Of a stretch of DNA of 58,653 nt, positions 1 through 58,653 are shown piece by piece. The notes under the pieces are model-generated. The model was not told the origin of the DNA, made no database searches, and saw only the letters and a list, made by a program, of their open reading frames with translations. Each line of letters starts with the position of its first letter. Within the stretch, counting starts at the first letter, position 1. A program made the translations under genes and the position numbers. This DNA is from Granulicella sp. (GTDB taxonomy: Bacteria; Acidobacteriota; Terriglobia; Terriglobales; Acidobacteriaceae), in assembly GCA_003162875.1 (NCBI GenBank), contig PLUT01000344.1, positions 1 through 58,653 on the forward strand, in the 5' to 3' direction.

Positions 1-9
1 TCCGGTTAG

Positions 10-3000
10 CTAGAAGGTGACACGTCCGGAGAATTCCATCTGGCGCATGTCGCCCGCAGCGGTGGCATTGCCGAACGAAGTAACGTCTGTGGACGAGTTG
101 AAGTTAAAGCTGGTGTTGATCGAGTTAATGTTGGGATGATTGAAGACGTTGAACGCCTCGGCGCGGAGTTGGAAGCCTACGCGTTCAGTAACTGGGAAGG
201 TCTTGTTGACCGCGGTCGCGAAGACTACCTCCTTTGGCCCGCGCAGAACGCCCGGCTCCGAGTTGCCGAAGGTGCCCCAACCAGGAACCGCGAAAGAAGC
301 GTAGCTGTAAAGCGCTGACTGACCAATGGCCCTCTTGCCACTTCCAGAGTTTCGGATGAGCGGCGCGATCTGGTTTGGCCGGGTGGCGAGACCGGAGTAG
401 GAGGAGCTTAGGGTCACCGTATTGGCAAAGCCACTCTGCGCCGTGACCAGGCCAGACGTGCCCCAGTGCGAGAGAAGCTCTCGCTCAAGAAGGTTGCTCG
501 AGTGACGGAAGAAGGGCAGTTCGTAGACGTACGCCGCGGTGAAGACATTCGGGCGGTCATAGCTAGGACGTCCATAATCTCCTTTGGGATTGCGGGGATT
601 CTGGAATCCGATGTTGGAATCGAAGCCGTAGGCAACGCTTCCCGTGTTGGTCTGATCCTGATCGCCCAACGCCTTGGACCACGTGTAAGCGGCGTTGAGC
701 TGCAAGTCGGCAAGCCGATAGATGAAGCCGGTCTGCAGTGCATGATAGTTCGCCGTTCCAATGGAGACGCCGGAATTGATAGACGAATATCCGGGATACG
801 GACGGTAGTAGTTGACGTTGATCAGGGATGCATTTGGGTTATATCCAGGATTTGTCGGCACCGTGTTGTTGCTTCCGTTGATGCAAGGATCATAGAGCCA
901 CGCAGAGGAAGACGCGGGATTGGAATTATTAGGATTGGCTGCGCAGTTTGTTGAGTAAGTGCTGGTGCCGTTGAGGGCGAAGTTGCGGTCAACCGAATTC
1001 GAGAAGATGTGATCGGTCTTGTCGCCGGCGTAAGCGATGGTCCAGATGCCGTGAGGGACAATCTCATTCTCAAGCGTCAGGGACCAGTTCTGCAGCATTG
1101 CTGGACGGTAGGTGCTGTCCAGACCTGCGAGGGCCTGCAGGCCGGGAGCGCCGGCTGTGCCACCGGCGGGATTGCTGAACTGCGTGTTGGAGTACGACGG
1201 CGTCGAAACATACGGCGAGTTGCTAATGAGTCCCGAAACCTGGAACATGCCCACCTGCGTGTATCCAATGCCATACCCGCCGTGCACTGACATCGTGCCT
1301 TTATCGTTGAGCCTGTAGGCGAAGCCGACACGCGGACCGAAGAGACCCTTTTCGGGTGTCGTAAAGCCGCATGGCGTCCCGCTCTGGCAGGCCACAATGA
1401 CGCCATTGGTGAGGTAGTTCGCAAGGGCGCCGCCGGAGGTGAGCGGCTGGTTGGAGCTGTTGAAGACAAACCCGCCGCCGGGTGTAATCGCCGGCGCAAC
1501 CGCCGGGTTGAAGGTTGCAGCGTTGAAGTTGGAGATGGCGTTGCCTTGCATCGTCGATGGCGAGTAGAAGCTGTAGCGCACGCCGAGGTTCAGAGTGAGG
1601 CGCGGCATCACTTTGTAGTCATCCTGCGCATAGAGTTCGAACCAATGCTGGTTGAAGCTGCCGTAGCGCTGCACGTTCGACTGCGAGTAGGTGCTGAGGA
1701 AGCCGAGCAGGAAGTCGGCGGCAACGTCGTTGGTATGGGCCCCGCCAAAGGCGAAGTTGCCCTGCGCAAAAGCGCTGGAGTTGAGCCGAACGATGTTCCA
1801 CATGTAGAGCCCACCTACCTGGACGGCGTGCCTGCCATGCACCCAGGTGAAGTCATCGGAGAAGATGCCATCGCCGGTCTTTGAAAAGTTCGGTTGTGCG
1901 CCTACTCCCAGCCATGACCAACTGCCGATATTCACACCGGGAAGTCGGAGATCTCCGTTGCTAAAGGCTTGGTTGAACGTCCCTGCAGGTACAAAATAGT
2001 TCCCCGTCGGAAGCAACTGGACCTTCTGATAGGTGTAAGCGATGCTAGCGGTATTAATGATCGACGGCGTGATTGTATAGTTCCAGCGCACCAGGGCATT
2101 CAGCGCCGGGGTATAGGCAACGGCACCGGGGTCCGGGGAAGGGTCGTTGTAGTTTCGTGCCGGACGAATGTCATTGACTTCCTCATGCATGTAGCGGACG
2201 GTAACGAGGTTCTTCTGGTTTATGTTTTCGTCAATTCGATAAATGGTGTCGTTTTGACTGTCCTTCTCGGGATTCGTGTTGATGTAGTTCGCAAAGGAGG
2301 TGTTGTTGTTTTGGGGCACGTTGGGAAGCGGCAGGAAGTTGTTGGCAGGGTTGATAAAATACTTCGACGCCGAGTCAAAGCAGTTGGGGTTGACCTGGTT
2401 CGTGACCCCATTGGCGTCTTTCGATAAGCAGTTCGCTGCCGACAAGTTGCGCGCAGTAAGCAGGGTCTGGCAGTAGCTATCGCATTGCAGCCATTGGTCC
2501 GTGGGAAATGCGGCGGTGCACCCAGCCGCGAGAGCAGCCGCTGAAGGTGAAGTGCCGCAAGTCTGGCCAGAGACTTTATTGTTGGCGCTCTCGTCGCCAT
2601 TCCGGATAGCTTGGGTAAACTCCGACCGCGAGTTCAGCAGTGAAGCATAGTGGTCCGTCTTAAATTCCGCGCCGGCAAAGAAGAACGTTTTGGTTCGGGA
2701 GTCGTTATAGACCTTGGGAATAAAGATCGGGCCGCCGAAGGAGAAGCCGTAGATGTTGAGATGAAGGCTGGACTGGGTAACCGGGAGGCCGCTGACGGAG
2801 TACGGACGCGCAACGCCGAAGCCATTGTTGCGGACGTATTCAAAGCCGGAACCATGAAACGTGCTGGTGCCCGACTTGGTGTCAATCAGGATCTGGCCCG
2901 AACCGGCGTAGCCGTATTTAGCGGAGTACGAGTTGGTCAGGACACGCATCTCGTTGATGGCGTCCAGAGAAGGCGTGATGTTGACGTTGATCAGCGAGGT

Positions 3001-3633
3001 CGGCGTCATGTCGTACACGCCATCGATGGTGTAGGTCGTCTCTTCCGAGGAGGCTCCACCGACGATCAGCGAGGTCTGGCCAAGGTAGCCGGCGTTGACC
3101 TGCGAGTTGGCGCCGTTGGTGCTGGTGACGCCGGGCACGAGCGTCGCAAGCTGCTGGAAGTTGCGACCGTTGAGCATCAGGTTGGAGACCTCCTTGGCGG
3201 AGATGGTGCCCCCGCTTTCGGCAGATTCCGTTTGCACAGCGATGACGTCAGCCTGCACGGTCACCTTGGACTCCACGCTGCCAACCACGAGCTTGACGTC
3301 CTGACCGCGCCGCTGTCCTGGGTTCAGATGGATGTCCGTAACGGAGGCCTGCTTGAAGCCATCCTTTGAGACCACAACCGTGTAGTCGCCATCGAGCAGA
3401 TTCTCAACCGAGTAGGAGCCGGTACTGCTGCTGGTGGCAACCGAGAGCTGGTGCGTGGCCTGGTTCATGATGCTAATCTGGGCGCCTGGCACGGCGGCAC
3501 CGGTCGGGTCGTTTACGGTACCTGTTATTGCACCGGCAGTGGTGTTCTGCGCGTGAAGGCCAAGGCCCGCAGCCAGAAAGAGAACGAGTGCAACGCAGTG
3601 GAACAGGTTGCGACAAACGTGGCGATTCAACAT
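10..3633 (-). CDS. TonB-dependent receptor, Oar-like, with N-terminal carboxypeptidase-regulatory-like domain
   Basis: 1207 aa ORF with a signal peptide, GTVNDPTGAAVPGA (carboxypeptidase regulatory-like domain), LNGRNFQQLATLVPG plug motif, YAQDDYKV..LTLNLGVRY barrel motif, LRAEAFNVFNHPN and a C-terminal Phe. RBS GGAGG upstream. Confidence 0.93.
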   Translation of the reverse strand: MLNRHVCRNLFHCVALVLFLAAGLGLHAQNTTAGAITGTVNDPTGAAVPGAQISIMNQATHQLSVATSSSTGSYSVENLLDGDYTVVVSKDGFKQASVTDIHLNPGQRRGQDVKLVVGSVESKVTVQADVIAVQTESAESGGTISAKEVSNLMLNGRNFQQLATLVPGVTSTNGANSQVNAGYLGQTSLIVGGASSEETTYTIDGVYDMTPTSLINVNITPSLDAINEMRVLTNSYSAKYGYAGSGQILIDTKSGTSTFHGSGFEYVRNNGFGVARPYSVSGLPVTQSSLHLNIYGFSFGGPIFIPKVYNDSRTKTFFFAGAEFKTDHYASLLNSRSEFTQAIRNGDESANNKVSGQTCGTSPSAAALAAGCTAAFPTDQWLQCDSYCQTLLTARNLSAANCLSKDANGVTNQVNPNCFDSASKYFINPANNFLPLPNVPQNNNTSFANYINTNPEKDSQNDTIYRIDENINQKNLVTVRYMHEEVNDIRPARNYNDPSPDPGAVAYTPALNALVRWNYTITPSIINTASIAYTYQKVQLLPTGNYFVPAGTFNQAFSNGDLRLPGVNIGSWSWLGVGAQPNFSKTGDGIFSDDFTWVHGRHAVQVGGLYMWNIVRLNSSAFAQGNFAFGGAHTNDVAADFLLGFLSTYSQSNVQRYGSFNQHWFELYAQDDYKVMPRLTLNLGVRYSFYSPSTMQGNAISNFNAATFNPAVAPAITPGGGFVFNSSNQPLTSGGALANYLTNGVIVACQSGTPCGFTTPEKGLFGPRVGFAYRLNDKGTMSVHGGYGIGYTQVGMFQVSGLISNSPYVSTPSYSNTQFSNPAGGTAGAPGLQALAGLDSTYRPAMLQNWSLTLENEIVPHGIWTIAYAGDKTDHIFSNSVDRNFALNGTSTYSTNCAANPNNSNPASSSAWLYDPCINGSNNTVPTNPGYNPNASLINVNYYRPYPGYSSINSGVSIGTANYHALQTGFIYRLADLQLNAAYTWSKALGDQDQTNTGSVAYGFDSNIGFQNPRNPKGDYGRPSYDRPNVFTAAYVYELPFFRHSSNLLERELLSHWGTSGLVTAQSGFANTVTLSSSYSGLATRPNQIAPLIRNSGSGKRAIGQSALYSYASFAVPGWGTFGNSEPGVLRGPKEVVFATAVNKTFPVTERVGFQLRAEAFNVFNHPNINSINTSFNFNSSTDVTSFGNATAAGDMRQMEFSGRVTF

Positions 3634-3805
3634 GGTGTACCTCCGAAAAACAATGGAGTTCGAGTAAAAACTCGGGCCTTAATCTGGAAGAAGTCCTATT
3701 CGGAGGTCAACCTAAGGAGAGGACGAAACACTGTCAAGGCGGAACAGAAATAAACTGGGGGGATCGCGAATGAACGCCAAAATCAAGGGTTTTTGCAGAA
3801 ATCTG

Positions 3806-3820
3806 TTCCGCGACGTGGAA
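3806..3820. promoter_or_regulatory. Candidate operator TTCCG-CGACG-TGGAA upstream of the TonB receptor gene
   Basis: Matches the palindrome TTCCR-N5-YGGAA that recurs in other intergenic regions of this window. Confidence 0.65.
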
Positions 3821-3840
3821 TGGGATTTGCCTCGAAGCCG

Positions 3841-5478
3841 TCAGGGCCGGGCAGAAGCGGAACACTGTGTTGCGATGCGGAAGACATAAGCGATGTCTCC
3901 GGGCGGTGCAGTGGCGGCCAGAGTGAGATGAAGTCCGTCGGGTAGCTGACTGAATGAGACTGATGAAGGCGAGCCAAGGAGTTCCACCGCACAGACCGGC
4001 GCGGGGAGGTAGGGATTGGCGCGGAAAAGCGTGTGGATAGTCAGCGACCCGGAAGCAGGCCAGCCAAGCGCAGTAGCATACAGGATTCTGCCATCACGGG
4101 AAGTGGTAAAGCGAATGTCCTCAGGCGTGTAGGTCTGTATATCGGAGTTCTTCTCCGTCGAGTTTTTCGGCGCTTTGGTCGGACCTTCGCCGAAGACGGC
4201 AAACGGCCTGGAATCGAAGACCGCTTCCCCGTTCAACCGCAACCAGTCGCCCATCTGCAGGAGGACCCCGCGCGCTTCATCCGGAATAGTACCGTCGGAC
4301 TTGGGACCGACATTCAGCAGAAGATTGCCGTTCTTGGACACGGTGTCGAGTAGCTGGTGAATGAGCGACTTCGCGGTGCGATACTCGTCGTGTTCGACGT
4401 ACCCCCAGGAGTGAATCGATATCGAAGTATCAGTCTGCCAAGGGAGAAGGCGAAGTGTGTCTAGCTTGCCGCGCTCAATGTCGAGGGTGGCGGCGTTGGC
4501 GGGCATCGACTCTTCCTTGTAGGTGAGAACGGGCTGTTGATTCCGTTCCGCGGAACGGTCGTAGTAGTAGGCTGCGAATTGCTGCAGCGCGGGTTTGTAT
4601 GCGGGCTGGCCGATCCACCAGTCGAAGTAGAAGAAGTCGGGGTGGTACTTGTCGACAAGTTCAGTGGAGCGGGCTAGCCAGTTGTCGAGCCACGCCTGGT
4701 CGGGCGGCTGCCAGCGCTCGAGGTGAGAAGGGTCGGGTTCGCTTGTATCGTCCGCCTTGCCGTCGGGCCCAGGAAGGCTCATCGGAGCGGCAGGCCCGTA
4801 GAACTCAGCGGTCAGCGGAGTTTCGTCGCGGACGTCGGACGGGATCGCCCGACCCACGCCATACCACCACCAGTGTTCGGCGGTATGCGAAGAGACCCCG
4901 AAGCGCAGCCCACGTGCGCGGGCGGCAGCGGCGAGTTCACCGACGACATCGCGGTGTGGTCCCATCGCGGCAGCATTCCACGGGGTCATGCCGGAGTCAT
5001 ACATCGCGAACCCGTCGCAATGTTCGGCCACGGGAACAACGTAGCGCGCGCCGGCACGTGCGAAGAGATCGACCCATGTAGCAGGGTCGAAGCGTTCGGC
5101 ACGGAACATAGGGATGAAGTCCTTGTAGCCAAACGAAGTGAGCAGGCCATAGGTTGCGATCTGGTGCTCGTAGGCTTTGTTGCCGGGCAAATACATGTTG
5201 CGGGAGTACCACTCGTTGGCGAAGGCTGGAACCGAATACACACCCCAGTGGAGGAAGATGCCGAACTTCGCATCGCGGAACCAGTCCGGTGTCCGGTATT
5301 GGGCGAGCGAGTCCCATGAAGCGTGGAAAGGGACTTTCTTGTTGGCCGGGTTCGTTTCTGCGCGGACTCCTTCGACCTGCCTGGCAATGTTGGCGGCAGG
5401 GTTCTGAGACGGAGGTGTCTGCGCCAGCAAGGCCGGGCTGGTGGCAATTGCGACCGCGAAGAGAAAAAGAGATTTCAC
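3841..5478 (-). CDS. Alpha-L-fucosidase, GH29
   Basis: Motifs WFRDAKFGIFLHWGVYSVPA, VAEHCDGF, FYFDWW (nucleophile region) and VSKNGNLLLNVGP. Start taken at GTG 5478 (VKSLFLFAVAIA signal peptide) because the longer ORF-track start overlaps the upstream gene. Confidence 0.9.
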   Translation of the reverse strand: MKSLFLFAVAIATSPALLAQTPPSQNPAANIARQVEGVRAETNPANKKVPFHASWDSLAQYRTPDWFRDAKFGIFLHWGVYSVPAFANEWYSRNMYLPGNKAYEHQIATYGLLTSFGYKDFIPMFRAERFDPATWVDLFARAGARYVVPVAEHCDGFAMYDSGMTPWNAAAMGPHRDVVGELAAAARARGLRFGVSSHTAEHWWWYGVGRAIPSDVRDETPLTAEFYGPAAPMSLPGPDGKADDTSEPDPSHLERWQPPDQAWLDNWLARSTELVDKYHPDFFYFDWWIGQPAYKPALQQFAAYYYDRSAERNQQPVLTYKEESMPANAATLDIERGKLDTLRLLPWQTDTSISIHSWGYVEHDEYRTAKSLIHQLLDTVSKNGNLLLNVGPKSDGTIPDEARGVLLQMGDWLRLNGEAVFDSRPFAVFGEGPTKAPKNSTEKNSDIQTYTPEDIRFTTSRDGRILYATALGWPASGSLTIHTLFRANPYLPAPVCAVELLGSPSSVSFSQLPDGLHLTLAATAPPGDIAYVFRIATQCSASARP

Positions 5479-5524
5479 GGCGACACCATAGCAGAGACCG
5501 CAGACGTTTGACAGACGATAGTGG

Positions 5525-6655
5525 CTACCACGGGCGGGAGCGTGCGACCGCGATGCCGCGGACCTCGTCAGGGTACTTGCCAGCGACGGCGCAGTAGAAG
5601 TGATAAAGCGTGTCCTGATGGTAAATAACCGAAGACTTATGCGCGAAGGTCTCGTCAACGCTGCCCGGTGCACCGGTATCGATGAGAATCTCAGGAACCT
5701 TGGTGAAGTGAAGCGGGTCGTCGCCCAGCGCAAGCATCTCGCAGGCACGCCCTGGGCGCCGATATCCAAAGCCAAAATAGAACATCGCGTATCGGCTGCC
5801 ATTCTTCACAACATAAGGATTCGAAGCGAAACGGCTGTCGCGGCTATCGGGAGCGGGCGGGGTCTGATCGTGGACCGGGTTCGTGACCGGATAAGTCGCG
5901 GATCCGCGCACGCCGTTGCGCAAGATGGGATTCAGCGGCGAACGTCCCCAGTGTTTGAGATCGGTACGGGTGGCCACGCCGGTCTGCTCGTGCCAGCCGC
6001 CACCTTCCGGCTTCGGCAGCGGGTCGGTCTTGGCGTTGTAGTAGAGGTAATACGTCCCGCGATCCAGCAGCAGGTCAGGACGGTAGAGGCCGCCGTGCTC
6101 CCAGGATGCACCGTCCTCGGGATGCAGGATGGGTTCCGTCAGGGTCCAGTGGCGGAGATCGTGGGAGCGCGCGAGACCGATGACCGCGGCGCCCTCCTCA
6201 TATCCGGCGGAGGGGTACGCATTCCACGCCGCGAGATACTCGCCGTCGACCTTGAGAGCCTCGCCCGTCCCGTGCAGGTTCTTGTCACGCAGGATCGAAC
6301 TGATGGCGAGGTTGTACTTCGTGTAGGCGGAAGCCGCGTCACGAGGGCCGACGAGAGCCTCACGCTTCCAATGGAGGAGATCGTCGGAACCGGCGAGCCC
6401 GGTCTGGTAGCCGATTCCGTCGTAGCCGATGTACAGCATGTGGAAGCGCCCGTTGGCGCGAAAGACGATGGGATCGTCGACGCTGCGCTCGTCGAAGTCG
6501 CCTTTCTTGCCAGTGGCGCTGAGAACCAGTTTCGGGTATTTGTAAGGCGTTCGGTAAGGTGCGACCGGATCTACAGCTGCGTATGCGAGGGGTCCGGAAG
6601 CCGCTACAGCAGCGGCCTGGAGACCCCCCTCAAGAAACCGCCGCCGCGAAATCAT
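5525..6655 (-). CDS. Tat-exported five-bladed beta-propeller glycoside hydrolase (GH43/130/137-like, possibly beta-L-arabinofuranosidase)
   Basis: Twin-arginine signal MISRRRFL. Repeated blade motifs (VDDPIVFR..HMLY.G, TGLAGSDDLLHWKR, IGLARSHDLRHW, NPIL). The N-terminal TPYKY resembles GH137 as I recall it. Confidence 0.7.
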   Translation of the reverse strand: MISRRRFLEGGLQAAAVAASGPLAYAAVDPVAPYRTPYKYPKLVLSATGKKGDFDERSVDDPIVFRANGRFHMLYIGYDGIGYQTGLAGSDDLLHWKREALVGPRDAASAYTKYNLAISSILRDKNLHGTGEALKVDGEYLAAWNAYPSAGYEEGAAVIGLARSHDLRHWTLTEPILHPEDGASWEHGGLYRPDLLLDRGTYYLYYNAKTDPLPKPEGGGWHEQTGVATRTDLKHWGRSPLNPILRNGVRGSATYPVTNPVHDQTPPAPDSRDSRFASNPYVVKNGSRYAMFYFGFGYRRPGRACEMLALGDDPLHFTKVPEILIDTGAPGSVDETFAHKSSVIYHQDTLYHFYCAVAGKYPDEVRGIAVARSRPW

Positions 6656-8775
6656 TGCGTCTTCTCCGGCACGAGAACCGCAACGCCCTGCGGTGGAAGA
6701 GTGATTTCGGAGACCGGCGTAGCGTTCGAGGAGAGAAGATTGCGCATTGGCCGCTGGAGCGGTATCGAGACAGCCTCGGAGCCGTGATTAATGTAGATGG
6801 ATACAGAGCCGGATGGCCCGTAGCGGGTGCATTGTTCGATGGCATCCTGACCGGGGAACACTAGTTTTGGCACCTGCGGTGAGGAAAGCATCAGGAAGGT
6901 ATGGAGAAGCTTGGGGTCGGGAAGGGTGCCGAGGTAGGCAATGAGGCCCTTTCCTATCGCACGGGAGACAAAAGCGGGTTTGCCGTCGAGCCAACCACCG
7001 GGGTCGTCATAGATCGCGTTGATCTCCATTGCGGGCGAGTCGATAGAAAGTTGCTCAGCCCAAGTGTCGGCGGTACCAAGCACGCCAGGCGTGGTTACCG
7101 GAACAGTTGGATGATCGGGATTGGAGAGCTGAACTGGCTTCTCCAGCGCGTAATACTGCCCAACCTTCGCGCCAAGCGCCTCTGCCAGTGGTCCCGGCTG
7201 ACGCTGCGGGTTGAGCGAGTTGAACTCGTCTTTCATGCCGGAGCGCGGGCCGAGGATGAGTGTCCCGCCCTGGCGAACATAAGCAAGTAGCTTCGCGGCC
7301 AGCTCAGCGGAAATGACGTTGAGCGAAGGGGCAACAAGAAGCTTGTATCGCGCTAGATCGACCGAACTCGTCGGATCGATGATATCGACGGCCTGACCGT
7401 TCGCCGCGGCAATCTTCTCAAGCGGCTGATAGAACCGCAGCAGCACCTGCTCCTGGTCATAGTCCTTTGTAAACGGCTGGAAGTCGATGGCCCAGCGCGA
7501 ATCGTAGTCATGGAGAATGGCGATCTTCGCGTGCGGGCCGGTGCCGGCGAGCGCGTCACGTGTCAACTCCAGGTCCTTGCCAAGCTGCGCAATCTCGGAG
7601 TAGATCGGTAGCGGTTCTCCGTCGGGTCCGACGATGGCGCCGTGGTACTGCTCTTGCCCGTTGAGCGCGGAACGCCACTGCCAGTACAGCACCGCATCCG
7701 CGCCATGCCCAATCGTCTGCCACGCCAGCGCGCGGGTCTCGCCCGGCCATAATGCATTGTTCACGGGAGCCCAGTTCACGCTGCCCGGCTCGGTCTCCAT
7801 CACCCAGAAATTCTGGCGCTTCCAGCCGCGCACAAAGTCATTCAGCATCGCATTCCTCGTAACGTCCAGATGCCCCTGGCCAACGTAATCGTCCCAACTG
7901 GCGAGATCGAGGTCGGCCGTGATCGCGTAATGATCCCAGTTATCCGACCAGCCCAGGCCGCCGATGTTTGTCGTGATGAACTGCGTGGGAAGAATGAGCG
8001 GGCGCAGCACGTCGATCTGCGCGCGCTGGAAGCTGCGCCACGTGGCTGTGACAAAGTGTTTGTGGTCCAGCAGGAGGCCGGGGTTTTCGTTCGAGTTCTT
8101 CATCGGGATCTGCGACCACGACGTGTAGGTTTGCGACCAGTACGCGGTGGACCACTGATGGTTGAGGTTGTTGAGAGTCTTGTACTTGTCGCGCAGGAAT
8201 TGTTGGAACAGCGCCCGGGTAGAGGGGTCGAACGACTCATCGGAGTATTCGTTGCCGATCTGCCAGCCGATGACGTTGGGGTTTTGGCCAAAGCGGCGGG
8301 CGAGCTGCGCAACAATAAGTGCGCAGAGTTGGCGGTAGCGCGGGCTGGCGTAGTTGAACTGCCTGCGTTCACCATGCTGACGCCATTGCCCGTCGGCGTT
8401 CATGCCGAGAGTATCCGGATACTTTTCCGTTAGCCAGGCGGGCGGCGCGTCGGTGGGCGTACCGATGACGACGGCGATGTGGTGCTTCGCGGCGAGTGCT
8501 ATTGCGCGGTCCAGCCAGTCCAGTTCGAAGCGGCCTTCGCTCGGCTCCAGTGTCGACCATGCGAACTCGCCTACGCGGACGACGTTCATGTGGGCGTCCT
8601 GCATGAGTTGGAGATCGTGGTCCCACTGGGCCTCGGGCCACTGTTCGGGGTACCAAGCGGCACCTAACCGCACCATCGGAGATTGAGCAGAGGCTAATGC
8701 CGCGATCGAGAGCAGCAGAAGAAGAAGCGATAAGCGCGATGACAAGGCAGCCTTCAAGGTGACTCGAACATACAT
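6652..8775 (-). CDS. Beta-galactosidase, GH42 (family also includes alpha-L-arabinopyranosidases)
   Basis: Motifs GAAWYPEQW, VRVGEFAWS.LEP.EG, WQIGNEY (acid/base), FWVMETEPG (nucleophile) and GQEQYHG. Exact start uncertain (ATG 8775 or a slightly downstream TTG). Confidence 0.9.
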   Translation of the reverse strand: MYVRVTLKAALSSRLSLLLLLLSIAALASAQSPMVRLGAAWYPEQWPEAQWDHDLQLMQDAHMNVVRVGEFAWSTLEPSEGRFELDWLDRAIALAAKHHIAVVIGTPTDAPPAWLTEKYPDTLGMNADGQWRQHGERRQFNYASPRYRQLCALIVAQLARRFGQNPNVIGWQIGNEYSDESFDPSTRALFQQFLRDKYKTLNNLNHQWSTAYWSQTYTSWSQIPMKNSNENPGLLLDHKHFVTATWRSFQRAQIDVLRPLILPTQFITTNIGGLGWSDNWDHYAITADLDLASWDDYVGQGHLDVTRNAMLNDFVRGWKRQNFWVMETEPGSVNWAPVNNALWPGETRALAWQTIGHGADAVLYWQWRSALNGQEQYHGAIVGPDGEPLPIYSEIAQLGKDLELTRDALAGTGPHAKIAILHDYDSRWAIDFQPFTKDYDQEQVLLRFYQPLEKIAAANGQAVDIIDPTSSVDLARYKLLVAPSLNVISAELAAKLLAYVRQGGTLILGPRSGMKDEFNSLNPQRQPGPLAEALGAKVGQYYALEKPVQLSNPDHPTVPVTTPGVLGTADTWAEQLSIDSPAMEINAIYDDPGGWLDGKPAFVSRAIGKGLIAYLGTLPDPKLLHTFLMLSSPQVPKLVFPGQDAIEQCTRYGPSGSVSIYINHGSEAVSIPLQRPMRNLLSSNATPVSEITLPPQGVAVLVPEKTQ

Positions 8776-8855
8776 CGAACGAGGCAGTGAAGGCCAGCAG
8801 AGAGGGCAATCCAAGCAGCGCTTCGCCCTGAAGACCTGCGAACGTGGTGGGCGAG

Positions 8856-8870
8856 TTCCGCAATGCGGTT
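8856..8870. promoter_or_regulatory. Degenerate candidate operator TTCCG-CAATG-CGGTT in the divergent GH42/racemase promoter
   Basis: Left half perfect and right half 3/5. Its first 10 nt are identical to the reverse complement of the 46060-46074 site. Confidence 0.5.
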
Positions 8871-9018
8871 CCACATTCCTAGAAAACCTGTTTCATCCGA
8901 GGAGACAGAAATTGCGAGATATCTTTGCTTTACTATGCGCCGCGCTCCGAGTAGAACGGGAGAAGTCGATGGCATCGCCGGATCTATCCGGTATGCCATA
9001 CGTGGAGAACGAACCGAC

Positions 9019-9735
9019 GTGACACGAACACTAGCACTGATTCATACGAGCCCTACGCTGACTCCTCTTTTCAGCGCGCTGTGCGCTGAATCCATACCCG
9101 AGACAACCATCTTCCACATGGTGGACGAGAGCCTCATTAAAGACACAATACGTGAGGGACGTCTGCGGCGCGTGACCATACGGCGGCTGCTCGCCATGAT
9201 CGAGTCTGCCGAAATGGCCGGGGTAGACGCGGTGCTGGTGACGTGTTCCTCGATCGGCGCGGGCGTGGCGCTTGCGCAGAAACTCTTTGATATCCCCGTA
9301 ATTCGAGTGGACGAAGCCATGGCCGAAGCTGCCGTTAGAATGGGCTGCCGGATCGGGGTGATGGCGACCCTGACGACAACCCTGGAACCGACGATCGCGT
9401 TGTTGCAAGAGAAGGCAAGCGAGGCCGGAATCGAGATTGAAGTTGTGGAATCGCTTTGCGATGGCGCGTTCGACGCGGTCCTGGCCGGGGACGCAACAAC
9501 TCATGATCGCATTTTGAGTCACGCATTGAAACATGAGATGAAGGGCGTGGACGTGGTGGTTCTCGCCCAGGCTTCCATGGCCGGAGTGGTGAAGACGATG
9601 CCCCGTGGCACGTTGACGATGCCGGTGCTCAGCAGCCCCGAACTGGCTGTGCTGCAGGCGCGCGACGTGTTGGCAAGACTGGACGGCGGGACGCCCGAAC
9701 TGGTGGGATCGAACGGCCAGAAGGCGCGCTCTTGA
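9019..9735 (+). CDS. Asp/Glu/hydantoin racemase-family protein
   Basis: GTG start after GGAGA RBS. Motifs LALIHTS, VLVTCSSIG, RVDEAMA, RIGVMAT.TTLEPT and VVLAQASMA. Confidence 0.8.
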   Translation: MTRTLALIHTSPTLTPLFSALCAESIPETTIFHMVDESLIKDTIREGRLRRVTIRRLLAMIESAEMAGVDAVLVTCSSIGAGVALAQKLFDIPVIRVDEAMAEAAVRMGCRIGVMATLTTTLEPTIALLQEKASEAGIEIEVVESLCDGAFDAVLAGDATTHDRILSHALKHEMKGVDVVVLAQASMAGVVKTMPRGTLTMPVLSSPELAVLQARDVLARLDGGTPELVGSNGQKARS

Positions 9736-10982
9736 GGAAACGCCACGGCGTTCTTGGATTGCTTTGTGCCATGTCGGTCATCACTTTCCTCGATCGGATG
9801 GCGATCCCTACGGCCGAGTCCGGAATCCGTGGCGATCTTCACCTCTCGCCCGAGCAATTTGGCTGGGTGCTGAGTGCGTACGTTCTGGCGAATGCACTCT
9901 TCGAGATTCCTTCCGGCGCGATGGGCGACCAGAATGGCCGGCGGATCGAACTTACCCGGATCACCGTCTGGTGGTCGGGATTCACGACGCTGACCGGTTA
10001 CTGCAGGACCTTCGCGCAGATGGTTGGCTCGCGTTTTCTGTTCGGAGTTGGGGCGGCAGGCGCTTATCCGAATGCGGCGGGCGTGATCTCGCGATGGTTT
10101 CCGAAACAGGAACATGCGCGGGCTCAGGGATTTGTGTGGGGAGCGAGCAGACTGGGCGGAGTGCTGGCGCCTTTACTGCTGGTGCCGCTGGGAGCCTATC
10201 TGGGATGGCGGATGATCTTCTGGGTACTCGGCAGCGTTGGGATAGCGTGGTCGGCAGTCTGGTGGTTGTGGTTTCGCGACGCGCCGGAAGAAATGAAGGG
10301 CATCACTCACGCCGAACTTGAGGAAATTCGAGCGGGTCAGATTGCCAGGGACATACATGAGAGCGTGCCATGGGCGCGCCTGTTCGCATTGCCGCAGATG
10401 TGGCTGATCGTGGCGGCGTACTTTTGTTATGCGTGGGGAAGCTGGTTTTTCTTCGGATGGTTTACCACCTGGCTGACGCAGGGCGCCGGCTTCTCCGTCG
10501 GGCAGATGGGGTTCTTTACCTCATTTCCTTTCGCCATGGGGCTGATCGGGAATCTCATTGGTGGTGTGGCCAGCGAGCGGTTGGTCGAGCGCTATGGCAG
10601 ACGGCGAGCTTATCGCTGGGTCACCGGTATTTGTCTGACCGCCAGCAGCGGTCTGCTTCTTGGGATGAGCCTGGTAAAGGGACACGTGGCGATCGTGGTG
10701 CTGGCCACGCTGGGCTTCGGCGTAATGGACCTGATGCTGCCGTCTGCGTGGGCGATGTGCATGAGCCTTGGCGGCCGGTTCGGTGGCACAGCGACTGGCA
10801 TAATGAACACCGCCGGAAATCTTGGCGGATGGTTCTGCACAGTGTTCTTTGGGTATGTTGTCAGGGCCACGGGGGACTACAACCTTCCGCTTCGAGCGGT
10901 TGCGGTGATGGTGCTCGTAGCAGCCCTTGTGTTCGCGCGGGTTGATTGCACTAAAGGGCTGGTTGATCCGGAGCCGGTATAG
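9732..10982 (+). CDS. MFS transporter, anion:cation symporter (sugar-acid) type
   Basis: TFLDR in TM1, FEIPSG, RFLFGVGAAGAYP, RWFP..E, GIMNTAGNLGG and about 12 hydrophobic segments. TTG start overlaps the racemase stop. Confidence 0.88.
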   Translation: MRKRHGVLGLLCAMSVITFLDRMAIPTAESGIRGDLHLSPEQFGWVLSAYVLANALFEIPSGAMGDQNGRRIELTRITVWWSGFTTLTGYCRTFAQMVGSRFLFGVGAAGAYPNAAGVISRWFPKQEHARAQGFVWGASRLGGVLAPLLLVPLGAYLGWRMIFWVLGSVGIAWSAVWWLWFRDAPEEMKGITHAELEEIRAGQIARDIHESVPWARLFALPQMWLIVAAYFCYAWGSWFFFGWFTTWLTQGAGFSVGQMGFFTSFPFAMGLIGNLIGGVASERLVERYGRRRAYRWVTGICLTASSGLLLGMSLVKGHVAIVVLATLGFGVMDLMLPSAWAMCMSLGGRFGGTATGIMNTAGNLGGWFCTVFFGYVVRATGDYNLPLRAVAVMVLVAALVFARVDCTKGLVDPEPV

Positions 10983-11000
10983 GGAGCGCCCAGAGCAGCG

Positions 11001-12308
11001 CTACTTGCCGCGGACATGATCGAAGAAATCCGCGGTGCCTACCTGGCCCCCTTTCAGGACGAGTTCGAGGCCATCGAGCCGGGAATCGGCATGAGCGCGG
11101 CAGAGCGGGCTGCCGGGCTGGACATTGGCGATCCAGGTGAGGGCGTGAACTCCGAGTTGCTGGATTGCGTGCGAAGAGGTGTCACCGCCACAGATCAGGA
11201 TACGGCGGACCGGCGCAATTGAGTTGGCGTTTCGCTCGAGCAGTTCCGAAATCAGACTTCCTAGCGCGATTCCAAGGGAGTCTCCATATGCGGGAGATGC
11301 GGGAGTGCCGAGGGCCGTGTAGAGAATGGTGTCGCGGCCATCGGCAAGAGACCGGCTGGCAGATTCGAGAGCGGCGCTGCGGGTTGAGTTGTTTTCGTCG
11401 AGCAGGGCAAGAGGGTCCAGCGGTATGGGGTGATAACCATGGCCAATGGCGTATCGCAGTTGCCGCTCCGTCACCGCGGAACAGGATCCGCTAAGAACAA
11501 GCAGCGGCTTGGCGACAGCGATGGGCGCTGATGATGTCTGCACACTGAGCAGGCCCAGACAATTCCATTCCGAAACGAGGGCGGCGGTGAGCCCGGAGCT
11601 CCCCGCAGCGAAGAGTGGCCGCTGCTGCGCGCGACTCCAAAGCAGGCTGCCCACCGTGGACTGCGTTTCATCGTCGATCGTGTCGCAAATGACGGCTTGA
11701 TGCCCGCTGGCGATGAGAGCGTCGAGTGCGTCGGAAGCCGCGCCGGACCCAGACTTCAAAATTGAGGTATCGATGAGGCCGATCTTCGTCGAGGTCTGGG
11801 CAGCGAGGTGCAGGCGCAGGTCGGATTCATGCATCGGAGTCACAGGGTGACGGCTCATCGGGTGGCGATCGATGCGCTGAACGGCGCCATCGGGTGCTCC
11901 GGCGAAAAGATGACCGAAGGCGACGTAACGGCGCAGGTGGGGCGCACCGACGACGATGGGAACGAACGGAGGCGCAAAAACCTCGCGGCCGATCTCGATG
12001 GCGCGGCCGATGCTACCGATTGTGGGTGAGCTATCGAAGGTCGAGCAGACCTTATAGTGAGTGATCGGGGCTCCAAACCGCTGGAGTGCACGGAAAATGG
12101 CGGGAAGGTTGGCGGACATCCACCCCGGCGAGCGGGAACGGCTGTCTCCGGCAATGCCGATCGCCTGCGCACCGCTGAAGGTGGCGCGATGCTCCGGCTT
12201 TGGTACGCCGACAAAGAGGACGGCGGGAACACCGTTTGCGCCAAGTTGCTCCAGCACGTCGGTCGAGCCGGTGAAGTCGTCGCCGTAATAGGTGTAGAGG
12301 ATGGACAT
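11001..12308 (-). CDS. Four-carbon acid sugar kinase family (DUF1537), 3-oxo-isoapionate kinase OiaK-like
   Basis: Motifs YYGDDFTGSTD, HYKVCSTFDS, HPVTPM.ESDL, SGSCS..T..Q, GGDTS and LKGGQVG. Start at ATG 12308, just after the RLP stop. Confidence 0.88.
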   Translation of the reverse strand: MSILYTYYGDDFTGSTDVLEQLGANGVPAVLFVGVPKPEHRATFSGAQAIGIAGDSRSRSPGWMSANLPAIFRALQRFGAPITHYKVCSTFDSSPTIGSIGRAIEIGREVFAPPFVPIVVGAPHLRRYVAFGHLFAGAPDGAVQRIDRHPMSRHPVTPMHESDLRLHLAAQTSTKIGLIDTSILKSGSGAASDALDALIASGHQAVICDTIDDETQSTVGSLLWSRAQQRPLFAAGSSGLTAALVSEWNCLGLLSVQTSSAPIAVAKPLLVLSGSCSAVTERQLRYAIGHGYHPIPLDPLALLDENNSTRSAALESASRSLADGRDTILYTALGTPASPAYGDSLGIALGSLISELLERNANSIAPVRRILICGGDTSSHAIQQLGVHALTWIANVQPGSPLCRAHADSRLDGLELVLKGGQVGTADFFDHVRGK

Positions 12309-12312
12309 TCGG

Positions 12313-13578
12313 TCAGGTTCCGAAGAATTGCAAGGCAGCAGCGAGCTCAGGATGCGTGGCAGCATAGCTTTCGAGCGGGATGTTTGCGGCGGCTGCCTCC
12401 CACGCCTGTCGCAGGCTGCGGACTCCGGCGGCTACACCCATGGGATGACCAAGGATGCCGCCGCCGCAGGCATAGATGAGGTCAGTCGAGCCGAGGGCCT
12501 TGAACGTCTCCGGCGCCTGGCGTGCGGATTGGCCGGAGGAGAAGACGGGCATGATCTCACATCCAGGTGAGGGTGGTGGAAACATAGGCGTAAGGCAGGC
12601 TCGGGCGGAGGCGATGACAGACTCGTCGGACTCGCAGAACTTGTTGCGGAGGCCATTGACGTGGGTGTGGTCGACGCCGGCCAGGCGCCATAATTTCTGG
12701 AACGCGACAAACGACATGCCCAGCGCGGACGAACGGCCCATCATCCCCCAGCCGTTGCGGTGACCGTGGATGGCGAGCTGTGAATGTTGCCTCAAAGCTT
12801 TCATGGCTGGGAGCCCGATGGAGTTCACGCTGACCATGAGGCAGTTGCCTCCGCTGGCGACGATGTGGTCGTGGCGCCGGAGCATCTGGTCGAGATCGCC
12901 GGTCAGGTTGGCGGCATACATCACCTGCTTTCCAGCCTCTTGCTGGATATCCTTCAGGACGTTCAGGACGGCGGTAACGCGGGCTTCGAAGGGGCAGTGT
13001 GGACCGTCGGACTGGAGTTCGTCGTCCTTGATGAAGTCGATGCCGGCGTCGGCGAGGACGCGCACTTGTTCGGCCGTGGCTTCAGGTGACATGCCGATCG
13101 ATGGCTTGATGATGGTGCCAATGAGTGGCCGGCCGTGTACGCCGCTAAAGGCACGGGTTCCGGCAACGCCGAACTGTGGACCTTGGTATGCCGTGAGGAA
13201 TGCAGCTGGCAGCGTGAGGTCGAGGAGCTTGAGGCCGCTGAAGGCTTTGAGTTCCGAGAGATTGCCGGCAACTGTCGCGAGAAGATTCGGCAGCGACGGG
13301 CCGATGTTGTGCAGCGGCCAGGAGAGCGTGACCTCGGCGGTGCGGCGAAGGCCATCCCAGTTGGGCGGGGTGCCGGAGCCGGGGAGACTGGGCGCGGCGA
13401 CGGGTTCGCCCTCGACGATGGACTCAACCTGGGCAGCGTAGCGTTCACGCAGTTCGTCGGTCTCGCCGGGCACACGGAGGAAGGTTCCAGTCGACTGCTC
13501 GCCAGCCATGGTGGCTGAAGCTTGCGCAAGCGGGTAGGCGGTCTCGATCCAGTAGCGGGCGTAGATTCGGTCGCTCAT
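12313..13578 (-). CDS. RuBisCO-like protein (form IV), OiaT/OiaX-like
   Basis: Motifs GEQSTGTF, GTIIKPSIG, GIDFIKDDE, HGHRNG, NGLRNKF, PVFSSG and CGGGI.GHP. Adjacent to a DUF1537 kinase. No small subunit or PRK gene in the window. Confidence 0.92.
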   Translation of the reverse strand: MSDRIYARYWIETAYPLAQASATMAGEQSTGTFLRVPGETDELRERYAAQVESIVEGEPVAAPSLPGSGTPPNWDGLRRTAEVTLSWPLHNIGPSLPNLLATVAGNLSELKAFSGLKLLDLTLPAAFLTAYQGPQFGVAGTRAFSGVHGRPLIGTIIKPSIGMSPEATAEQVRVLADAGIDFIKDDELQSDGPHCPFEARVTAVLNVLKDIQQEAGKQVMYAANLTGDLDQMLRRHDHIVASGGNCLMVSVNSIGLPAMKALRQHSQLAIHGHRNGWGMMGRSSALGMSFVAFQKLWRLAGVDHTHVNGLRNKFCESDESVIASARACLTPMFPPPSPGCEIMPVFSSGQSARQAPETFKALGSTDLIYACGGGILGHPMGVAAGVRSLRQAWEAAAANIPLESYAATHPELAAALQFFGT

Positions 13579-13581
13579 GCG

Positions 13582-15384
13582 TCAGGCTCTGCTGAAGTAC
13601 GTTGCATACGTTTCGTTCTGGACGCGGTAGAGCGGGACGAAGACGATCTCATTGCCTGCGTAGTTCTCGACAAAAGATTGAGGAGCGAGTTTCTTGAGGC
13701 TGGACGGCAGAGCGAGGCGCTGCTGGCTGAGTTCGGGAGTGGGATTGAGAGCGACGTACTGCACCGGACCGCGCATGAGGGCGACGGTTTCAGGGTGGAG
13801 TTCGTCGATAGGCTCGGTGCGGAAGGACTGCGGGAGCGTAAGCTCGATGCGATCACCCGCGCGCCATGTGCGGTAGATGGAGGCGTACTTGCCGGGGCTG
13901 GTGGGCGTGGGGAGCCGCTTGCCGTTGAGTCTGATCGATGCGGATTGAGTAAGCCAGCCGGGAACACGCAGGTAGACCGTGAAAGCAGTAGCGCTGGCCG
14001 GAGTGAGCGTCAGAACAGTCGCGTCTTCGGCCGGGTAGCGCGTCTCCTGCGTGAGTTCGATCGGGGTGCCCGCAAAGGTGAAGCGCAGATGGGAAGGCGT
14101 AAAAAGATTGACGTACAGGCCGTCGTCAGCCTGAAAGTAGAGATTCAGCGGATAGTCTGCGACGGTCTGTGCAAGTGTGCCGGAACAGCACGGCCACTTC
14201 CTGGCGTAGAAGACCTTTTGCGCACCGGGCGAGTAGGTGGAGTAGTAGGGATAGTCGCCATCGGAGTCGGGCGGCTTGACCGCGAGGATGGTGTTGAAGA
14301 CAACGCGCTCGAGATTGTCGGCGTGGCTGGTGTTCGCGGGAGATGCGGTGAGGCGAATGAGATAGCGGGCGAGTTTGGTAGCCGCGTAGGCTCCGCACGG
14401 CGTCTCGAAGTGATCGACGGTGCTGGAGAGCGAGTTGTAGAGCTCGCCGCGATGCGGCGTAACGAAGGTCTCGTTCGGTCCCCAACCGCCCGAGGCGAAC
14501 TGCTGCTGCGTGGTAAGGAGTTCGAAAGCGTGTTGAAGAGCCTGCTTGTATTTCGGGTCGCTAAGGACTAGCCAGGCTTTCCCAGCAGAACTGAGAGCAA
14601 TGGCGTGGGAGTAGGCATGCTGACCGGGAAAGGGGTCGTCCCCGCGGGCGAGTGGGTCGAAAAGTTCGCGGTCCAGAAGATAGCGACGGGCGAGATCGCC
14701 GAACGCGGGATTGCCGGTGAGGTCGGCGGCAGTGAACAGATTCTCCGGCATGACGTAGGTCTCGTCATAGGGCGGATCCTTCTTGCCAATCCGGTCTCGG
14801 CCACGGGCGGGGAGAAGCGGCCGGGCACCTGCTAGAACGCGGCTCAAAATATCCTTGGTGCCGGACACGTTGCTGAGAGTCGCGGCATCGATCAGGCCGG
14901 CGAAGTGCTTGTCGAGCGTGTAGCAGATCCAGAGATTCGTGGAAGCGCGAAGGATGCTCTGGTTGTCAGGTCCCAATGTGGCAGCGAAGCCTTCGACGAG
15001 ATCGTGGGCTTTTTCGTGGCACGCGGCATCTCTGGTGCTGGCGCCGAAACGAGCGAGGCCGGAGATGTACTGACCAAGACTGTGGCCAGGGACGAAGCCG
15101 TCGCGATCGTACCATCCGCCCATGTCCTTGCCGGGCGCGGGCAAGCCTGCGCGCTGGCGATAGACCTTGAGCAAGCTGTCATTGGAGAGCGCAAGATAGT
15201 GGGCGTGGAGCGCGTCGTACTGCTCGGCAAGAGGTCCGCCGGTAAGTTGGACATCGGCATAGTTGAACTGCCGAAGGGGTTCGCGAGACGGTCCGCCCGT
15301 CGACCCCACTAGCCGCGGCGCAACCGTGAGAGCCGCCGTAGCCTGCACGGCGGTTTTCACGAAAGACCGGCGGTTCAATTGCAT
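13582..15384 (-). CDS. GH127/GH146-type beta-L-arabinofuranosidase-family glycosidase (GH127 includes aceric acid hydrolase), Tat-exported
   Basis: Tat signal NRRSFVK. Motifs GHSLGQYIS, ETPC, WPCCSGT (Zn/Cys motif), LRVPGW, R.W..GD.IEL.LP and ALMRGP. Alternative start at 15405 overlaps the regulator stop. Confidence 0.85.
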   Translation of the reverse strand: MQLNRRSFVKTAVQATAALTVAPRLVGSTGGPSREPLRQFNYADVQLTGGPLAEQYDALHAHYLALSNDSLLKVYRQRAGLPAPGKDMGGWYDRDGFVPGHSLGQYISGLARFGASTRDAACHEKAHDLVEGFAATLGPDNQSILRASTNLWICYTLDKHFAGLIDAATLSNVSGTKDILSRVLAGARPLLPARGRDRIGKKDPPYDETYVMPENLFTAADLTGNPAFGDLARRYLLDRELFDPLARGDDPFPGQHAYSHAIALSSAGKAWLVLSDPKYKQALQHAFELLTTQQQFASGGWGPNETFVTPHRGELYNSLSSTVDHFETPCGAYAATKLARYLIRLTASPANTSHADNLERVVFNTILAVKPPDSDGDYPYYSTYSPGAQKVFYARKWPCCSGTLAQTVADYPLNLYFQADDGLYVNLFTPSHLRFTFAGTPIELTQETRYPAEDATVLTLTPASATAFTVYLRVPGWLTQSASIRLNGKRLPTPTSPGKYASIYRTWRAGDRIELTLPQSFRTEPIDELHPETVALMRGPVQYVALNPTPELSQQRLALPSSLKKLAPQSFVENYAGNEIVFVPLYRVQNETYATYFSRA

Positions 15385-15401
15385 ACAGAAGCCTCTCGGG
15401 T

Positions 15402-16640
15402 TCATCGCGCGGCTGCCGCCGTAGCAGCGGAACGAGGTGCGGCGCCGTTGAAGCTTAGTCTTGCGTCCCCATGTTCGTCGAGCGGGTAGACGAGATCGAC
15501 ATTGCGCGGCGTGATGAGCTGATGTTTGACGAAGACGGTGAAAGGCACAGATTTTTTCTGTAGCATGCCGAGTGCGAGCGGGATGATTGCGTCGCCGTAG
15601 CGCTCCGGAAAGTAGGCGACTGTGCCGATCAGGCGGGTACCGGGGCGGCGCAGTTCATTACGGGTCTCGCGGATGGCATTCTGGCCGACGACTGCGCATC
15701 GTTCGCTCGCACCGGCCTCCTCAAAGGCGCGCAGTGCGGCCAGAGCACAGACATCGTTGACCGTGCCGACCAGCGTGCGGCGGGCTGGCGCTCTCCTCAG
15801 ATATTGACGAATGACCTCAAGCACCGTTTCGAAGTCTCCGCGGCCGTTGAGGTGAACAATAGGAACATTGACGATAGAAGGGAGTTCGGCGCGCAGACCG
15901 TCGACCAGGCCGGTGATGCGGAGTTCGAGGAGCGATCCGGCAATCGGGAGTTCCAGCAGGACGAGCTGGTCGACCTTGCCGTCCCAATTCTCGCGCGCCC
16001 AACGGCCCAGGGCCTTGCCGCCGATCAAGCCGGCGCGGTAGTTATTGGCGCCGAAGTAGGGGCAGCCGGGATGCGGGATTTCGATGGCGATAACGGGCGT
16101 GTTCGCCTCGAGGAACTTGGAGGCGATGGCTGGGGCAACGCGTTCGTAGGTCTGATATTCGAGCACCAGGTCCACACGTTCCTCGATGAGGATATCGACG
16201 TTGCGCAGGGCCTCGCGAGCGGAGTAGCGGTTGTTCACCGTGATTAGGTGGACGTGTTCGCGCGCAGCCGCAGTCTCAACACTCTGCAAGACGGCGCGGC
16301 AAAAGTCGGAATCGCCCTGAGCCGCGAAGCCGATTCGGAAGGGATGCGCCGTGACCGGGCCGAAACGGTTGCGATAGACTCCGGAACTCGCGCGCTCCAA
16401 CAATCCGCCGTGAATTAGCGTACGCAGCAGACGAAAGGACGTGGTTTTGGGCAGATGAGTGCGCTCAATAACCTCGGCAAGACTCAGTTCTTCTCCCAGC
16501 GACCGGAAAACCTTCAGAACTTCGCAGGCGCGCAACACGGTTTGCGATTCGTTACGATCGCTCCGGCGGCTGGGTACTGGAGTCGAATGGGCCTGGGTGA
16601 TCACGGGAGGAGTCTTGGTTGAATGGCTAGGGCTTTTCAT
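15402..16640 (-). CDS. Transcriptional regulator: IclR-type HTH fused to a periplasmic-binding-protein type 1 sugar-sensing domain
   Basis: N-terminal SQTVLRACEVL...LSLAEVIERTHLPKTTSFRLLRTL..GGLL (IclR HTH). C-terminal ribose-binding-like fold (PVIAIEIP, FGANNYRAGLIGG, AVVGQNA). Confidence 0.85.
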   Translation of the reverse strand: MKSPSHSTKTPPVITQAHSTPVPSRRSDRNESQTVLRACEVLKVFRSLGEELSLAEVIERTHLPKTTSFRLLRTLIHGGLLERASSGVYRNRFGPVTAHPFRIGFAAQGDSDFCRAVLQSVETAAAREHVHLITVNNRYSAREALRNVDILIEERVDLVLEYQTYERVAPAIASKFLEANTPVIAIEIPHPGCPYFGANNYRAGLIGGKALGRWARENWDGKVDQLVLLELPIAGSLLELRITGLVDGLRAELPSIVNVPIVHLNGRGDFETVLEVIRQYLRRAPARRTLVGTVNDVCALAALRAFEEAGASERCAVVGQNAIRETRNELRRPGTRLIGTVAYFPERYGDAIIPLALGMLQKKSVPFTVFVKHQLITPRNVDLVYPLDEHGDARLSFNGAAPRSAATAAAAR

Positions 16641-16662
16641 TCCGCGGCTCCAAAGTGATCGA

Positions 16663-16692
16663 ATTCTATATTCCGTTTTCCGGAACGCGCAA
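16663..16692 (-). promoter_or_regulatory. Sigma70-like promoter of the regulator operon (TTGCGC-N18-TAGAAT) with an operator in the spacer
   Basis: Read on the minus strand. The perfect palindrome at 16671-16685 lies between the -35 and -10 boxes. Confidence 0.5.
16671..16685. promoter_or_regulatory. Operator TTCCG-TTTTC-CGGAA
   Basis: Perfect 5-N5-5 palindrome 30 bp upstream of the regulator start codon. Confidence 0.75.
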
Positions 16693-16732
16693 CGGCGAAT
16701 GCGGAATCCCCCTAAGTTTCACGAACGGGAAA

Positions 16733-16747
16733 TTCCGCTTAGCGGAA
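16733..16747. promoter_or_regulatory. Operator TTCCG-CTTAG-CGGAA
   Basis: Perfect palindrome immediately upstream of TATAAG (16750-16755), ahead of rhaT. A degenerate tandem copy lies at 16717-16731. Confidence 0.75.
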
Positions 16748-16832
16748 ACTATAAGGTTACATCGGCAGTCTTCTACCTGCCACCAGCGGAGACTGTGAAC
16801 TAGGATTGGGCAGCTTTGCACGGGGGTTGCGG

Positions 16833-17933
16833 TTGAATCCAAATCCGTTTCTTGGTGTCCTGCTGCACTGGACCGGCGGCCTTTCAGCGGCGAGCTGTTA
16901 TCTGCCGTTTCGCGGGATACGGCGTTGGTCCTGGGAGGTCTATTGGCTCCTACAAGGGGTCTTCAGCTGGATTTTAGTCCCGCCCATCTTCGCCGCGCTG
17001 CTGGTACCGAGGTTTGTCGCGATTCTTTATGGCGCCAGCGGGACAGTTCTGTTCTACACCTGGTTCTGGGGAGCGATGTGGGGGATCGGCGGACTACTGT
17101 TTGGGCTTGGCGTGCGGTATCTTGGCATCGCGCTGGGATACACCATCGCTCTGGGATTCAGCACCGCCTTCGGGACGCTGGTACCGCCGTTGTTCTCCGG
17201 CCAACTTGCAACTATTATGCGTGAGTTGCCAGGCCAAGTGGTGGTTCTTGGCGTGGCCATGTGCCTTGTAGCGATTGTGGTGAGCGGCCTCGCCGGCCGC
17301 CTCAAAGAACGCGAGCTCGCGGGAGCCAAAGCGGAGGAGGGCGCAGCTCCGGGTGGCAAGGGCGAGTTTGTCTTCGGGCGCGGTATTCTGGTCGCCTCGT
17401 TTGCGGGCATCATGAGCGCATGCTTCGCTTATGGACTGGCGGCTGGCAAGCCGATGAGCGACGCAACCCGCGCAACTCTGCTGCTGCACGGCCGCAGGGA
17501 CTTGTGGCAGAGTCTTCCGGCACTCGTGGTGGTTCTTTGGGGAGGATTCACGACGAATGCACTGTGGTGCGGCGGACTCCTGATCCGGAACAGGTCGTTT
17601 GCCCAGTTCGCGGGAGGCGCATCGGATGCTGGTGATCATCTTCCAGCCGGACGGCTCGCACTGAACTATGCGTTTGCCGCAGCCGCTGGCCTGCTCTGGT
17701 ACTTGCAGTTTTTCTTCTACTCGATGGGCCAGACCAAGATGGGGAAATACGACTTCAGCAGTTGGACGCTGCACATGGCGGGGACAATCCTGTTTGCTAC
17801 GCTCTGGGGGGCGGTGCTGCATGAATGGCGCGGCACCAGCAGGCGCACCAAAGCGATGGGAGCCGCCGGATTTCTGTTGCTGGTGCTGTCCACACTGGTA
17901 GTCGGCTACGGAAATTATCTGAAGACGCGGTAA
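16833..17933 (+). CDS. rhaT: L-rhamnose/proton symporter RhaT family
   Basis: Motifs WSWEVYW, GAMWGIGGL.FGL.VRYLG, GIMSACFAYG, WYLQFFFYSMG, SSWTLHM and EWRG. TTG start at 16833 after GGGGG. Confidence 0.88.
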   Translation: MNPNPFLGVLLHWTGGLSAASCYLPFRGIRRWSWEVYWLLQGVFSWILVPPIFAALLVPRFVAILYGASGTVLFYTWFWGAMWGIGGLLFGLGVRYLGIALGYTIALGFSTAFGTLVPPLFSGQLATIMRELPGQVVVLGVAMCLVAIVVSGLAGRLKERELAGAKAEEGAAPGGKGEFVFGRGILVASFAGIMSACFAYGLAAGKPMSDATRATLLLHGRRDLWQSLPALVVVLWGGFTTNALWCGGLLIRNRSFAQFAGGASDAGDHLPAGRLALNYAFAAAAGLLWYLQFFFYSMGQTKMGKYDFSSWTLHMAGTILFATLWGAVLHEWRGTSRRTKAMGAAGFLLLVLSTLVVGYGNYLKTR

Positions 17934-17945
17934 GCCAAGCCGCGA

Positions 17946-19190
17946 TTACTCCGCTCCGAAGCTCGTTTGGGCCTGGTGAAGCAACTCTGCGACCGGCACG
18001 CTTGTAGTGATATTCGCGGTGACGAGCGTGTCGATGATGGCCGCGATGCGCGGCCAGTCGGCGCGTTGGGGAATTTCACGGGAATTGGCGTGGAGTTGTT
18101 CGATGCGGTGATAGAACGGGATCGCCGCATTGACCTCGGGGTCTTGCCACGTCGTGCGGCGGCAACCGATGGCGCCGGAGGTAGTGGTCAACTTGTCCAT
18201 CGCCGGGGTGAGCCCATGGCGCAGAAACTGCCACGCCTGGTCCTTGTGCAGGCTGCCCGCCGCAATAGAGAGCATCCAGTAGACGTTGAGTGAGACGGTA
18301 CTTCCCTGCTCTGCGCATGGGACATCGGCGATCTCGACAAGTCCTCGAACGGCGGACTCCGGCGACGTGTGGGCCATGGTCGCGAAGCCAAACCAATTGA
18401 TCATCATTGCTACGTGGCCGGCTGCGAATGCCAGACCGGCGGCAACGGAGTCCAGCTTGCGGCAATCTGGATGGACGGCCTCTTGGTCGGCGAGGATCTC
18501 ACGATAAAAGGTTAGGGCCTCGGCGGCGGGCGGCGTTTCGAACTGAACTCGGCCCGCGCGGTCGAACAGATCGCCGCCGCGCGTCCACAGTTGCAGCAGA
18601 AAGTCGTAGACCGAGTTATGTCCATCGGGGAACGCGGCGAAGACGGTGCCATAGAGGCCGGGCCGCCTCTGGTGCAGAAATCGCGCGATGCGATGGAAGA
18701 TCTGCCAGTTGCCGGGAGGGCTCAGGTGCTCTCCGAACTGTTGCTCGTAGAGGGCTCGCAGTTCGGGATCGTCGAACAGATCGCGACGATAGATAAGGCA
18801 CTCAGGCCCGTCATGGTACGGAACGCCAAGAACCGCGTCATCGATACGCTGCAGTCGAAGCAGCGAATCAGTCCACCCTTGAGGAAAATTCTGTGGCGGA
18901 TCGGACTCCAACAGCGGGGCTAGATCCATCGCGCAGCCTTGCGCATAAACAGACGCAATCCAGTCCGTCGCGATGAACGCAACGTCCCAATCGCCGCGGC
19001 GCATGCCGTTGGAGGCGAAGAGAGCGTGCTCGAGCGGATGCAGATCGAGCGCAACGAGATCGAGCGTGAGACCGGTGTGGGCAGATGACTCAAAGGCGTG
19101 CCATTGAGCACGAATGGCTTGCTCGAAGGGGGGGTACTTGCGAACCGCGATGCGAAATTGCTCCGTGCGCTTGATCTTCCCGTCCATCAC
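17946..19190 (-). CDS. Family-1 solute-binding-fold protein without a signal peptide
   Basis: Motifs [25 protein letters not shown] and AWQFLR, typical of CUT1 binding proteins. No hydrophobic N-terminus. Confidence 0.8.
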
Positions 19191-20332
19191 TCTAGATTGA
19201 ACTCTTCCGCGATCGCCTGGTTGTGCTCGCCGATGCGAGGGGCGGCGAGCGGGCTGGTAAGCCGCTCGCCGTCGATGCGGATCGGGCAGCGCGTAGTGCG
19301 CATCACCGCACTCGGCCGGCTATCTATCGTCTGGACCATCTCCAGCGCCTTGAAGGCGTCGTGGGCGAAGAGCCGGTCCCACGTAAGGACATCGGCACAC
19401 CAGATATCGGCAGGCTCGAGTATCGATAGCCACTGCTGCGTGGTCTTGTGCTTCAAATGCTGCACCAGGATCGACTTGATCTCGTCGCGCTGATCGAAGA
19501 GCGACGCGGGGTTGGTGAAGGTGGCGAGCGCAGGGCAATCCAGCAACTCGCCGAGGCGTAGGATCGAGCCCATTGCCAGCGCCAGATACCCATTTGCGGT
19601 AGCGTAGATGCCATAGGGCGCGCCGAGGTATGCGTGGGCGTTGTTGACGCTGCTGCGTTCCGGCGGTCTGCCGCCATCGTTCAGGTAGGTGGTGAGTACC
19701 TCGAATTGCAGATCGAGGATTGACTCCAAAAGCGATACCTCGACCTTGCCTCCGAATCCAGTAATTCCCCGGCGCAACAGCGTGGCGAGAATCCCCTGGA
19801 CCAGATGTGCGCCCGCCATCATGTCTGCTACCGCAAGACCGAAGGGGACGGGCGGCTGCGCAGCATCGCCGTTGAGGAAGGGGAGGCCGGAAAGAGATTG
19901 CACCAATAGATCCTGTCCGGCCTTGTTGCGCCAGGGGCCTGTGCTGCCGTAGCCGGTAACCTCCCCATAGACGATCCGCGGATTAAGCTCGCGAACAGCT
20001 TCGTAGCCGAGGCCAATTTTTTCAATAACGCCGGGGCGAAAGTTCTGGATCATGACGTCGGCGTGCATGAGCAGTTTGCGGATATGAGCAAGATCATCAG
20101 GATTTTTGAGGTCGGCAGCATACGACTGCTTGTTGCGATTGATGGAGTGGAAAAGAGTCGAATCTCCGTCGAGCGACAAGTTGGAAATGTAGAGTTGGCG
20201 GCACAGATCTCCGGTGCCGGGCCGTTCAATCTTAATTACGCGTGCGCCCAGGTCGGCCATCCGCAGACTCGCGGAGGGCCCGGCGAGAAACTGCGAGAAG
20301 TCGACGACCAGCAGACCAGCGAGCGGTTTCAT
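19187..20332 (-). CDS. Class III CoA-transferase (CaiB/BaiF family)
   Basis: Motifs [51 protein letters not shown] (catalytic Asp region) and APRIGEHN. Confidence 0.92.
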
Positions 20333-21483
20333 GCGTCCTCCTTCCGCGCATCGGCGAGGGCCTTGTTCATGTTACCCAGAACTTCCACCTCTGGACCACC
20401 ATGGGTGAGGTAGTCGTAAACGAGCTTCCGAGCTGTGTCCTGAAATGCGATAAAGCCGGCGAAGCGAGGGCGAATCCAGGCGGCGTCAAGCGTCGTCAGA
20501 GTGTTCCCGAAGAAGTTCGCGGTGGCGGCATTCAGTGCCGGATCGAGCCACGCAGCGCGATGGCCGGGCTGGCCGCCCGACTGCGCGTAGAGTGTCTTCT
20601 GTACCAGCGGGCTGGCGACAAACTCGGCATACGCCAGAGCCTGCTCCGGATGTTTGCAGGTGCGCGAGATGGCGAGGCCAGCACCACCAAGCGTCGAACG
20701 CAGCGGCTTGCCGCTGAAGGTGACGAGGCCTCCGGCACAAAGGACCGAGGCAGCAAACCCGTCGCGCGAATAGTTGGAGTAGCCATAGGCGAACGGGCAG
20801 TAGGCAACGGCATCGGAGTCTGAGAGAAGTTGCCATGTGCGGATCGGATTGCGATCGAGCGAACCCGGTGCGCTGAGTTGAACCAGTTCGCGAAGAAGTT
20901 GCAGAGCCTGCCGGCCGGCGGCCTCCGCGATGACTTCGTCAGAGTGGGTAAAGGGCTCGGCACCGAGCGCATTTGCGAGCATGAAGAGATTCATCAAGCT
21001 GTCGATAGGAATTGCAGGAACGCTCACCAGCCCGCAGCGAGCCAGCGCCAGCAGTTCTTCCCACGTCGCGGGCAGTTGGGCATTGGCACGGTTCAGCAAG
21101 TCGGGACGGCAAGCAGAGATTGGCGCGGCCGCGTCGATTGCAAGCGCATACTGATGACCATGGTAGTTGTAACTTGCGTGAGATTGGCCAACCGAGTTGG
21201 CGGCCTGATCGGCTAGGAACTCGGCAGGGAGATATTCGTCGAGCGCGAGCAAGAGATTCTGCTGGGCGGCCTCGCCGATCGACGGATGATCAATCACCAG
21301 CATGTCGAAGCGTGAAGCCAGATCGGAGAGCGGTGCATCGGCGAACTGCTGCAGCGAGCGCTTTTGCCAGAGTATGGAAACGTCATGGTGAACCTCCGCG
21401 TAGCGCTGGGCTGTGGCTACGAGGGGAAGATAGCCGCGCGTGTGATTCCACGTAATGCCTGTGAGTTCGATCATGACCTTCAT
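20329..21483 (-). CDS. Family-1 solute-binding-fold protein without a signal peptide
   Basis: Motifs [35 protein letters not shown] and LGGAGLAIS. Start ATG 21483 or 21474. Confidence 0.8.
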
Positions 21484-21551
21484 GATCGTAGCTCGACAGA
21501 CCAGCCGTTGATCGGGATGATAAGTTTGCTGGGTGATGTGAAAGCGCGCAA

Positions 21552-21566
21552 TTCCGGAGAGCGGAA
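21552..21566. promoter_or_regulatory. Operator TTCCG-GAGAG-CGGAA
   Basis: Perfect palindrome in the divergent promoter between the binding-protein/CoA-transferase operon and MaoC. A degenerate tandem copy lies at 21566-21580. Confidence 0.72.
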
Positions 21567-21592
21567 TGCGGGCAGTGGAAAGGAAGCGTGCC

Positions 21593-22039
21593 ATGACGGG
21601 CGAGATGTTCTTTGAAGACTTTGTTGCCGGAGCGCAACGAGAAACCATAGGCCGAACCATCACCGAAACCGACGTGGTGATGCATGCCGGGCAGACCGGA
21701 GATTTCTACCCGCATCACATGGATGCGGAGTGGTGCCGAACGCAGCCCTTCGGCCAGCGCATGGCGCACGGCACGCTGATCTTCAGCGTAGCGGTGGGGA
21801 TGACGGCGGGCGCGATTAATCCTCGGGCGATGAGCTATGGATACGATCGACTCCGCTTTGTGCGCCCAGTATTCTTGAACGATACGATCCGTGTGCGCGT
21901 GTCGATCAAGCAGATGCGCGAGGATGCGAAGTGGCCGGCGCATGGAATCGTGGTGGAGGCGCTGGAAGTCGTGAATCAGCGCGGCGAAACAGTGCTCGTC
22001 GCCGAGCATCTGCTGCTGGTGGAGCGCCGCGGTTCGTAA
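21593..22039 (+). CDS. MaoC-family (hot-dog fold) dehydratase
   Basis: Motifs [26 protein letters not shown] and [22 protein letters not shown]. Confidence 0.88.
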
Positions 22040-22053
22040 GAGCGGGAGACGCT

Positions 22054-24501
22054 TCAGTTCGCGGGAACGGCATGGTGACCTGGCGACCGAAAGACGTTGC
22101 TCCGTCCCCCGAACTCCACGAGAGCCTCCACGCCCCCAGGCAGATCGAGATCGATTCCCATCTCCTCATCAACGCGAATCGCGATGGTTCCGTGAGGCGT
22201 GGGGACGGAGCCGTTCGCGTACTTGAGGCCGAGCAGGTTGGGGCGAATGTTCACCGTGTCGTAGCCGGGACTCGCAGGGGTGATGCCAAGTACATTTTCG
22301 ATGAGCCAGGCGGTGGGCGCGGACGACCATCCGTGAGCCATGGAAACGAAGTAGCCGCTGGTGCCGTCGGCCTGTAGCGACAAGTGAGGATTGGTCTTCG
22401 GCCAGCGCAGGTCATAAGATTCCCAGAAACTGGTCGCGCCCTCGGCGAGCATGCCGCCCCAATACGTGCGGATCCAGTCGAGAGCTTCGCGGTTATGACC
22501 GGTTGCGGTCATGGCGTCCAGAACGTAGCCGTTGAAGTAGGGGCTGATGATCTGATCGGCAGGCGCATCCTGCTTGACCCGTGACAGGACCTTGTTCCAA
22601 ATCGCGGGGCGCGGTTCCGAGTCATCTGCAAGTGTGGCCAGCGCGTTCAGTTGCCATGTAGTGCCATAGGTAACACCGTCTGCATCCCGCAAAGTATGGA
22701 CTGCCGCGACCGCCCTATTGGCCTGCGCGTCATATCGCTGCTCGTTCTCTGTGTCACCGAGAGCTTGCAGAAGGGCTGCTGCTGCGCGGTAGCCGCGGAT
22801 GTACTGAAGCTGGGTACCAAGCTGGGTTTCGGGCGTGTAGGCATATAGATCCGGAGCCCAGTCCACAAAGAGCCACTGATGCTTCGCGTTGGTAAACATC
22901 CCCCGCGCGTCAAGGCCCGCGTCCATCGCGGCAAGGATGCGGAGCAGGTCCTCGCGCTCGGATGCCAGGAAGGCCTTGTCACCCGAATGTTGATAGAAGT
23001 TGGCGAGCGAAGTGATCCACAGCGCGGAATAAGAAGGGATTCCGTTGACGGGTCCAGTTCCTTCGGGAACAAGAGCATGGAAGGTCTGTTCTACCAGAGC
23101 GCGGTCGCCGAAGACGGTTGAGATAACCCGATCTTCGACGTCAAGGTCACCGGCCCAGCGGCCTCGATCGCGTTTGACAGCGTCCCAGATACCATCCTGC
23201 ATACAGAGGTGGATGGTGTAGGCACCCACCTCCCATATTCGGTTCAGCTGGGGGTCGGACGACTGGAAGGACCCGGCATAGGTAGCGGGATAGTAGATGC
23301 CTTCGACGCGAATGGACTTGAACGCCATATTGGGCGCGGTGCCTAGGAAGCGGATGCGCACGTAGCGAAATCCGGATTTGGGGCCGCGCGCGACGCCATT
23401 CGCTGGCACTTCAAGAATGTTTGTGCCCAGGTAGTTTCCACCCTGCTGCCCCGGAGTCAATCCGGTTGCGAGTGCCTCGATCTCGGACTCGCCGTAGGCG
23501 ACAGAGAGCACGGTCTCCGTGGGCGATGCCGACTCCACTAAAAGACGCCCGGCAACCTCGCGCCCAAAGTCGAGCAGCAGCGAAGGCGCCTCGGCGTCGC
23601 TTGTCTGCGGCGTCTTATTTGTAACCGTAAATGGTTCTGTTGCGTTCGGAATCGTCAGCGACGAGACGTGCGAGAAGCTCGCTCCGCCCGTGTAGGTGTG
23701 GGTAACCGAAACGGCGGTCAAAGGAAAGGTGCGCAGCGCGGGCGACATACCCATGTAGCCAGGCCAGCCGAACATACCGGCGTCTGCCGACCACTGGAAG
23801 AAGTCCACATTCGATTCTAGGGGACCAAGCGACTCGACGGGCTGCCACGATGAGTCGTCGGAGCCCGGTTCCGACCAGTGATTGGGTGACATACCGGTCG
23901 AGCCTGCAATCGAGCGCCAGTTTGTGTCAGAAATTACGAGGGCCGGCGCCTCCATCCCGAAGCGAGCCGACACGATCTTCACGGCGAGCACCTCTCCATA
24001 GGCAAGTTGTTGGGTGGCCTGCGAACTCGTCCCGCTAACCTCGCCTCGTCCGCGAACAGCCTCTATAGCGAGAACGTTCTCTCCGACTCGCAGAGCGCCC
24101 GTAGCGGAAGTATGAAAGACGTGAAAGCCGATGGGCGCGTCTGTGTTGAGGTAAAAGTCATCGAGTCGATGCCCGTTGAGGAAGACATGCGCCTCGCGTG
24201 GGCCGGCAATGTAGAGTGTTGCGGCCTCAGGCAACGTATGGACACTGAAGTGGGCGCGGAAGTAGTGCGGATCCACGCGAAGATCAGGGCGGTTCCACGG
24301 AAACTTGTCGTGGTCGGGACGGCGAGCAGTGACATCACCCTCCGTCCAGATGTACTGCTCGGGGAGGGAAACGTGATTCGGCGCAGTCGCTGGAACGGAG
24401 CGCGTCGGATCGAGCGGACTTGGCAATTCCTGCGCGCACGCAGCCGCCAACATTGCGATGGCGGCAACGAGGATCGTGAGAAATCGGCTGAACTTTGGCA
24501 T
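22054..24501 (-). CDS. Alpha-L-rhamnosidase-like glycosidase, GH78 type
   Basis: Signal peptide. Motifs LDFGRE, GFRYVRI, F.SSD..LNRIW..GAYT, DAVKRDRGRWAGD, GATSFWE and SMAHGWS. Confidence 0.85.
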   Translation of the reverse strand: MPKFSRFLTILVAAIAMLAAACAQELPSPLDPTRSVPATAPNHVSLPEQYIWTEGDVTARRPDHDKFPWNRPDLRVDPHYFRAHFSVHTLPEAATLYIAGPREAHVFLNGHRLDDFYLNTDAPIGFHVFHTSATGALRVGENVLAIEAVRGRGEVSGTSSQATQQLAYGEVLAVKIVSARFGMEAPALVISDTNWRSIAGSTGMSPNHWSEPGSDDSSWQPVESLGPLESNVDFFQWSADAGMFGWPGYMGMSPALRTFPLTAVSVTHTYTGGASFSHVSSLTIPNATEPFTVTNKTPQTSDAEAPSLLLDFGREVAGRLLVESASPTETVLSVAYGESEIEALATGLTPGQQGGNYLGTNILEVPANGVARGPKSGFRYVRIRFLGTAPNMAFKSIRVEGIYYPATYAGSFQSSDPQLNRIWEVGAYTIHLCMQDGIWDAVKRDRGRWAGDLDVEDRVISTVFGDRALVEQTFHALVPEGTGPVNGIPSYSALWITSLANFYQHSGDKAFLASEREDLLRILAAMDAGLDARGMFTNAKHQWLFVDWAPDLYAYTPETQLGTQLQYIRGYRAAAALLQALGDTENEQRYDAQANRAVAAVHTLRDADGVTYGTTWQLNALATLADDSEPRPAIWNKVLSRVKQDAPADQIISPYFNGYVLDAMTATGHNREALDWIRTYWGGMLAEGATSFWESYDLRWPKTNPHLSLQADGTSGYFVSMAHGWSSAPTAWLIENVLGITPASPGYDTVNIRPNLLGLKYANGSVPTPHGTIAIRVDEEMGIDLDLPGGVEALVEFGGRSNVFRSPGHHAVPAN

Positions 24502-24523
24502 GATCGCTCTGCAACCAACGGCA

Positions 24524-24552
24524 TTGCCAACTCTAAACCAGTTGCGTATAAG
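24524..24552 (+). promoter_or_regulatory. Sigma70-like promoter TTGCCA-N17-TATAAG upstream of the GH39-like gene
   Basis: Canonical spacing. Near-identical architecture at 39952-39980. Confidence 0.55.
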
Positions 24553-24584
24553 GAGGAACTGTTTCGACGGGAAGGCGAACAGAT

Positions 24585-26090
24585 ATGCTCAAATCGCTGG
24601 TGACAATCGGATGTCTCGCCCTACTCAGCGGCACCGCAACGGCGCAGCATCCTACCGATACCGCGGTGAAGATCACCGTGAATTGGACCGCGGAGCGGAA
24701 TCCGCTGAAGACAACTCCGACCCTGCAGGTAGTGGTCAATCCCCTCCTGCGGCGCGGCGCGCCGATTCACGACGCCGCATTCGCCAACCTTGAGCGTCTT
24801 GGCGCCGACTATGTTCGTTTCGTGCCGTGGCACCCGTATCCACGCCTGGCGGTCGCCGAGCTTGAGCCACCAACCAAAGACAAAACCTCCTGGGACTTCT
24901 CGCTGATTGACCCGCTCACCATTGACTTTCTGAACGCAACCGAGGGCCATGATCGAATCCTGAACTTCAGTACTATTCCCGCGTGGATGTACCATGCGAA
25001 GACACCGGTAACAGTACCAACAGACCCTGATCGCGTCTATTGGGATTACACCCAAGGCAAGCAGCTGCGCGACCTTACATGTCGCGAGTTGGCTGGATAC
25101 TACTCGCGTCTCATCCGCTGGTACACGCAGGGCGGCTTCACCGATGAACTTGGTGTCCGCCACGAATCCGGCTATCACTATAAGATTCCCTACTGGGAGG
25201 TCTTCAACGAGATCGACGTGGAGCATCAGCCGACTCCGGAGCAGTACACGGCAAGCTATGATGCCATCGTTGGCGAGCTGCACCAGATCGATCCCGCAAT
25301 GAAGTTTGTCGGCCTCGCACTCGCCTTTCCGGAGCGAAATCCGGAGATGATGGAGTACTTCCTCGATCATAGAAATCACAAGTCCGGCATTCCGCTCGAC
25401 ATGATCTCCTATCATTTCTACGCTTCACCCACGAAGGAGCAGACGCCCGATAACTGGCAGTACAGCTTCTTCGACCAGGCGGACAAATTCCTTGTGGCCG
25501 TGAGGTACATCGAGAACATTCGCAAGCGCCTCTCCCCCGAGACGCGGACGACTCTCGACGAGGTCGGTTCCATCCTGCCGACCGACTGGCATCCCGACAC
25601 GCCGAATGATCCCGGCCCCTCGATCCCCGCGATCTATTGGAATGCATCAGGCGCACTCTACGCCTACATTTATTTGGAGACGGCAAAGCTCGGCATCGAC
25701 ATCGTCGGCGAATCGCAGCTGGTCGGATTCCCTTCGCAGTTTCCCAGCGTGACCATGTTGGACTGGACGACCGGCGCTCCGAACGCACGATTCGAAGTGT
25801 TGCGCCTGCTTCACGATCATCTTCGTGCAGATGCGACCTTGGTGGAGACCAAACTGATCGCAAAAAACATGGATGCCCTAGCCTTTGAGGATGTGGGCGG
25901 CCACCACTTACTGCTCGTCAACAAGCGCAATCGAACCCTTAAGGCAGAATTACCTGAGGAATTTGACGGCGGCACTTCCTGGACAGTCGATCCAAGCCAC
26001 TCCACTGCGAAGCCGGAACAGCTTCATGGTCGACAGCAAACTCTGGGTCCATTTTCGGTCACAATTGCAGACGCGAGGCGCCAACACTAA
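24585..26090 (+). CDS. GH39-like (clan GH-A) glycoside hydrolase
   Basis: Signal peptide. YWEVFNEID (acid/base), DMISYHFY and TLDEVG (nucleophile region). Confidence 0.72.
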   Translation: MLKSLVTIGCLALLSGTATAQHPTDTAVKITVNWTAERNPLKTTPTLQVVVNPLLRRGAPIHDAAFANLERLGADYVRFVPWHPYPRLAVAELEPPTKDKTSWDFSLIDPLTIDFLNATEGHDRILNFSTIPAWMYHAKTPVTVPTDPDRVYWDYTQGKQLRDLTCRELAGYYSRLIRWYTQGGFTDELGVRHESGYHYKIPYWEVFNEIDVEHQPTPEQYTASYDAIVGELHQIDPAMKFVGLALAFPERNPEMMEYFLDHRNHKSGIPLDMISYHFYASPTKEQTPDNWQYSFFDQADKFLVAVRYIENIRKRLSPETRTTLDEVGSILPTDWHPDTPNDPGPSIPAIYWNASGALYAYIYLETAKLGIDIVGESQLVGFPSQFPSVTMLDWTTGAPNARFEVLRLLHDHLRADATLVETKLIAKNMDALAFEDVGGHHLLLVNKRNRTLKAELPEEFDGGTSWTVDPSHSTAKPEQLHGRQQTLGPFSVTIADARRQH

Positions 26091-26097
26091 AATCCGC

Positions 26098-27702
26098 TCA
26101 GCCTGCCCTCAGTCGTCGAAACCGCACCGCCTGGTAAGGCCGTCCCGTGAGTGTCAGCTTCGTCTTCCCCTCGAACACTCCGGGCAGCACACTTACCTCC
26201 ATCTCCCAGGGATCGATCAGTTCTGCCGCAAATCTTCCCTCCGGCAGCGGAAACTCATAGTAAATAGGCTGATGAAAATCCATGAAGTAGAGTATTTCTT
26301 CCGTCACTTTGCCGGTTGCGTCCACAGTGGAAGCGTTCAAGTAATAGGCTGCTGGCTGGGCCTCAAAGCCAGTGCGTTTTGCATCCTTGCCCATTTCGGA
26401 AGCAGTTTCTTCCACCAGCTTGCGCAGGAAGGCAATACGCGCCGGACTGGTTCCGTGCAGTTTGCCGCCATGGGACCACCACAGAGTGGGCGTCGTATTC
26501 TCATCCAGCGGCAGGCTCGGATCGAGATACGTCTCCCCGTGCGTTACGTAGCAGCCGGCGACGATTCCCAGCCAAAACCGTCGCGTCATCTCTTCGCCAG
26601 AGAGATTCCCCCATCGGCTGTTGAGATTGCCCTCGTACATCACCTCGTCGTAACAGATCGGCTTCTGCCAAGCGTTGAGCCATCCGGCGGCCGCCTCAAA
26701 GTTAGAGGTCTGCAGGCTGGCGTGCGTGACCCAGGGATGCGAATAGTCATACTGCACATGCGAATAGTGAACCGAGCGCAGATGTCCCACAGGATCGTGC
26801 TGTTCCACAATGTGAAAGAAGCGGTCGAAGTCCTGTGTCGACTTCGTCTTCATCAGATCGAATTCGTTCGCCAGCGACCACCAGATGTTCCGATATGCGG
26901 ACATTCGCGCCAGCACATAGCGCAGGTAGCGATCATCTGATTCCGCTGACATTGTCGAGTATCCCCAACGGTCGTACGGGTGAAACAGAATCAAGTCCGC
27001 CTCAATCCCAATAGCACGCAGATCGGCAATACGCTGTTCGACGTGCGCGAAGAATGCGGGGTTTGGCCGCGTGAAATCGTGCTCGCCGGATAGGTTTCGT
27101 TCGAAAGAGTAGAACGGCGGCTCGTTGTGGTTGTACTGATAGCTCTTGGGAAAAACGCACATGCGAATCTTGTTGAACGGCCCCATCCGCAGTGATTCAA
27201 GCGTCTGCTGCTGAAGGTCATCCCCTTGATGCATCCAGGCATAGCAGGTCGTTCCAAATGGGGAAAAAGGAGTGCCATCGGCGTAGGCAAAATGGTGCGT
27301 GTTGCGCACTCGCACTGGCCCGTGGGCGCCGGCAAGCGCCGCCACGCAGGGGAATCTACCCGTTTTGCCTGAAAGCTCCGGCACATTGCTGCTTGTGGTG
27401 TACGTCCAATCGCCTGTGGTGTCCGGCATAAAGCGTACTTTGTATTTGCCTGCGCCATCGTAGAAACCGTCGACGGTCACGGTACGATGTCCAAGCGAAA
27501 ACGTCGCCGTCAAGTCGACTTCAGTAAACGGGTTGCCGGACGAGGGACCAGACAGGACGAGTTCAAACGTCTCCCACTGAGGCACTGCGGCGTGAGCTGC
27601 TTCCGCGCCTCCGCTGACGGCCCCGCTAACCCCGGCCGTAAGAATGGCGAGCGAACCCGTAGACCCAAGCTTCAGCATTTCGCGGCGATTCATCAAACTC
27701 AT
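26098..27702 (-). CDS. DUF5060-DUF4038-DUF5605 protein, apiosidase (GH140)-like catalytic domain, Tat-exported
   Basis: Tat signal NRREMLK. Motifs GFYDG.G.YKVRFMP, HFAYADGTPF..FGTTCYAW, FNKIRMCVFPK, WWSLANEFD, KP..YDE..YEG and HGETY. Confidence 0.8.
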   Translation of the reverse strand: MSLMNRREMLKLGSTGSLAILTAGVSGAVSGGAEAAHAAVPQWETFELVLSGPSSGNPFTEVDLTATFSLGHRTVTVDGFYDGAGKYKVRFMPDTTGDWTYTTSSNVPELSGKTGRFPCVAALAGAHGPVRVRNTHHFAYADGTPFSPFGTTCYAWMHQGDDLQQQTLESLRMGPFNKIRMCVFPKSYQYNHNEPPFYSFERNLSGEHDFTRPNPAFFAHVEQRIADLRAIGIEADLILFHPYDRWGYSTMSAESDDRYLRYVLARMSAYRNIWWSLANEFDLMKTKSTQDFDRFFHIVEQHDPVGHLRSVHYSHVQYDYSHPWVTHASLQTSNFEAAAGWLNAWQKPICYDEVMYEGNLNSRWGNLSGEEMTRRFWLGIVAGCYVTHGETYLDPSLPLDENTTPTLWWSHGGKLHGTSPARIAFLRKLVEETASEMGKDAKRTGFEAQPAAYYLNASTVDATGKVTEEILYFMDFHQPIYYEFPLPEGRFAAELIDPWEMEVSVLPGVFEGKTKLTLTGRPYQAVRFRRLRAG

Positions 27703-27941
27703 GGCTCAGTTTCCCCTCTGTCCAAACCCAGTACATCGACTGCCACTGACCTCCCGACGATACAAGATATCGAGCAGCGAGCAACAACGTCCAGCATCAT
27801 CCGTGCAGGCAGCAGAAAACTCTTGGCCAGCGGCGTTCATTGCGGCAAGCAGTGCGAGTTGTTCTGTCCATTCGGGATCGCTGTCGTGTACAAAGGTAGC
27901 GATAGAAGCGTCCTATCGTTTCGGGAGTCGTCAATCAGCGA

Positions 27942-28790
27942 ATGAGTGCCACTAACACAGAAGAGATACCGGGCCTTGAGCGCCGCCTGCGCCAGGCCTC
28001 CATCGCTGTGCGTAGGAACGCTCTGCGCATGGTTCATCATGCAAAACTCGGCCATCCTGGCGGAGATTTTTCCTCCACCGACGTATTGGTGACGCTGTAT
28101 CTGTCGGTGATGAAGATCGATCCGCGGAACCCTGCGTGGCCGAACCGCGATCGCTTTGTCATGAGCAAAGGGCATTCCTCCGCCGCGCTGTACGCAACCC
28201 TCGCCGCTGCCGGAATGCTCGAAGAGGCCGCGCTGGCAACATACATGGATCCGCTCTCCTTGCTCAACGGTCACCCGGACCGCAACAAGGTGGCAGGAGT
28301 TGAAGCCAATACCGGGCCGCTTGGTCACGGGCTGCCGATTGCCACGGGGTGCGCGCTGGCGGCGAAGATGCAGCGTGCCGCATGGCGGACTTTCGTGCTC
28401 ACGGGAGACGGCGAGTTGCAGGAAGGAAGCAACTGGGAGGCGGCACTGTGCGCTGCGCAGTACAAACTCGACAATCTCGTCCTGATTGTCGACCGTAACC
28501 GCATCCAGCAGGGAGACTTCACCGAAAGCACCATCAACATGAATCCTCTAGGCGAGAAATGGCGCGCATTCGGGTGGCATGTGATCGAGGTGAACGGACA
28601 CAATCATGGTGAGCTGCTGCGGGCGCTTTCCGGACCCGCGCTGCCAGGTAAGCCAACATGCGTTATCGCCAACACCATCAAGGGACACGGAGTGTCCTTC
28701 ATGGAAAACAATCCAGCATGGCACCACGGAGTTCCAACGGACGCCCAACTGGCGCAAGCTCTGGACGAGTTGGCGAAGGAAGAACTATGA
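27942..28790 (+). CDS. Transketolase N-terminal subunit (apulose-4-phosphate transketolase subunit A-like)
   Basis: Motifs GHPGG, RDRFVMSKGH, NTGPLGHG, GDGELQEGSNWEA (TPP motif) and WHHG. Confidence 0.9.
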   Translation: MSATNTEEIPGLERRLRQASIAVRRNALRMVHHAKLGHPGGDFSSTDVLVTLYLSVMKIDPRNPAWPNRDRFVMSKGHSSAALYATLAAAGMLEEAALATYMDPLSLLNGHPDRNKVAGVEANTGPLGHGLPIATGCALAAKMQRAAWRTFVLTGDGELQEGSNWEAALCAAQYKLDNLVLIVDRNRIQQGDFTESTINMNPLGEKWRAFGWHVIEVNGHNHGELLRALSGPALPGKPTCVIANTIKGHGVSFMENNPAWHHGVPTDAQLAQALDELAKEEL

Positions 28791-29755
28791 GTGTCGAAGT
28801 CGCCACCAGCGCAGACCTATTCGATTGTCGCAACGCGTTCGTATCCACTCTGGAGGAGATGGCGGCGGCCGACAGGCGCGTGTGCGCGGTTGTGAACGAC
28901 TCCGTAAGCTCGACAAAATTGAAGGGGTTTCGTGAAAAATTCCCCGATCGCTTCGTAAATGTCGGAATCGCCGAGCAGAACATGGTTGGCACAAGTGCCG
29001 GACTGGCAAGCGCGGGCATGATCCCATTTTGTTGTGGCGCTTCCTGTTTTCTGACGGCTCGGGCCATGGAGCAGGTGAAGGTTGACCTCGGTTATGCGAA
29101 GAACAACGTGAAACTGTGCGGCATGTCGAGTGGCATGGCCTACGGGGAACTCGGCCCAACCCATCACTCCATCGAGGACCTCGCATGGACGCGGGTGATC
29201 CCGAACCTGATGGTGGTGGTGCCGGCGGATCCCATAGAGACGCGCGCAGTCATGCTGTGGGCCAGGGATTATGTGGGTCCCGTCTTCGTCCGGCTGAGCC
29301 GCATGCCGGTGCCAAAACTTCTGTCCGGCGATTTTGTCTTCGAGCCCGGCAAAGCTGTCACATTGCGCGAAGGAGACGATATCGCTCTGCTGGCAAATGG
29401 CGTGCTTGTTGCGCGCGCTCTTCAGGCGGCGGAGAAGCTGCATGAACGCAGAATTGGAGCGCGCGTGCTGAACATGTCCAGCATGGCTCCGATGGATCGC
29501 GAAGCTGTAATCGCCGCTGCACGCGAGACTCGCGGAATTGTCACGATCGAGGAGGCGTCAGTCTACGGAGGACTCGGCGGCGCCGTTGCGGAGATCATCG
29601 CCGACGAACATCCCACCCTGGTGAAGCGGATGGGCGTTCCTGGGGTTTTCGCGCCCACCGGCAGCGTGGAATTTCTGCTGGAACACTTCGGTCTTACCGC
29701 TAGCGGCATTGAGAAGGCCGCGGTCGAACTGCTGAACAAGGCGGCGATGGGATGA
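28787..29755 (+). CDS. Transketolase C-terminal subunit (apulose-4-phosphate transketolase subunit B-like)
   Basis: Motifs NVGIAEQNM, GPTHHSIED and GGLGGAVAE. ATGA overlap with subunit A. Confidence 0.9.
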   Translation: MSVEVATSADLFDCRNAFVSTLEEMAAADRRVCAVVNDSVSSTKLKGFREKFPDRFVNVGIAEQNMVGTSAGLASAGMIPFCCGASCFLTARAMEQVKVDLGYAKNNVKLCGMSSGMAYGELGPTHHSIEDLAWTRVIPNLMVVVPADPIETRAVMLWARDYVGPVFVRLSRMPVPKLLSGDFVFEPGKAVTLREGDDIALLANGVLVARALQAAEKLHERRIGARVLNMSSMAPMDREAVIAAARETRGIVTIEEASVYGGLGGAVAEIIADEHPTLVKRMGVPGVFAPTGSVEFLLEHFGLTASGIEKAAVELLNKAAMG

Positions 29756-31257
29756 GCGGCGAATTCGTGCTGGCCATCGATCAGGGCACAACCAACACCA
29801 AGGCCCTGCTGGTTGGGCGGGATGGGCAGCCCGCGTTTCGCGCTTCAGTCCCAGTAAGCATTCGGAGCCCTCAACCCGGCTGGGTAGAGCAAGATGCCAT
29901 CGAGCTCTGGGAAAGCGTCGTGAACGCGGTCGCCCAGTGTCTTACCTGGACCACAGAGCGCGGGTCGAGCGTAGCCGGCGTAGCCATCTCCAACCAGCGC
30001 GAGACGATCGTGGCATGGCATCGCGCTACAAGCGTCCCTCTCGCGCCCGCCATCCTATGGCAGTGTCGGAGGTCGGCAGCTATCTGCGACGAGTTGAAGG
30101 CGCAGAGCCACGAGTCGATGCTGCGGGAACGCACCGGCCTTGGCATCGACCCACTTTTCTCCGCGAGCAAGATGCGGTGGCTACTTGAGAAGGTGCCTGG
30201 ACTGCGCGAGCAGGCACACGCCGGCGAGGTTTGTTTTGGCACCGTCGACAGTTGGCTGATCTGGAAGTTGACCAACGGCGCCATCCATGCCTGCGATGTG
30301 TCCAATGCTTCGCGTACACAATTGCTCAATCTAAGAACTGCTGAGTGGGATGACCAACTGCTTGCGCTGTTTGAGATACCTCGCGCGGCGTTACCTGCGG
30401 TAAGAGCGTCAAGCAATCTGTTCGGAGAGTGCTCCGGTCTGGATGAACTCCGCAACGTGCCGCTGGTCAGCGCGATCGGCGATTCGCACGCTGCCATGGC
30501 GGGACAGGGCTGCTTTGTTGCCGGAACGGTGAAGGCAACCTATGGGACCGGCTCCTCTCTGATGACCTTGCTACCCGATCTTCCCCGGACAATCGGGCAA
30601 TCGAAACTCGCGACCACGATTGCCTGGGGCTTGTCGGGAGTTGGCGTTCAATACGCGCTGGAAGGCAACATCTCGATGGCTGGGGCTGCCGTGCAATGGG
30701 TGGGCGAGTTCCTGGGCCTCGGAGATCCCGTAGAGGACGCTGCGAAACTCGCGGCAGGTGTCCGCGACAGCGATGGAATATTCTTTGTGCCGGCGATGGT
30801 TGGCCTCGGCGCACCCCACTGGGACAATCGTGCCCGTGGAACCATAACTGGCCTGGGCCGTACCACCCGGGCTGCGCATCTTGCACACGCCGCGATTGAG
30901 GCAATTGCATTCCAAGTACGAGACGTCTTTGATGCAATGGTGGATGAGTCGCACTGTGAGTTGCCTGTCTTGCGCGCGGACGGCGGAGCCACGCGTAACG
31001 ATTGGCTCATGCAATTCCAGGCTGACATTCTCGGGCGGCCCGTTGTGCGCTCGGGGCTTGAAGATCTCTCTGCGCTGGGAGCGGCCACGCTGGGCGGCCT
31101 GACGCTCGGTTGGTGGCACTCCCATGCGGATCTGGCGGCGTTGCCGTCGGAGACCATGATCTTTTCTCCGCGGATGCAATCGGGAGAACGCGAAAATCGC
31201 TACCTTGGTTGGAAGCTCGCAGTGCGGCGGGCACGCCTTCAGGAGACTCAGCCATGA
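29752..31257 (+). CDS. FGGY-family carbohydrate kinase, glycerol-kinase-like (candidate apulose kinase)
   Basis: Motifs AIDQGTT, ISNQRET, GTVDSWL, DVSNASRT, KATYGTG and DGGA. ATGA overlap. Confidence 0.88.
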   Translation: MSGEFVLAIDQGTTNTKALLVGRDGQPAFRASVPVSIRSPQPGWVEQDAIELWESVVNAVAQCLTWTTERGSSVAGVAISNQRETIVAWHRATSVPLAPAILWQCRRSAAICDELKAQSHESMLRERTGLGIDPLFSASKMRWLLEKVPGLREQAHAGEVCFGTVDSWLIWKLTNGAIHACDVSNASRTQLLNLRTAEWDDQLLALFEIPRAALPAVRASSNLFGECSGLDELRNVPLVSAIGDSHAAMAGQGCFVAGTVKATYGTGSSLMTLLPDLPRTIGQSKLATTIAWGLSGVGVQYALEGNISMAGAAVQWVGEFLGLGDPVEDAAKLAAGVRDSDGIFFVPAMVGLGAPHWDNRARGTITGLGRTTRAAHLAHAAIEAIAFQVRDVFDAMVDESHCELPVLRADGGATRNDWLMQFQADILGRPVVRSGLEDLSALGAATLGGLTLGWWHSHADLAALPSETMIFSPRMQSGERENRYLGWKLAVRRARLQETQP

Positions 31258-32804
31258 CCGCGACGCCTCAGGACAGCAGTCCTCAGATTGTCCTCGAAGC
31301 ACTGGGCATGACCAAGATGTACGGCGCGCAGATTGCCTTGAAGGACGTTACGTTCCGCGTACGGCGCTGTGCAGTGAATGTCCTGATCGGCGAGAACGGC
31401 GCGGGCAAGTCCACCCTGATGCGCCTGCTCGCTGGAGCTGAACAGGCTTCCGCGGGAGAGATTGTGATGGACGGTCATGTCCTCCATCTCCGCTCTCCTC
31501 GAGATGCAGCCGCAGCAGGAATCGAAATCGTTCACCAGGAGCTCTCCGTACTCGACAACCTGAATGTGGCAGAAAACATCTTTGCCGGACGCGAACTGGT
31601 GCATGCCGGAATTCTGGTCGACCAGGTAAATGAGGAAGAGCGGAGCGGTCGTGCTCTCAGTAATATCGGCATGCCGATGGATGTTCAGGCGATGCAGTTC
31701 CCTGCGGACAAGCTCTCCCTCGGCTGTAGGCAGTTGGTGGAATTGGCTCGCTCCCTGGCGCACCAGGCGAAGATTCTCATTCTCGATGAGCCAACCTCCG
31801 CGCTCAGTTCGGCTGAGTCTTCTGTGCTCTTTCGCGTGATCGAGGACTTGAAATCGCGTGGCGTCGCTATCATCTACATCTCGCATCGTTTGCATGAGCT
31901 GTTGTATCTAGGAGACTACTTCACCGTGCTGCGGGATGGCCGGGTTGTTGGCGAAGGGAAACGCGGTCAGGTCGATCGCACCTGGATTGTGGAACGCATG
32001 AGCGGTCGAAGTCCAGGCGCGGCAGTTGCAACCCGCATTCGATTGCAGCCCACCGAACCTGTGCTTGAAGTCGCGAATCTAAGCTCGCACCAGCAAGGGC
32101 GTCCCGCCGTCAACGGAGTAAGTTTTTCGATTGGAAAAGGCGAAGTGGTAGGCATCTACGGCCTGCTTGGAAGTGGGCGCACGGAGTTAATGGAGGCTCT
32201 GGCGGGACTTCGAAAGCCCGAAACCGGCGTAGTCAAGCTGTGCGGCAATCGCGTGACCCTCGATAACGTAGCCACAACGATTCGCGCAGGAATCACGCTG
32301 GCGCCGGAGGACAGGCAGAAGGACGGCCTCGTCCCGGACCTCTCCATACGCGAAAACATTAGCCTTGCTTCGCTGACGGAGTTCTCGCGGCACGGCTTCC
32401 TCGCGCGAGGCGATGAGGCCGCTAGGGCGAAGGAATCAGCGGCACAGGTACAGATTTCCGCTTTTGACCTGGAACTTCCTGTCACTACATTGAGTGGGGG
32501 AAACCAGCAAAAAGTAGTGTTAGCACGGTGTCTCATGCGGCGCCCGTTCGTTCTGTTGCTGGATGAACCTACTCGTGGCGTGGATGTGAGAGCGAAGGCA
32601 GACATCTATGCCGTATTGCGCGAGCTCGCCGAAAAGGGGCTGAGCATTCTGTTCACCTCATCGGAGATGGAAGAGACGCATTTGCTCGCGGACCGCGTGC
32701 TGGTGATGGCACGCGGAAGCATCTCGGCAGAATTCGCAGCCGCTGCGCTCACAGATGAAGCCCTGTTCGCGGCGGCGAGTCCCGCCCTGGAGGCACAGGC
32801 ATGA
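31254..32804 (+). CDS. Monosaccharide ABC transporter ATP-binding protein (RbsA-like)
   Basis: Two NBDs: GENGAGKST, ILDEPT, YISHR and LSGGNQQK, LLDEPTRG. Start 31254 overlaps the kinase stop. Confidence 0.92.
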   Translation: MTATPQDSSPQIVLEALGMTKMYGAQIALKDVTFRVRRCAVNVLIGENGAGKSTLMRLLAGAEQASAGEIVMDGHVLHLRSPRDAAAAGIEIVHQELSVLDNLNVAENIFAGRELVHAGILVDQVNEEERSGRALSNIGMPMDVQAMQFPADKLSLGCRQLVELARSLAHQAKILILDEPTSALSSAESSVLFRVIEDLKSRGVAIIYISHRLHELLYLGDYFTVLRDGRVVGEGKRGQVDRTWIVERMSGRSPGAAVATRIRLQPTEPVLEVANLSSHQQGRPAVNGVSFSIGKGEVVGIYGLLGSGRTELMEALAGLRKPETGVVKLCGNRVTLDNVATTIRAGITLAPEDRQKDGLVPDLSIRENISLASLTEFSRHGFLARGDEAARAKESAAQVQISAFDLELPVTTLSGGNQQKVVLARCLMRRPFVLLLDEPTRGVDVRAKADIYAVLRELAEKGLSILFTSSEMEETHLLADRVLVMARGSISAEFAAAALTDEALFAAASPALEAQA

Positions 32805-33841
32805 GGAAGATAGGGTGGGCTGATGCGGTGCTCCTTCTGCTCAAGTTGCGTGCAGTGCTGGTTCTGGTGGCATTGCTGATCCTGTTCTCCGTGCTGACGC
32901 CGAACTTCCTGACGGCAAACAATCTCTCGATCCTCGCCAAGCATGTGGCCATCAGTGCATTGCTGGCGGTGGGGATGACCTTCGTTGTGCTCGCCGGCGG
33001 CATCGACCTGTCCGTGGGATCGGTGGCAGGACTCTCCGGCATGGTGGCCGGCGGTCTTCTGACGGTTGGGTTTTACGGCCACGCGTCCGGCGCTGCCGTA
33101 GCCGTTCTCATTGCCCTGCTCGTCAGTTGCCTGGTCGGCCTGCTGAATGGAGTGATGGTCACGCGCCTTGGGGTAGCGCCCTTTATTGCTACTCTGGGCA
33201 CGCTGTACATCGCCCGTGGAGCGGCTCTGTTGCTGTCGCACGGTGCTGCGTTTCCGAATCTTGGGGGCAGCACGGGACAGAACTCCGGATTTTTACGGAT
33301 CGGGCAGAGCTTCCTGTTTGGAATCCCGTCGCCAGTATGGATGATGGCGCTCATCGCCGCAATCACCGCACTGATCGCGCGGCGCACGCCATTCGGGCGC
33401 CACGTTTACGCGGTTGGCGGCAACGAGCGCGCAGCGCGGCTATCGGGCATCCAAGTGGAGCGCGTCCGGATCATCACCTATGTCTTCTCCAGCCTCTGCG
33501 CCGGGCTGGTAGGGCTGGTGATTGCGTCGCAGTTGGAATCGGCTCACCCCGCCACCGGCGAAAGCTTCGAGTTGAATGCAATTGCCGCAGTCGTCCTGGG
33601 GGGCACATCGCTGATGGGTGGCCGCGGCTCCATCGGTGGATCGCTCATTGGAGCATTCGTCATCGGCGTCCTGGCCGATGGCCTCGTAATGATGGGCGTC
33701 TCGGAGTTCTGGCAGATTGTGATCAAGGGCGTCGTGATCGTACTTGCGGTCACGGTGGACCAGCTCCAGCTACGCTTGCAGACGCGGCTGATGCCGGCTC
33801 TGCTGATCAGCCGCGCCAGCCTGGGAAAGGTAAAGATTTGA
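32801..33841 (+). CDS. Monosaccharide ABC transporter permease (RbsC-like)
   Basis: Motifs GGIDLSVGS, PFIATLG, YAVGGNERAARLSGI and ELNAIAAVVLGGTSL.GG.G. Confidence 0.92.
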   Translation: MRKIGWADAVLLLLKLRAVLVLVALLILFSVLTPNFLTANNLSILAKHVAISALLAVGMTFVVLAGGIDLSVGSVAGLSGMVAGGLLTVGFYGHASGAAVAVLIALLVSCLVGLLNGVMVTRLGVAPFIATLGTLYIARGAALLLSHGAAFPNLGGSTGQNSGFLRIGQSFLFGIPSPVWMMALIAAITALIARRTPFGRHVYAVGGNERAARLSGIQVERVRIITYVFSSLCAGLVGLVIASQLESAHPATGESFELNAIAAVVLGGTSLMGGRGSIGGSLIGAFVIGVLADGLVMMGVSEFWQIVIKGVVIVLAVTVDQLQLRLQTRLMPALLISRASLGKVKI

Positions 33842-34773
33842 GGTTTACACACTTCATACCGCTGGCCTGCTCGCTGGCAATGCTGGCTGGATGCCGCGCG
33901 CCGGACCGTCGGCTTCTTGTCGTGGTCCTTGTGCCCTCGCAGGACAATCCATTTTTCAAAGCCGAGGCCGATGCTGCGGCAGCACGCGCGTTGGAACTCG
34001 GATATCGCGTTCGCGTCGATGCCCACAATGACGATGCCTACCGGCAGGACAATCTTGTCGATGCGGCCATCGCCAGCAATGCAGCCGTTCTTATTCTGGA
34101 CAATGCGGGCGCTGACTCTTCCGTTTCGGCTGTCCGCCGTGCGGCCAGGGCAGGCATCAAGTGCTTCCTCATCGACCGAGCCATCAACGTCACCGGGCTT
34201 GCGAAGGCGCAGATTCTCAGCGATAACGATCAAGGCGCACAGTTGGTGGCTGCTGAATTTGCGCGCGCGCTCGGCCGCAAGGGCGATTACGTCGAACTGC
34301 TCGGCCGCGAGAGTGACACAAATGCCAGGGTCAGGACCAAGGGTTTTCACGCCGTGCTCGATACGCTTCCACGGATGAAGATGGTATCCGCCCAGAGTGC
34401 GAACTGGAGCCAGGCTGAAGCGTTTTCAAAGACCGAAACCATGTTGCAGGCGCACGGGGAGATCTTCGGAATCATCGCCGGAAACGACACCATGGCGCTG
34501 GGTGCTGCCGCTGCCGTGAAGAGCGCGGGGCTGAAGGGGATCGTAATCGTCGGCTTCGACGGCAGCCCCGATGCCATCGCCGCAATCAGTTCCGGGGAAC
34601 TGGAGGCAACCACACTACAACCTGCGGTTCTGATCTCCCGCCTAGCCATGGACGAGGCGGATCAGATGATCAAGACAGGCACAACTGGCAAGCCGGAGTT
34701 GCAAATCATCCCATGCGAATTGGTGACGAAGGCAAATGCCGGCGCTTATCGGAATTTTGAGCGGATTCAATAA
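33838..34773 (+). CDS. ABC transporter sugar-binding lipoprotein, D-ribose/D-apiose-binding type
   Basis: TTG start overlaps the permease stop. Lipobox LAGC. Motifs PSQDNPFFKAEA, LDNAGAD, FLIDR, GRESDTNA, QSANWS and GNDTMA match apiose/ribose-binding proteins as I recall them. Confidence 0.85.
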   Translation: MRFTHFIPLACSLAMLAGCRAPDRRLLVVVLVPSQDNPFFKAEADAAAARALELGYRVRVDAHNDDAYRQDNLVDAAIASNAAVLILDNAGADSSVSAVRRAARAGIKCFLIDRAINVTGLAKAQILSDNDQGAQLVAAEFARALGRKGDYVELLGRESDTNARVRTKGFHAVLDTLPRMKMVSAQSANWSQAEAFSKTETMLQAHGEIFGIIAGNDTMALGAAAAVKSAGLKGIVIVGFDGSPDAIAAISSGELEATTLQPAVLISRLAMDEADQMIKTGTTGKPELQIIPCELVTKANAGAYRNFERIQ

Positions 34774-34783
34774 GGAGTAGGCG

Positions 34784-36199
34784 ATGGCTGGAATAAAGGG
34801 CATGACACTGGGTGTGATCTTCGGAAACCGGGACTTTTTTTCCGACGGGCTCGTCTCGGAAGCGCGCCGCGATTTGACACAGGTGCTATCGGAATTAGGC
34901 ATCGAAATGATTGCATTGACCCCGGAGCAGACCAAGCGTGGCGCAGTGGAAACGTGGCAGGACGCCGTCCTTTGCGGGCAGATGTTGAGCTCGCAGAAAC
35001 AGTGCATCGATGGTGTGCTCGTCTGCCTGCCTAACTTCGGCGACGAAAAGGGTATTGCCGATTCGCTGCGGCTGAGTGAGTTGACCTGTCCGATTCTTGT
35101 ACAGGCTTGCCCGGATGACCTCGATCAGTTCGGCCTGGAACGGCGGCGCGATGCCTTCTGCGGAAAGATTTCGGTCTGCAACAACCTGCGCCAATACGGA
35201 ATGAAGTTCTCACTGACACGGGATCACACAGTTGCGATCAGGTCAGAGCGCTTCAAGGAAGACCTCCTCGAGTTTCTGTCGACGTGCCGCGTAGTCAAGG
35301 GACTTCGACGGGTCCGAATAGGCGCCGTTGGTGCCAGACCAAACGCGTTCAACACCACGCGGTACAGTGAAAAGTTGCTGGAAGCGGCAGGAATCAGCGT
35401 TAACACCATCGACCTGTCCGAGGTATTTGGAAGGGCCGCCGCAATCGAAGACTCCGACCCGCGCGTGAAGCAGCGGATCGAACTGATTCGAGCCTATGCC
35501 GATAGCTCGGCTGCGCCCGAAGACAGCCTGTTGCGCATGGCAAAGTTCGCCCTCGTGACCGATGAATGGATGAACGACCTGGGACTTCAGGCGACGGCGA
35601 TCCAGTGCTGGAGCAGTATGCAAAAGAACTATCACGTCAACGTCTGCACAATTATGAGCATGATGAGCGAGCAAATGATGCCGAGCGCCTGCGAAGTGGA
35701 CATTGCTGGAGTCATCAGCATGTATGCCCTGCAACTCGCGAGTGGAAGGCCGAGCGCGCTCGTGGACTGGAACAACAACTATGGAAGCGACGAAAACAAA
35801 TGTGTCTTCTTCCACTGCGGCAACTGGGCGAAGGACTTTCTGCCCGATATCCGAATCGGCACCGCTCCAATTCTTGGAACGGTGCTGGGGGAGGCAAACA
35901 CAGTTGGCGCTCTGGCCGGCCGCACCCCGGCGGGGCCGGTGACCTTCGGCCGCATCGGTACGGACGATCTCACCGGAAGCATTCGCGCCTATGTTGGCGA
36001 GGGTAACTTCACCGACGATCCTCTCGACACCTTCGGAACCAAGGCTGTAGTGCAGATCCCGCAGCTTCCCGATCTGATGCGGTATATCTGCCGCAACGGA
36101 TTCGAACACCACGCAGCCATGACCGGCGCGCATTGTGCCGCGGCAGTAACGGAAGGGCTGGGAAACTACCTTGGTTGGAATGTTCTGCGCCACGCATAA
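34784..36199 (+). CDS. L-fucose/L-arabinose isomerase family protein
   Basis: Motifs LPNFGDE, RRDAFCGK, AIQCW, ACEVD, FHCGN and GFEHH. RBS AAGGAG. Confidence 0.85.
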   Translation: MAGIKGMTLGVIFGNRDFFSDGLVSEARRDLTQVLSELGIEMIALTPEQTKRGAVETWQDAVLCGQMLSSQKQCIDGVLVCLPNFGDEKGIADSLRLSELTCPILVQACPDDLDQFGLERRRDAFCGKISVCNNLRQYGMKFSLTRDHTVAIRSERFKEDLLEFLSTCRVVKGLRRVRIGAVGARPNAFNTTRYSEKLLEAAGISVNTIDLSEVFGRAAAIEDSDPRVKQRIELIRAYADSSAAPEDSLLRMAKFALVTDEWMNDLGLQATAIQCWSSMQKNYHVNVCTIMSMMSEQMMPSACEVDIAGVISMYALQLASGRPSALVDWNNNYGSDENKCVFFHCGNWAKDFLPDIRIGTAPILGTVLGEANTVGALAGRTPAGPVTFGRIGTDDLTGSIRAYVGEGNFTDDPLDTFGTKAVVQIPQLPDLMRYICRNGFEHHAAMTGAHCAAAVTEGLGNYLGWNVLRHA

Positions 36200-36227
36200 A
36201 TGGACCATACAAGAGTGGAGGGAACCA

Positions 36228-37448
36228 ATGCCGACCGGGCAGCGCTCGATCATGCGAACTCTAACTTTCTTTCAACCCCAGCGCCTTGTCTTCGGCTGCG
36301 GCTGCCTGGCCGAATGTCTCGCCTATCTCAAAAGCCTTGCACCGGCGCATCTCTTCATTCTCACGAGTGGCCCGCTGGCCTCGACGGCCTCTTCCCTTCA
36401 AACCGAGCTCGGTCGCGCGGGTGTCTCCGCTTCAGTCGAAGCCGGAATTGAAGGCGAGCCCACCATCGCCGACTTCGAAGCAGTAACCGAGCGGGCCAGG
36501 CGGGCCGGTGCCACGTGCATCCTGGGACTCGGCGGTGGCAGTGTCCTGGACGTGGCCAAACTGGTAGCCGCGTTCGTCAATGGAAGCCAGTCCATCAACG
36601 AGACGTTCGGGATTGGTCTGCTCCATGGACGGGCATGTCATCTCGTTTGCATGCCGACAACATCCGGAACCGGAAGTGAAGTCTCGCCGAATGCGATCCT
36701 GCTGGATGAATCCGCCAAGCTGAAGAAAGCGGTAATCAGCCCGCACCTTGTCCCGGACGCGACGTTCATCGATCCCGAGTTGACCATTAGTGTGCCCACG
36801 GCAGTCACAGCGGCGACGGGTCTGGATGCGCTCGCCCACTGCGTCGAAGCCTACACGAATAAGTTCGCTCATCCACTGGTCGATCTCTATGCGCTGGAAG
36901 GGATTGCTCTGTGCGGGCGCTTCCTGTTGCGGGCCGTCCAATCTCCAGCCGATATGGAAGCCCGCGAAGGTATGTCCCTCGCGGGTCTCTACGGTGGTCT
37001 CTGTCTCGGACCGGTGAATACTGCGGCCGGTCACGCCCTCGCCTATCCCTTGGGCGCGGAGTACCACATCGCGCACGGCCTTTCAGTCGCGCTGGTCCAG
37101 CCGCATGTCTTCCGGTTCAACGCAGAAGCAACTCCCGAACGGCATGCCGCAGTCGCGCGGGCTCTCGGAGTAGCCGATCGCCCCGACAGCTTGGAGACGG
37201 CCCTTGCGGGAGCGCGGGCAATTGAGCAACTAACGAAAGATTGCGGCCTCGACTCTCACCTCGGCGCCTACGGGGTCAAGCCGGACGACATCCCTGCGCT
37301 GGCAGCCTCCGCGATGACCGTAACTCGCCTGCTGCGAAACAATCCGCAGCCTGTGACGGAAGCGGACTGCGTCCAGATCTACCGGGATTGCTTTCGTCCG
37401 AATGCTGCTCCGCAACTCCACGCCGCGCGATGCCGCCCTGAAGGATGA
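36228..37448 (+). CDS. Iron-containing alcohol dehydrogenase
   Basis: Motifs GLGGGSVLDVAK, PTTSGTGSE, DALAHCVEAY, GHALAY and HG (metal ligands). Start 36228 or 36252. Confidence 0.9.
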   Translation: MPTGQRSIMRTLTFFQPQRLVFGCGCLAECLAYLKSLAPAHLFILTSGPLASTASSLQTELGRAGVSASVEAGIEGEPTIADFEAVTERARRAGATCILGLGGGSVLDVAKLVAAFVNGSQSINETFGIGLLHGRACHLVCMPTTSGTGSEVSPNAILLDESAKLKKAVISPHLVPDATFIDPELTISVPTAVTAATGLDALAHCVEAYTNKFAHPLVDLYALEGIALCGRFLLRAVQSPADMEAREGMSLAGLYGGLCLGPVNTAAGHALAYPLGAEYHIAHGLSVALVQPHVFRFNAEATPERHAAVARALGVADRPDSLETALAGARAIEQLTKDCGLDSHLGAYGVKPDDIPALAASAMTVTRLLRNNPQPVTEADCVQIYRDCFRPNAAPQLHAARCRPEG

Positions 37449-37580
37449 TGCCGAACGATGTTGGCGGAGCAGTCCGGCTAGGCGTGCGGCGAGGTCGCGA
37501 AGAAGACGAGCGCGGCGAGGCCTAAAACGTGGAATTCTCCACGGCGACAAGTTAGCAGAGGACGGGGTAGCTTGATAGGC

Positions 37581-39968
37581 ATGAAGATACGGTTGCTGTC
37601 GGCAGTTTGGGTAGTGGTCGGGTTAATCGGCTCGGGCTGGGCGCAGGGTGGCGCGCAGGAGGGGTGGACGGGACGGTGGATCGGGGCGCCGTGGAGCACG
37701 TCGCGGGATGGGGCGGAGACGGACGGGAGCCGGCCGATGCCGGTGTTCCGGCGGGAGTTTGTGGTGAGGAGCAAGGTGACGCGGGCCGAGTTGCGGATTG
37801 CGGGGCTGGGGCAGTTCGAGGCGCGGCTGGATGGGCACGCGGTGGGAAGGCCTGGGCTGCACCAGGCCTGGACGGACTACCGCAAGACGGTGGCGTATGA
37901 GAGCTATGACATGACCGGAGCGATGTCGCCTGGGAGCCACGCGTTGGGCGTGATGCTGGGGAATGGCATGTACAACGTGCAACGCAGCGTGCTGGCAAAC
38001 GACAAGGCACGGTATACGAAGTTCGAAGGGAGCTTTGGGGCGCCGAAGCTAATTGCGGAGCTTCAGCTGACCTATTCCGATGGGCGAAAAGAGGTCGTAG
38101 GGACGGACGCGGGATGGCGGGTGGCGCGCGGGCCGGTGGTATTCAGTTCGGCATATGGCGGGGAGGACTACGACGGGCGGATAGAGGAGCGGGGGTGGGA
38201 CCGGACCGGGTTTAGGGACGGGGGTTGGGTTGCTGCGGCGGTGGTTCAGGGGCCGGGGGGGCGCCTGCTGCCGGCGTTGGCTCCGGAGGTGGAAGAGCGT
38301 GAAGTTTATGTGCCGGTAAAGACGACGGACGCGGGGCAGGGGCGGGTGGTGTACGACCTGGGGCAGAATTTTGCTGGGGTGATCCGGGTGAAGGTGCGCG
38401 GGCCGCGAGGAGCGGCGCTGCGGCTGACGCCTGGCGAGTTGCTCAATCCAGATGGGTCGGTGTCACAGGCCAGCTCTGGCGGACCGATGTGGTGGACGTA
38501 CACGCTGGCGGGCGGCGACGGTGGGGAGAGCTGGGAGCCGCGATTTGGCTATTACGGGTTCCGATATGTGCAGGCGGAGTGGGTGGACGGGGCCTCGGGG
38601 AAGCTGGATGAGATGCGCGGAGTGGCGTGGAGTTCGGGGTCGAAGGGAGTGGGGAGCTTTGCGAGTTCGAACGAGTTGCTGAACCGCATTCATGGATTGA
38701 TTGTGAATGCGATGCGGAACAACGAGGTGAGCCTGTTCACCGACTGTCCTCACCGGGAGAAGCTGGGGTGGCTGGAAGAGACGCATCTGGTGGCGGCGGG
38801 GCTGATGTTCAACGAAGATCTGGAGGGGCTGTACGAGGCGACGGAGCGGAATATCGAGGATGCGCAGGGTACGGATGGAATGGTCCCGACGATTGCGCCG
38901 CAGTATACGAAGTTCGGGCCGAAGTACGCGATCTATGACAACTCACCTGAGTGGGGAAGCGCCGCGGTGCTGGGGCAATGGGCAGCGTTCCGGTTCTATG
39001 GGGATACTGCGGAGCTGAAACGAAGCTATCCGGTGATGCAGCGGTATGTGGCTTATCTGGAAGGCACGGCGAAGGATGGGATTGTGGCTTACGGTTTAGG
39101 GGACTGGTACGACATCGGACCGGGAGGGCCAGGGTTTGAGAAGAATACGACGCTGGGAGTGACGGGGACGCTGATGCTTTACGAGGATGCTGCGGCGATG
39201 GGGCAGATTGCGCGGTTGCTGGGTTTTGCGGCCGATGCGGCGGGGTATGAGGCGATGGCGCGGCGGGAGGCGGAGGCGTTCAACCAGCGTTTCTGGGATC
39301 CGGAGCATGGGTGGTACGACACAGGAAGCCAGACGGCGAATGCGATGCCTCTGGCGCTGGGGATTGTGCCGGAGGAGCGGCGCCCAAGAGTGCTGGCGCA
39401 TGTGATCGAGGACATCCATGCGCATCAGGGTCATGTGACGACGGGAGAGGTGGGGTATCCGTACCTGCTGCGAGCGCTGATGGCAGCTGGGCGCGATGAC
39501 GTGGTGATGGCGATGATGATGCGGAAGGACCCTCCGAGCTATGGGTCGCAACTGGCGGCGGGCGCGACCTCGCTGACCGAAGCGTGGGATGCGAACCCGA
39601 AGAGCAGCCAGGATCACTTCATGCTCGGGGCCGCGGAGGAGTGGTTTTATCGCGGGCTGGGGGGGATTGGGGTGGATCTGTCGAAGACGGGGGCCGAGCG
39701 AATTGTTCTGCGGCCGAGAGTGGTTGCGGATGTGGCCTGGGTGAAGTGCGGGTTTGATTCGCGGCTGGGGAAGGTAGAGAGTGACTGGAAGAGGAAGGGG
39801 GATCAGGTGGCGTTTGAGGTGACGGTGCCGGTGGAGGCGACCGTGGAGCTGCCGGACGGGCGGCGTGAGACGGTTGGAGCGGGGATGCACCGGTTTGTGG
39901 TGAAGGATGATCCGACTATTCGCCACACTGCTGTTGAGGGTCGCGACGGCGTTGCCCACGCTCCTTGA
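37581..39968 (+). CDS. Alpha-L-rhamnosidase, GH78
   Basis: Signal peptide. Motifs WTDYRKTV.Y, YGGEDYD, YDLGQNFAG, GFRYVQ, TDCPHREKLGW, GATSL.EAW and SQDHFM. Confidence 0.88.
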   Translation: MKIRLLSAVWVVVGLIGSGWAQGGAQEGWTGRWIGAPWSTSRDGAETDGSRPMPVFRREFVVRSKVTRAELRIAGLGQFEARLDGHAVGRPGLHQAWTDYRKTVAYESYDMTGAMSPGSHALGVMLGNGMYNVQRSVLANDKARYTKFEGSFGAPKLIAELQLTYSDGRKEVVGTDAGWRVARGPVVFSSAYGGEDYDGRIEERGWDRTGFRDGGWVAAAVVQGPGGRLLPALAPEVEEREVYVPVKTTDAGQGRVVYDLGQNFAGVIRVKVRGPRGAALRLTPGELLNPDGSVSQASSGGPMWWTYTLAGGDGGESWEPRFGYYGFRYVQAEWVDGASGKLDEMRGVAWSSGSKGVGSFASSNELLNRIHGLIVNAMRNNEVSLFTDCPHREKLGWLEETHLVAAGLMFNEDLEGLYEATERNIEDAQGTDGMVPTIAPQYTKFGPKYAIYDNSPEWGSAAVLGQWAAFRFYGDTAELKRSYPVMQRYVAYLEGTAKDGIVAYGLGDWYDIGPGGPGFEKNTTLGVTGTLMLYEDAAAMGQIARLLGFAADAAGYEAMARREAEAFNQRFWDPEHGWYDTGSQTANAMPLALGIVPEERRPRVLAHVIEDIHAHQGHVTTGEVGYPYLLRALMAAGRDDVVMAMMMRKDPPSYGSQLAAGATSLTEAWDANPKSSQDHFMLGAAEEWFYRGLGGIGVDLSKTGAERIVLRPRVVADVAWVKCGFDSRLGKVESDWKRKGDQVAFEVTVPVEATVELPDGRRETVGAGMHRFVVKDDPTIRHTAVEGRDGVAHAP

Positions 39969-39980
39969 AATGCGTATAAG
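39952..39980 (+). promoter_or_regulatory. Sigma70-like promoter TTGCCC-N17-TATAAG upstream of the third GH78 gene
   Basis: Canonical spacing. Shares TGCGTATAAGG with 24543-24553. Confidence 0.5.
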
Positions 39981-40014
39981 GGGACCTATTCCAATGGGGA
40001 AAGAGCGGATTGCG

Positions 40015-42525
40015 ATGAAAGCAAAGTTAGCGGGAGTGATGGCGGTGGTGGTGGTGGCAGGGATGGCGTGGGGGCAGGACCTGCCGTTGACGCAGGAACA
40101 GACGATGAACCAGATCTCGCCGCTGGACCCGACGCGTTCGGTGAGTGCCCCGATGCTCGAGAGCAAACGGCACACCCCGCTCCAAGAGGAATACGTCTGG
40201 ACGGCGAACAATGCGAGCGCCGATGCGAAGCTGATCTATACCTTCCCCAAAGTGACGGAGCAAACGGAGCCGCATTATTTTCGCGCGTCGTTCCAGGTGG
40301 GTGCGGTTCCGAAGGAGGCGACGCTCTACCTGGCGGGGCCTCGGCGTGTGAAGGTGTGGCTGAACGGGATGAAGGCGGAGAAGGTCGAAAGCGATGTGAC
40401 CTCCCCGCTCGGGATGCACGTGTTTGCGACGGAGGTCGCGAAGCTGCTGCAAACGGGCCGAAACGTGATTGCGATCGAGGCAGTGCGGGGACGCGGAGTG
40501 ACTGGGTTCGCCAACAGCGCGTTGGTGCGGCAACAGACGTTTGGGCAAGTCTTGGTGGGTAAGATCGTGCCGGCTGCTCACGGCGTGGATGCGCCCGCGT
40601 TGATGCGGACAGGGAGGGACTGGAAAAGTTCGGTTTCGGTGATAGATGGATGGGAGCAGGCCGGGTTCGATGACTCGGTGTGGAAGCCGGTGCAGAGCCT
40701 GGGCGGGATTGAGAGCTCGATCGAACTGTTTCAGTGGAATGCGGATGCGGGGCTTTATGACTGGCCGGGGTATGACGGTATCTCGGGGTTTCTGGCGCAT
40801 CTGCGGATTCCGGCGCGCGGAATGCTCGCGAACTTTGCAGGAAGTGGATCGTTCGACAACTTGACCAGCCTGACCGGGGGCACCGGAGAGTTTGCTGTGA
40901 ACATGCCAGGCGGGAAGCTTACCGATGCGGAGGCTCCGAGCGTGGTGCTGGACTTCGGGCGCGAGTTGACGGGGCGCGTCGAGATCGTTTCCGACTCCGA
41001 TGCGCCGGTGACGGTGACGGTCCAGATGGGCGAGTCCGACTCCGAGACCATGAAGGTGCCGTTCCTGGGCGTCAACCAGATGACGATTGCGCCACATGGC
41101 ACGGGGTATAGCCCGAAGACCGCGTTCCGGTATGCAAAGCTGCGTTTCGTGGGCGGTGCGGCGAAGATTCGCTTCAAGTCGATCGCGGTGGATGACATTT
41201 ACTATCCGGTCGAGTACCTGGGATCGTTCGAGTCCAGCGACCCGTTGCTGAACCGGATCTGGGAGGTGGGAGCATATACCGCACACCTGTGCATGCAGGA
41301 TGGGGTTTGGGACGCCTCCAAGCGCGACCGCGGCCGGTGGATGGGGGACACGGACGTCAGCGGGCGCGTGATTGAGGACGTGTTTGGCGAGCGGCCGCTG
41401 ATGGAAGATACACTGGACCGACTGATGGGGCCGGAGCCTGTGGATCAGCACGTAAACGGGATTCCCGGCTACTCGGCGTTCTGGTTTACCGGAGTCGCTG
41501 ACTTTTACCGGCATACCGGCGATAAGGCCTTTCTGGAGCGCGAGCACACACGGTTGGTCGAGCTGCTGGATTTTACGGACAAGGAGTTCGACGAACGGAA
41601 TGTATACGCGAACAAGAGCAAGGTGTGGCTGTATGTGGACTGGTCTCCGGAGCTGAACGGCGATACGCCGGAGACGCGCCGGGCGACCACGCTGGAGTTC
41701 TATCATGCGTACAAGGAGGCGGTGTTCCTGCTGCGCGAGCTGGGTGATACGGCCCATGCGAACCAGTATGAGAAGCGGCTCGCGCAGATCAAAACCGGCG
41801 CGGAGACGTTCCTGCTGACGCCCGAGACAGGGACGTTTGGGCCGCGATGGCAGACGAATGCGGCGGCCGTGGTGGGCGGCGCGGCAGGCCCGGAGCGGTA
41901 TGGAGCGATCTGGGACAAGGTGCTCTCAGGGGTGGGCAACGGGAGCACGAATGGGCTCATCATCTCGCCGTATTATAACTACTACGTGATCCGGGCGATG
42001 GCGGAGGTAGGCCATCGCCAGGAGGCACTGGGGTGGATCCGGAAGTACTGGGGTGGGATGCTGCGAGAGGGTGCGACGAGTTTCTGGGAGGCGTACGACC
42101 CGGACTGGTACAGGGAGGACTTTCACTCGTCGCTGCAGTCGGATAACCGGAGCGGCTACTTTGTGAGCCTGGCACATGGCTGGTCGTCTGGCCCGACGGC
42201 GTGGCTTATGGAAGAAGTACTGGGGATTCAGGCAACTGGGGCGGGATTCAAGACCGTCGACATTCGACCGGACCTCATCGATCTCGAATGGGCCAAAGGC
42301 GGCGAGCCGACGCCCCACGGGCTGCTGAGGGTAGAAGCGCGCAAGGACGGCGCGAGGATGCGGATCAGCGTGGATGTGCCGGACGACGTGGAGGCGCGCG
42401 TTTCGGTGCCTGGGGGTTCAGTCAGCGTGAATGGAGCAGCTGCGATGGGAGTGCCTGCGGAGGGTGGCGCGCGCAACATCGTGACACTGCATCATGCGGG
42501 CCACTTTGAGTTGGAGGGCCGATGA
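40015..42525 (+). CDS. Alpha-L-rhamnosidase-like glycosidase, GH78 type (paralog of 22054-24501)
   Basis: Signal peptide MKAKLAG. Motifs PLDPTRSV, LDFGRE, DASKRDRGRWMGD, GATSFWE and SLAHGWSS.PTAWL. Confidence 0.85.
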   Translation: MKAKLAGVMAVVVVAGMAWGQDLPLTQEQTMNQISPLDPTRSVSAPMLESKRHTPLQEEYVWTANNASADAKLIYTFPKVTEQTEPHYFRASFQVGAVPKEATLYLAGPRRVKVWLNGMKAEKVESDVTSPLGMHVFATEVAKLLQTGRNVIAIEAVRGRGVTGFANSALVRQQTFGQVLVGKIVPAAHGVDAPALMRTGRDWKSSVSVIDGWEQAGFDDSVWKPVQSLGGIESSIELFQWNADAGLYDWPGYDGISGFLAHLRIPARGMLANFAGSGSFDNLTSLTGGTGEFAVNMPGGKLTDAEAPSVVLDFGRELTGRVEIVSDSDAPVTVTVQMGESDSETMKVPFLGVNQMTIAPHGTGYSPKTAFRYAKLRFVGGAAKIRFKSIAVDDIYYPVEYLGSFESSDPLLNRIWEVGAYTAHLCMQDGVWDASKRDRGRWMGDTDVSGRVIEDVFGERPLMEDTLDRLMGPEPVDQHVNGIPGYSAFWFTGVADFYRHTGDKAFLEREHTRLVELLDFTDKEFDERNVYANKSKVWLYVDWSPELNGDTPETRRATTLEFYHAYKEAVFLLRELGDTAHANQYEKRLAQIKTGAETFLLTPETGTFGPRWQTNAAAVVGGAAGPERYGAIWDKVLSGVGNGSTNGLIISPYYNYYVIRAMAEVGHRQEALGWIRKYWGGMLREGATSFWEAYDPDWYREDFHSSLQSDNRSGYFVSLAHGWSSGPTAWLMEEVLGIQATGAGFKTVDIRPDLIDLEWAKGGEPTPHGLLRVEARKDGARMRISVDVPDDVEARVSVPGGSVSVNGAAAMGVPAEGGARNIVTLHHAGHFELEGR

Positions 42526-42799
42526 TGAAAGCGCGGTGTTTGATCGCCGGAACGAATATCCAAGCGCAAATTGTGCCGGATGGAATTCTGGCGAGGCACA
42601 GCGGAAAACGCCAGTCTGCAAGCTGGGGGCATCGTCCGAGGGCCACTGAAACCGCAGACTGCATCTATCAGAACGTTGTCCCTCCGCAGAACAGGCCCAT
42701 CGGAATCTGGAAAAGCATAGGAGGGATTGCGGAAGCGGATTGGGCCAACCGGCGCACTACTTCCCCACAATAGACGGAATCACCTCGGTTCTCGGAGGC

Positions 42800-43027
42800 A
42801 TGCATGGCCTTACGCAACGCGATCTGATTCCACAATTCGGGTCGGAGAGCGCGGTTTCTATGTTCCTGGCCGGACGGCGCAAACTCACCCTGGAGCAGCT
42901 GAGACGACTGAGCGCCCGGTTTGAATTACCCGCGGATGTCTTCCTCGCTCGGGAGCGAAGGGAGCGCGCAATTCCGAGGCCGGCAGTTCGGTCCGTGAAA
43001 GCGTTTGCGAAAGGGGCAGCCGGATAG
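42800..43027 (+). pseudogene. Fragment of a HigA-like antitoxin (XRE HTH C-terminal half only)
   Basis: HGLTQRDLIPQFGSESAVSMFLAGRRKLTLEQLRRLSARFELPADVF. N-terminal half and toxin gene are absent. Confidence 0.65.
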
Positions 43028-43275
43028 CGCCTGTTACAGAACTGGTTTTGGGGTTTGGTTAAGGCTGAAGTTAAATACCCCATATGGCTGAAGTTCCACC
43101 AAATAGCTGGACGCAGGCAAGAGAATAATCCGTTTAAGTAACAGAAACTACGATAGATACCAGTCTCGTGAGTTGTGATGGCGATCTCAAGATGTCGACT
43201 CAATCAATCCTATACTCGCGGATCACCAGTTCACCTCCGGAAGGCCCGCGATCTCCTGACGCAGATATTCGGCCG

Positions 43276-44574
43276 TTAGACATAAAGGTCGAGAAAGTGC
43301 AGGTATTGATCCCAGTCGTATGACGTCACGTCATGGCCGCCGGTACGAATCTGATAGCTGACGCGGCCGATAAGTGGCGAACCCGGCTCTGGCATGGTCG
43401 ACGCGGGCAGGCCTGTAACGCCAAGGAACCGGTAAACCTCGCTGGCGAGAACGGCGGAGGCGAATTCGCCCGGCGGGTCGGAGAGGATGTCGTCGACGGC
43501 ACTTGCGACAAAGAGCGGCCGCGGAGCGATGGCCGACAAGATCAGGTGCTGGTCAAACGGTAGCTCTCGATCCATGCCGATATAGCTGCGGAAGTTCTTG
43601 CAGAACCAGTGTGGGAACACGGTATTGAGCCGGTGGATGTCCTCGCCAACGCCGCGCCTGAAGAGCTTGGCGCCGCCGGCTCCTGACTCCTGACTGAGCA
43701 CGGCCGCAAAGCGTGAATCGCACGCGCCGGCCCACACAACCGCCTTGCCCAGTCGAGACCAACCGAAGACTGTAGCTCGTCGCGGATCGATATGCGGGTC
43801 AGTTTCGAGATAGTCGAGCATGCGGCTTAGCGTCCAGGCCCATGCACCGATGGCGGCAAAATTGTCGCCCCGAGCGCTTAGCTCAGGATATGCACTGCGC
43901 AAGGCGGGAATGCTCTCATCTGCTTGATCCGCATCAATATCCCCGCGATACACGGTGCATAGCGCGTAGCCACGCTCAATCAACTGCTCAACCGGCCAAC
44001 GGTGAGCGTCGACGCCGCGGCATGCCGGTGTAGCACGGTGGTCCACTACGCACGAGAGATCGGCAAAGATGTTCCTACCTGACTCGACCCATGAGGCAGG
44101 AAGCAGTACGCCGGGATCCCCACTAAGAGTGTGATTACCCCAGAAGTTGAGTCCCACAATGACGGGAGCATGAGGGATATGCTGCGGCGTGTATAGCAGC
44201 AGATTCGCCGTGGGACCATTGGCCCCAGCCTTGAAATGCAACTGTACCTGGCGCCGAAGTGCTTTGCCGCCGAAGGCAGATCCGTTCTTCTCTTGCACGA
44301 CAAAATGAAGGCCGGCGGGGGATGGTACCGCGCCATACATCTGCGCCGCCGCGGTATGCAGAATCTCCACGCGCCGACGAGGCCACTGCGCGCGATTCAC
44401 CACGGGTCTTCCGGAGTCGAAGATGAGCGCCTGGGGAAGCGAAGGTGAAGGTGGTAGCGGTGCGGCTGATGCCGTGGACTGCCGGTTTGCGTCCAACCAT
44501 GTTGCGGCGTTGGCCCTCGCCGACAGCGCAAAGGCCGCTGCTCCAACCTTCGCGAATTCACGGCGCGTCATCAT
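43276..44574 (-). CDS. CE15 glucuronoyl esterase-family alpha/beta hydrolase, Tat-exported
   Basis: Tat signal TRREFAK. Motifs AIGAWAW, GWSRLGKA (CE15-type G-x-S-R-x-G-K), ESGAGG, PFDQH and GGHD. Confidence 0.82.
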   Translation of the reverse strand: MMTRREFAKVGAAAFALSARANAATWLDANRQSTASAAPLPPSPSLPQALIFDSGRPVVNRAQWPRRRVEILHTAAAQMYGAVPSPAGLHFVVQEKNGSAFGGKALRRQVQLHFKAGANGPTANLLLYTPQHIPHAPVIVGLNFWGNHTLSGDPGVLLPASWVESGRNIFADLSCVVDHRATPACRGVDAHRWPVEQLIERGYALCTVYRGDIDADQADESIPALRSAYPELSARGDNFAAIGAWAWTLSRMLDYLETDPHIDPRRATVFGWSRLGKAVVWAGACDSRFAAVLSQESGAGGAKLFRRGVGEDIHRLNTVFPHWFCKNFRSYIGMDRELPFDQHLILSAIAPRPLFVASAVDDILSDPPGEFASAVLASEVYRFLGVTGLPASTMPEPGSPLIGRVSYQIRTGGHDVTSYDWDQYLHFLDLYV

Positions 44575-44749
44575 TCGCTAAATATCCCATAAATGAAGTT
44601 CCACCGGATATATACGCATAAGGCGCTTTCCTCGAGATCGATATGATGAATACCTGAATCTCGTTTCTGTCGCGGCAAGGCCAAGTGCGCACCGCAAGGG
44701 CTTGTGACTAACGCGGCAGTAGCCTCAGCCGACGGAGCATGAAACCAAA

Positions 44750-44920
44750 ATTTGATGAACGCCAGGACAACCTCTTGATTGAAGTTGGCTGCACGGTCGA
44801 AGATCAGGTAACCCCATGCAGACAGGTTCTCTAAGAGCAGATCACGACGAGAGCAAAAGGGCCGGACAAACAAAACGAGCAGAAGCGTCAGCATAATGCT
44901 GGCCCAGCGAAACCGAATAC
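44750..44920 (-). mobile_element. Internally deleted remnant of an IS integrase-core (rve/DDE) transposase gene
   Basis: The N-terminal ..RRDLLLENL is joined directly to YLIFDRAANFNQEVV. Both segments resemble this transposase type, where they normally lie far apart. Confidence 0.5.
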
Positions 44921-45070
44921 ACTTCTATCTGACTGGTTTCACGACGGATCTAAATCCTAGACCAGGCACGCGCGAAATAAGACGCAATCTTAACTGTTAG
45001 GATAGCGCCTGGCAGTTGTGCCTCGCGATAGTCGAACGTACCTTTATCTGACTGATTTCAAATTAGGTTG

Positions 45071-45958
45071 CTATTTTGGTGAGGGACAGGCGCGGCGGGC
45101 ATCCACAAGTGCGCGAATGAAGTCCGGTGTGGAACCGCAACAGCCGCCGAGAAATGTGGCACCCGCCTCGCACAAGGCCTTGTAGTGCGAAGCGAAGAAT
45201 TCCGCTGACGTGCCATAGTGGATGGCTGTTCCCTCGATTGTGGGCAAGCCCGCGTTCGGCTTGATCCAGACCGGGAGATTTGCGGCAGCGCGCAATCTAT
45301 GGCAGATGGGCACGACATGTTCCACGCCAACGCCGCAATTTGCACCAACCGCATCCGCTCCAGCTTCAGCCATCGCCACGGCCACAGCTTCCGGTGTGGC
45401 GCCCATCATCGTGCGGTCCTTGTTTTTTCCGGAATCGAAAGCAAAGGAAACAATGACTGGCAGCCCAGTGTGCCGGGCGGCTTCCAGGGCCAGGAGCGCT
45501 TCATCGATGTCGCTCATGGTCTCCACCAGCAGTGCGTCCGCGCCTGCTGCTGCAAGCGATGCAGCCTGCGCGGCAAACGCCGCCTCCATCTCTTCCCTGC
45601 TGACCTCGCCGGATACCAGAATTTTTCCTGTTGGGCCGATGGAGGCAAACACCAGGGCCTTCCCTGTGGCGCGCTTTGAGATGGCGACGCCGGCACGATT
45701 GATGGCATCCAGATCGGCCGCGGAACTGTCTTTCATTGCGATGGCATTGGCGCGGAACGTGTTGGTCAGCACGACCTGACTGCCCGCCTCCGCATAGGCT
45801 CGCGCCACGGCTTCCACCTGATCGGGATGGGTGAGATTCCAGCTATCTGGCGTGGTGCCGGGGGGCAGACCGCGTTGCTGTAACTGCGTTCCCCAGGCGC
45901 CGTCGGTTATCAGCAGGCCGTCCAGCAGCCACTCACTCAGTTTGCTCGTTCCGCTCAT
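45071..45958 (-). CDS. Homocysteine S-methyltransferase family protein (stand-alone MetH Hcy-binding domain)
   Basis: Motifs DGAWGTQL, TNTF, SIGPTG, VETMSD, GANCG, KPNAGLP and GGCCG (three Zn-binding Cys). Confidence 0.9.
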   Translation of the reverse strand: MSGTSKLSEWLLDGLLITDGAWGTQLQQRGLPPGTTPDSWNLTHPDQVEAVARAYAEAGSQVVLTNTFRANAIAMKDSSAADLDAINRAGVAISKRATGKALVFASIGPTGKILVSGEVSREEMEAAFAAQAASLAAAGADALLVETMSDIDEALLALEAARHTGLPVIVSFAFDSGKNKDRTMMGATPEAVAVAMAEAGADAVGANCGVGVEHVVPICHRLRAAANLPVWIKPNAGLPTIEGTAIHYGTSAEFFASHYKALCEAGATFLGGCCGSTPDFIRALVDARRACPSPK

Positions 45959-46059
45959 GCATCACTACCGTGTATCGGCGAACGGCATTCAGCATAGCTC
46001 AAATGTCATAGCGCCACAGTGACGCGTCACACACCTCATGAATATCGTGCGCGGTGCCA

Positions 46060-46074
46060 TTCCACATTGCGGAA
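46060..46074. promoter_or_regulatory. Operator TTCCA-CATTG-CGGAA in the divergent Hcy-methyltransferase/sugar porter promoter
   Basis: Matches TTCCR-N5-YGGAA. Confidence 0.68.
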
Positions 46075-46141
46075 GATATCTCTTGCGCACGAATGTGCTG
46101 GCGCACGCTGCATGCGATTTGACACAATACGGGGACGACCC

Positions 46142-47569
46142 ATGAAGACTTCTCTGGCGCAGGACATGGACCTCGAGCAAGGCACATTCCATCTCTTTCA
46201 TCTCTACTGGATCTGTTCGATCGCCGCGCTGGGCGGGCTTCTTTTTGGGTATGACTGGGTGGTGATCGGCGGGGCGAAGCCGTTTTACGAAGCATACTTC
46301 GGCATCGCTAGCGCGACGCAATCGGGCTGGGCGATGAGTTGCGCGCTGATTGGCTGCTTTGCGGGCGCGCTGTGCTCCGGCGTGCTCAGCGAGGCGCTGG
46401 GCCGCAAGCGCGCTCTGCTGATTGCGGCGTCGGTGTTCGTGGTGTCGTCGATCGGGACCGGGTCTGCGCATGTCTTCGACGCCTTTGTGTTCTGGCGCAT
46501 CCTGGGTGGACTTGCGATCGGCATGGCATCGGGCCTCTCGCCCATGTACATCGCGGAGGCGGCGCCCGCGGAGATTCGTGGCAAGCTGGTTTGCCTGAAT
46601 GAATTGACCATCGTGATTGGCCTTTTCCTGGCGCAGTTGACCAACTGGCTGATTGCGCAGCCCGTGCCGGCAAGCGCGACGCTGGCGGAGATCGCCGCAT
46701 CCTGGAACGGGCACATGGCATGGCGGTACATGTTTGCTGCCACGGCGATCCCGTCGCTGGTGTTCTTCCTGGGCATGCTGACGGTGCCGGAGAGTCCGCG
46801 CTGGCTAGTGCAGCGCGGACGGATAGCCGAGGCCGAGCGCAACCTGGCGTGCATTGGCGGCGCGGCGTACTCGGCGCGTGTGCTGGAGGACATCCAGGAG
46901 AGCCTGCACCACAGCCGCCACGAGACGCGCACCGAGTTGAGCCAACTGATACGCAAGCCCTTGCGCCGGGTGCTGGTGCTGGGCGTGATTCTGGCAACGC
47001 TGCAGCAGTGGTGCGGCATCAACGTGATCTTCAACTATGCGCAGGAGGTCTTCTCGGCGGCCGGTTACGGGCTGTCGAGCATGCTGGCGAACATACTGAT
47101 CACGGGCACGGTGATGGTGATCTTCACCTTTGTGGCCATCGCGACCGTGGAGAAACTGGGGCGGCGCATGCTTATGTTGATTGGCTGCGCAGGGCTGGCG
47201 CTGATCTATGTGGTGCTGGGAGCGCTGTTTCGGGCGCACAGTCACGGCATCCACATGCTGGTGCTGGTGGTCATGGCGCTTGCCTGCTACGCGATGACGC
47301 TGGCGCCGATCACCTGGGTAGTGCTCTCCGAGCTGTTTCCCAACCAGGTGCGCGGCACCGCCATGGCGATCAGCACCATGTCGCTGTGGTCGGCGTGCTT
47401 CCTGCTGACCTACAGCTTCCCGCTGCTCAATGGCCGCTTCGGGACTGCGCATGTCTTCTGGATGTATGCGCTGATATGCGTGGCCGGATTTGTCTACATC
47501 CTGCGCATGCTGCCGGAGACCAAGGGCCGGACGCTGGAACAGATTCAGCATTTCTGGTTGCGGGATTAA
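46142..47569 (+). CDS. Sugar porter family MFS transporter (XylE/GalP/AraE-like)
   Basis: Motifs AALGGLLFGYD, GRKR, PMYIAE.APAEIRG, PESPRWL, QQWCGIN and PETKG. Confidence 0.92.
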   Translation: MKTSLAQDMDLEQGTFHLFHLYWICSIAALGGLLFGYDWVVIGGAKPFYEAYFGIASATQSGWAMSCALIGCFAGALCSGVLSEALGRKRALLIAASVFVVSSIGTGSAHVFDAFVFWRILGGLAIGMASGLSPMYIAEAAPAEIRGKLVCLNELTIVIGLFLAQLTNWLIAQPVPASATLAEIAASWNGHMAWRYMFAATAIPSLVFFLGMLTVPESPRWLVQRGRIAEAERNLACIGGAAYSARVLEDIQESLHHSRHETRTELSQLIRKPLRRVLVLGVILATLQQWCGINVIFNYAQEVFSAAGYGLSSMLANILITGTVMVIFTFVAIATVEKLGRRMLMLIGCAGLALIYVVLGALFRAHSHGIHMLVLVVMALACYAMTLAPITWVVLSELFPNQVRGTAMAISTMSLWSACFLLTYSFPLLNGRFGTAHVFWMYALICVAGFVYILRMLPETKGRTLEQIQHFWLRD

Positions 47570-47611
47570 AGTGATGGATGGGCGAACACGCCCGCTGAAC
47601 GAGGCAAGGGC

Positions 47612-48883
47612 ATGAGCACCATAGCAACCAACACTGCAAGCCGCGACCGGGTCATCACCACGTTGAATCACAGGCAGCCGGGTCGCGTCCCAATCGATTT
47701 TGGCGGGACCATGGTCACCGGGGTGCACGCGAGCTGCGTGGCTGAGTTGCGGGACTATTACGGACTGGAGAAGCGGCCGGTCCGCATCCACGAACCGTTC
47801 CAAATGCTGGCGGTCCTGGACGATGATCTGCAGAATGCAATGGGACTGGATGTGGTCGGAGTCTTCGCTCGGAACACGATGTTTGGATTTCCGGCAGAGA
47901 ACTGGAAGAGCTGGATGTTTAACGGGCTGGAAGTCCTGGTTCCCGAGTATTTCAAAACGACGGTGGACGTCAGTGGCGACACGCTGATCTACCCGGAAGG
48001 CGACACAACGGTGCCGCCAAGCGGGCGTATGCCAAGTGGGGGTCATTTTTTTGATTCCATCATTCGGCAAGAGCCGCTGCATGAAGAGAGGTTGAATCCG
48101 GAAGACAATACAGAAGAATTTAAACCCGTTACCCAAGAAGATCTCGACTACCTTACGCGTGCGACGCAGGAAGCGGCGGCGACAGGTCGGGCCGTAGCCG
48201 CCACATTCGGTGGTACTGCATTCGGTGATATTGCGATGGTTCCAGCGCCATTCCTGAAACATCCCAAAGGCATCCGCGATATTGCAGAGTGGTATGTCTC
48301 AACCAGCAGCCGTCAGGAATACATTCACAAAGTCTTTGAACGCCAATGTGAAGTCGCAATCCAGAATCTTGAGCGCATTTATGCTGTGGTTGGCGACACC
48401 GTGAATGTGATCTTCCTTTGCGGGACGGATTTCGGCACACAGACGTCAGCTTTCTGTTCCGTGAAAACATTCAACAACCTGTATTTCCCATACTACAAGC
48501 AGGTTTGTGACTGGATTCATTCGCACACGCCCTGGAAGGTCTTCAAACATTCCTGCGGCGCGGTTTCAAAATTCCTGCCTGGCTTTATCGAAGCCGGAAT
48601 CGACATCCTCAACCCGGTCCAGTGTTCCGCGACTGGCATGGAGCCGGTGGAACTGAAGGCGAAGTTTGGTGATCATCTCGTCTTCTGGGGTGGCGGGGTG
48701 GACACACAACATGTGCTTCCATTTGGGACCCCGGCAGAGGTTCGGGAACAGGTTCTGCGTAGATGTGAGATCTTCGCACTGGGTGGGGGATTCGTCTTCA
48801 ACACAATTCACAACGTACAAGCGAAGACGCCCCTGGCTAATATCGTAGCCATGATCGATGCGGTCCACGAGTTCAACGGATGA
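47612..48883 (+). CDS. Uroporphyrinogen decarboxylase / MtaA-CmuA methyltransferase family protein
   Basis: Motifs RVPIDFGG, GTDFGTQ, FKHSCG (H-x-C Zn motif), LNPVQ, FWGGGVDTQ and HNVQ. Adjacent to corrinoid genes. Confidence 0.85.
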   Translation: MSTIATNTASRDRVITTLNHRQPGRVPIDFGGTMVTGVHASCVAELRDYYGLEKRPVRIHEPFQMLAVLDDDLQNAMGLDVVGVFARNTMFGFPAENWKSWMFNGLEVLVPEYFKTTVDVSGDTLIYPEGDTTVPPSGRMPSGGHFFDSIIRQEPLHEERLNPEDNTEEFKPVTQEDLDYLTRATQEAAATGRAVAATFGGTAFGDIAMVPAPFLKHPKGIRDIAEWYVSTSSRQEYIHKVFERQCEVAIQNLERIYAVVGDTVNVIFLCGTDFGTQTSAFCSVKTFNNLYFPYYKQVCDWIHSHTPWKVFKHSCGAVSKFLPGFIEAGIDILNPVQCSATGMEPVELKAKFGDHLVFWGGGVDTQHVLPFGTPAEVREQVLRRCEIFALGGGFVFNTIHNVQAKTPLANIVAMIDAVHEFNG

Positions 48884-48915
48884 CAAGGTGAGACTGCCAT
48901 TGGGGGCCTAAACCC

Positions 48916-50433
48916 TCAATGCGCTTCTGGGATATGTTTCATCCGAGGAAAGGTCATGCAATTCACAAATTCATCCTGAAAGTTGGGCTCTGCGGCAAGA
49001 CTCACATGTGCGATCTCAGGCAGGGCCGACTCTTCCTTCGATAGCAGCAATGCCTTGGCGCCACGCAGAGCCGCATTGCCTGCCGCGTGAATGCATGTTT
49101 TTGGAGCTTCTATCAGCCCGATACCGATGGCGCTGTCGATCTGGACATAGTTGCCGAATGCGCCAGCAAGGTAGATGCTCTGCACATCGTCAGCTGACGC
49201 TCCCAGACATTTCAGTAGCAGCCTGAATCCAGAGGCGATGGCTGCTTTTGCTAGTTGCAGTTCGCGAATGTCGGCTTGATCGAGAACAACTGGTTCGCAG
49301 ACAGGAAAGATCTTGGTGCGATTTGCGATGCGCCCTGACGGAAGAATGGCGCCGCTTTGAAGCCCTGCTGCTACCGCATCCACCAACCCGCTGCCGCAGA
49401 TTCCGCGCGCTTCCCCATCTCCAATTACTGTAGCTTGCATGTTCGCGTTGGAGTAGAAGACGCGAGAGATGGCGCCGGCGACCGCTCGCATTCCCATGCG
49501 GATTGTACCGGCTTCAAAGGCCGGTCCTGCAGCCGTCGAAGCGCACAGAATTCCGCGGCGACTACCGATGGCAATCTCTCCATTCGTGCCCAGATCCACC
49601 AGTGCCGTCAGATTGTCTGCTGAGGGCATGCCAATGGCAACGATTCCGGCGAGAATGTCCGACCCTACAAAGCCCCCGAGACAGTGTAGAAAACGAATAC
49701 GACAGGCCGAGGAGAGCGGCCAGTTCAATTCTTGAGGGCTGAAGCTTTGTTCTCCCAAAAGAGCGGACTCGAACGGTGCGCGCGAAAGCGGCTCTACATC
49801 CAGCCCTGCGAACAGGTGGTGCATCACCGTGTTGCCAACGAGGACCACTTCATCTATCTCCAGTTCGCGCCCTCTCGCGAGGTTCAAAACAATTGCCTGC
49901 AATTTCGATCGCACGATCGTTGTGAGATCGGTGCCGGTCAAGGCTGCACGGATGCGGCTCATTACATCCGATCCCCAAGCGGATTGGGGATTGAGATCTG
50001 TTTCCACTGCGAGAATGTCTCCGCTCGCCAGATCCAGCATCTGGGCGGCGATCGTAGTCGTGCCCAGATCGATGGCAATACCCAGACCGTGTTTTCTGAG
50101 GCCAGGCTTCAGCGCAGATTGGCCGGAGTCGTCGGTGAGGACATCCATGTGCCACTGCACGCACTCCAGCACAATTGACGTTTCCGCGTGCGCCTGGCAG
50201 GCGAGCCGCCATCCGTGGGCAAGTTCTTCCGGTGAGAATGCAGAGAGGTCCTGCTCCGTGACTAGGACCGATCCGGCGAGTACGCGGACTTTGCAACCGC
50301 CGCAGAAGCCCGTTCCTCCGCATGGGAATTCGAAGCCGAGCTGTGAAATCGAGGATAAGAGCGGCTCGCCACGAGGTACTTCCACAACAACAGACAAGGG
50401 CTCCAGCCGAATACGAACTTTGTCTGCGCTCAT
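48916..50433 (-). CDS. ASKHA-domain (DUF4445) reductive activator of corrinoid proteins with N-terminal 2Fe-2S ferredoxin (RACo-like)
   Basis: Motifs CGGTGFCGGC...RLACQ, AIDLGTTT, GNTVMHH, VDLGTNGE, AAGPAFE, GICGSG and AGAFG. Confidence 0.9.
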   Translation of the reverse strand: MSADKVRIRLEPLSVVVEVPRGEPLLSSISQLGFEFPCGGTGFCGGCKVRVLAGSVLVTEQDLSAFSPEELAHGWRLACQAHAETSIVLECVQWHMDVLTDDSGQSALKPGLRKHGLGIAIDLGTTTIAAQMLDLASGDILAVETDLNPQSAWGSDVMSRIRAALTGTDLTTIVRSKLQAIVLNLARGRELEIDEVVLVGNTVMHHLFAGLDVEPLSRAPFESALLGEQSFSPQELNWPLSSACRIRFLHCLGGFVGSDILAGIVAIGMPSADNLTALVDLGTNGEIAIGSRRGILCASTAAGPAFEAGTIRMGMRAVAGAISRVFYSNANMQATVIGDGEARGICGSGLVDAVAAGLQSGAILPSGRIANRTKIFPVCEPVVLDQADIRELQLAKAAIASGFRLLLKCLGASADDVQSIYLAGAFGNYVQIDSAIGIGLIEAPKTCIHAAGNAALRGAKALLLSKEESALPEIAHVSLAAEPNFQDEFVNCMTFPRMKHIPEAH

Positions 50434-50438
50434 CCCAT

Positions 50439-51179
50439 TTACTCCGCTGCGACGATGGAATCGCCCAGAGTGCCACGCACAGCCATACTTGGAGACACAA
50501 CGAGGAAATCAGATGCATCCCATTCTCCGTTGACGAGTCGCTGCAACAGCGAGAGGGAGCCCTGTACCTCCTCAAACTGCCATCCTGACATCTCTGCTTC
50601 AGCACGAGCCTGAGCACTCAGCCTATCTTCGGCCTCGACCCCAGTAGAGATATAGGTCAGTCCGGAGTAGTGCCTCCGATAGGCGGAGAATTGCTCAAAA
50701 AGATAGTTCCCGTTGTCTTCTCCGTATTGCGCTATGAATTCCTCGCGACTTCGCCTCTCACCAATCGCCCGCGCAGAGGAAGCATGGGCCGGTCCAAGTG
50801 GGTGGTCCGGGTTCTGATACTCCAGCCAGCCCGGGGACCGGAAATACACGCCAGGATGGGCGTCGAAATACTCCTGATAGCGATGGCGGCTGCCCATCAG
50901 GAGACCGATGCAATCATGCGCGCGCGGAAGGACCAACTGAGTTTTCCCGGCATGCAGGCCTTCCGTTCCCCTGCCGCAGAGCGCATATCCCAGAAGGATT
51001 GCGTCGTAGCGACCGGAGTCTGCCTCATCGATACGCTGCTGAAGATACGGGCACATCGACACGCCCAGGTCGTGCAGACCCATGGTCAGAAACTCAACAT
51101 CGATCGAATGCGCTGAAGGAGCAAGGACCTTATTCATCTCGTGCGTGAGGATCTGGCAACTGATCAACTTGAAACGCAT
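50439..51179 (-). CDS. DUF1638 domain protein (corrinoid-system associated)
   Basis: Motifs GLHD, ILLGYALCG, PRAHDCI.LLMGS and Y..SPGW. Confidence 0.82.
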   Translation of the reverse strand: MRFKLISCQILTHEMNKVLAPSAHSIDVEFLTMGLHDLGVSMCPYLQQRIDEADSGRYDAILLGYALCGRGTEGLHAGKTQLVLPRAHDCIGLLMGSRHRYQEYFDAHPGVYFRSPGWLEYQNPDHPLGPAHASSARAIGERRSREEFIAQYGEDNGNYLFEQFSAYRRHYSGLTYISTGVEAEDRLSAQARAEAEMSGWQFEEVQGSLSLLQRLVNGEWDASDFLVVSPSMAVRGTLGDSIVAAE

Positions 51180-51187
51180 GCGTCACC

Positions 51188-51826
51188 TCACGCGATTGCA
51201 ACCATTCTCCTCACAAGAGTCACCGCTCCGCTGGCGCTCTCACTATAGCCATCCGCGCCAATCTCGCGGGCATACCGCGGCGTCACGGGCGCTCCACCGA
51301 CCAGCACCTTCACACGCGTCCTCAGGCCCGCTGCATTCAGGGCATCGATGGTCGTCTTCATCGCGGGTATGGTCACCGTCAGCAGCGCAGACATGCAGAC
51401 AAACTGCGGCTTGTACTCTTCTACCGCGGCGACAAATCGCTCCGGTGCGACGTCGCTACCAAGATCCACAACTTCGAACCCGCTGCCTTCCAGCATGGAG
51501 GCGACGATGTTTTTTCCGATATCGTGCAGATCGCCCTTGACCGTGCCAATAATCACCTTGACGGACATTTTCTCGCCGGCAGTTGCCAACAGCGGGCGGA
51601 GCAGTTCCATGGCGCTCCTCATGGCGCGGCCGGCCAGCAGCAGCTCGGGCACGAAGTATTCCTCTGCCTCAAAGAGGCGTCCAACTTCGTCCATCGCGGG
51701 AACCATCGATTCGGTAATCAGGGTCATGGGCGCGAATCCGGCTTCAAGGGCCGCTTGCGTGGCCTCGTGTGCCTTCTTCGCGTTGCCGTTCAAAACGGCA
51801 TCGTAGAGTTCCCTGGATTGAGACAT
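51188..51826 (-). CDS. Corrinoid (cobalamin-binding) methyl-carrier protein
   Basis: Cap helices (MDEVG.LFE..EYFVPELL), GDLHDIGKN (DxHxxG), SALL and VGGAP. ATG 51826 after AAAGGTGAG. Confidence 0.92.
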   Translation of the reverse strand: MSQSRELYDAVLNGNAKKAHEATQAALEAGFAPMTLITESMVPAMDEVGRLFEAEEYFVPELLLAGRAMRSAMELLRPLLATAGEKMSVKVIIGTVKGDLHDIGKNIVASMLEGSGFEVVDLGSDVAPERFVAAVEEYKPQFVCMSALLTVTIPAMKTTIDALNAAGLRTRVKVLVGGAPVTPRYAREIGADGYSESASGAVTLVRRMVAIA

Positions 51827-51878
51827 AAACTCACCTTTCAAGATCCTGCCCAGACCGAAACACAATCCCTTTATAACC

Positions 51879-52781
51879 CTAGCCCGAGTTTGGAGCTTCG
51901 GTCGCGTCCATACTGTGATTGCCGACACATTGCTGTTCGGCATCGGTGAAGCATGACCGGGCTATCTGGGCGAGGAGGAGCGACTGCTGCCAGCGGTCGG
52001 ACTCTTCGGCGCCCCGGAAGGTGCGCGCGTAGTAGATGTCCGGGGCGAGGAGCTCCGGCGTGAAGGTGATGAATGACTGCTGCGGGGCGGGGTCCGTAGT
52101 CGGAGATGGGACTGCGCGGAGGAAGGCCTCGAAGCTGCGTTTCCAGAGCGTGCGGAAGTGGGCGACATAGGGCGCCGGATCGTTGAGGGCAATGGCGACC
52201 TGCATGCATCCGGGGTTGCCGATGCGGCCGTGAACAAAGCGCACGCGGTCGAGGACGGGCTGGATGAAGGCGAGCTTGTTTTCGAAGCCGCCGTAGACCA
52301 TCTCGCTGCCGGTGTACCAGTGGGAGAAGTCGCCGTTGAAGCGCAGCTGGGGGAAGCGGGCGACGAACTGGACGGTGCGCTGCATGTCCTGGAAGAGCGT
52401 GGAGCGGTGGGTTTCGACGTAGAGTGGGATGCGGTGGAGCGTAGCCGCGTGGAGCACGGCTTCGATGAGACGTACGCCCTCGTCGTCGGACTCCATGCCC
52501 CAGCCGACGTGCAGGGTGAGGCACTCGAGACCAGCGTCGGCTGCGGCCTGGGCGATGGGAGCGGCTTCGGCGGGCGTGTTGACGCGATTGCTGCCGCAAA
52601 CGCCGAGGCCGAGAGAGCGGGCGTGGGCCAGGGCGCAGAGGTCGAGCGGGGCGATGAACTGGATGCCGTCGTATCCGGCGGCGTGAATGGCGGCGACGGG
52701 ATCGCCAGCATGCGAGCCGGGGCTTGCCGGAGACAGGCCCTGGAGCGCGAGCCAGTTCATGTAGCAGCGCAGACGAGTCAT
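51879..52781 (-). CDS. Sugar phosphate isomerase/epimerase (xylose-isomerase-like TIM barrel)
   Basis: Motifs GYDGIQ, YVETHR, DFSHW, HGRIG and FTPEL. ATG 52781 follows the PhyH stop. Confidence 0.72.
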   Translation of the reverse strand: MTRLRCYMNWLALQGLSPASPGSHAGDPVAAIHAAGYDGIQFIAPLDLCALAHARSLGLGVCGSNRVNTPAEAAPIAQAAADAGLECLTLHVGWGMESDDEGVRLIEAVLHAATLHRIPLYVETHRSTLFQDMQRTVQFVARFPQLRFNGDFSHWYTGSEMVYGGFENKLAFIQPVLDRVRFVHGRIGNPGCMQVAIALNDPAPYVAHFRTLWKRSFEAFLRAVPSPTTDPAPQQSFITFTPELLAPDIYYARTFRGAEESDRWQQSLLLAQIARSCFTDAEQQCVGNHSMDATEAPNSG

Positions 52782-52791
52782 GCTTGCGGGC

Positions 52792-53622
52792 TCAGGCGTC
52801 CTGCAGGGACTTGGCACTGACGTCGTCCTTGGTGTCGAGCCACACGCTCTCGTCGGAGTCGGCGAAGCGCTTGCTGCCGGCGGCGAGGATAGCTGAGTCG
52901 GGGACCTTGTTGAGCGGCGTGTAGCGCGGGTGGTGCGACTCCTCGTAGGGGTTGTTGCGGACGGCGTTGTAGCAGCAGATCATCGACCAGCGGGGATTGT
53001 CGGACTTGTTCTGGTCGGAGCGGTGCAGCAGGTTGGCGTGGAAGTAGAGGACATCACCCGGGTCCATCTCCACGTAGACCAGCGGCAGGACTTTGAGTAT
53101 CTCTTCGACGCGGGCGACGTCGGCGCCGGCCTGGTCGCCGGTAAGGATATGTTCGATGCGCCCGAGGTTGTGCGAGCCCTTGATGACCTGCATGCAGCCG
53201 TTCTCGCGCGTGGCCGGATCGACTGCGATGAAGGCCGAGGTGAGCAGAGGAAAGAGCACGCCGTTCTGATACCAGTAGCCGTAGTCCTGATGCCATGCCC
53301 AGGCGCCGCCGACCCTGGCGTCCTTCATGATCATCTTGGAGTGGTAGTGGTAGACCTCGCCGCCGAGGACCTGTTCGGCGACGCCGACGATGGATTCGGA
53401 GCGGGCGATCGTGCCGTAGATGGTGTCGGTAGGGTGGTTCCAGAGGGAGAGGCGCACGGTGCCGCCCTCGCCATCGGCTTTGCCGAAGGAGTGCTGGTCG
53501 AGAATGCGGTCTTCGCGGGCGGTGCGGCTGAGCATTGCCACCTCGTCCGGCTTGAGGATGCCCTTGAGCAGGATGAAACCGTCGCCGTTGTACTGTTGCA
53601 GCTGTTCCGGAGTGAGCTTCAT
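52792..53622 (-). CDS. Phytanoyl-CoA dioxygenase (PhyH) family 2-oxoglutarate/Fe(II) dioxygenase
   Basis: Motifs [17 protein letters not shown] (HxD), [23 protein letters not shown] and the R of N.SD.PR. ATG 53622 after AGGAG. Confidence 0.9.
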
Positions 53623-53755
53623 GGGTTTGGATGCTCCTGAAGATGGGTTTGGTCGCTCAGACCCAGATGACTGCCGGCTGGAGGCAAGTATAGGCGTTGG
53701 ATTTCGCGGCTGTCTATTGAGTGGCCGTGGCCGGAGGATGCAGAGGGTGGGGCAA

Positions 53756-53770
53756 TTCCGAAATGCGGAT
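53756..53770. promoter_or_regulatory. Candidate operator TTCCG-AAATG-CGGAT upstream of the PhyH/isomerase/corrinoid genes
   Basis: One mismatch to TTCCR-N5-YGGAA. Confidence 0.6.
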
Positions 53771-53830
53771 TGGGTTGGGTCGGTCAGCGTAGGCTGGCAT
53801 CTGTGCCGGGGAGTTCGGCAATGGGCACCG

Positions 53831-54622
53831 ATGAGCTGGCCCGACCTCACCATCGGATGCGAGTGCGGCGGCTCTGACGGAACCTCCGGCCTCGCGGGCA
53901 ATCCGGTGGTGGGCCGGTTCTACGATTGGATGGTTGATCGCGGAGGTATCTGTCTCTTCGAAGAGGTCGTGGAGATGATCGGCTTGCGCACAATCCTCTC
54001 GCAACGAGCTGCGAACGATACAGCACAGCACCAACTCGAAGCAGCCTACGGCAAGGCAGAGCGTTATTGCCGCTCCGTACGCCAATACTCGGTCTCGCCC
54101 GGCAACTTCGCCGGCGGCCTCACCACCATCGAAGAAAAGAGCCTAGGCGCCATTGCAAAGAGCGGATCGCGGCCCATCCAGGGAGTCGTTCGCGTAGCCC
54201 AGCGGCCTGCGCACCCCGGCCTGTGGCTTATGGACTCGGTGCCGGATGAGAACTTCATGCAATTCGGCTACACCAACCCGAACGATACCGAAGGCATCAT
54301 GGACCTCATCTCCGGAGGATCACAAATCGTGCTCTTTGTAACCGGTCGCGGCAGCGTCATCGGTTCACCCATCGCGCCGTTGATCAAGATCACAGGCAAC
54401 GAACGCACTTTTCGCTCCATGAGCGGCGACATCGACTTCAATGCAGGTACGGTGTTGGCGGGCGCCCGAACACTGGACGAAGCCGCGCTCGACCTTGCAG
54501 ATCTGGTCGCGAGGACCGCGACCGGTGAGCCCACCAAGCCCGAACGCCTGGGCCATCGGGAGTACTTCATCACGTACAAACATCAATCCACGCCCTCGCT
54601 GGAGCAGGGCTGCCGTGCGTGA
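53831..54622 (+). pseudogene. 5'-truncated UxaA/GarD-family sugar-acid dehydratase
   Basis: Begins at the internal motif [13 protein letters not shown], followed by [23 protein letters not shown] and DIDFNAG. The N-terminal portion is missing. Confidence 0.72.
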
Positions 54623-55090
54623 TGCCAGCCGCGCCGCCAAGGCGTTCTCACTCGAAGGGCAACTCGCCATCGTCACCGGCGGAGGAACCGGCCTGGGCTA
54701 CGCCATGTCCTCCTGTCTCTTGGCATGTGGCGCGCGTGTCGTCATCACCGGCCGTCGCGCCGATGTGCTCAAACACGCCGTCGCGGAACTCGGCGAAGGC
54801 GCTGCCGCCGAGCCGCATGACGTAACCGACGTCGAAAGCGTCAATGGCCTAGTCGAGCGGATTGAGGCGAAGTTCGGCAACCCCACCATCCTCATCAACA
54901 ATGCCGGCACCCACGTCAAAAAACCACTGGAGCAGCATACCCGCGAAGAGTTCGACCGCATTCTCGCAACCCACGTCGGCGGAGCATTCAACCTCACTCA
55001 GGCGGTGGTGCTCCGCATGAAGGCCGCCGGCGGCGGAAGCGTCCTCTTCATCGCATCCATGAGCTCACTCATCGGCATGCCGAATATCGC
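54615..55090 (+). pseudogene. 3'-truncated SDR-family oxidoreductase
   Basis: TGGGTGLG, LINNAG and ASMSS are present. Similarity stops at IGMPNI, just before the catalytic YxxxK. Confidence 0.75.
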
Positions 55091-55549
55091 GAGAACCTCG
55101 GGTTCGACAGCGTTGGAGCGGGGCTTGACCTCCCACAGCTGCTTTCCTTGATGCGTCGTGACAAGGATGTCGGGATAATGGACCCGCTCCACTCCGTCCA
55201 TGACGTACGCGATCCGGCATGGCTATTCGCCGTAGCTCGTGACGCTGGGATCGCAGTCGAGAAGCCGAAAGGCGTTAAGCTCATTACTGGACTCCCAGTG
55301 CATCATTCGTCCCGTCTTCCAGTTGGGGTATTTGCCTGCAGAGCGGGCATTCGAGCGCGAGACAACTTTGCGCGAACGGATCTGGGCAGGTTCAGGAAAG
55401 AGAATGCTCCTGATCCCTGAAAAGTTAGCTGAGGTTTCGAAACAGCAGCTGCGCAACGGCTGGCCGCATGCACTTCCCGAAATTGGCGGCTCAAGCATCT
55501 CCACATAACCACTCTGCGCACTCTCCAAGAAGGCGGGAAGTCTATTCAC
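55090..55549 (-). pseudogene. TnsA-like PD-(D/E)xK endonuclease pseudogene
   Basis: GKYP..K.GR..HWES..E...F.LLD.DP.V..Y.E*P, then HYPDILV...WEVKP in the same frame. In-frame TAG at 55223-55225 where EQP is expected. The C-terminus is lost at the SDR junction. Confidence 0.72.
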
Positions 55550-55561
55550 AAAGCCGGCAAG

Positions 55562-56011
55562 CTAATCTGTGCAACTTGGGCATTTGTAGTGGGAGTCCAG
55601 CTCCGCCCGGGTTGCCGGCGGCAGATTCATCGAACGGATGATCCGGGATACCATGTCTTTTTCCTCGCGAATACATTTGTCGAGGTAGATGCGGAAGACC
55701 TCCTGCTTGGTGTCATAACAAACGCGACCGCGGGGACACTCATCGTATTCCTCGTCCCTTGGCACCTCGCCGCGCGCCTGAAGTTGCTCCCAGAAATCTT
55801 CGTGGCCCCTATCGTGGGTCCTCATGTCGCCGTACAGAATTGCCTCATCGACCGGAGTGGCGTCAATCCAGAGGTTGTTCCCATGGGCAAAGAACACTCC
55901 GACCTCCGGTGCGGAACCCTGTTTCCCCTTCGCCCGCGATCCCTCAATCTGCGCCGGAACGCGGCCGGACATTTCGCGCGTCTCTTTGTTCACCTTCGGC
56001 GTCTTTGACAT
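55562..56011 (-). CDS. Hypothetical protein (EYDECPRGRV.Y motif)
   Basis: Protein-like ORF directly downstream of the AAA gene (GGTCA before ATG 56011; alternative start 56026). No family I can name. Confidence 0.6.
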   Translation of the reverse strand: MSKTPKVNKETREMSGRVPAQIEGSRAKGKQGSAPEVGVFFAHGNNLWIDATPVDEAILYGDMRTHDRGHEDFWEQLQARGEVPRDEEYDECPRGRVCYDTKQEVFRIYLDKCIREEKDMVSRIIRSMNLPPATRAELDSHYKCPSCTD

Positions 56012-56022
56012 GCGACGTGACC

Positions 56023-57342
56023 TCATACGGCAAGTTCCATGCGTGACGAACTCACAAAGCCTGCACGGCTATTTCTCTTCGAAGAGATTTGAGAGGTCTC
56101 TCGCAGTGAACGGACCCCAGAGGAGAGATCGGTCGTGCAGATCTCGCGATTGCCTTCAAAGGCCAGCTGGCCGGCCATGATGTAAGCCTCGCGAAGCTGG
56201 GCAAAAGAAAAGCCCTCGGAGTCAGAGGCGACTGAATCGAGATCTGTAGCCAACTGCGGGTGCATTCGGCAGAAATACTCGCGGCGTAGTGCTTCAGATG
56301 GGTTGGGGAAGTGGACCACGCGATCAAATCTGCCTGGTCTTTTCAGAATCGCTGGATCGAGTGCAGTCGGATCGTTTGCGGTAGCTAATGTCAAGATCCC
56401 TTCGCCGGTCGCCACGCCATCGACGCAGTTCAAGAGCTGCTGGAGGCTGACCTTGCTCTTCGACTCGCCGGTTCGTGGGAAAGCTCGGTCAATGTCTTCA
56501 ACAAGAATCACGGCGGCGCATGGTTGACGACTCACTCAAAGAGGCGCTCCATGTCTTCGTCGTCGGTTTGTGAGTCAAAGAGCCTAAGGGTATAGGCGCT
56601 TAGGCCTTCGCTCGTTAAAATTGCGCGGATCACGGACGTCTTGCCGTTGCCGGGCGGTCCATGGTAGCCACGGCGAAAGGGCAGGCGCATTTTGCGGAAC
56701 CACGGCTCACGCTGAAAGAAAGACAGAAAATCATTCTTGAGGAGGTGTGTGATGTTTGGATTCGCATGGCGGGATACGCTGCGGCAGGCCGTTGTGCGTG
56801 TGCAGCTTCGGTTCGCCGTTCGACTTGCTGAGCCTCTCGAGCAGGCTGAGTACCTGTGCACTGGCCTCCCGCCGGAAGATCAGGACCTGTGCTACAGTCT
56901 CGCAGGCCGTGCTGGTTCCGACGTGATAAGAGACGGGGACGGCAATGACCGACGACGGAATGCCGCGCATGTGGAATGCGACCGGGCCGTCGTCCCACTT
57001 AAGGGAATAACACTGGCGGGACTTTACGCCGCCGAATACCTCTTCAAGGTCAACCGCCCGGCTCGCAGCGCTGGCTTGAAGCAGCGGCGCACAGGACTGC
57101 GGGACCTCAACAGACTCAACGAGTTCGGAGACCATTCGCAGGGGCATTTCTTGAGAATCGCGGTAGGCGGCGCTCCCAAGCAGTTGCGGAATGGCTGCAT
57201 CGACGAAGGATAAGTCGCATTCGACAATGACAGCCTGGGAAAGGGGAACGCCAAGGCTCTTTTCGATCCAGTCCGTGTGCTGGTCAATTGCATGCCGGAT
57301 CAGCGCAGGCCGCGCCGCGAATTCATTCGTCAACATTTTCAT
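56023..57342 (-). pseudogene. Frameshifted AAA ATPase (BCS1/FtsH-like AAA domain)
   Basis: Split across three ORF segments (57342-56731, 56861-56532, 56535-56023). Walker A GPPGNGKT, Walker B ILVEDID and the SRH motif TAN....D.A...RPGRFD. RRGY-HGPP lacks the usual two hydrophobic residues. Confidence 0.78.
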
Positions 57343-57501
57343 CGGGTCCCTTCGGTGCGGCCGCAAAGTCTTACGAGGTCAAACCATCCTCTTCAAGACC
57401 ATTCTGCGAGGCTGGATCGCTCCCGGGAAGTTGATCATTGAACTCGCGACAGATATCGAATCGAGGCCGCAAGACGCTCTTCCGATACCTTGGTCCCCCA
57501 C

Positions 57502-57708
57502 TTACCAGTCGAATAGCATGTTAACGTCAGCCTGATTGGTACTGCTCAGCGAGCCCTTCGCGTCTCTCGTGGTTCCAAAGAGCTGACTCGAACGTCCAAG
57601 GATCTTCCCGTGCGCATCGTGCGCGACGGTCTCGCCCGCAGCCAGGCCGCTCGTTTTCTTTCCGATAATCTGGTGCTTCCCGTCGCGGACATACTCAATC
57701 TTCAACAT
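57502..57708 (-). CDS. Small hypothetical protein (68 aa) with three RD/HD-x-x-G-like repeats
   Basis: ATG 57708 after GAGAGG. Repeats VRDGKHQIIG, AHDAHGKILG and TRDAKGSLSS. Confidence 0.55.
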   Translation of the reverse strand: MLKIEYVRDGKHQIIGKKTSGLAAGETVAHDAHGKILGRSSQLFGTTRDAKGSLSSTNQADVNMLFDW

Positions 57709-58032
57709 CTCGACCTCTCCTCTCGGTTCTTTAGAGTCTGCTCCGTATCTCCACTCTGCGCAGCTGAGCCCGAAACGGGAAGGTTGCTCGTGAGTGGCTG
57801 TACCGGACGAGAACACCGGAACTACATAAAAGTCGCCTGTAGCGGTCACAGCGCCCAAGGTCAACAACAGGGTTCTCTCCGCAGTCGTCAAAACTTGACG
57901 TCCTTACGCCGGTACACAGACAGACTGTAAGCCTCTGGTCCATTTTCCCCTAGCAGATCTGTCGTTCTCACATTTCACGGTGCCCCGAAAGAATCCATAA
58001 CAATACTTCGGTTTAGATTCTATTTTCGCTAA

Positions 58033-58653
58033 AACCTGGTTTGGGAGCCAAACCTCGACAAGCGGACAGCTGCCTTGCTCAGCAGTCTGACGGTTCGGGA
58101 CTGCCTGGTCGTGGAAGGTGGATCTTTGACCTCTTGCTCCAAGTCGACGGCGATCTACGCCGGCGAGATTCCAGCGATACACAAGATCCAGCACTCGATC
58201 TGCGTCCACATCACCGCGACCAACGCGGCACTGCCAGCCGCTCCCCAACACCTGCAGAAGACCATCGAGCGCCTCCCCGTCCACCTGGACCAATATCACA
58301 AGAAGAATCTCGATTATGTGCACCGTTGGTCGTTCGTCCCCAACGGCGTGCCCTCCGAGACGGCAGCCGTTGTAAAGGCGCTCGGTAGCTGCCTCGTGGA
58401 CGCACCCCAGCTCTGTACGAAGCTCGTTGCCGTCGTGAATACCCGGGGCCATCAGAGTCGCCTCGAAACGTCGGACACCACTGAAGCCATAGTGGTGAAA
58501 GCGACTCTGGCACTCAGTCGTGACGGACGCGAACATGCCTATGTCAGGGAAATTGCGGCCGAGGCCAACCGTCGGCTCGAAGCCCGCGGTGAAGCTGCCA
58601 AACTGAGCCCTGAGAAGGTCGGCCACTGCCTGAAGAACCTCGGTCTGCGCACT
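58033..58653 (+). pseudogene. 5'-truncated hypothetical gene running off the window end (mobile-element-type protein with a possible C-terminal winged helix)
   Basis: Stop-free frame of 207 codons after TAA at 58030-58032, not in the ORF track: EPNLDKRTAALL...KALGSCLVDAPQL...YVREIAAEANRRLEARGE..KLSPEKVGHCLKNLGLRT. Confidence 0.55.

What the first reader, a model, noticed from the sequence alone, without database searches (positions are those of the whole stretch)
11001..16640. Candidate catabolic pathway for aceric acid using a RuBisCO-like protein
Seen: a tight minus-strand operon of regulator, GH127, RuBisCO-like protein (RLP) and DUF1537 kinase, with gaps of about 20 bp or less. It converges on a racemase-like gene and a sugar-acid MFS. 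Established: in oxidative D-apiose catabolism, OiaK (DUF1537) phosphorylates 3-oxo-isoapionate and an RLP then decarboxylates or transcarboxylates/hydrolyses it. That route needs apiose dehydrogenase, lactonase and apionate oxidoisomerase (ApnO). Also established: a Bacteroides thetaiotaomicron GH127 releases aceric acid (3-C-carboxy-5-deoxy-L-xylose) from RG-II. Seen: no ApnO, lactonase or Gfo/Idh/MocA dehydrogenase is recognisable here, and a separate non-oxidative apiose pathway lies at 27942-36199. Inference: aldose-ketose isomerisation of aceric acid gives HOCH2-CO-C(OH)(COO-)-CH(OH)CH3, the C-methyl homologue of 3-oxo-isoapionate. Kinase plus RLP could then act with no oxidative steps, yielding 3-phosphoglycerate + lactate (transcarboxylase) or a 5-deoxy-pentulose-1-phosphate + CO2 (decarboxylase). 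I know of no described aceric acid catabolic pathway.
Basis: partly seen in the sequence, partly recalled or inferred. Interest (0 to 1): 0.92.

Follow-up and report, generated by a model that had tools for sequence, protein, structure and literature searches.

The report
Likely aceric acid breakdown cassette
Six neighbouring genes in a soil bacterium's pectin-degrading region likely free the rare branched plant sugar aceric acid and break it down with a RuBisCO-like enzyme, a route I could not find described, and they would do so with a different releasing enzyme from the one known in gut bacteria.

Summary
The operon is real. The aceric acid reading is well supported by gene context but untested biochemically. 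The RuBisCO-like protein (RLP) and kinase resemble the D-apionate enzymes OiaT/OiaK, yet apnO was not found in this genome (85% complete) or in two 98-99% complete congeners. In Bacteroidota-like loci the same RLP, kinase and one-cysteine racemase-fold gene follow a bona fide aceric acid hydrolase directly (8 loci); apnO is in 0 of 80. Among 261 Sphingomonadales genomes, the same 7 carry RLP, racemase-fold gene and this glycosidase; 5 of them lack apnO. One correction: the glycosidase is GH146-like, not a BT1003 orthologue, so it would be a convergent aceric acid hydrolase. Likely route: release, import, aldose-ketose isomerisation, phosphorylation, then cleavage to 3-phosphoglycerate and L-lactate. 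Against: 11 of 29 genomes with this glycosidase do carry apnO, and the RLP nests among apionate enzymes, so RLP and kinase probably accept both substrates. This scan noted the cassette earlier on other DNA; its index showed no note on the GH146-like enzyme or on a transketolase/aminotransferase variant seen here.

The parts
9019..9735 (+). One-cysteine Asp/Glu-racemase-fold protein; predicted aceric acid aldose-ketose isomerase
   Evidence: PF01177; racemase fold, at most about 21% identity to solved members; Cys76 invariant, second Cys site reads AQAS; GTG start with GGAG upstream; in 36 of 83 RLP loci
9732..10982 (+). Sugar-acid-type MFS transporter; predicted aceric acid importer
   Evidence: PF07690; best NCBIfam TIGR00893 D-galactonate transporter 210 bits, below its cut-off of 395; in 35 of 83 loci; a bile acid:sodium symporter family gene takes its place in Bacteroidota-like loci
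11001..12308 (-). DUF1537 kinase, OiaK-like; predicted to phosphorylate the 3-oxo acid
   Evidence: PF07005 + PF17042; OiaK model 432 bits, cut-off 700; longest ORF starts at 12365, likely start 12308
12313..13578 (-). RuBisCO-like protein of the apnO-linked, non-OiaX (OiaT-type) group
   Evidence: OiaX model 455 bits, cut-off 700; 44-46% identical to two annotated OiaX, 62-63% to apnO-linked RLPs of Xanthobacteraceae and Halomonadaceae; only RLP found in the genome
13582..15405 (-). GH146-like glycosidase with an N-terminal twin-arginine-like motif; predicted convergent aceric acid hydrolase
   Evidence: Best solved relative BT0349 GH146 by sequence and fold; E312, E334, C337, C406, C407, R12, R13 invariant in 21 of 21 aligned; own clade, support 0.992; occupies the slot before the RLP that BT1003 orthologues hold elsewhere
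15402..16640 (-). Regulator: IclR-type HTH fused to a LacI-type sugar-binding domain
   Evidence: PF09339 + PF13407; in 14 of 83 loci
5525..8874 (-). Context: GH137-like beta-L-arabinofuranosidase and GH42 glycosidase (RG-II chain B enzymes)
   Evidence: 5525-6655 matches the N-terminal part of NF049877; 6652-8874 PF02449
26098..36199 (.). Context: apiosidase-like glycosidase and the likely non-oxidative apiose pathway (transketolase A/B, FGGY kinase, ABC transporter, isomerase)
   Evidence: Pfam; pathway assignment from recalled knowledge of Carter et al. 2018; the isomerase has 73-84% homologues in 3 of 4 acidobacterial cassette carriers tested, 50% in the fourth

Best explanation
The six genes likely form the pathway that releases and consumes L-aceric acid from rhamnogalacturonan-II (RG-II) side chain B. 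Inferred steps: (1) the exported GH146-like enzyme cleaves the aceric acid-alpha-1,3-rhamnose bond; (2) the MFS imports aceric acid; (3) the one-cysteine racemase-fold protein isomerises the C1 aldehyde/C2 alcohol to HOCH2-CO-C(OH)(COO-)-CH(OH)CH3, the C-methyl homologue of 3-oxo-isoapionate, replacing the oxidative ApsD/ApnL/ApnO entry; (4) the OiaK-like kinase phosphorylates C1; (5) the OiaT-type RLP decarboxylates, recarboxylates and hydrolyses it to 3-phosphoglycerate plus L-lactate. Shown: genes, families, gene order, co-occurrence, trees. Inferred: every substrate and reaction. My odds: cassette consumes aceric acid 0.75; glycosidase is an aceric acid hydrolase 0.7; racemase-fold protein is the isomerase 0.7; 3-phosphoglycerate + lactate rather than plain decarboxylation 0.7 if the route is right. 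RLP and kinase probably also handle 3-oxo-isoapionate where apnO is present.
For: (a) Positional replacement: in 8 of 80 metagenome loci found with the Rufibacter racemase-fold protein, a BT1003-type hydrolase lies directly before RLP-kinase-racemase-transporter (gap 2-11 bp in 7, 145 bp in 1); 15 of 80 loci hold such a hydrolase, 10 of 10 tested pass the NF049879 cut-off, 0 of 80 hold apnO or apnL. (b) Rufibacter tibetensis plasmid: RLP-kinase-racemase-symporter operon among pectin genes, an aceric acid hydrolase at 1189 bits, no apnO on the plasmid. (c) 261 Sphingomonadales genomes: racemase-fold gene in 7, glycosidase clade (over 1000 bits) in the same 7, RLP in the same 7, apnO in 2 of them. 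(d) apnO not found in G007 (99%) and G036 (98%) nor in 18 of 29 glycosidase-bearing loci's genomes. (e) No BT1003 orthologue over cut-off in 10 of 10 carriers tested, while this genome has separate GH137-like and GH142-like enzymes for both beta-L-arabinofuranose bonds. (f) Distant racemase-fold homologues sit beside DUF1537 or 3-oxo-tetronate kinases in 4 of 8 distant plasmid loci opened. (g) In L208 the order is transketolase A/B, PLP aminotransferase-family gene, racemase-fold gene, aceric acid hydrolase, which fits a ketose intermediate. (h) In sphingomonads with apnO, glycolate-oxidase-like genes flank apnO and only one RLP is found, which points to OiaT-type chemistry.
Against: No activity measured. 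The glycosidase keeps the acid/base Glu and is 27-34% identical to BT1003-type enzymes over only the C-terminal part; its closest characterised relatives are beta-L-arabinofuranosidases. apnO is present in 11 of 29 glycosidase-bearing and 13 of 32 racemase-bearing genomes searched, in sphingomonads within the same RG-II supercluster about 15-26 kb from the RLP. 6 of 83 loci hold both apnO and the racemase-fold gene. Racemase-linked RLPs are not one clade, and no active-site column separates them from apnO-only RLPs. Two glycosidase clade members occur without the RLP, one among non-RG-II glycosidases (G596, G426). 65 of 80 metagenome loci show no aceric acid hydrolase, many being short contigs. 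I recall no aldose-ketose isomerase in the racemase superfamily. 4 of 8 distant racemase-fold loci have no DUF1537 kinase directly adjacent.
Confidence: 0.7

Rival explanations
1. Ordinary or relic D-apionate module: the RLP and kinase are OiaT and OiaK for 3-oxo-isoapionate, apnO is unassembled or lost, and the racemase-fold gene and glycosidase are merely RG-II neighbours.
For: RLP nests among apnO-linked enzymes and is 73-74% identical to acidobacterial RLPs that sit beside apnO. Seven sphingomonad-type genomes carry apnO and apnL in or near the same RG-II gene region. This genome is 84.6% complete.
Against: apnO not found in two 98-99% complete congeners, in 5 of 7 Sphingomonadales carriers, or in 80 of 80 Bacteroidota-like loci. 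Intact kinase and RLP are kept across three phyla without it. Several carriers have the separate non-oxidative apiose genes.
Confidence: 0.11
2. Same aceric acid entry, but the RLP only decarboxylates (OiaX-like), giving a 5-deoxy-pentulose 1-phosphate that an aldolase splits to dihydroxyacetone phosphate and acetaldehyde.
For: The best NCBIfam model is OiaX. Bacteroidota RLPs form a separate branch nearer the OiaX root and share the GQWGGQ motif with OiaX.
Against: Score 455 is below the cut-off of 700. The window RLP has E27, N106 and L188 where both annotated OiaX have D, G and K. No aldolase, triose-phosphate isomerase or RpiB gene clusters with the cassette, whereas one OiaX locus opened has the latter two.
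Confidence: 0.1
3. The glycosidase is a beta-L-arabinofuranosidase and the racemase-fold/kinase/RLP set consumes some other oxo-acid from pectin (for example a four-carbon uronic acid or another branched acid).
For: GH146-like sequence and fold with an intact Glu acid/base; a large paralogous family in 87 of 221 family genomes without any RLP link; distant racemase-fold genes go with tetronate kinases.
Against: It does not explain why BT1003 orthologues take the same slot. GH137-like and GH142-like genes already cover both beta-L-arabinofuranose bonds in this genome. The RLP-linked glycosidases form their own clade with distinct residues (W159, G207, K208, H332).
Confidence: 0.09

Closest known systems
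Oxidative D-apiose/D-apionate routes with ApnO, OiaK and the RLPs OiaT (transcarboxylase/hydrolase) or OiaX (decarboxylase), Carter et al. 2018 (paper not held; seen only as summarised in passages of PMC6302742, PMC13753588, PMC12994016)
   Same: DUF1537 kinase plus an RLP of the same group, adjacent and in the same order; predicted 3-oxo-acid substrate differs by one methyl group.
   Different: No ApnO, ApnL or ApsD found here; a racemase-fold protein and an anion MFS instead; both enzymes fall below the OiaK and OiaX model cut-offs; predicted co-product lactate, not glycolate.
BT1003, GH127 aceric acid hydrolase of Bacteroides thetaiotaomicron (PDB 5MQO; NF049879)
   Same: Same clan fold and Cys3-Glu zinc site; orthologues of BT1003 hold the same operon slot in Bacteroidota-like loci.
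   Different: Not an orthologue: 98 bits against 950; Glu312 where BT1003 has Gln (HQSYG); closer to GH146.
GH146 beta-L-arabinofuranosidases BT0349 (5OPJ) and Bll3HypBA1 (8K7X)
   Same: Best sequence and fold matches; acid/base Glu and zinc ligands kept.
   Different: Only about 19-22% structural-alignment identity; a clade-specific DRIGK loop before E215; RLP operon context.
Asp/Glu/hydantoin/allantoin racemases; 2-oxo-tetronate isomerase OtnI as functional analogue
   Same: Racemase fold with first catalytic Cys kept; like OtnI it sits upstream of 3-oxo-acid kinases.
   Different: Second Cys replaced (AQAS), so the two-cysteine racemase mechanism is not available; unrelated in fold to OtnI.

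Membership tests
Oxidative D-apionate RLP pathway | ApnO (PF16896) encoded | tested here: not met
   No hit in this genome (84.6% complete) or in G007, G036, G020; the same search finds it in 22 of 48 genomes
Oxidative D-apionate RLP pathway | ApnL lactonase and ApsD dehydrogenase | tested here: not met
   No ApnL hit; best ApsD-like hit 32% over 142 aa against 45-54% for apnO-linked ones
Oxidative D-apionate RLP pathway | DUF1537 kinase adjacent to an RLP of the OiaT/OiaX group | tested here: met
OiaX decarboxylase (NF042437) | Score over 700 bits and OiaX residues | tested here: not met
   455 bits; E27/N106/L188 versus D/G/K in two annotated OiaX
OiaT transcarboxylase/hydrolase | Groups with OiaT | tested here: inconclusive
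   No OiaT reference sequence or model appeared in my calls; the RLP groups with apnO-linked non-OiaX RLPs incl. Xanthobacteraceae; the characterised OiaT is from Xanthobacter autotrophicus (PMC6302742 passage)
OiaT transcarboxylase/hydrolase | Forms 3-phosphoglycerate plus a 2-hydroxy acid | not testable with these tools
   Needs an assay
OiaK (NF042436) | Score over 700 bits | tested here: not met
   432 bits; Bacteroidota kinases of the cassette score 436-442
BT1003-type aceric acid hydrolase (NF049879) | Score over 950 bits | tested here: not met
   98 bits
BT1003-type aceric acid hydrolase (NF049879) | Gln at the column where GH127 arabinofuranosidases have the acid/base Glu (its role is recalled, not read) | tested here: not met
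   BT1003 HQSYG and Rufibacter HQAFG versus invariant Glu312 here
GH127/GH146 clan | Cys3-Glu zinc site and acid/base Glu | tested here: met
   E334, C337, C406, C407, E312 invariant in 21 of 21; site described in PMC10850190 passages
GH146 beta-L-arabinofuranosidase | Activity on beta-L-arabinofuranosides | not testable with these tools
   Needs an assay
Two-cysteine Asp/Glu racemases | Two catalytic cysteines | tested here: not met
   Cys76 kept, second site Ala-Gln in 29 of 29 aligned
Asp/Glu racemase superfamily | Racemase fold | tested here: met
   Model pLDDT 91.5; best Foldseek matches TM 0.65-0.74 to hydantoin, aspartate and glutamate racemases

The most novel reading that the evidence does not exclude
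This is the missing catabolic pathway for aceric acid, with two new enzyme activities: a one-cysteine racemase-fold aldose-ketose isomerase for oxo-sugar acids, and a GH146-derived aceric acid hydrolase that arose independently of BT1003. The RLP would run RuBisCO-like carboxylation and hydrolysis on the enediolate of a five-carbon 5-deoxy-pentulose 1-phosphate, a closer mimic of ribulose bisphosphate than the apionate substrate. A second route (isomerase, transketolase, aminotransferase) would turn aceric acid into a threonine isomer.
Probability: 0.5. Interest if true: 0.85.

Novelty: new variant of a known kind. Interest (0 to 1): 0.74.

Why it matters
Aceric acid is a signature sugar of RG-II side chain B, and I found no catabolic route for it in print (listings only, library lacks most subscription journals). 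B. thetaiotaomicron releases it and secretes both it and the trisaccharide AceA-Rha-Api (bioRxiv 10.64898/2026.03.13.711244, passages), so who consumes it is open. The cassette makes that directly testable with four small enzymes and a substrate that a BT1003 mutant already yields. If right, it assigns a function to a widespread unannotated racemase-fold family (809 clusters at E up to 1e-30), adds a natural substrate for a carboxylating RLP, and shows convergent aceric acid hydrolases in clan GH127/146.

Tried and rejected
Candidate isomerases 34784-36199 and 51879-52817: no hit in any of the 83 RLP loci; the first goes with the transketolase apiose genes. GH142 role (chain D arabinofuranose) for the glycosidase: weakened because a BT1020 C-terminal homologue exists on contig C69 (300 bits) and in 3 of 5 carriers tested, though not in the two sphingomonads. 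An RLP clade or residue specific for aceric acid: not found (50 versus 39 sequences). Structure models gave folds only; the glycosidase active-site loops had pLDDT below 50, so no carboxylate pocket could be judged. Family-level survey of 221 genomes was uninformative for co-occurrence: RLP in only 2, glycosidase clade in 4 (the tally of 87 includes one unpublished genome, G421, on which no other claim rests). Phylum survey: racemase-fold gene in 4 of 301. The aminotransferase of L208 had no plasmid match at 1e-60. LutABC-like lactate genes exist on contig C317 but beside a rhamnose transporter, so they do not discriminate. Carter 2018 and Ndeh 2017 could not be read; their supplements may list racemase-fold neighbours. 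A search for DUF1537 with racemase gave 4 unrelated-looking listings, not opened. No complex prediction or read mapping was run.


Full report
Observation. Families: IclR-HTH/sugar-binding regulator, PF07944/PF20736 glycosidase, RLP, DUF1537 kinase, MFS, PF01177 racemase-fold. The window is an RG-II locus: GH29, GH137-like, GH42, three GH78, an apiosidase-like gene, RhaT, and transketolase/kinase/ABC/isomerase genes at 27942-36199. A second contig (C69) adds GH95, GH28, a sialidase-like gene and a BT1020 C-terminal (GH142-type) homologue. The closest RLP relatives are from Acidobacteriaceae. The genome is 84.6% complete, has one RLP and no detected apnO or apnL.

RLP neighbourhoods. I examined 83 loci (80 best GTDB hits, plus 3 congeners; L030 and L090 are the same DNA). 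The kinase is in 82, the racemase-fold gene in 36, the MFS in 35, the glycosidase in 29, apnO in 43 (apnO identified by PF16896). Racemase-fold gene and apnO share 6 loci, glycosidase and apnO 2; 24 of 29 glycosidase loci also hold the racemase-fold gene. Whole-genome apnO searches covered 48 of the 83: 18 of 29 glycosidase loci and 19 of 32 racemase loci lie in genomes without a hit, including G007 (99%) and G036 (98%). Against the simple reading, 11 of 29 do have apnO. In the seven sphingomonad-type genomes opened, apnO lies beside apnL among RG-II genes (on the RLP contig, about 15-26 kb away, in six), and in three of them next to glycolate-oxidase-like genes.

Unbiased draw. In 261 Sphingomonadales genomes (one is the centre, one more was already known to me) the racemase-fold gene is in 7, the glycosidase clade in the same 7, the RLP in the same 7 with one copy each, and apnO in 2 of those 7. 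The 5 without apnO also lack a BT1003 orthologue. Kin are not independent and the genes are linked, so this shows a unit, not a statistic.

The strongest test came from another phylum. A plasmid search with the racemase-fold protein led to Rufibacter tibetensis, whose pectin plasmid has an RLP-kinase-racemase-symporter operon, an aceric acid hydrolase above cut-off elsewhere on the plasmid and no apnO on the plasmid (chromosome not searched). Using its racemase-fold protein I fetched 80 of 95 metagenome loci (Bacteroidota-like by SusC/SusD and T9SS genes). None has apnO or apnL; 47 have the kinase, 38 the RLP, 15 a BT1003-type hydrolase; only 20 are 15 kb or longer. Ten of those 15 were scored and all pass the NF049879 cut-off. 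In 8 loci the hydrolase lies immediately before the RLP, followed by kinase, racemase-fold gene and transporter. That is the slot the GH146-like gene holds in the window. Two distantly related enzymes of one clan in one slot, one of them with a known activity, is the main reason to read the cassette as aceric acid catabolism.

The glycosidase. It is not a BT1003 orthologue (98 of 950 bits). A profile of 21 members scores 195 bits on GH146 BT0349 and 111 on BT1003; Foldseek ranks GH146 first. It keeps Glu312 where BT1003 has Gln. In a tree of 42 sequences the 19 RLP-linked proteins plus two unlinked ones form one clade (0.992) apart from 18 paralogues of 36-43% identity. Clade-specific residues include W159, G207, K208 and H332; a basic loop there could bind the carboxylate, but the model is unreliable in that region. 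None of 10 carriers tested has a BT1003 orthologue. This genome has dedicated GH137-like and GH142-like genes, the two RG-II beta-L-arabinofuranosidase families named in PMC10850190 (passages), which leaves the aceric acid bond without its known enzyme.

The racemase-fold protein. The fold is confirmed. H9, D36, C76, S77, D98, T117, H162, D163 and Q184 are invariant in 29 sequences from several phyla including an archaeon; the second cysteine is absent. Of 8 distant plasmid loci opened, 4 place it next to a DUF1537 or 3-oxo-tetronate kinase, with an aldolase or a dehydrogenase (Neorhizobium, Deinococcus, Haladaptatus, Ilyobacter); 4 do not (in one search otnK is about 9 kb away). In the known tetronate route that position is held by the isomerase OtnI (PMC12994016 passages). 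Aceric acid has no alpha-hydrogen, so racemisation is excluded on chemical grounds, while aldose-ketose isomerisation gives the beta-keto acid that the kinase and RLP need. L208 has transketolase A/B, a PF00155 gene, the racemase-fold gene and an aceric acid hydrolase in a row, with no kinase or RLP in 10 kb upstream; L199, L210 and L214 show parts of this order, and L153 and L217 have the transketolase pair divergent. These transketolases are 51-86% alike and 34-42% to the apiose-type ones. A transketolase would cleave the proposed ketose to 3-hydroxy-2-oxobutanoate, an aminotransferase substrate. This is inference from a few short contigs.

The RLP. In a tree of 121 sequences rooted on two annotated OiaX, the window RLP nests among apnO-linked enzymes; Bacteroidota RLPs form a separate branch (0.999). 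It has E27, N106, K158, K184-D-D-E187, H273-R274 and K313; OiaX differs at 27, 106 and 188 (equivalence to RuBisCO E60, N123, K175, K201, H294, K334 is recalled). With glycolate-oxidase-like genes beside apnO in single-RLP sphingomonads, OiaT-type chemistry is the likelier. For aceric acid this predicts 3-phosphoglycerate plus L-lactate (C4 of L-xylose; stereochemical inference). Whether the quaternary carbon has the hand the enzymes accept is untested. The simplest history is that one kinase/RLP pair serves two entries, ApnO for apionate and the racemase-fold protein for aceric acid, and that lineages with the non-oxidative apiose route kept only the second.

Literature. Carter 2018 and Ndeh 2017 were not held. 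I saw the abstract, introduction and passages of PMC13753588 ('aceric' and 'racemase' occur 0 times), passages of PMC6302742, PMC12994016, PMC10850190, PMC5698469 and PMC8920986, and abstract and passages of bioRxiv 10.64898/2026.03.13.711244 (supplements not seen). Searches for aceric acid with GH127, catabolism, BT1003, kinase/isomerase/pathway or RuBisCO listed no paper whose title or abstract describes a catabolic route. After reaching this reading I found that the scan had proposed the same cassette on other genomes; those notes are not independent evidence. Look-ups for the GH146-like enzyme and for the transketolase variant returned nothing.

Verdict. A real, conserved cassette and the best candidate for aceric acid catabolism; a new variant of the OiaK/OiaT route with a predicted new isomerase and a predicted convergent hydrolase. 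Confidence 0.7, interest 0.74.

Noticed in passing
L208:6882-12728; also L199, L210, L214, L153, L217: Transketolase A/B + PLP aminotransferase-family gene + racemase-fold gene + BT1003-type hydrolase with no kinase or RLP seen: a possible second aceric acid route through 3-hydroxy-2-oxobutanoate to a threonine isomer.
   Followed up: partly
window 17946-22039; L246:2200-8535; L238:3152-13027; L151; L198: A module of solute-binding-like proteins, family III CoA-transferase(s), a MaoC dehydratase and often a Gfo/Idh/MocA gene recurs in RG-II loci of Acidobacteriota, Bacteroidota and sphingomonads (58-64% identity to Rufibacter). Substrate unknown; could be another RG-II sugar pathway.
   Followed up: no
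window 45071-54622: Corrinoid methyltransferase set (homocysteine methyltransferase, URO-D family, RACo activator, DUF1638, B12-binding protein), a TIM-barrel protein and a PhyH dioxygenase beside the RG-II genes: possible O-demethylation of 2-O-methyl sugars.
   Followed up: no
G000:C69 21674-26341 (L248:6675-11342): Second DUF1537 kinase with PdxA-like dehydrogenase, sodium:solute symporter and HpcH aldolase among RG-II genes; L193 and L213 have a similar set with a DHDPS-family aldolase divergent from the RLP operon. Possible Kdo or Dha route.
   Followed up: no
L220-L237 (family survey): A large uncharacterised GH146-like family, 36-43% identical to the window glycosidase, occurs in 87 of 221 genomes of the window's family, often near TonB-dependent receptors.
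   Followed up: partly
L127, L129, L137 (rhizobial plasmids): Racemase-fold homologues (about 47%) beside FAD-dependent oxidase genes, in two cases with otnK nearby: possible entry of a four-carbon oxo-acid from an amine or opine-like compound.
   Followed up: no
L103:1902-7532: A 79% homologue of the window's regulator sits beside apnL, an MFS and apnO, so this regulator family may sense an intermediate shared by both entries.
   Followed up: no
L242:9977-14060 (Chimaeribacter plasmid): RLP-kinase-MFS operon with neither apnO nor a racemase-fold gene annotated within 10 kb; supplier unknown.
   Followed up: no
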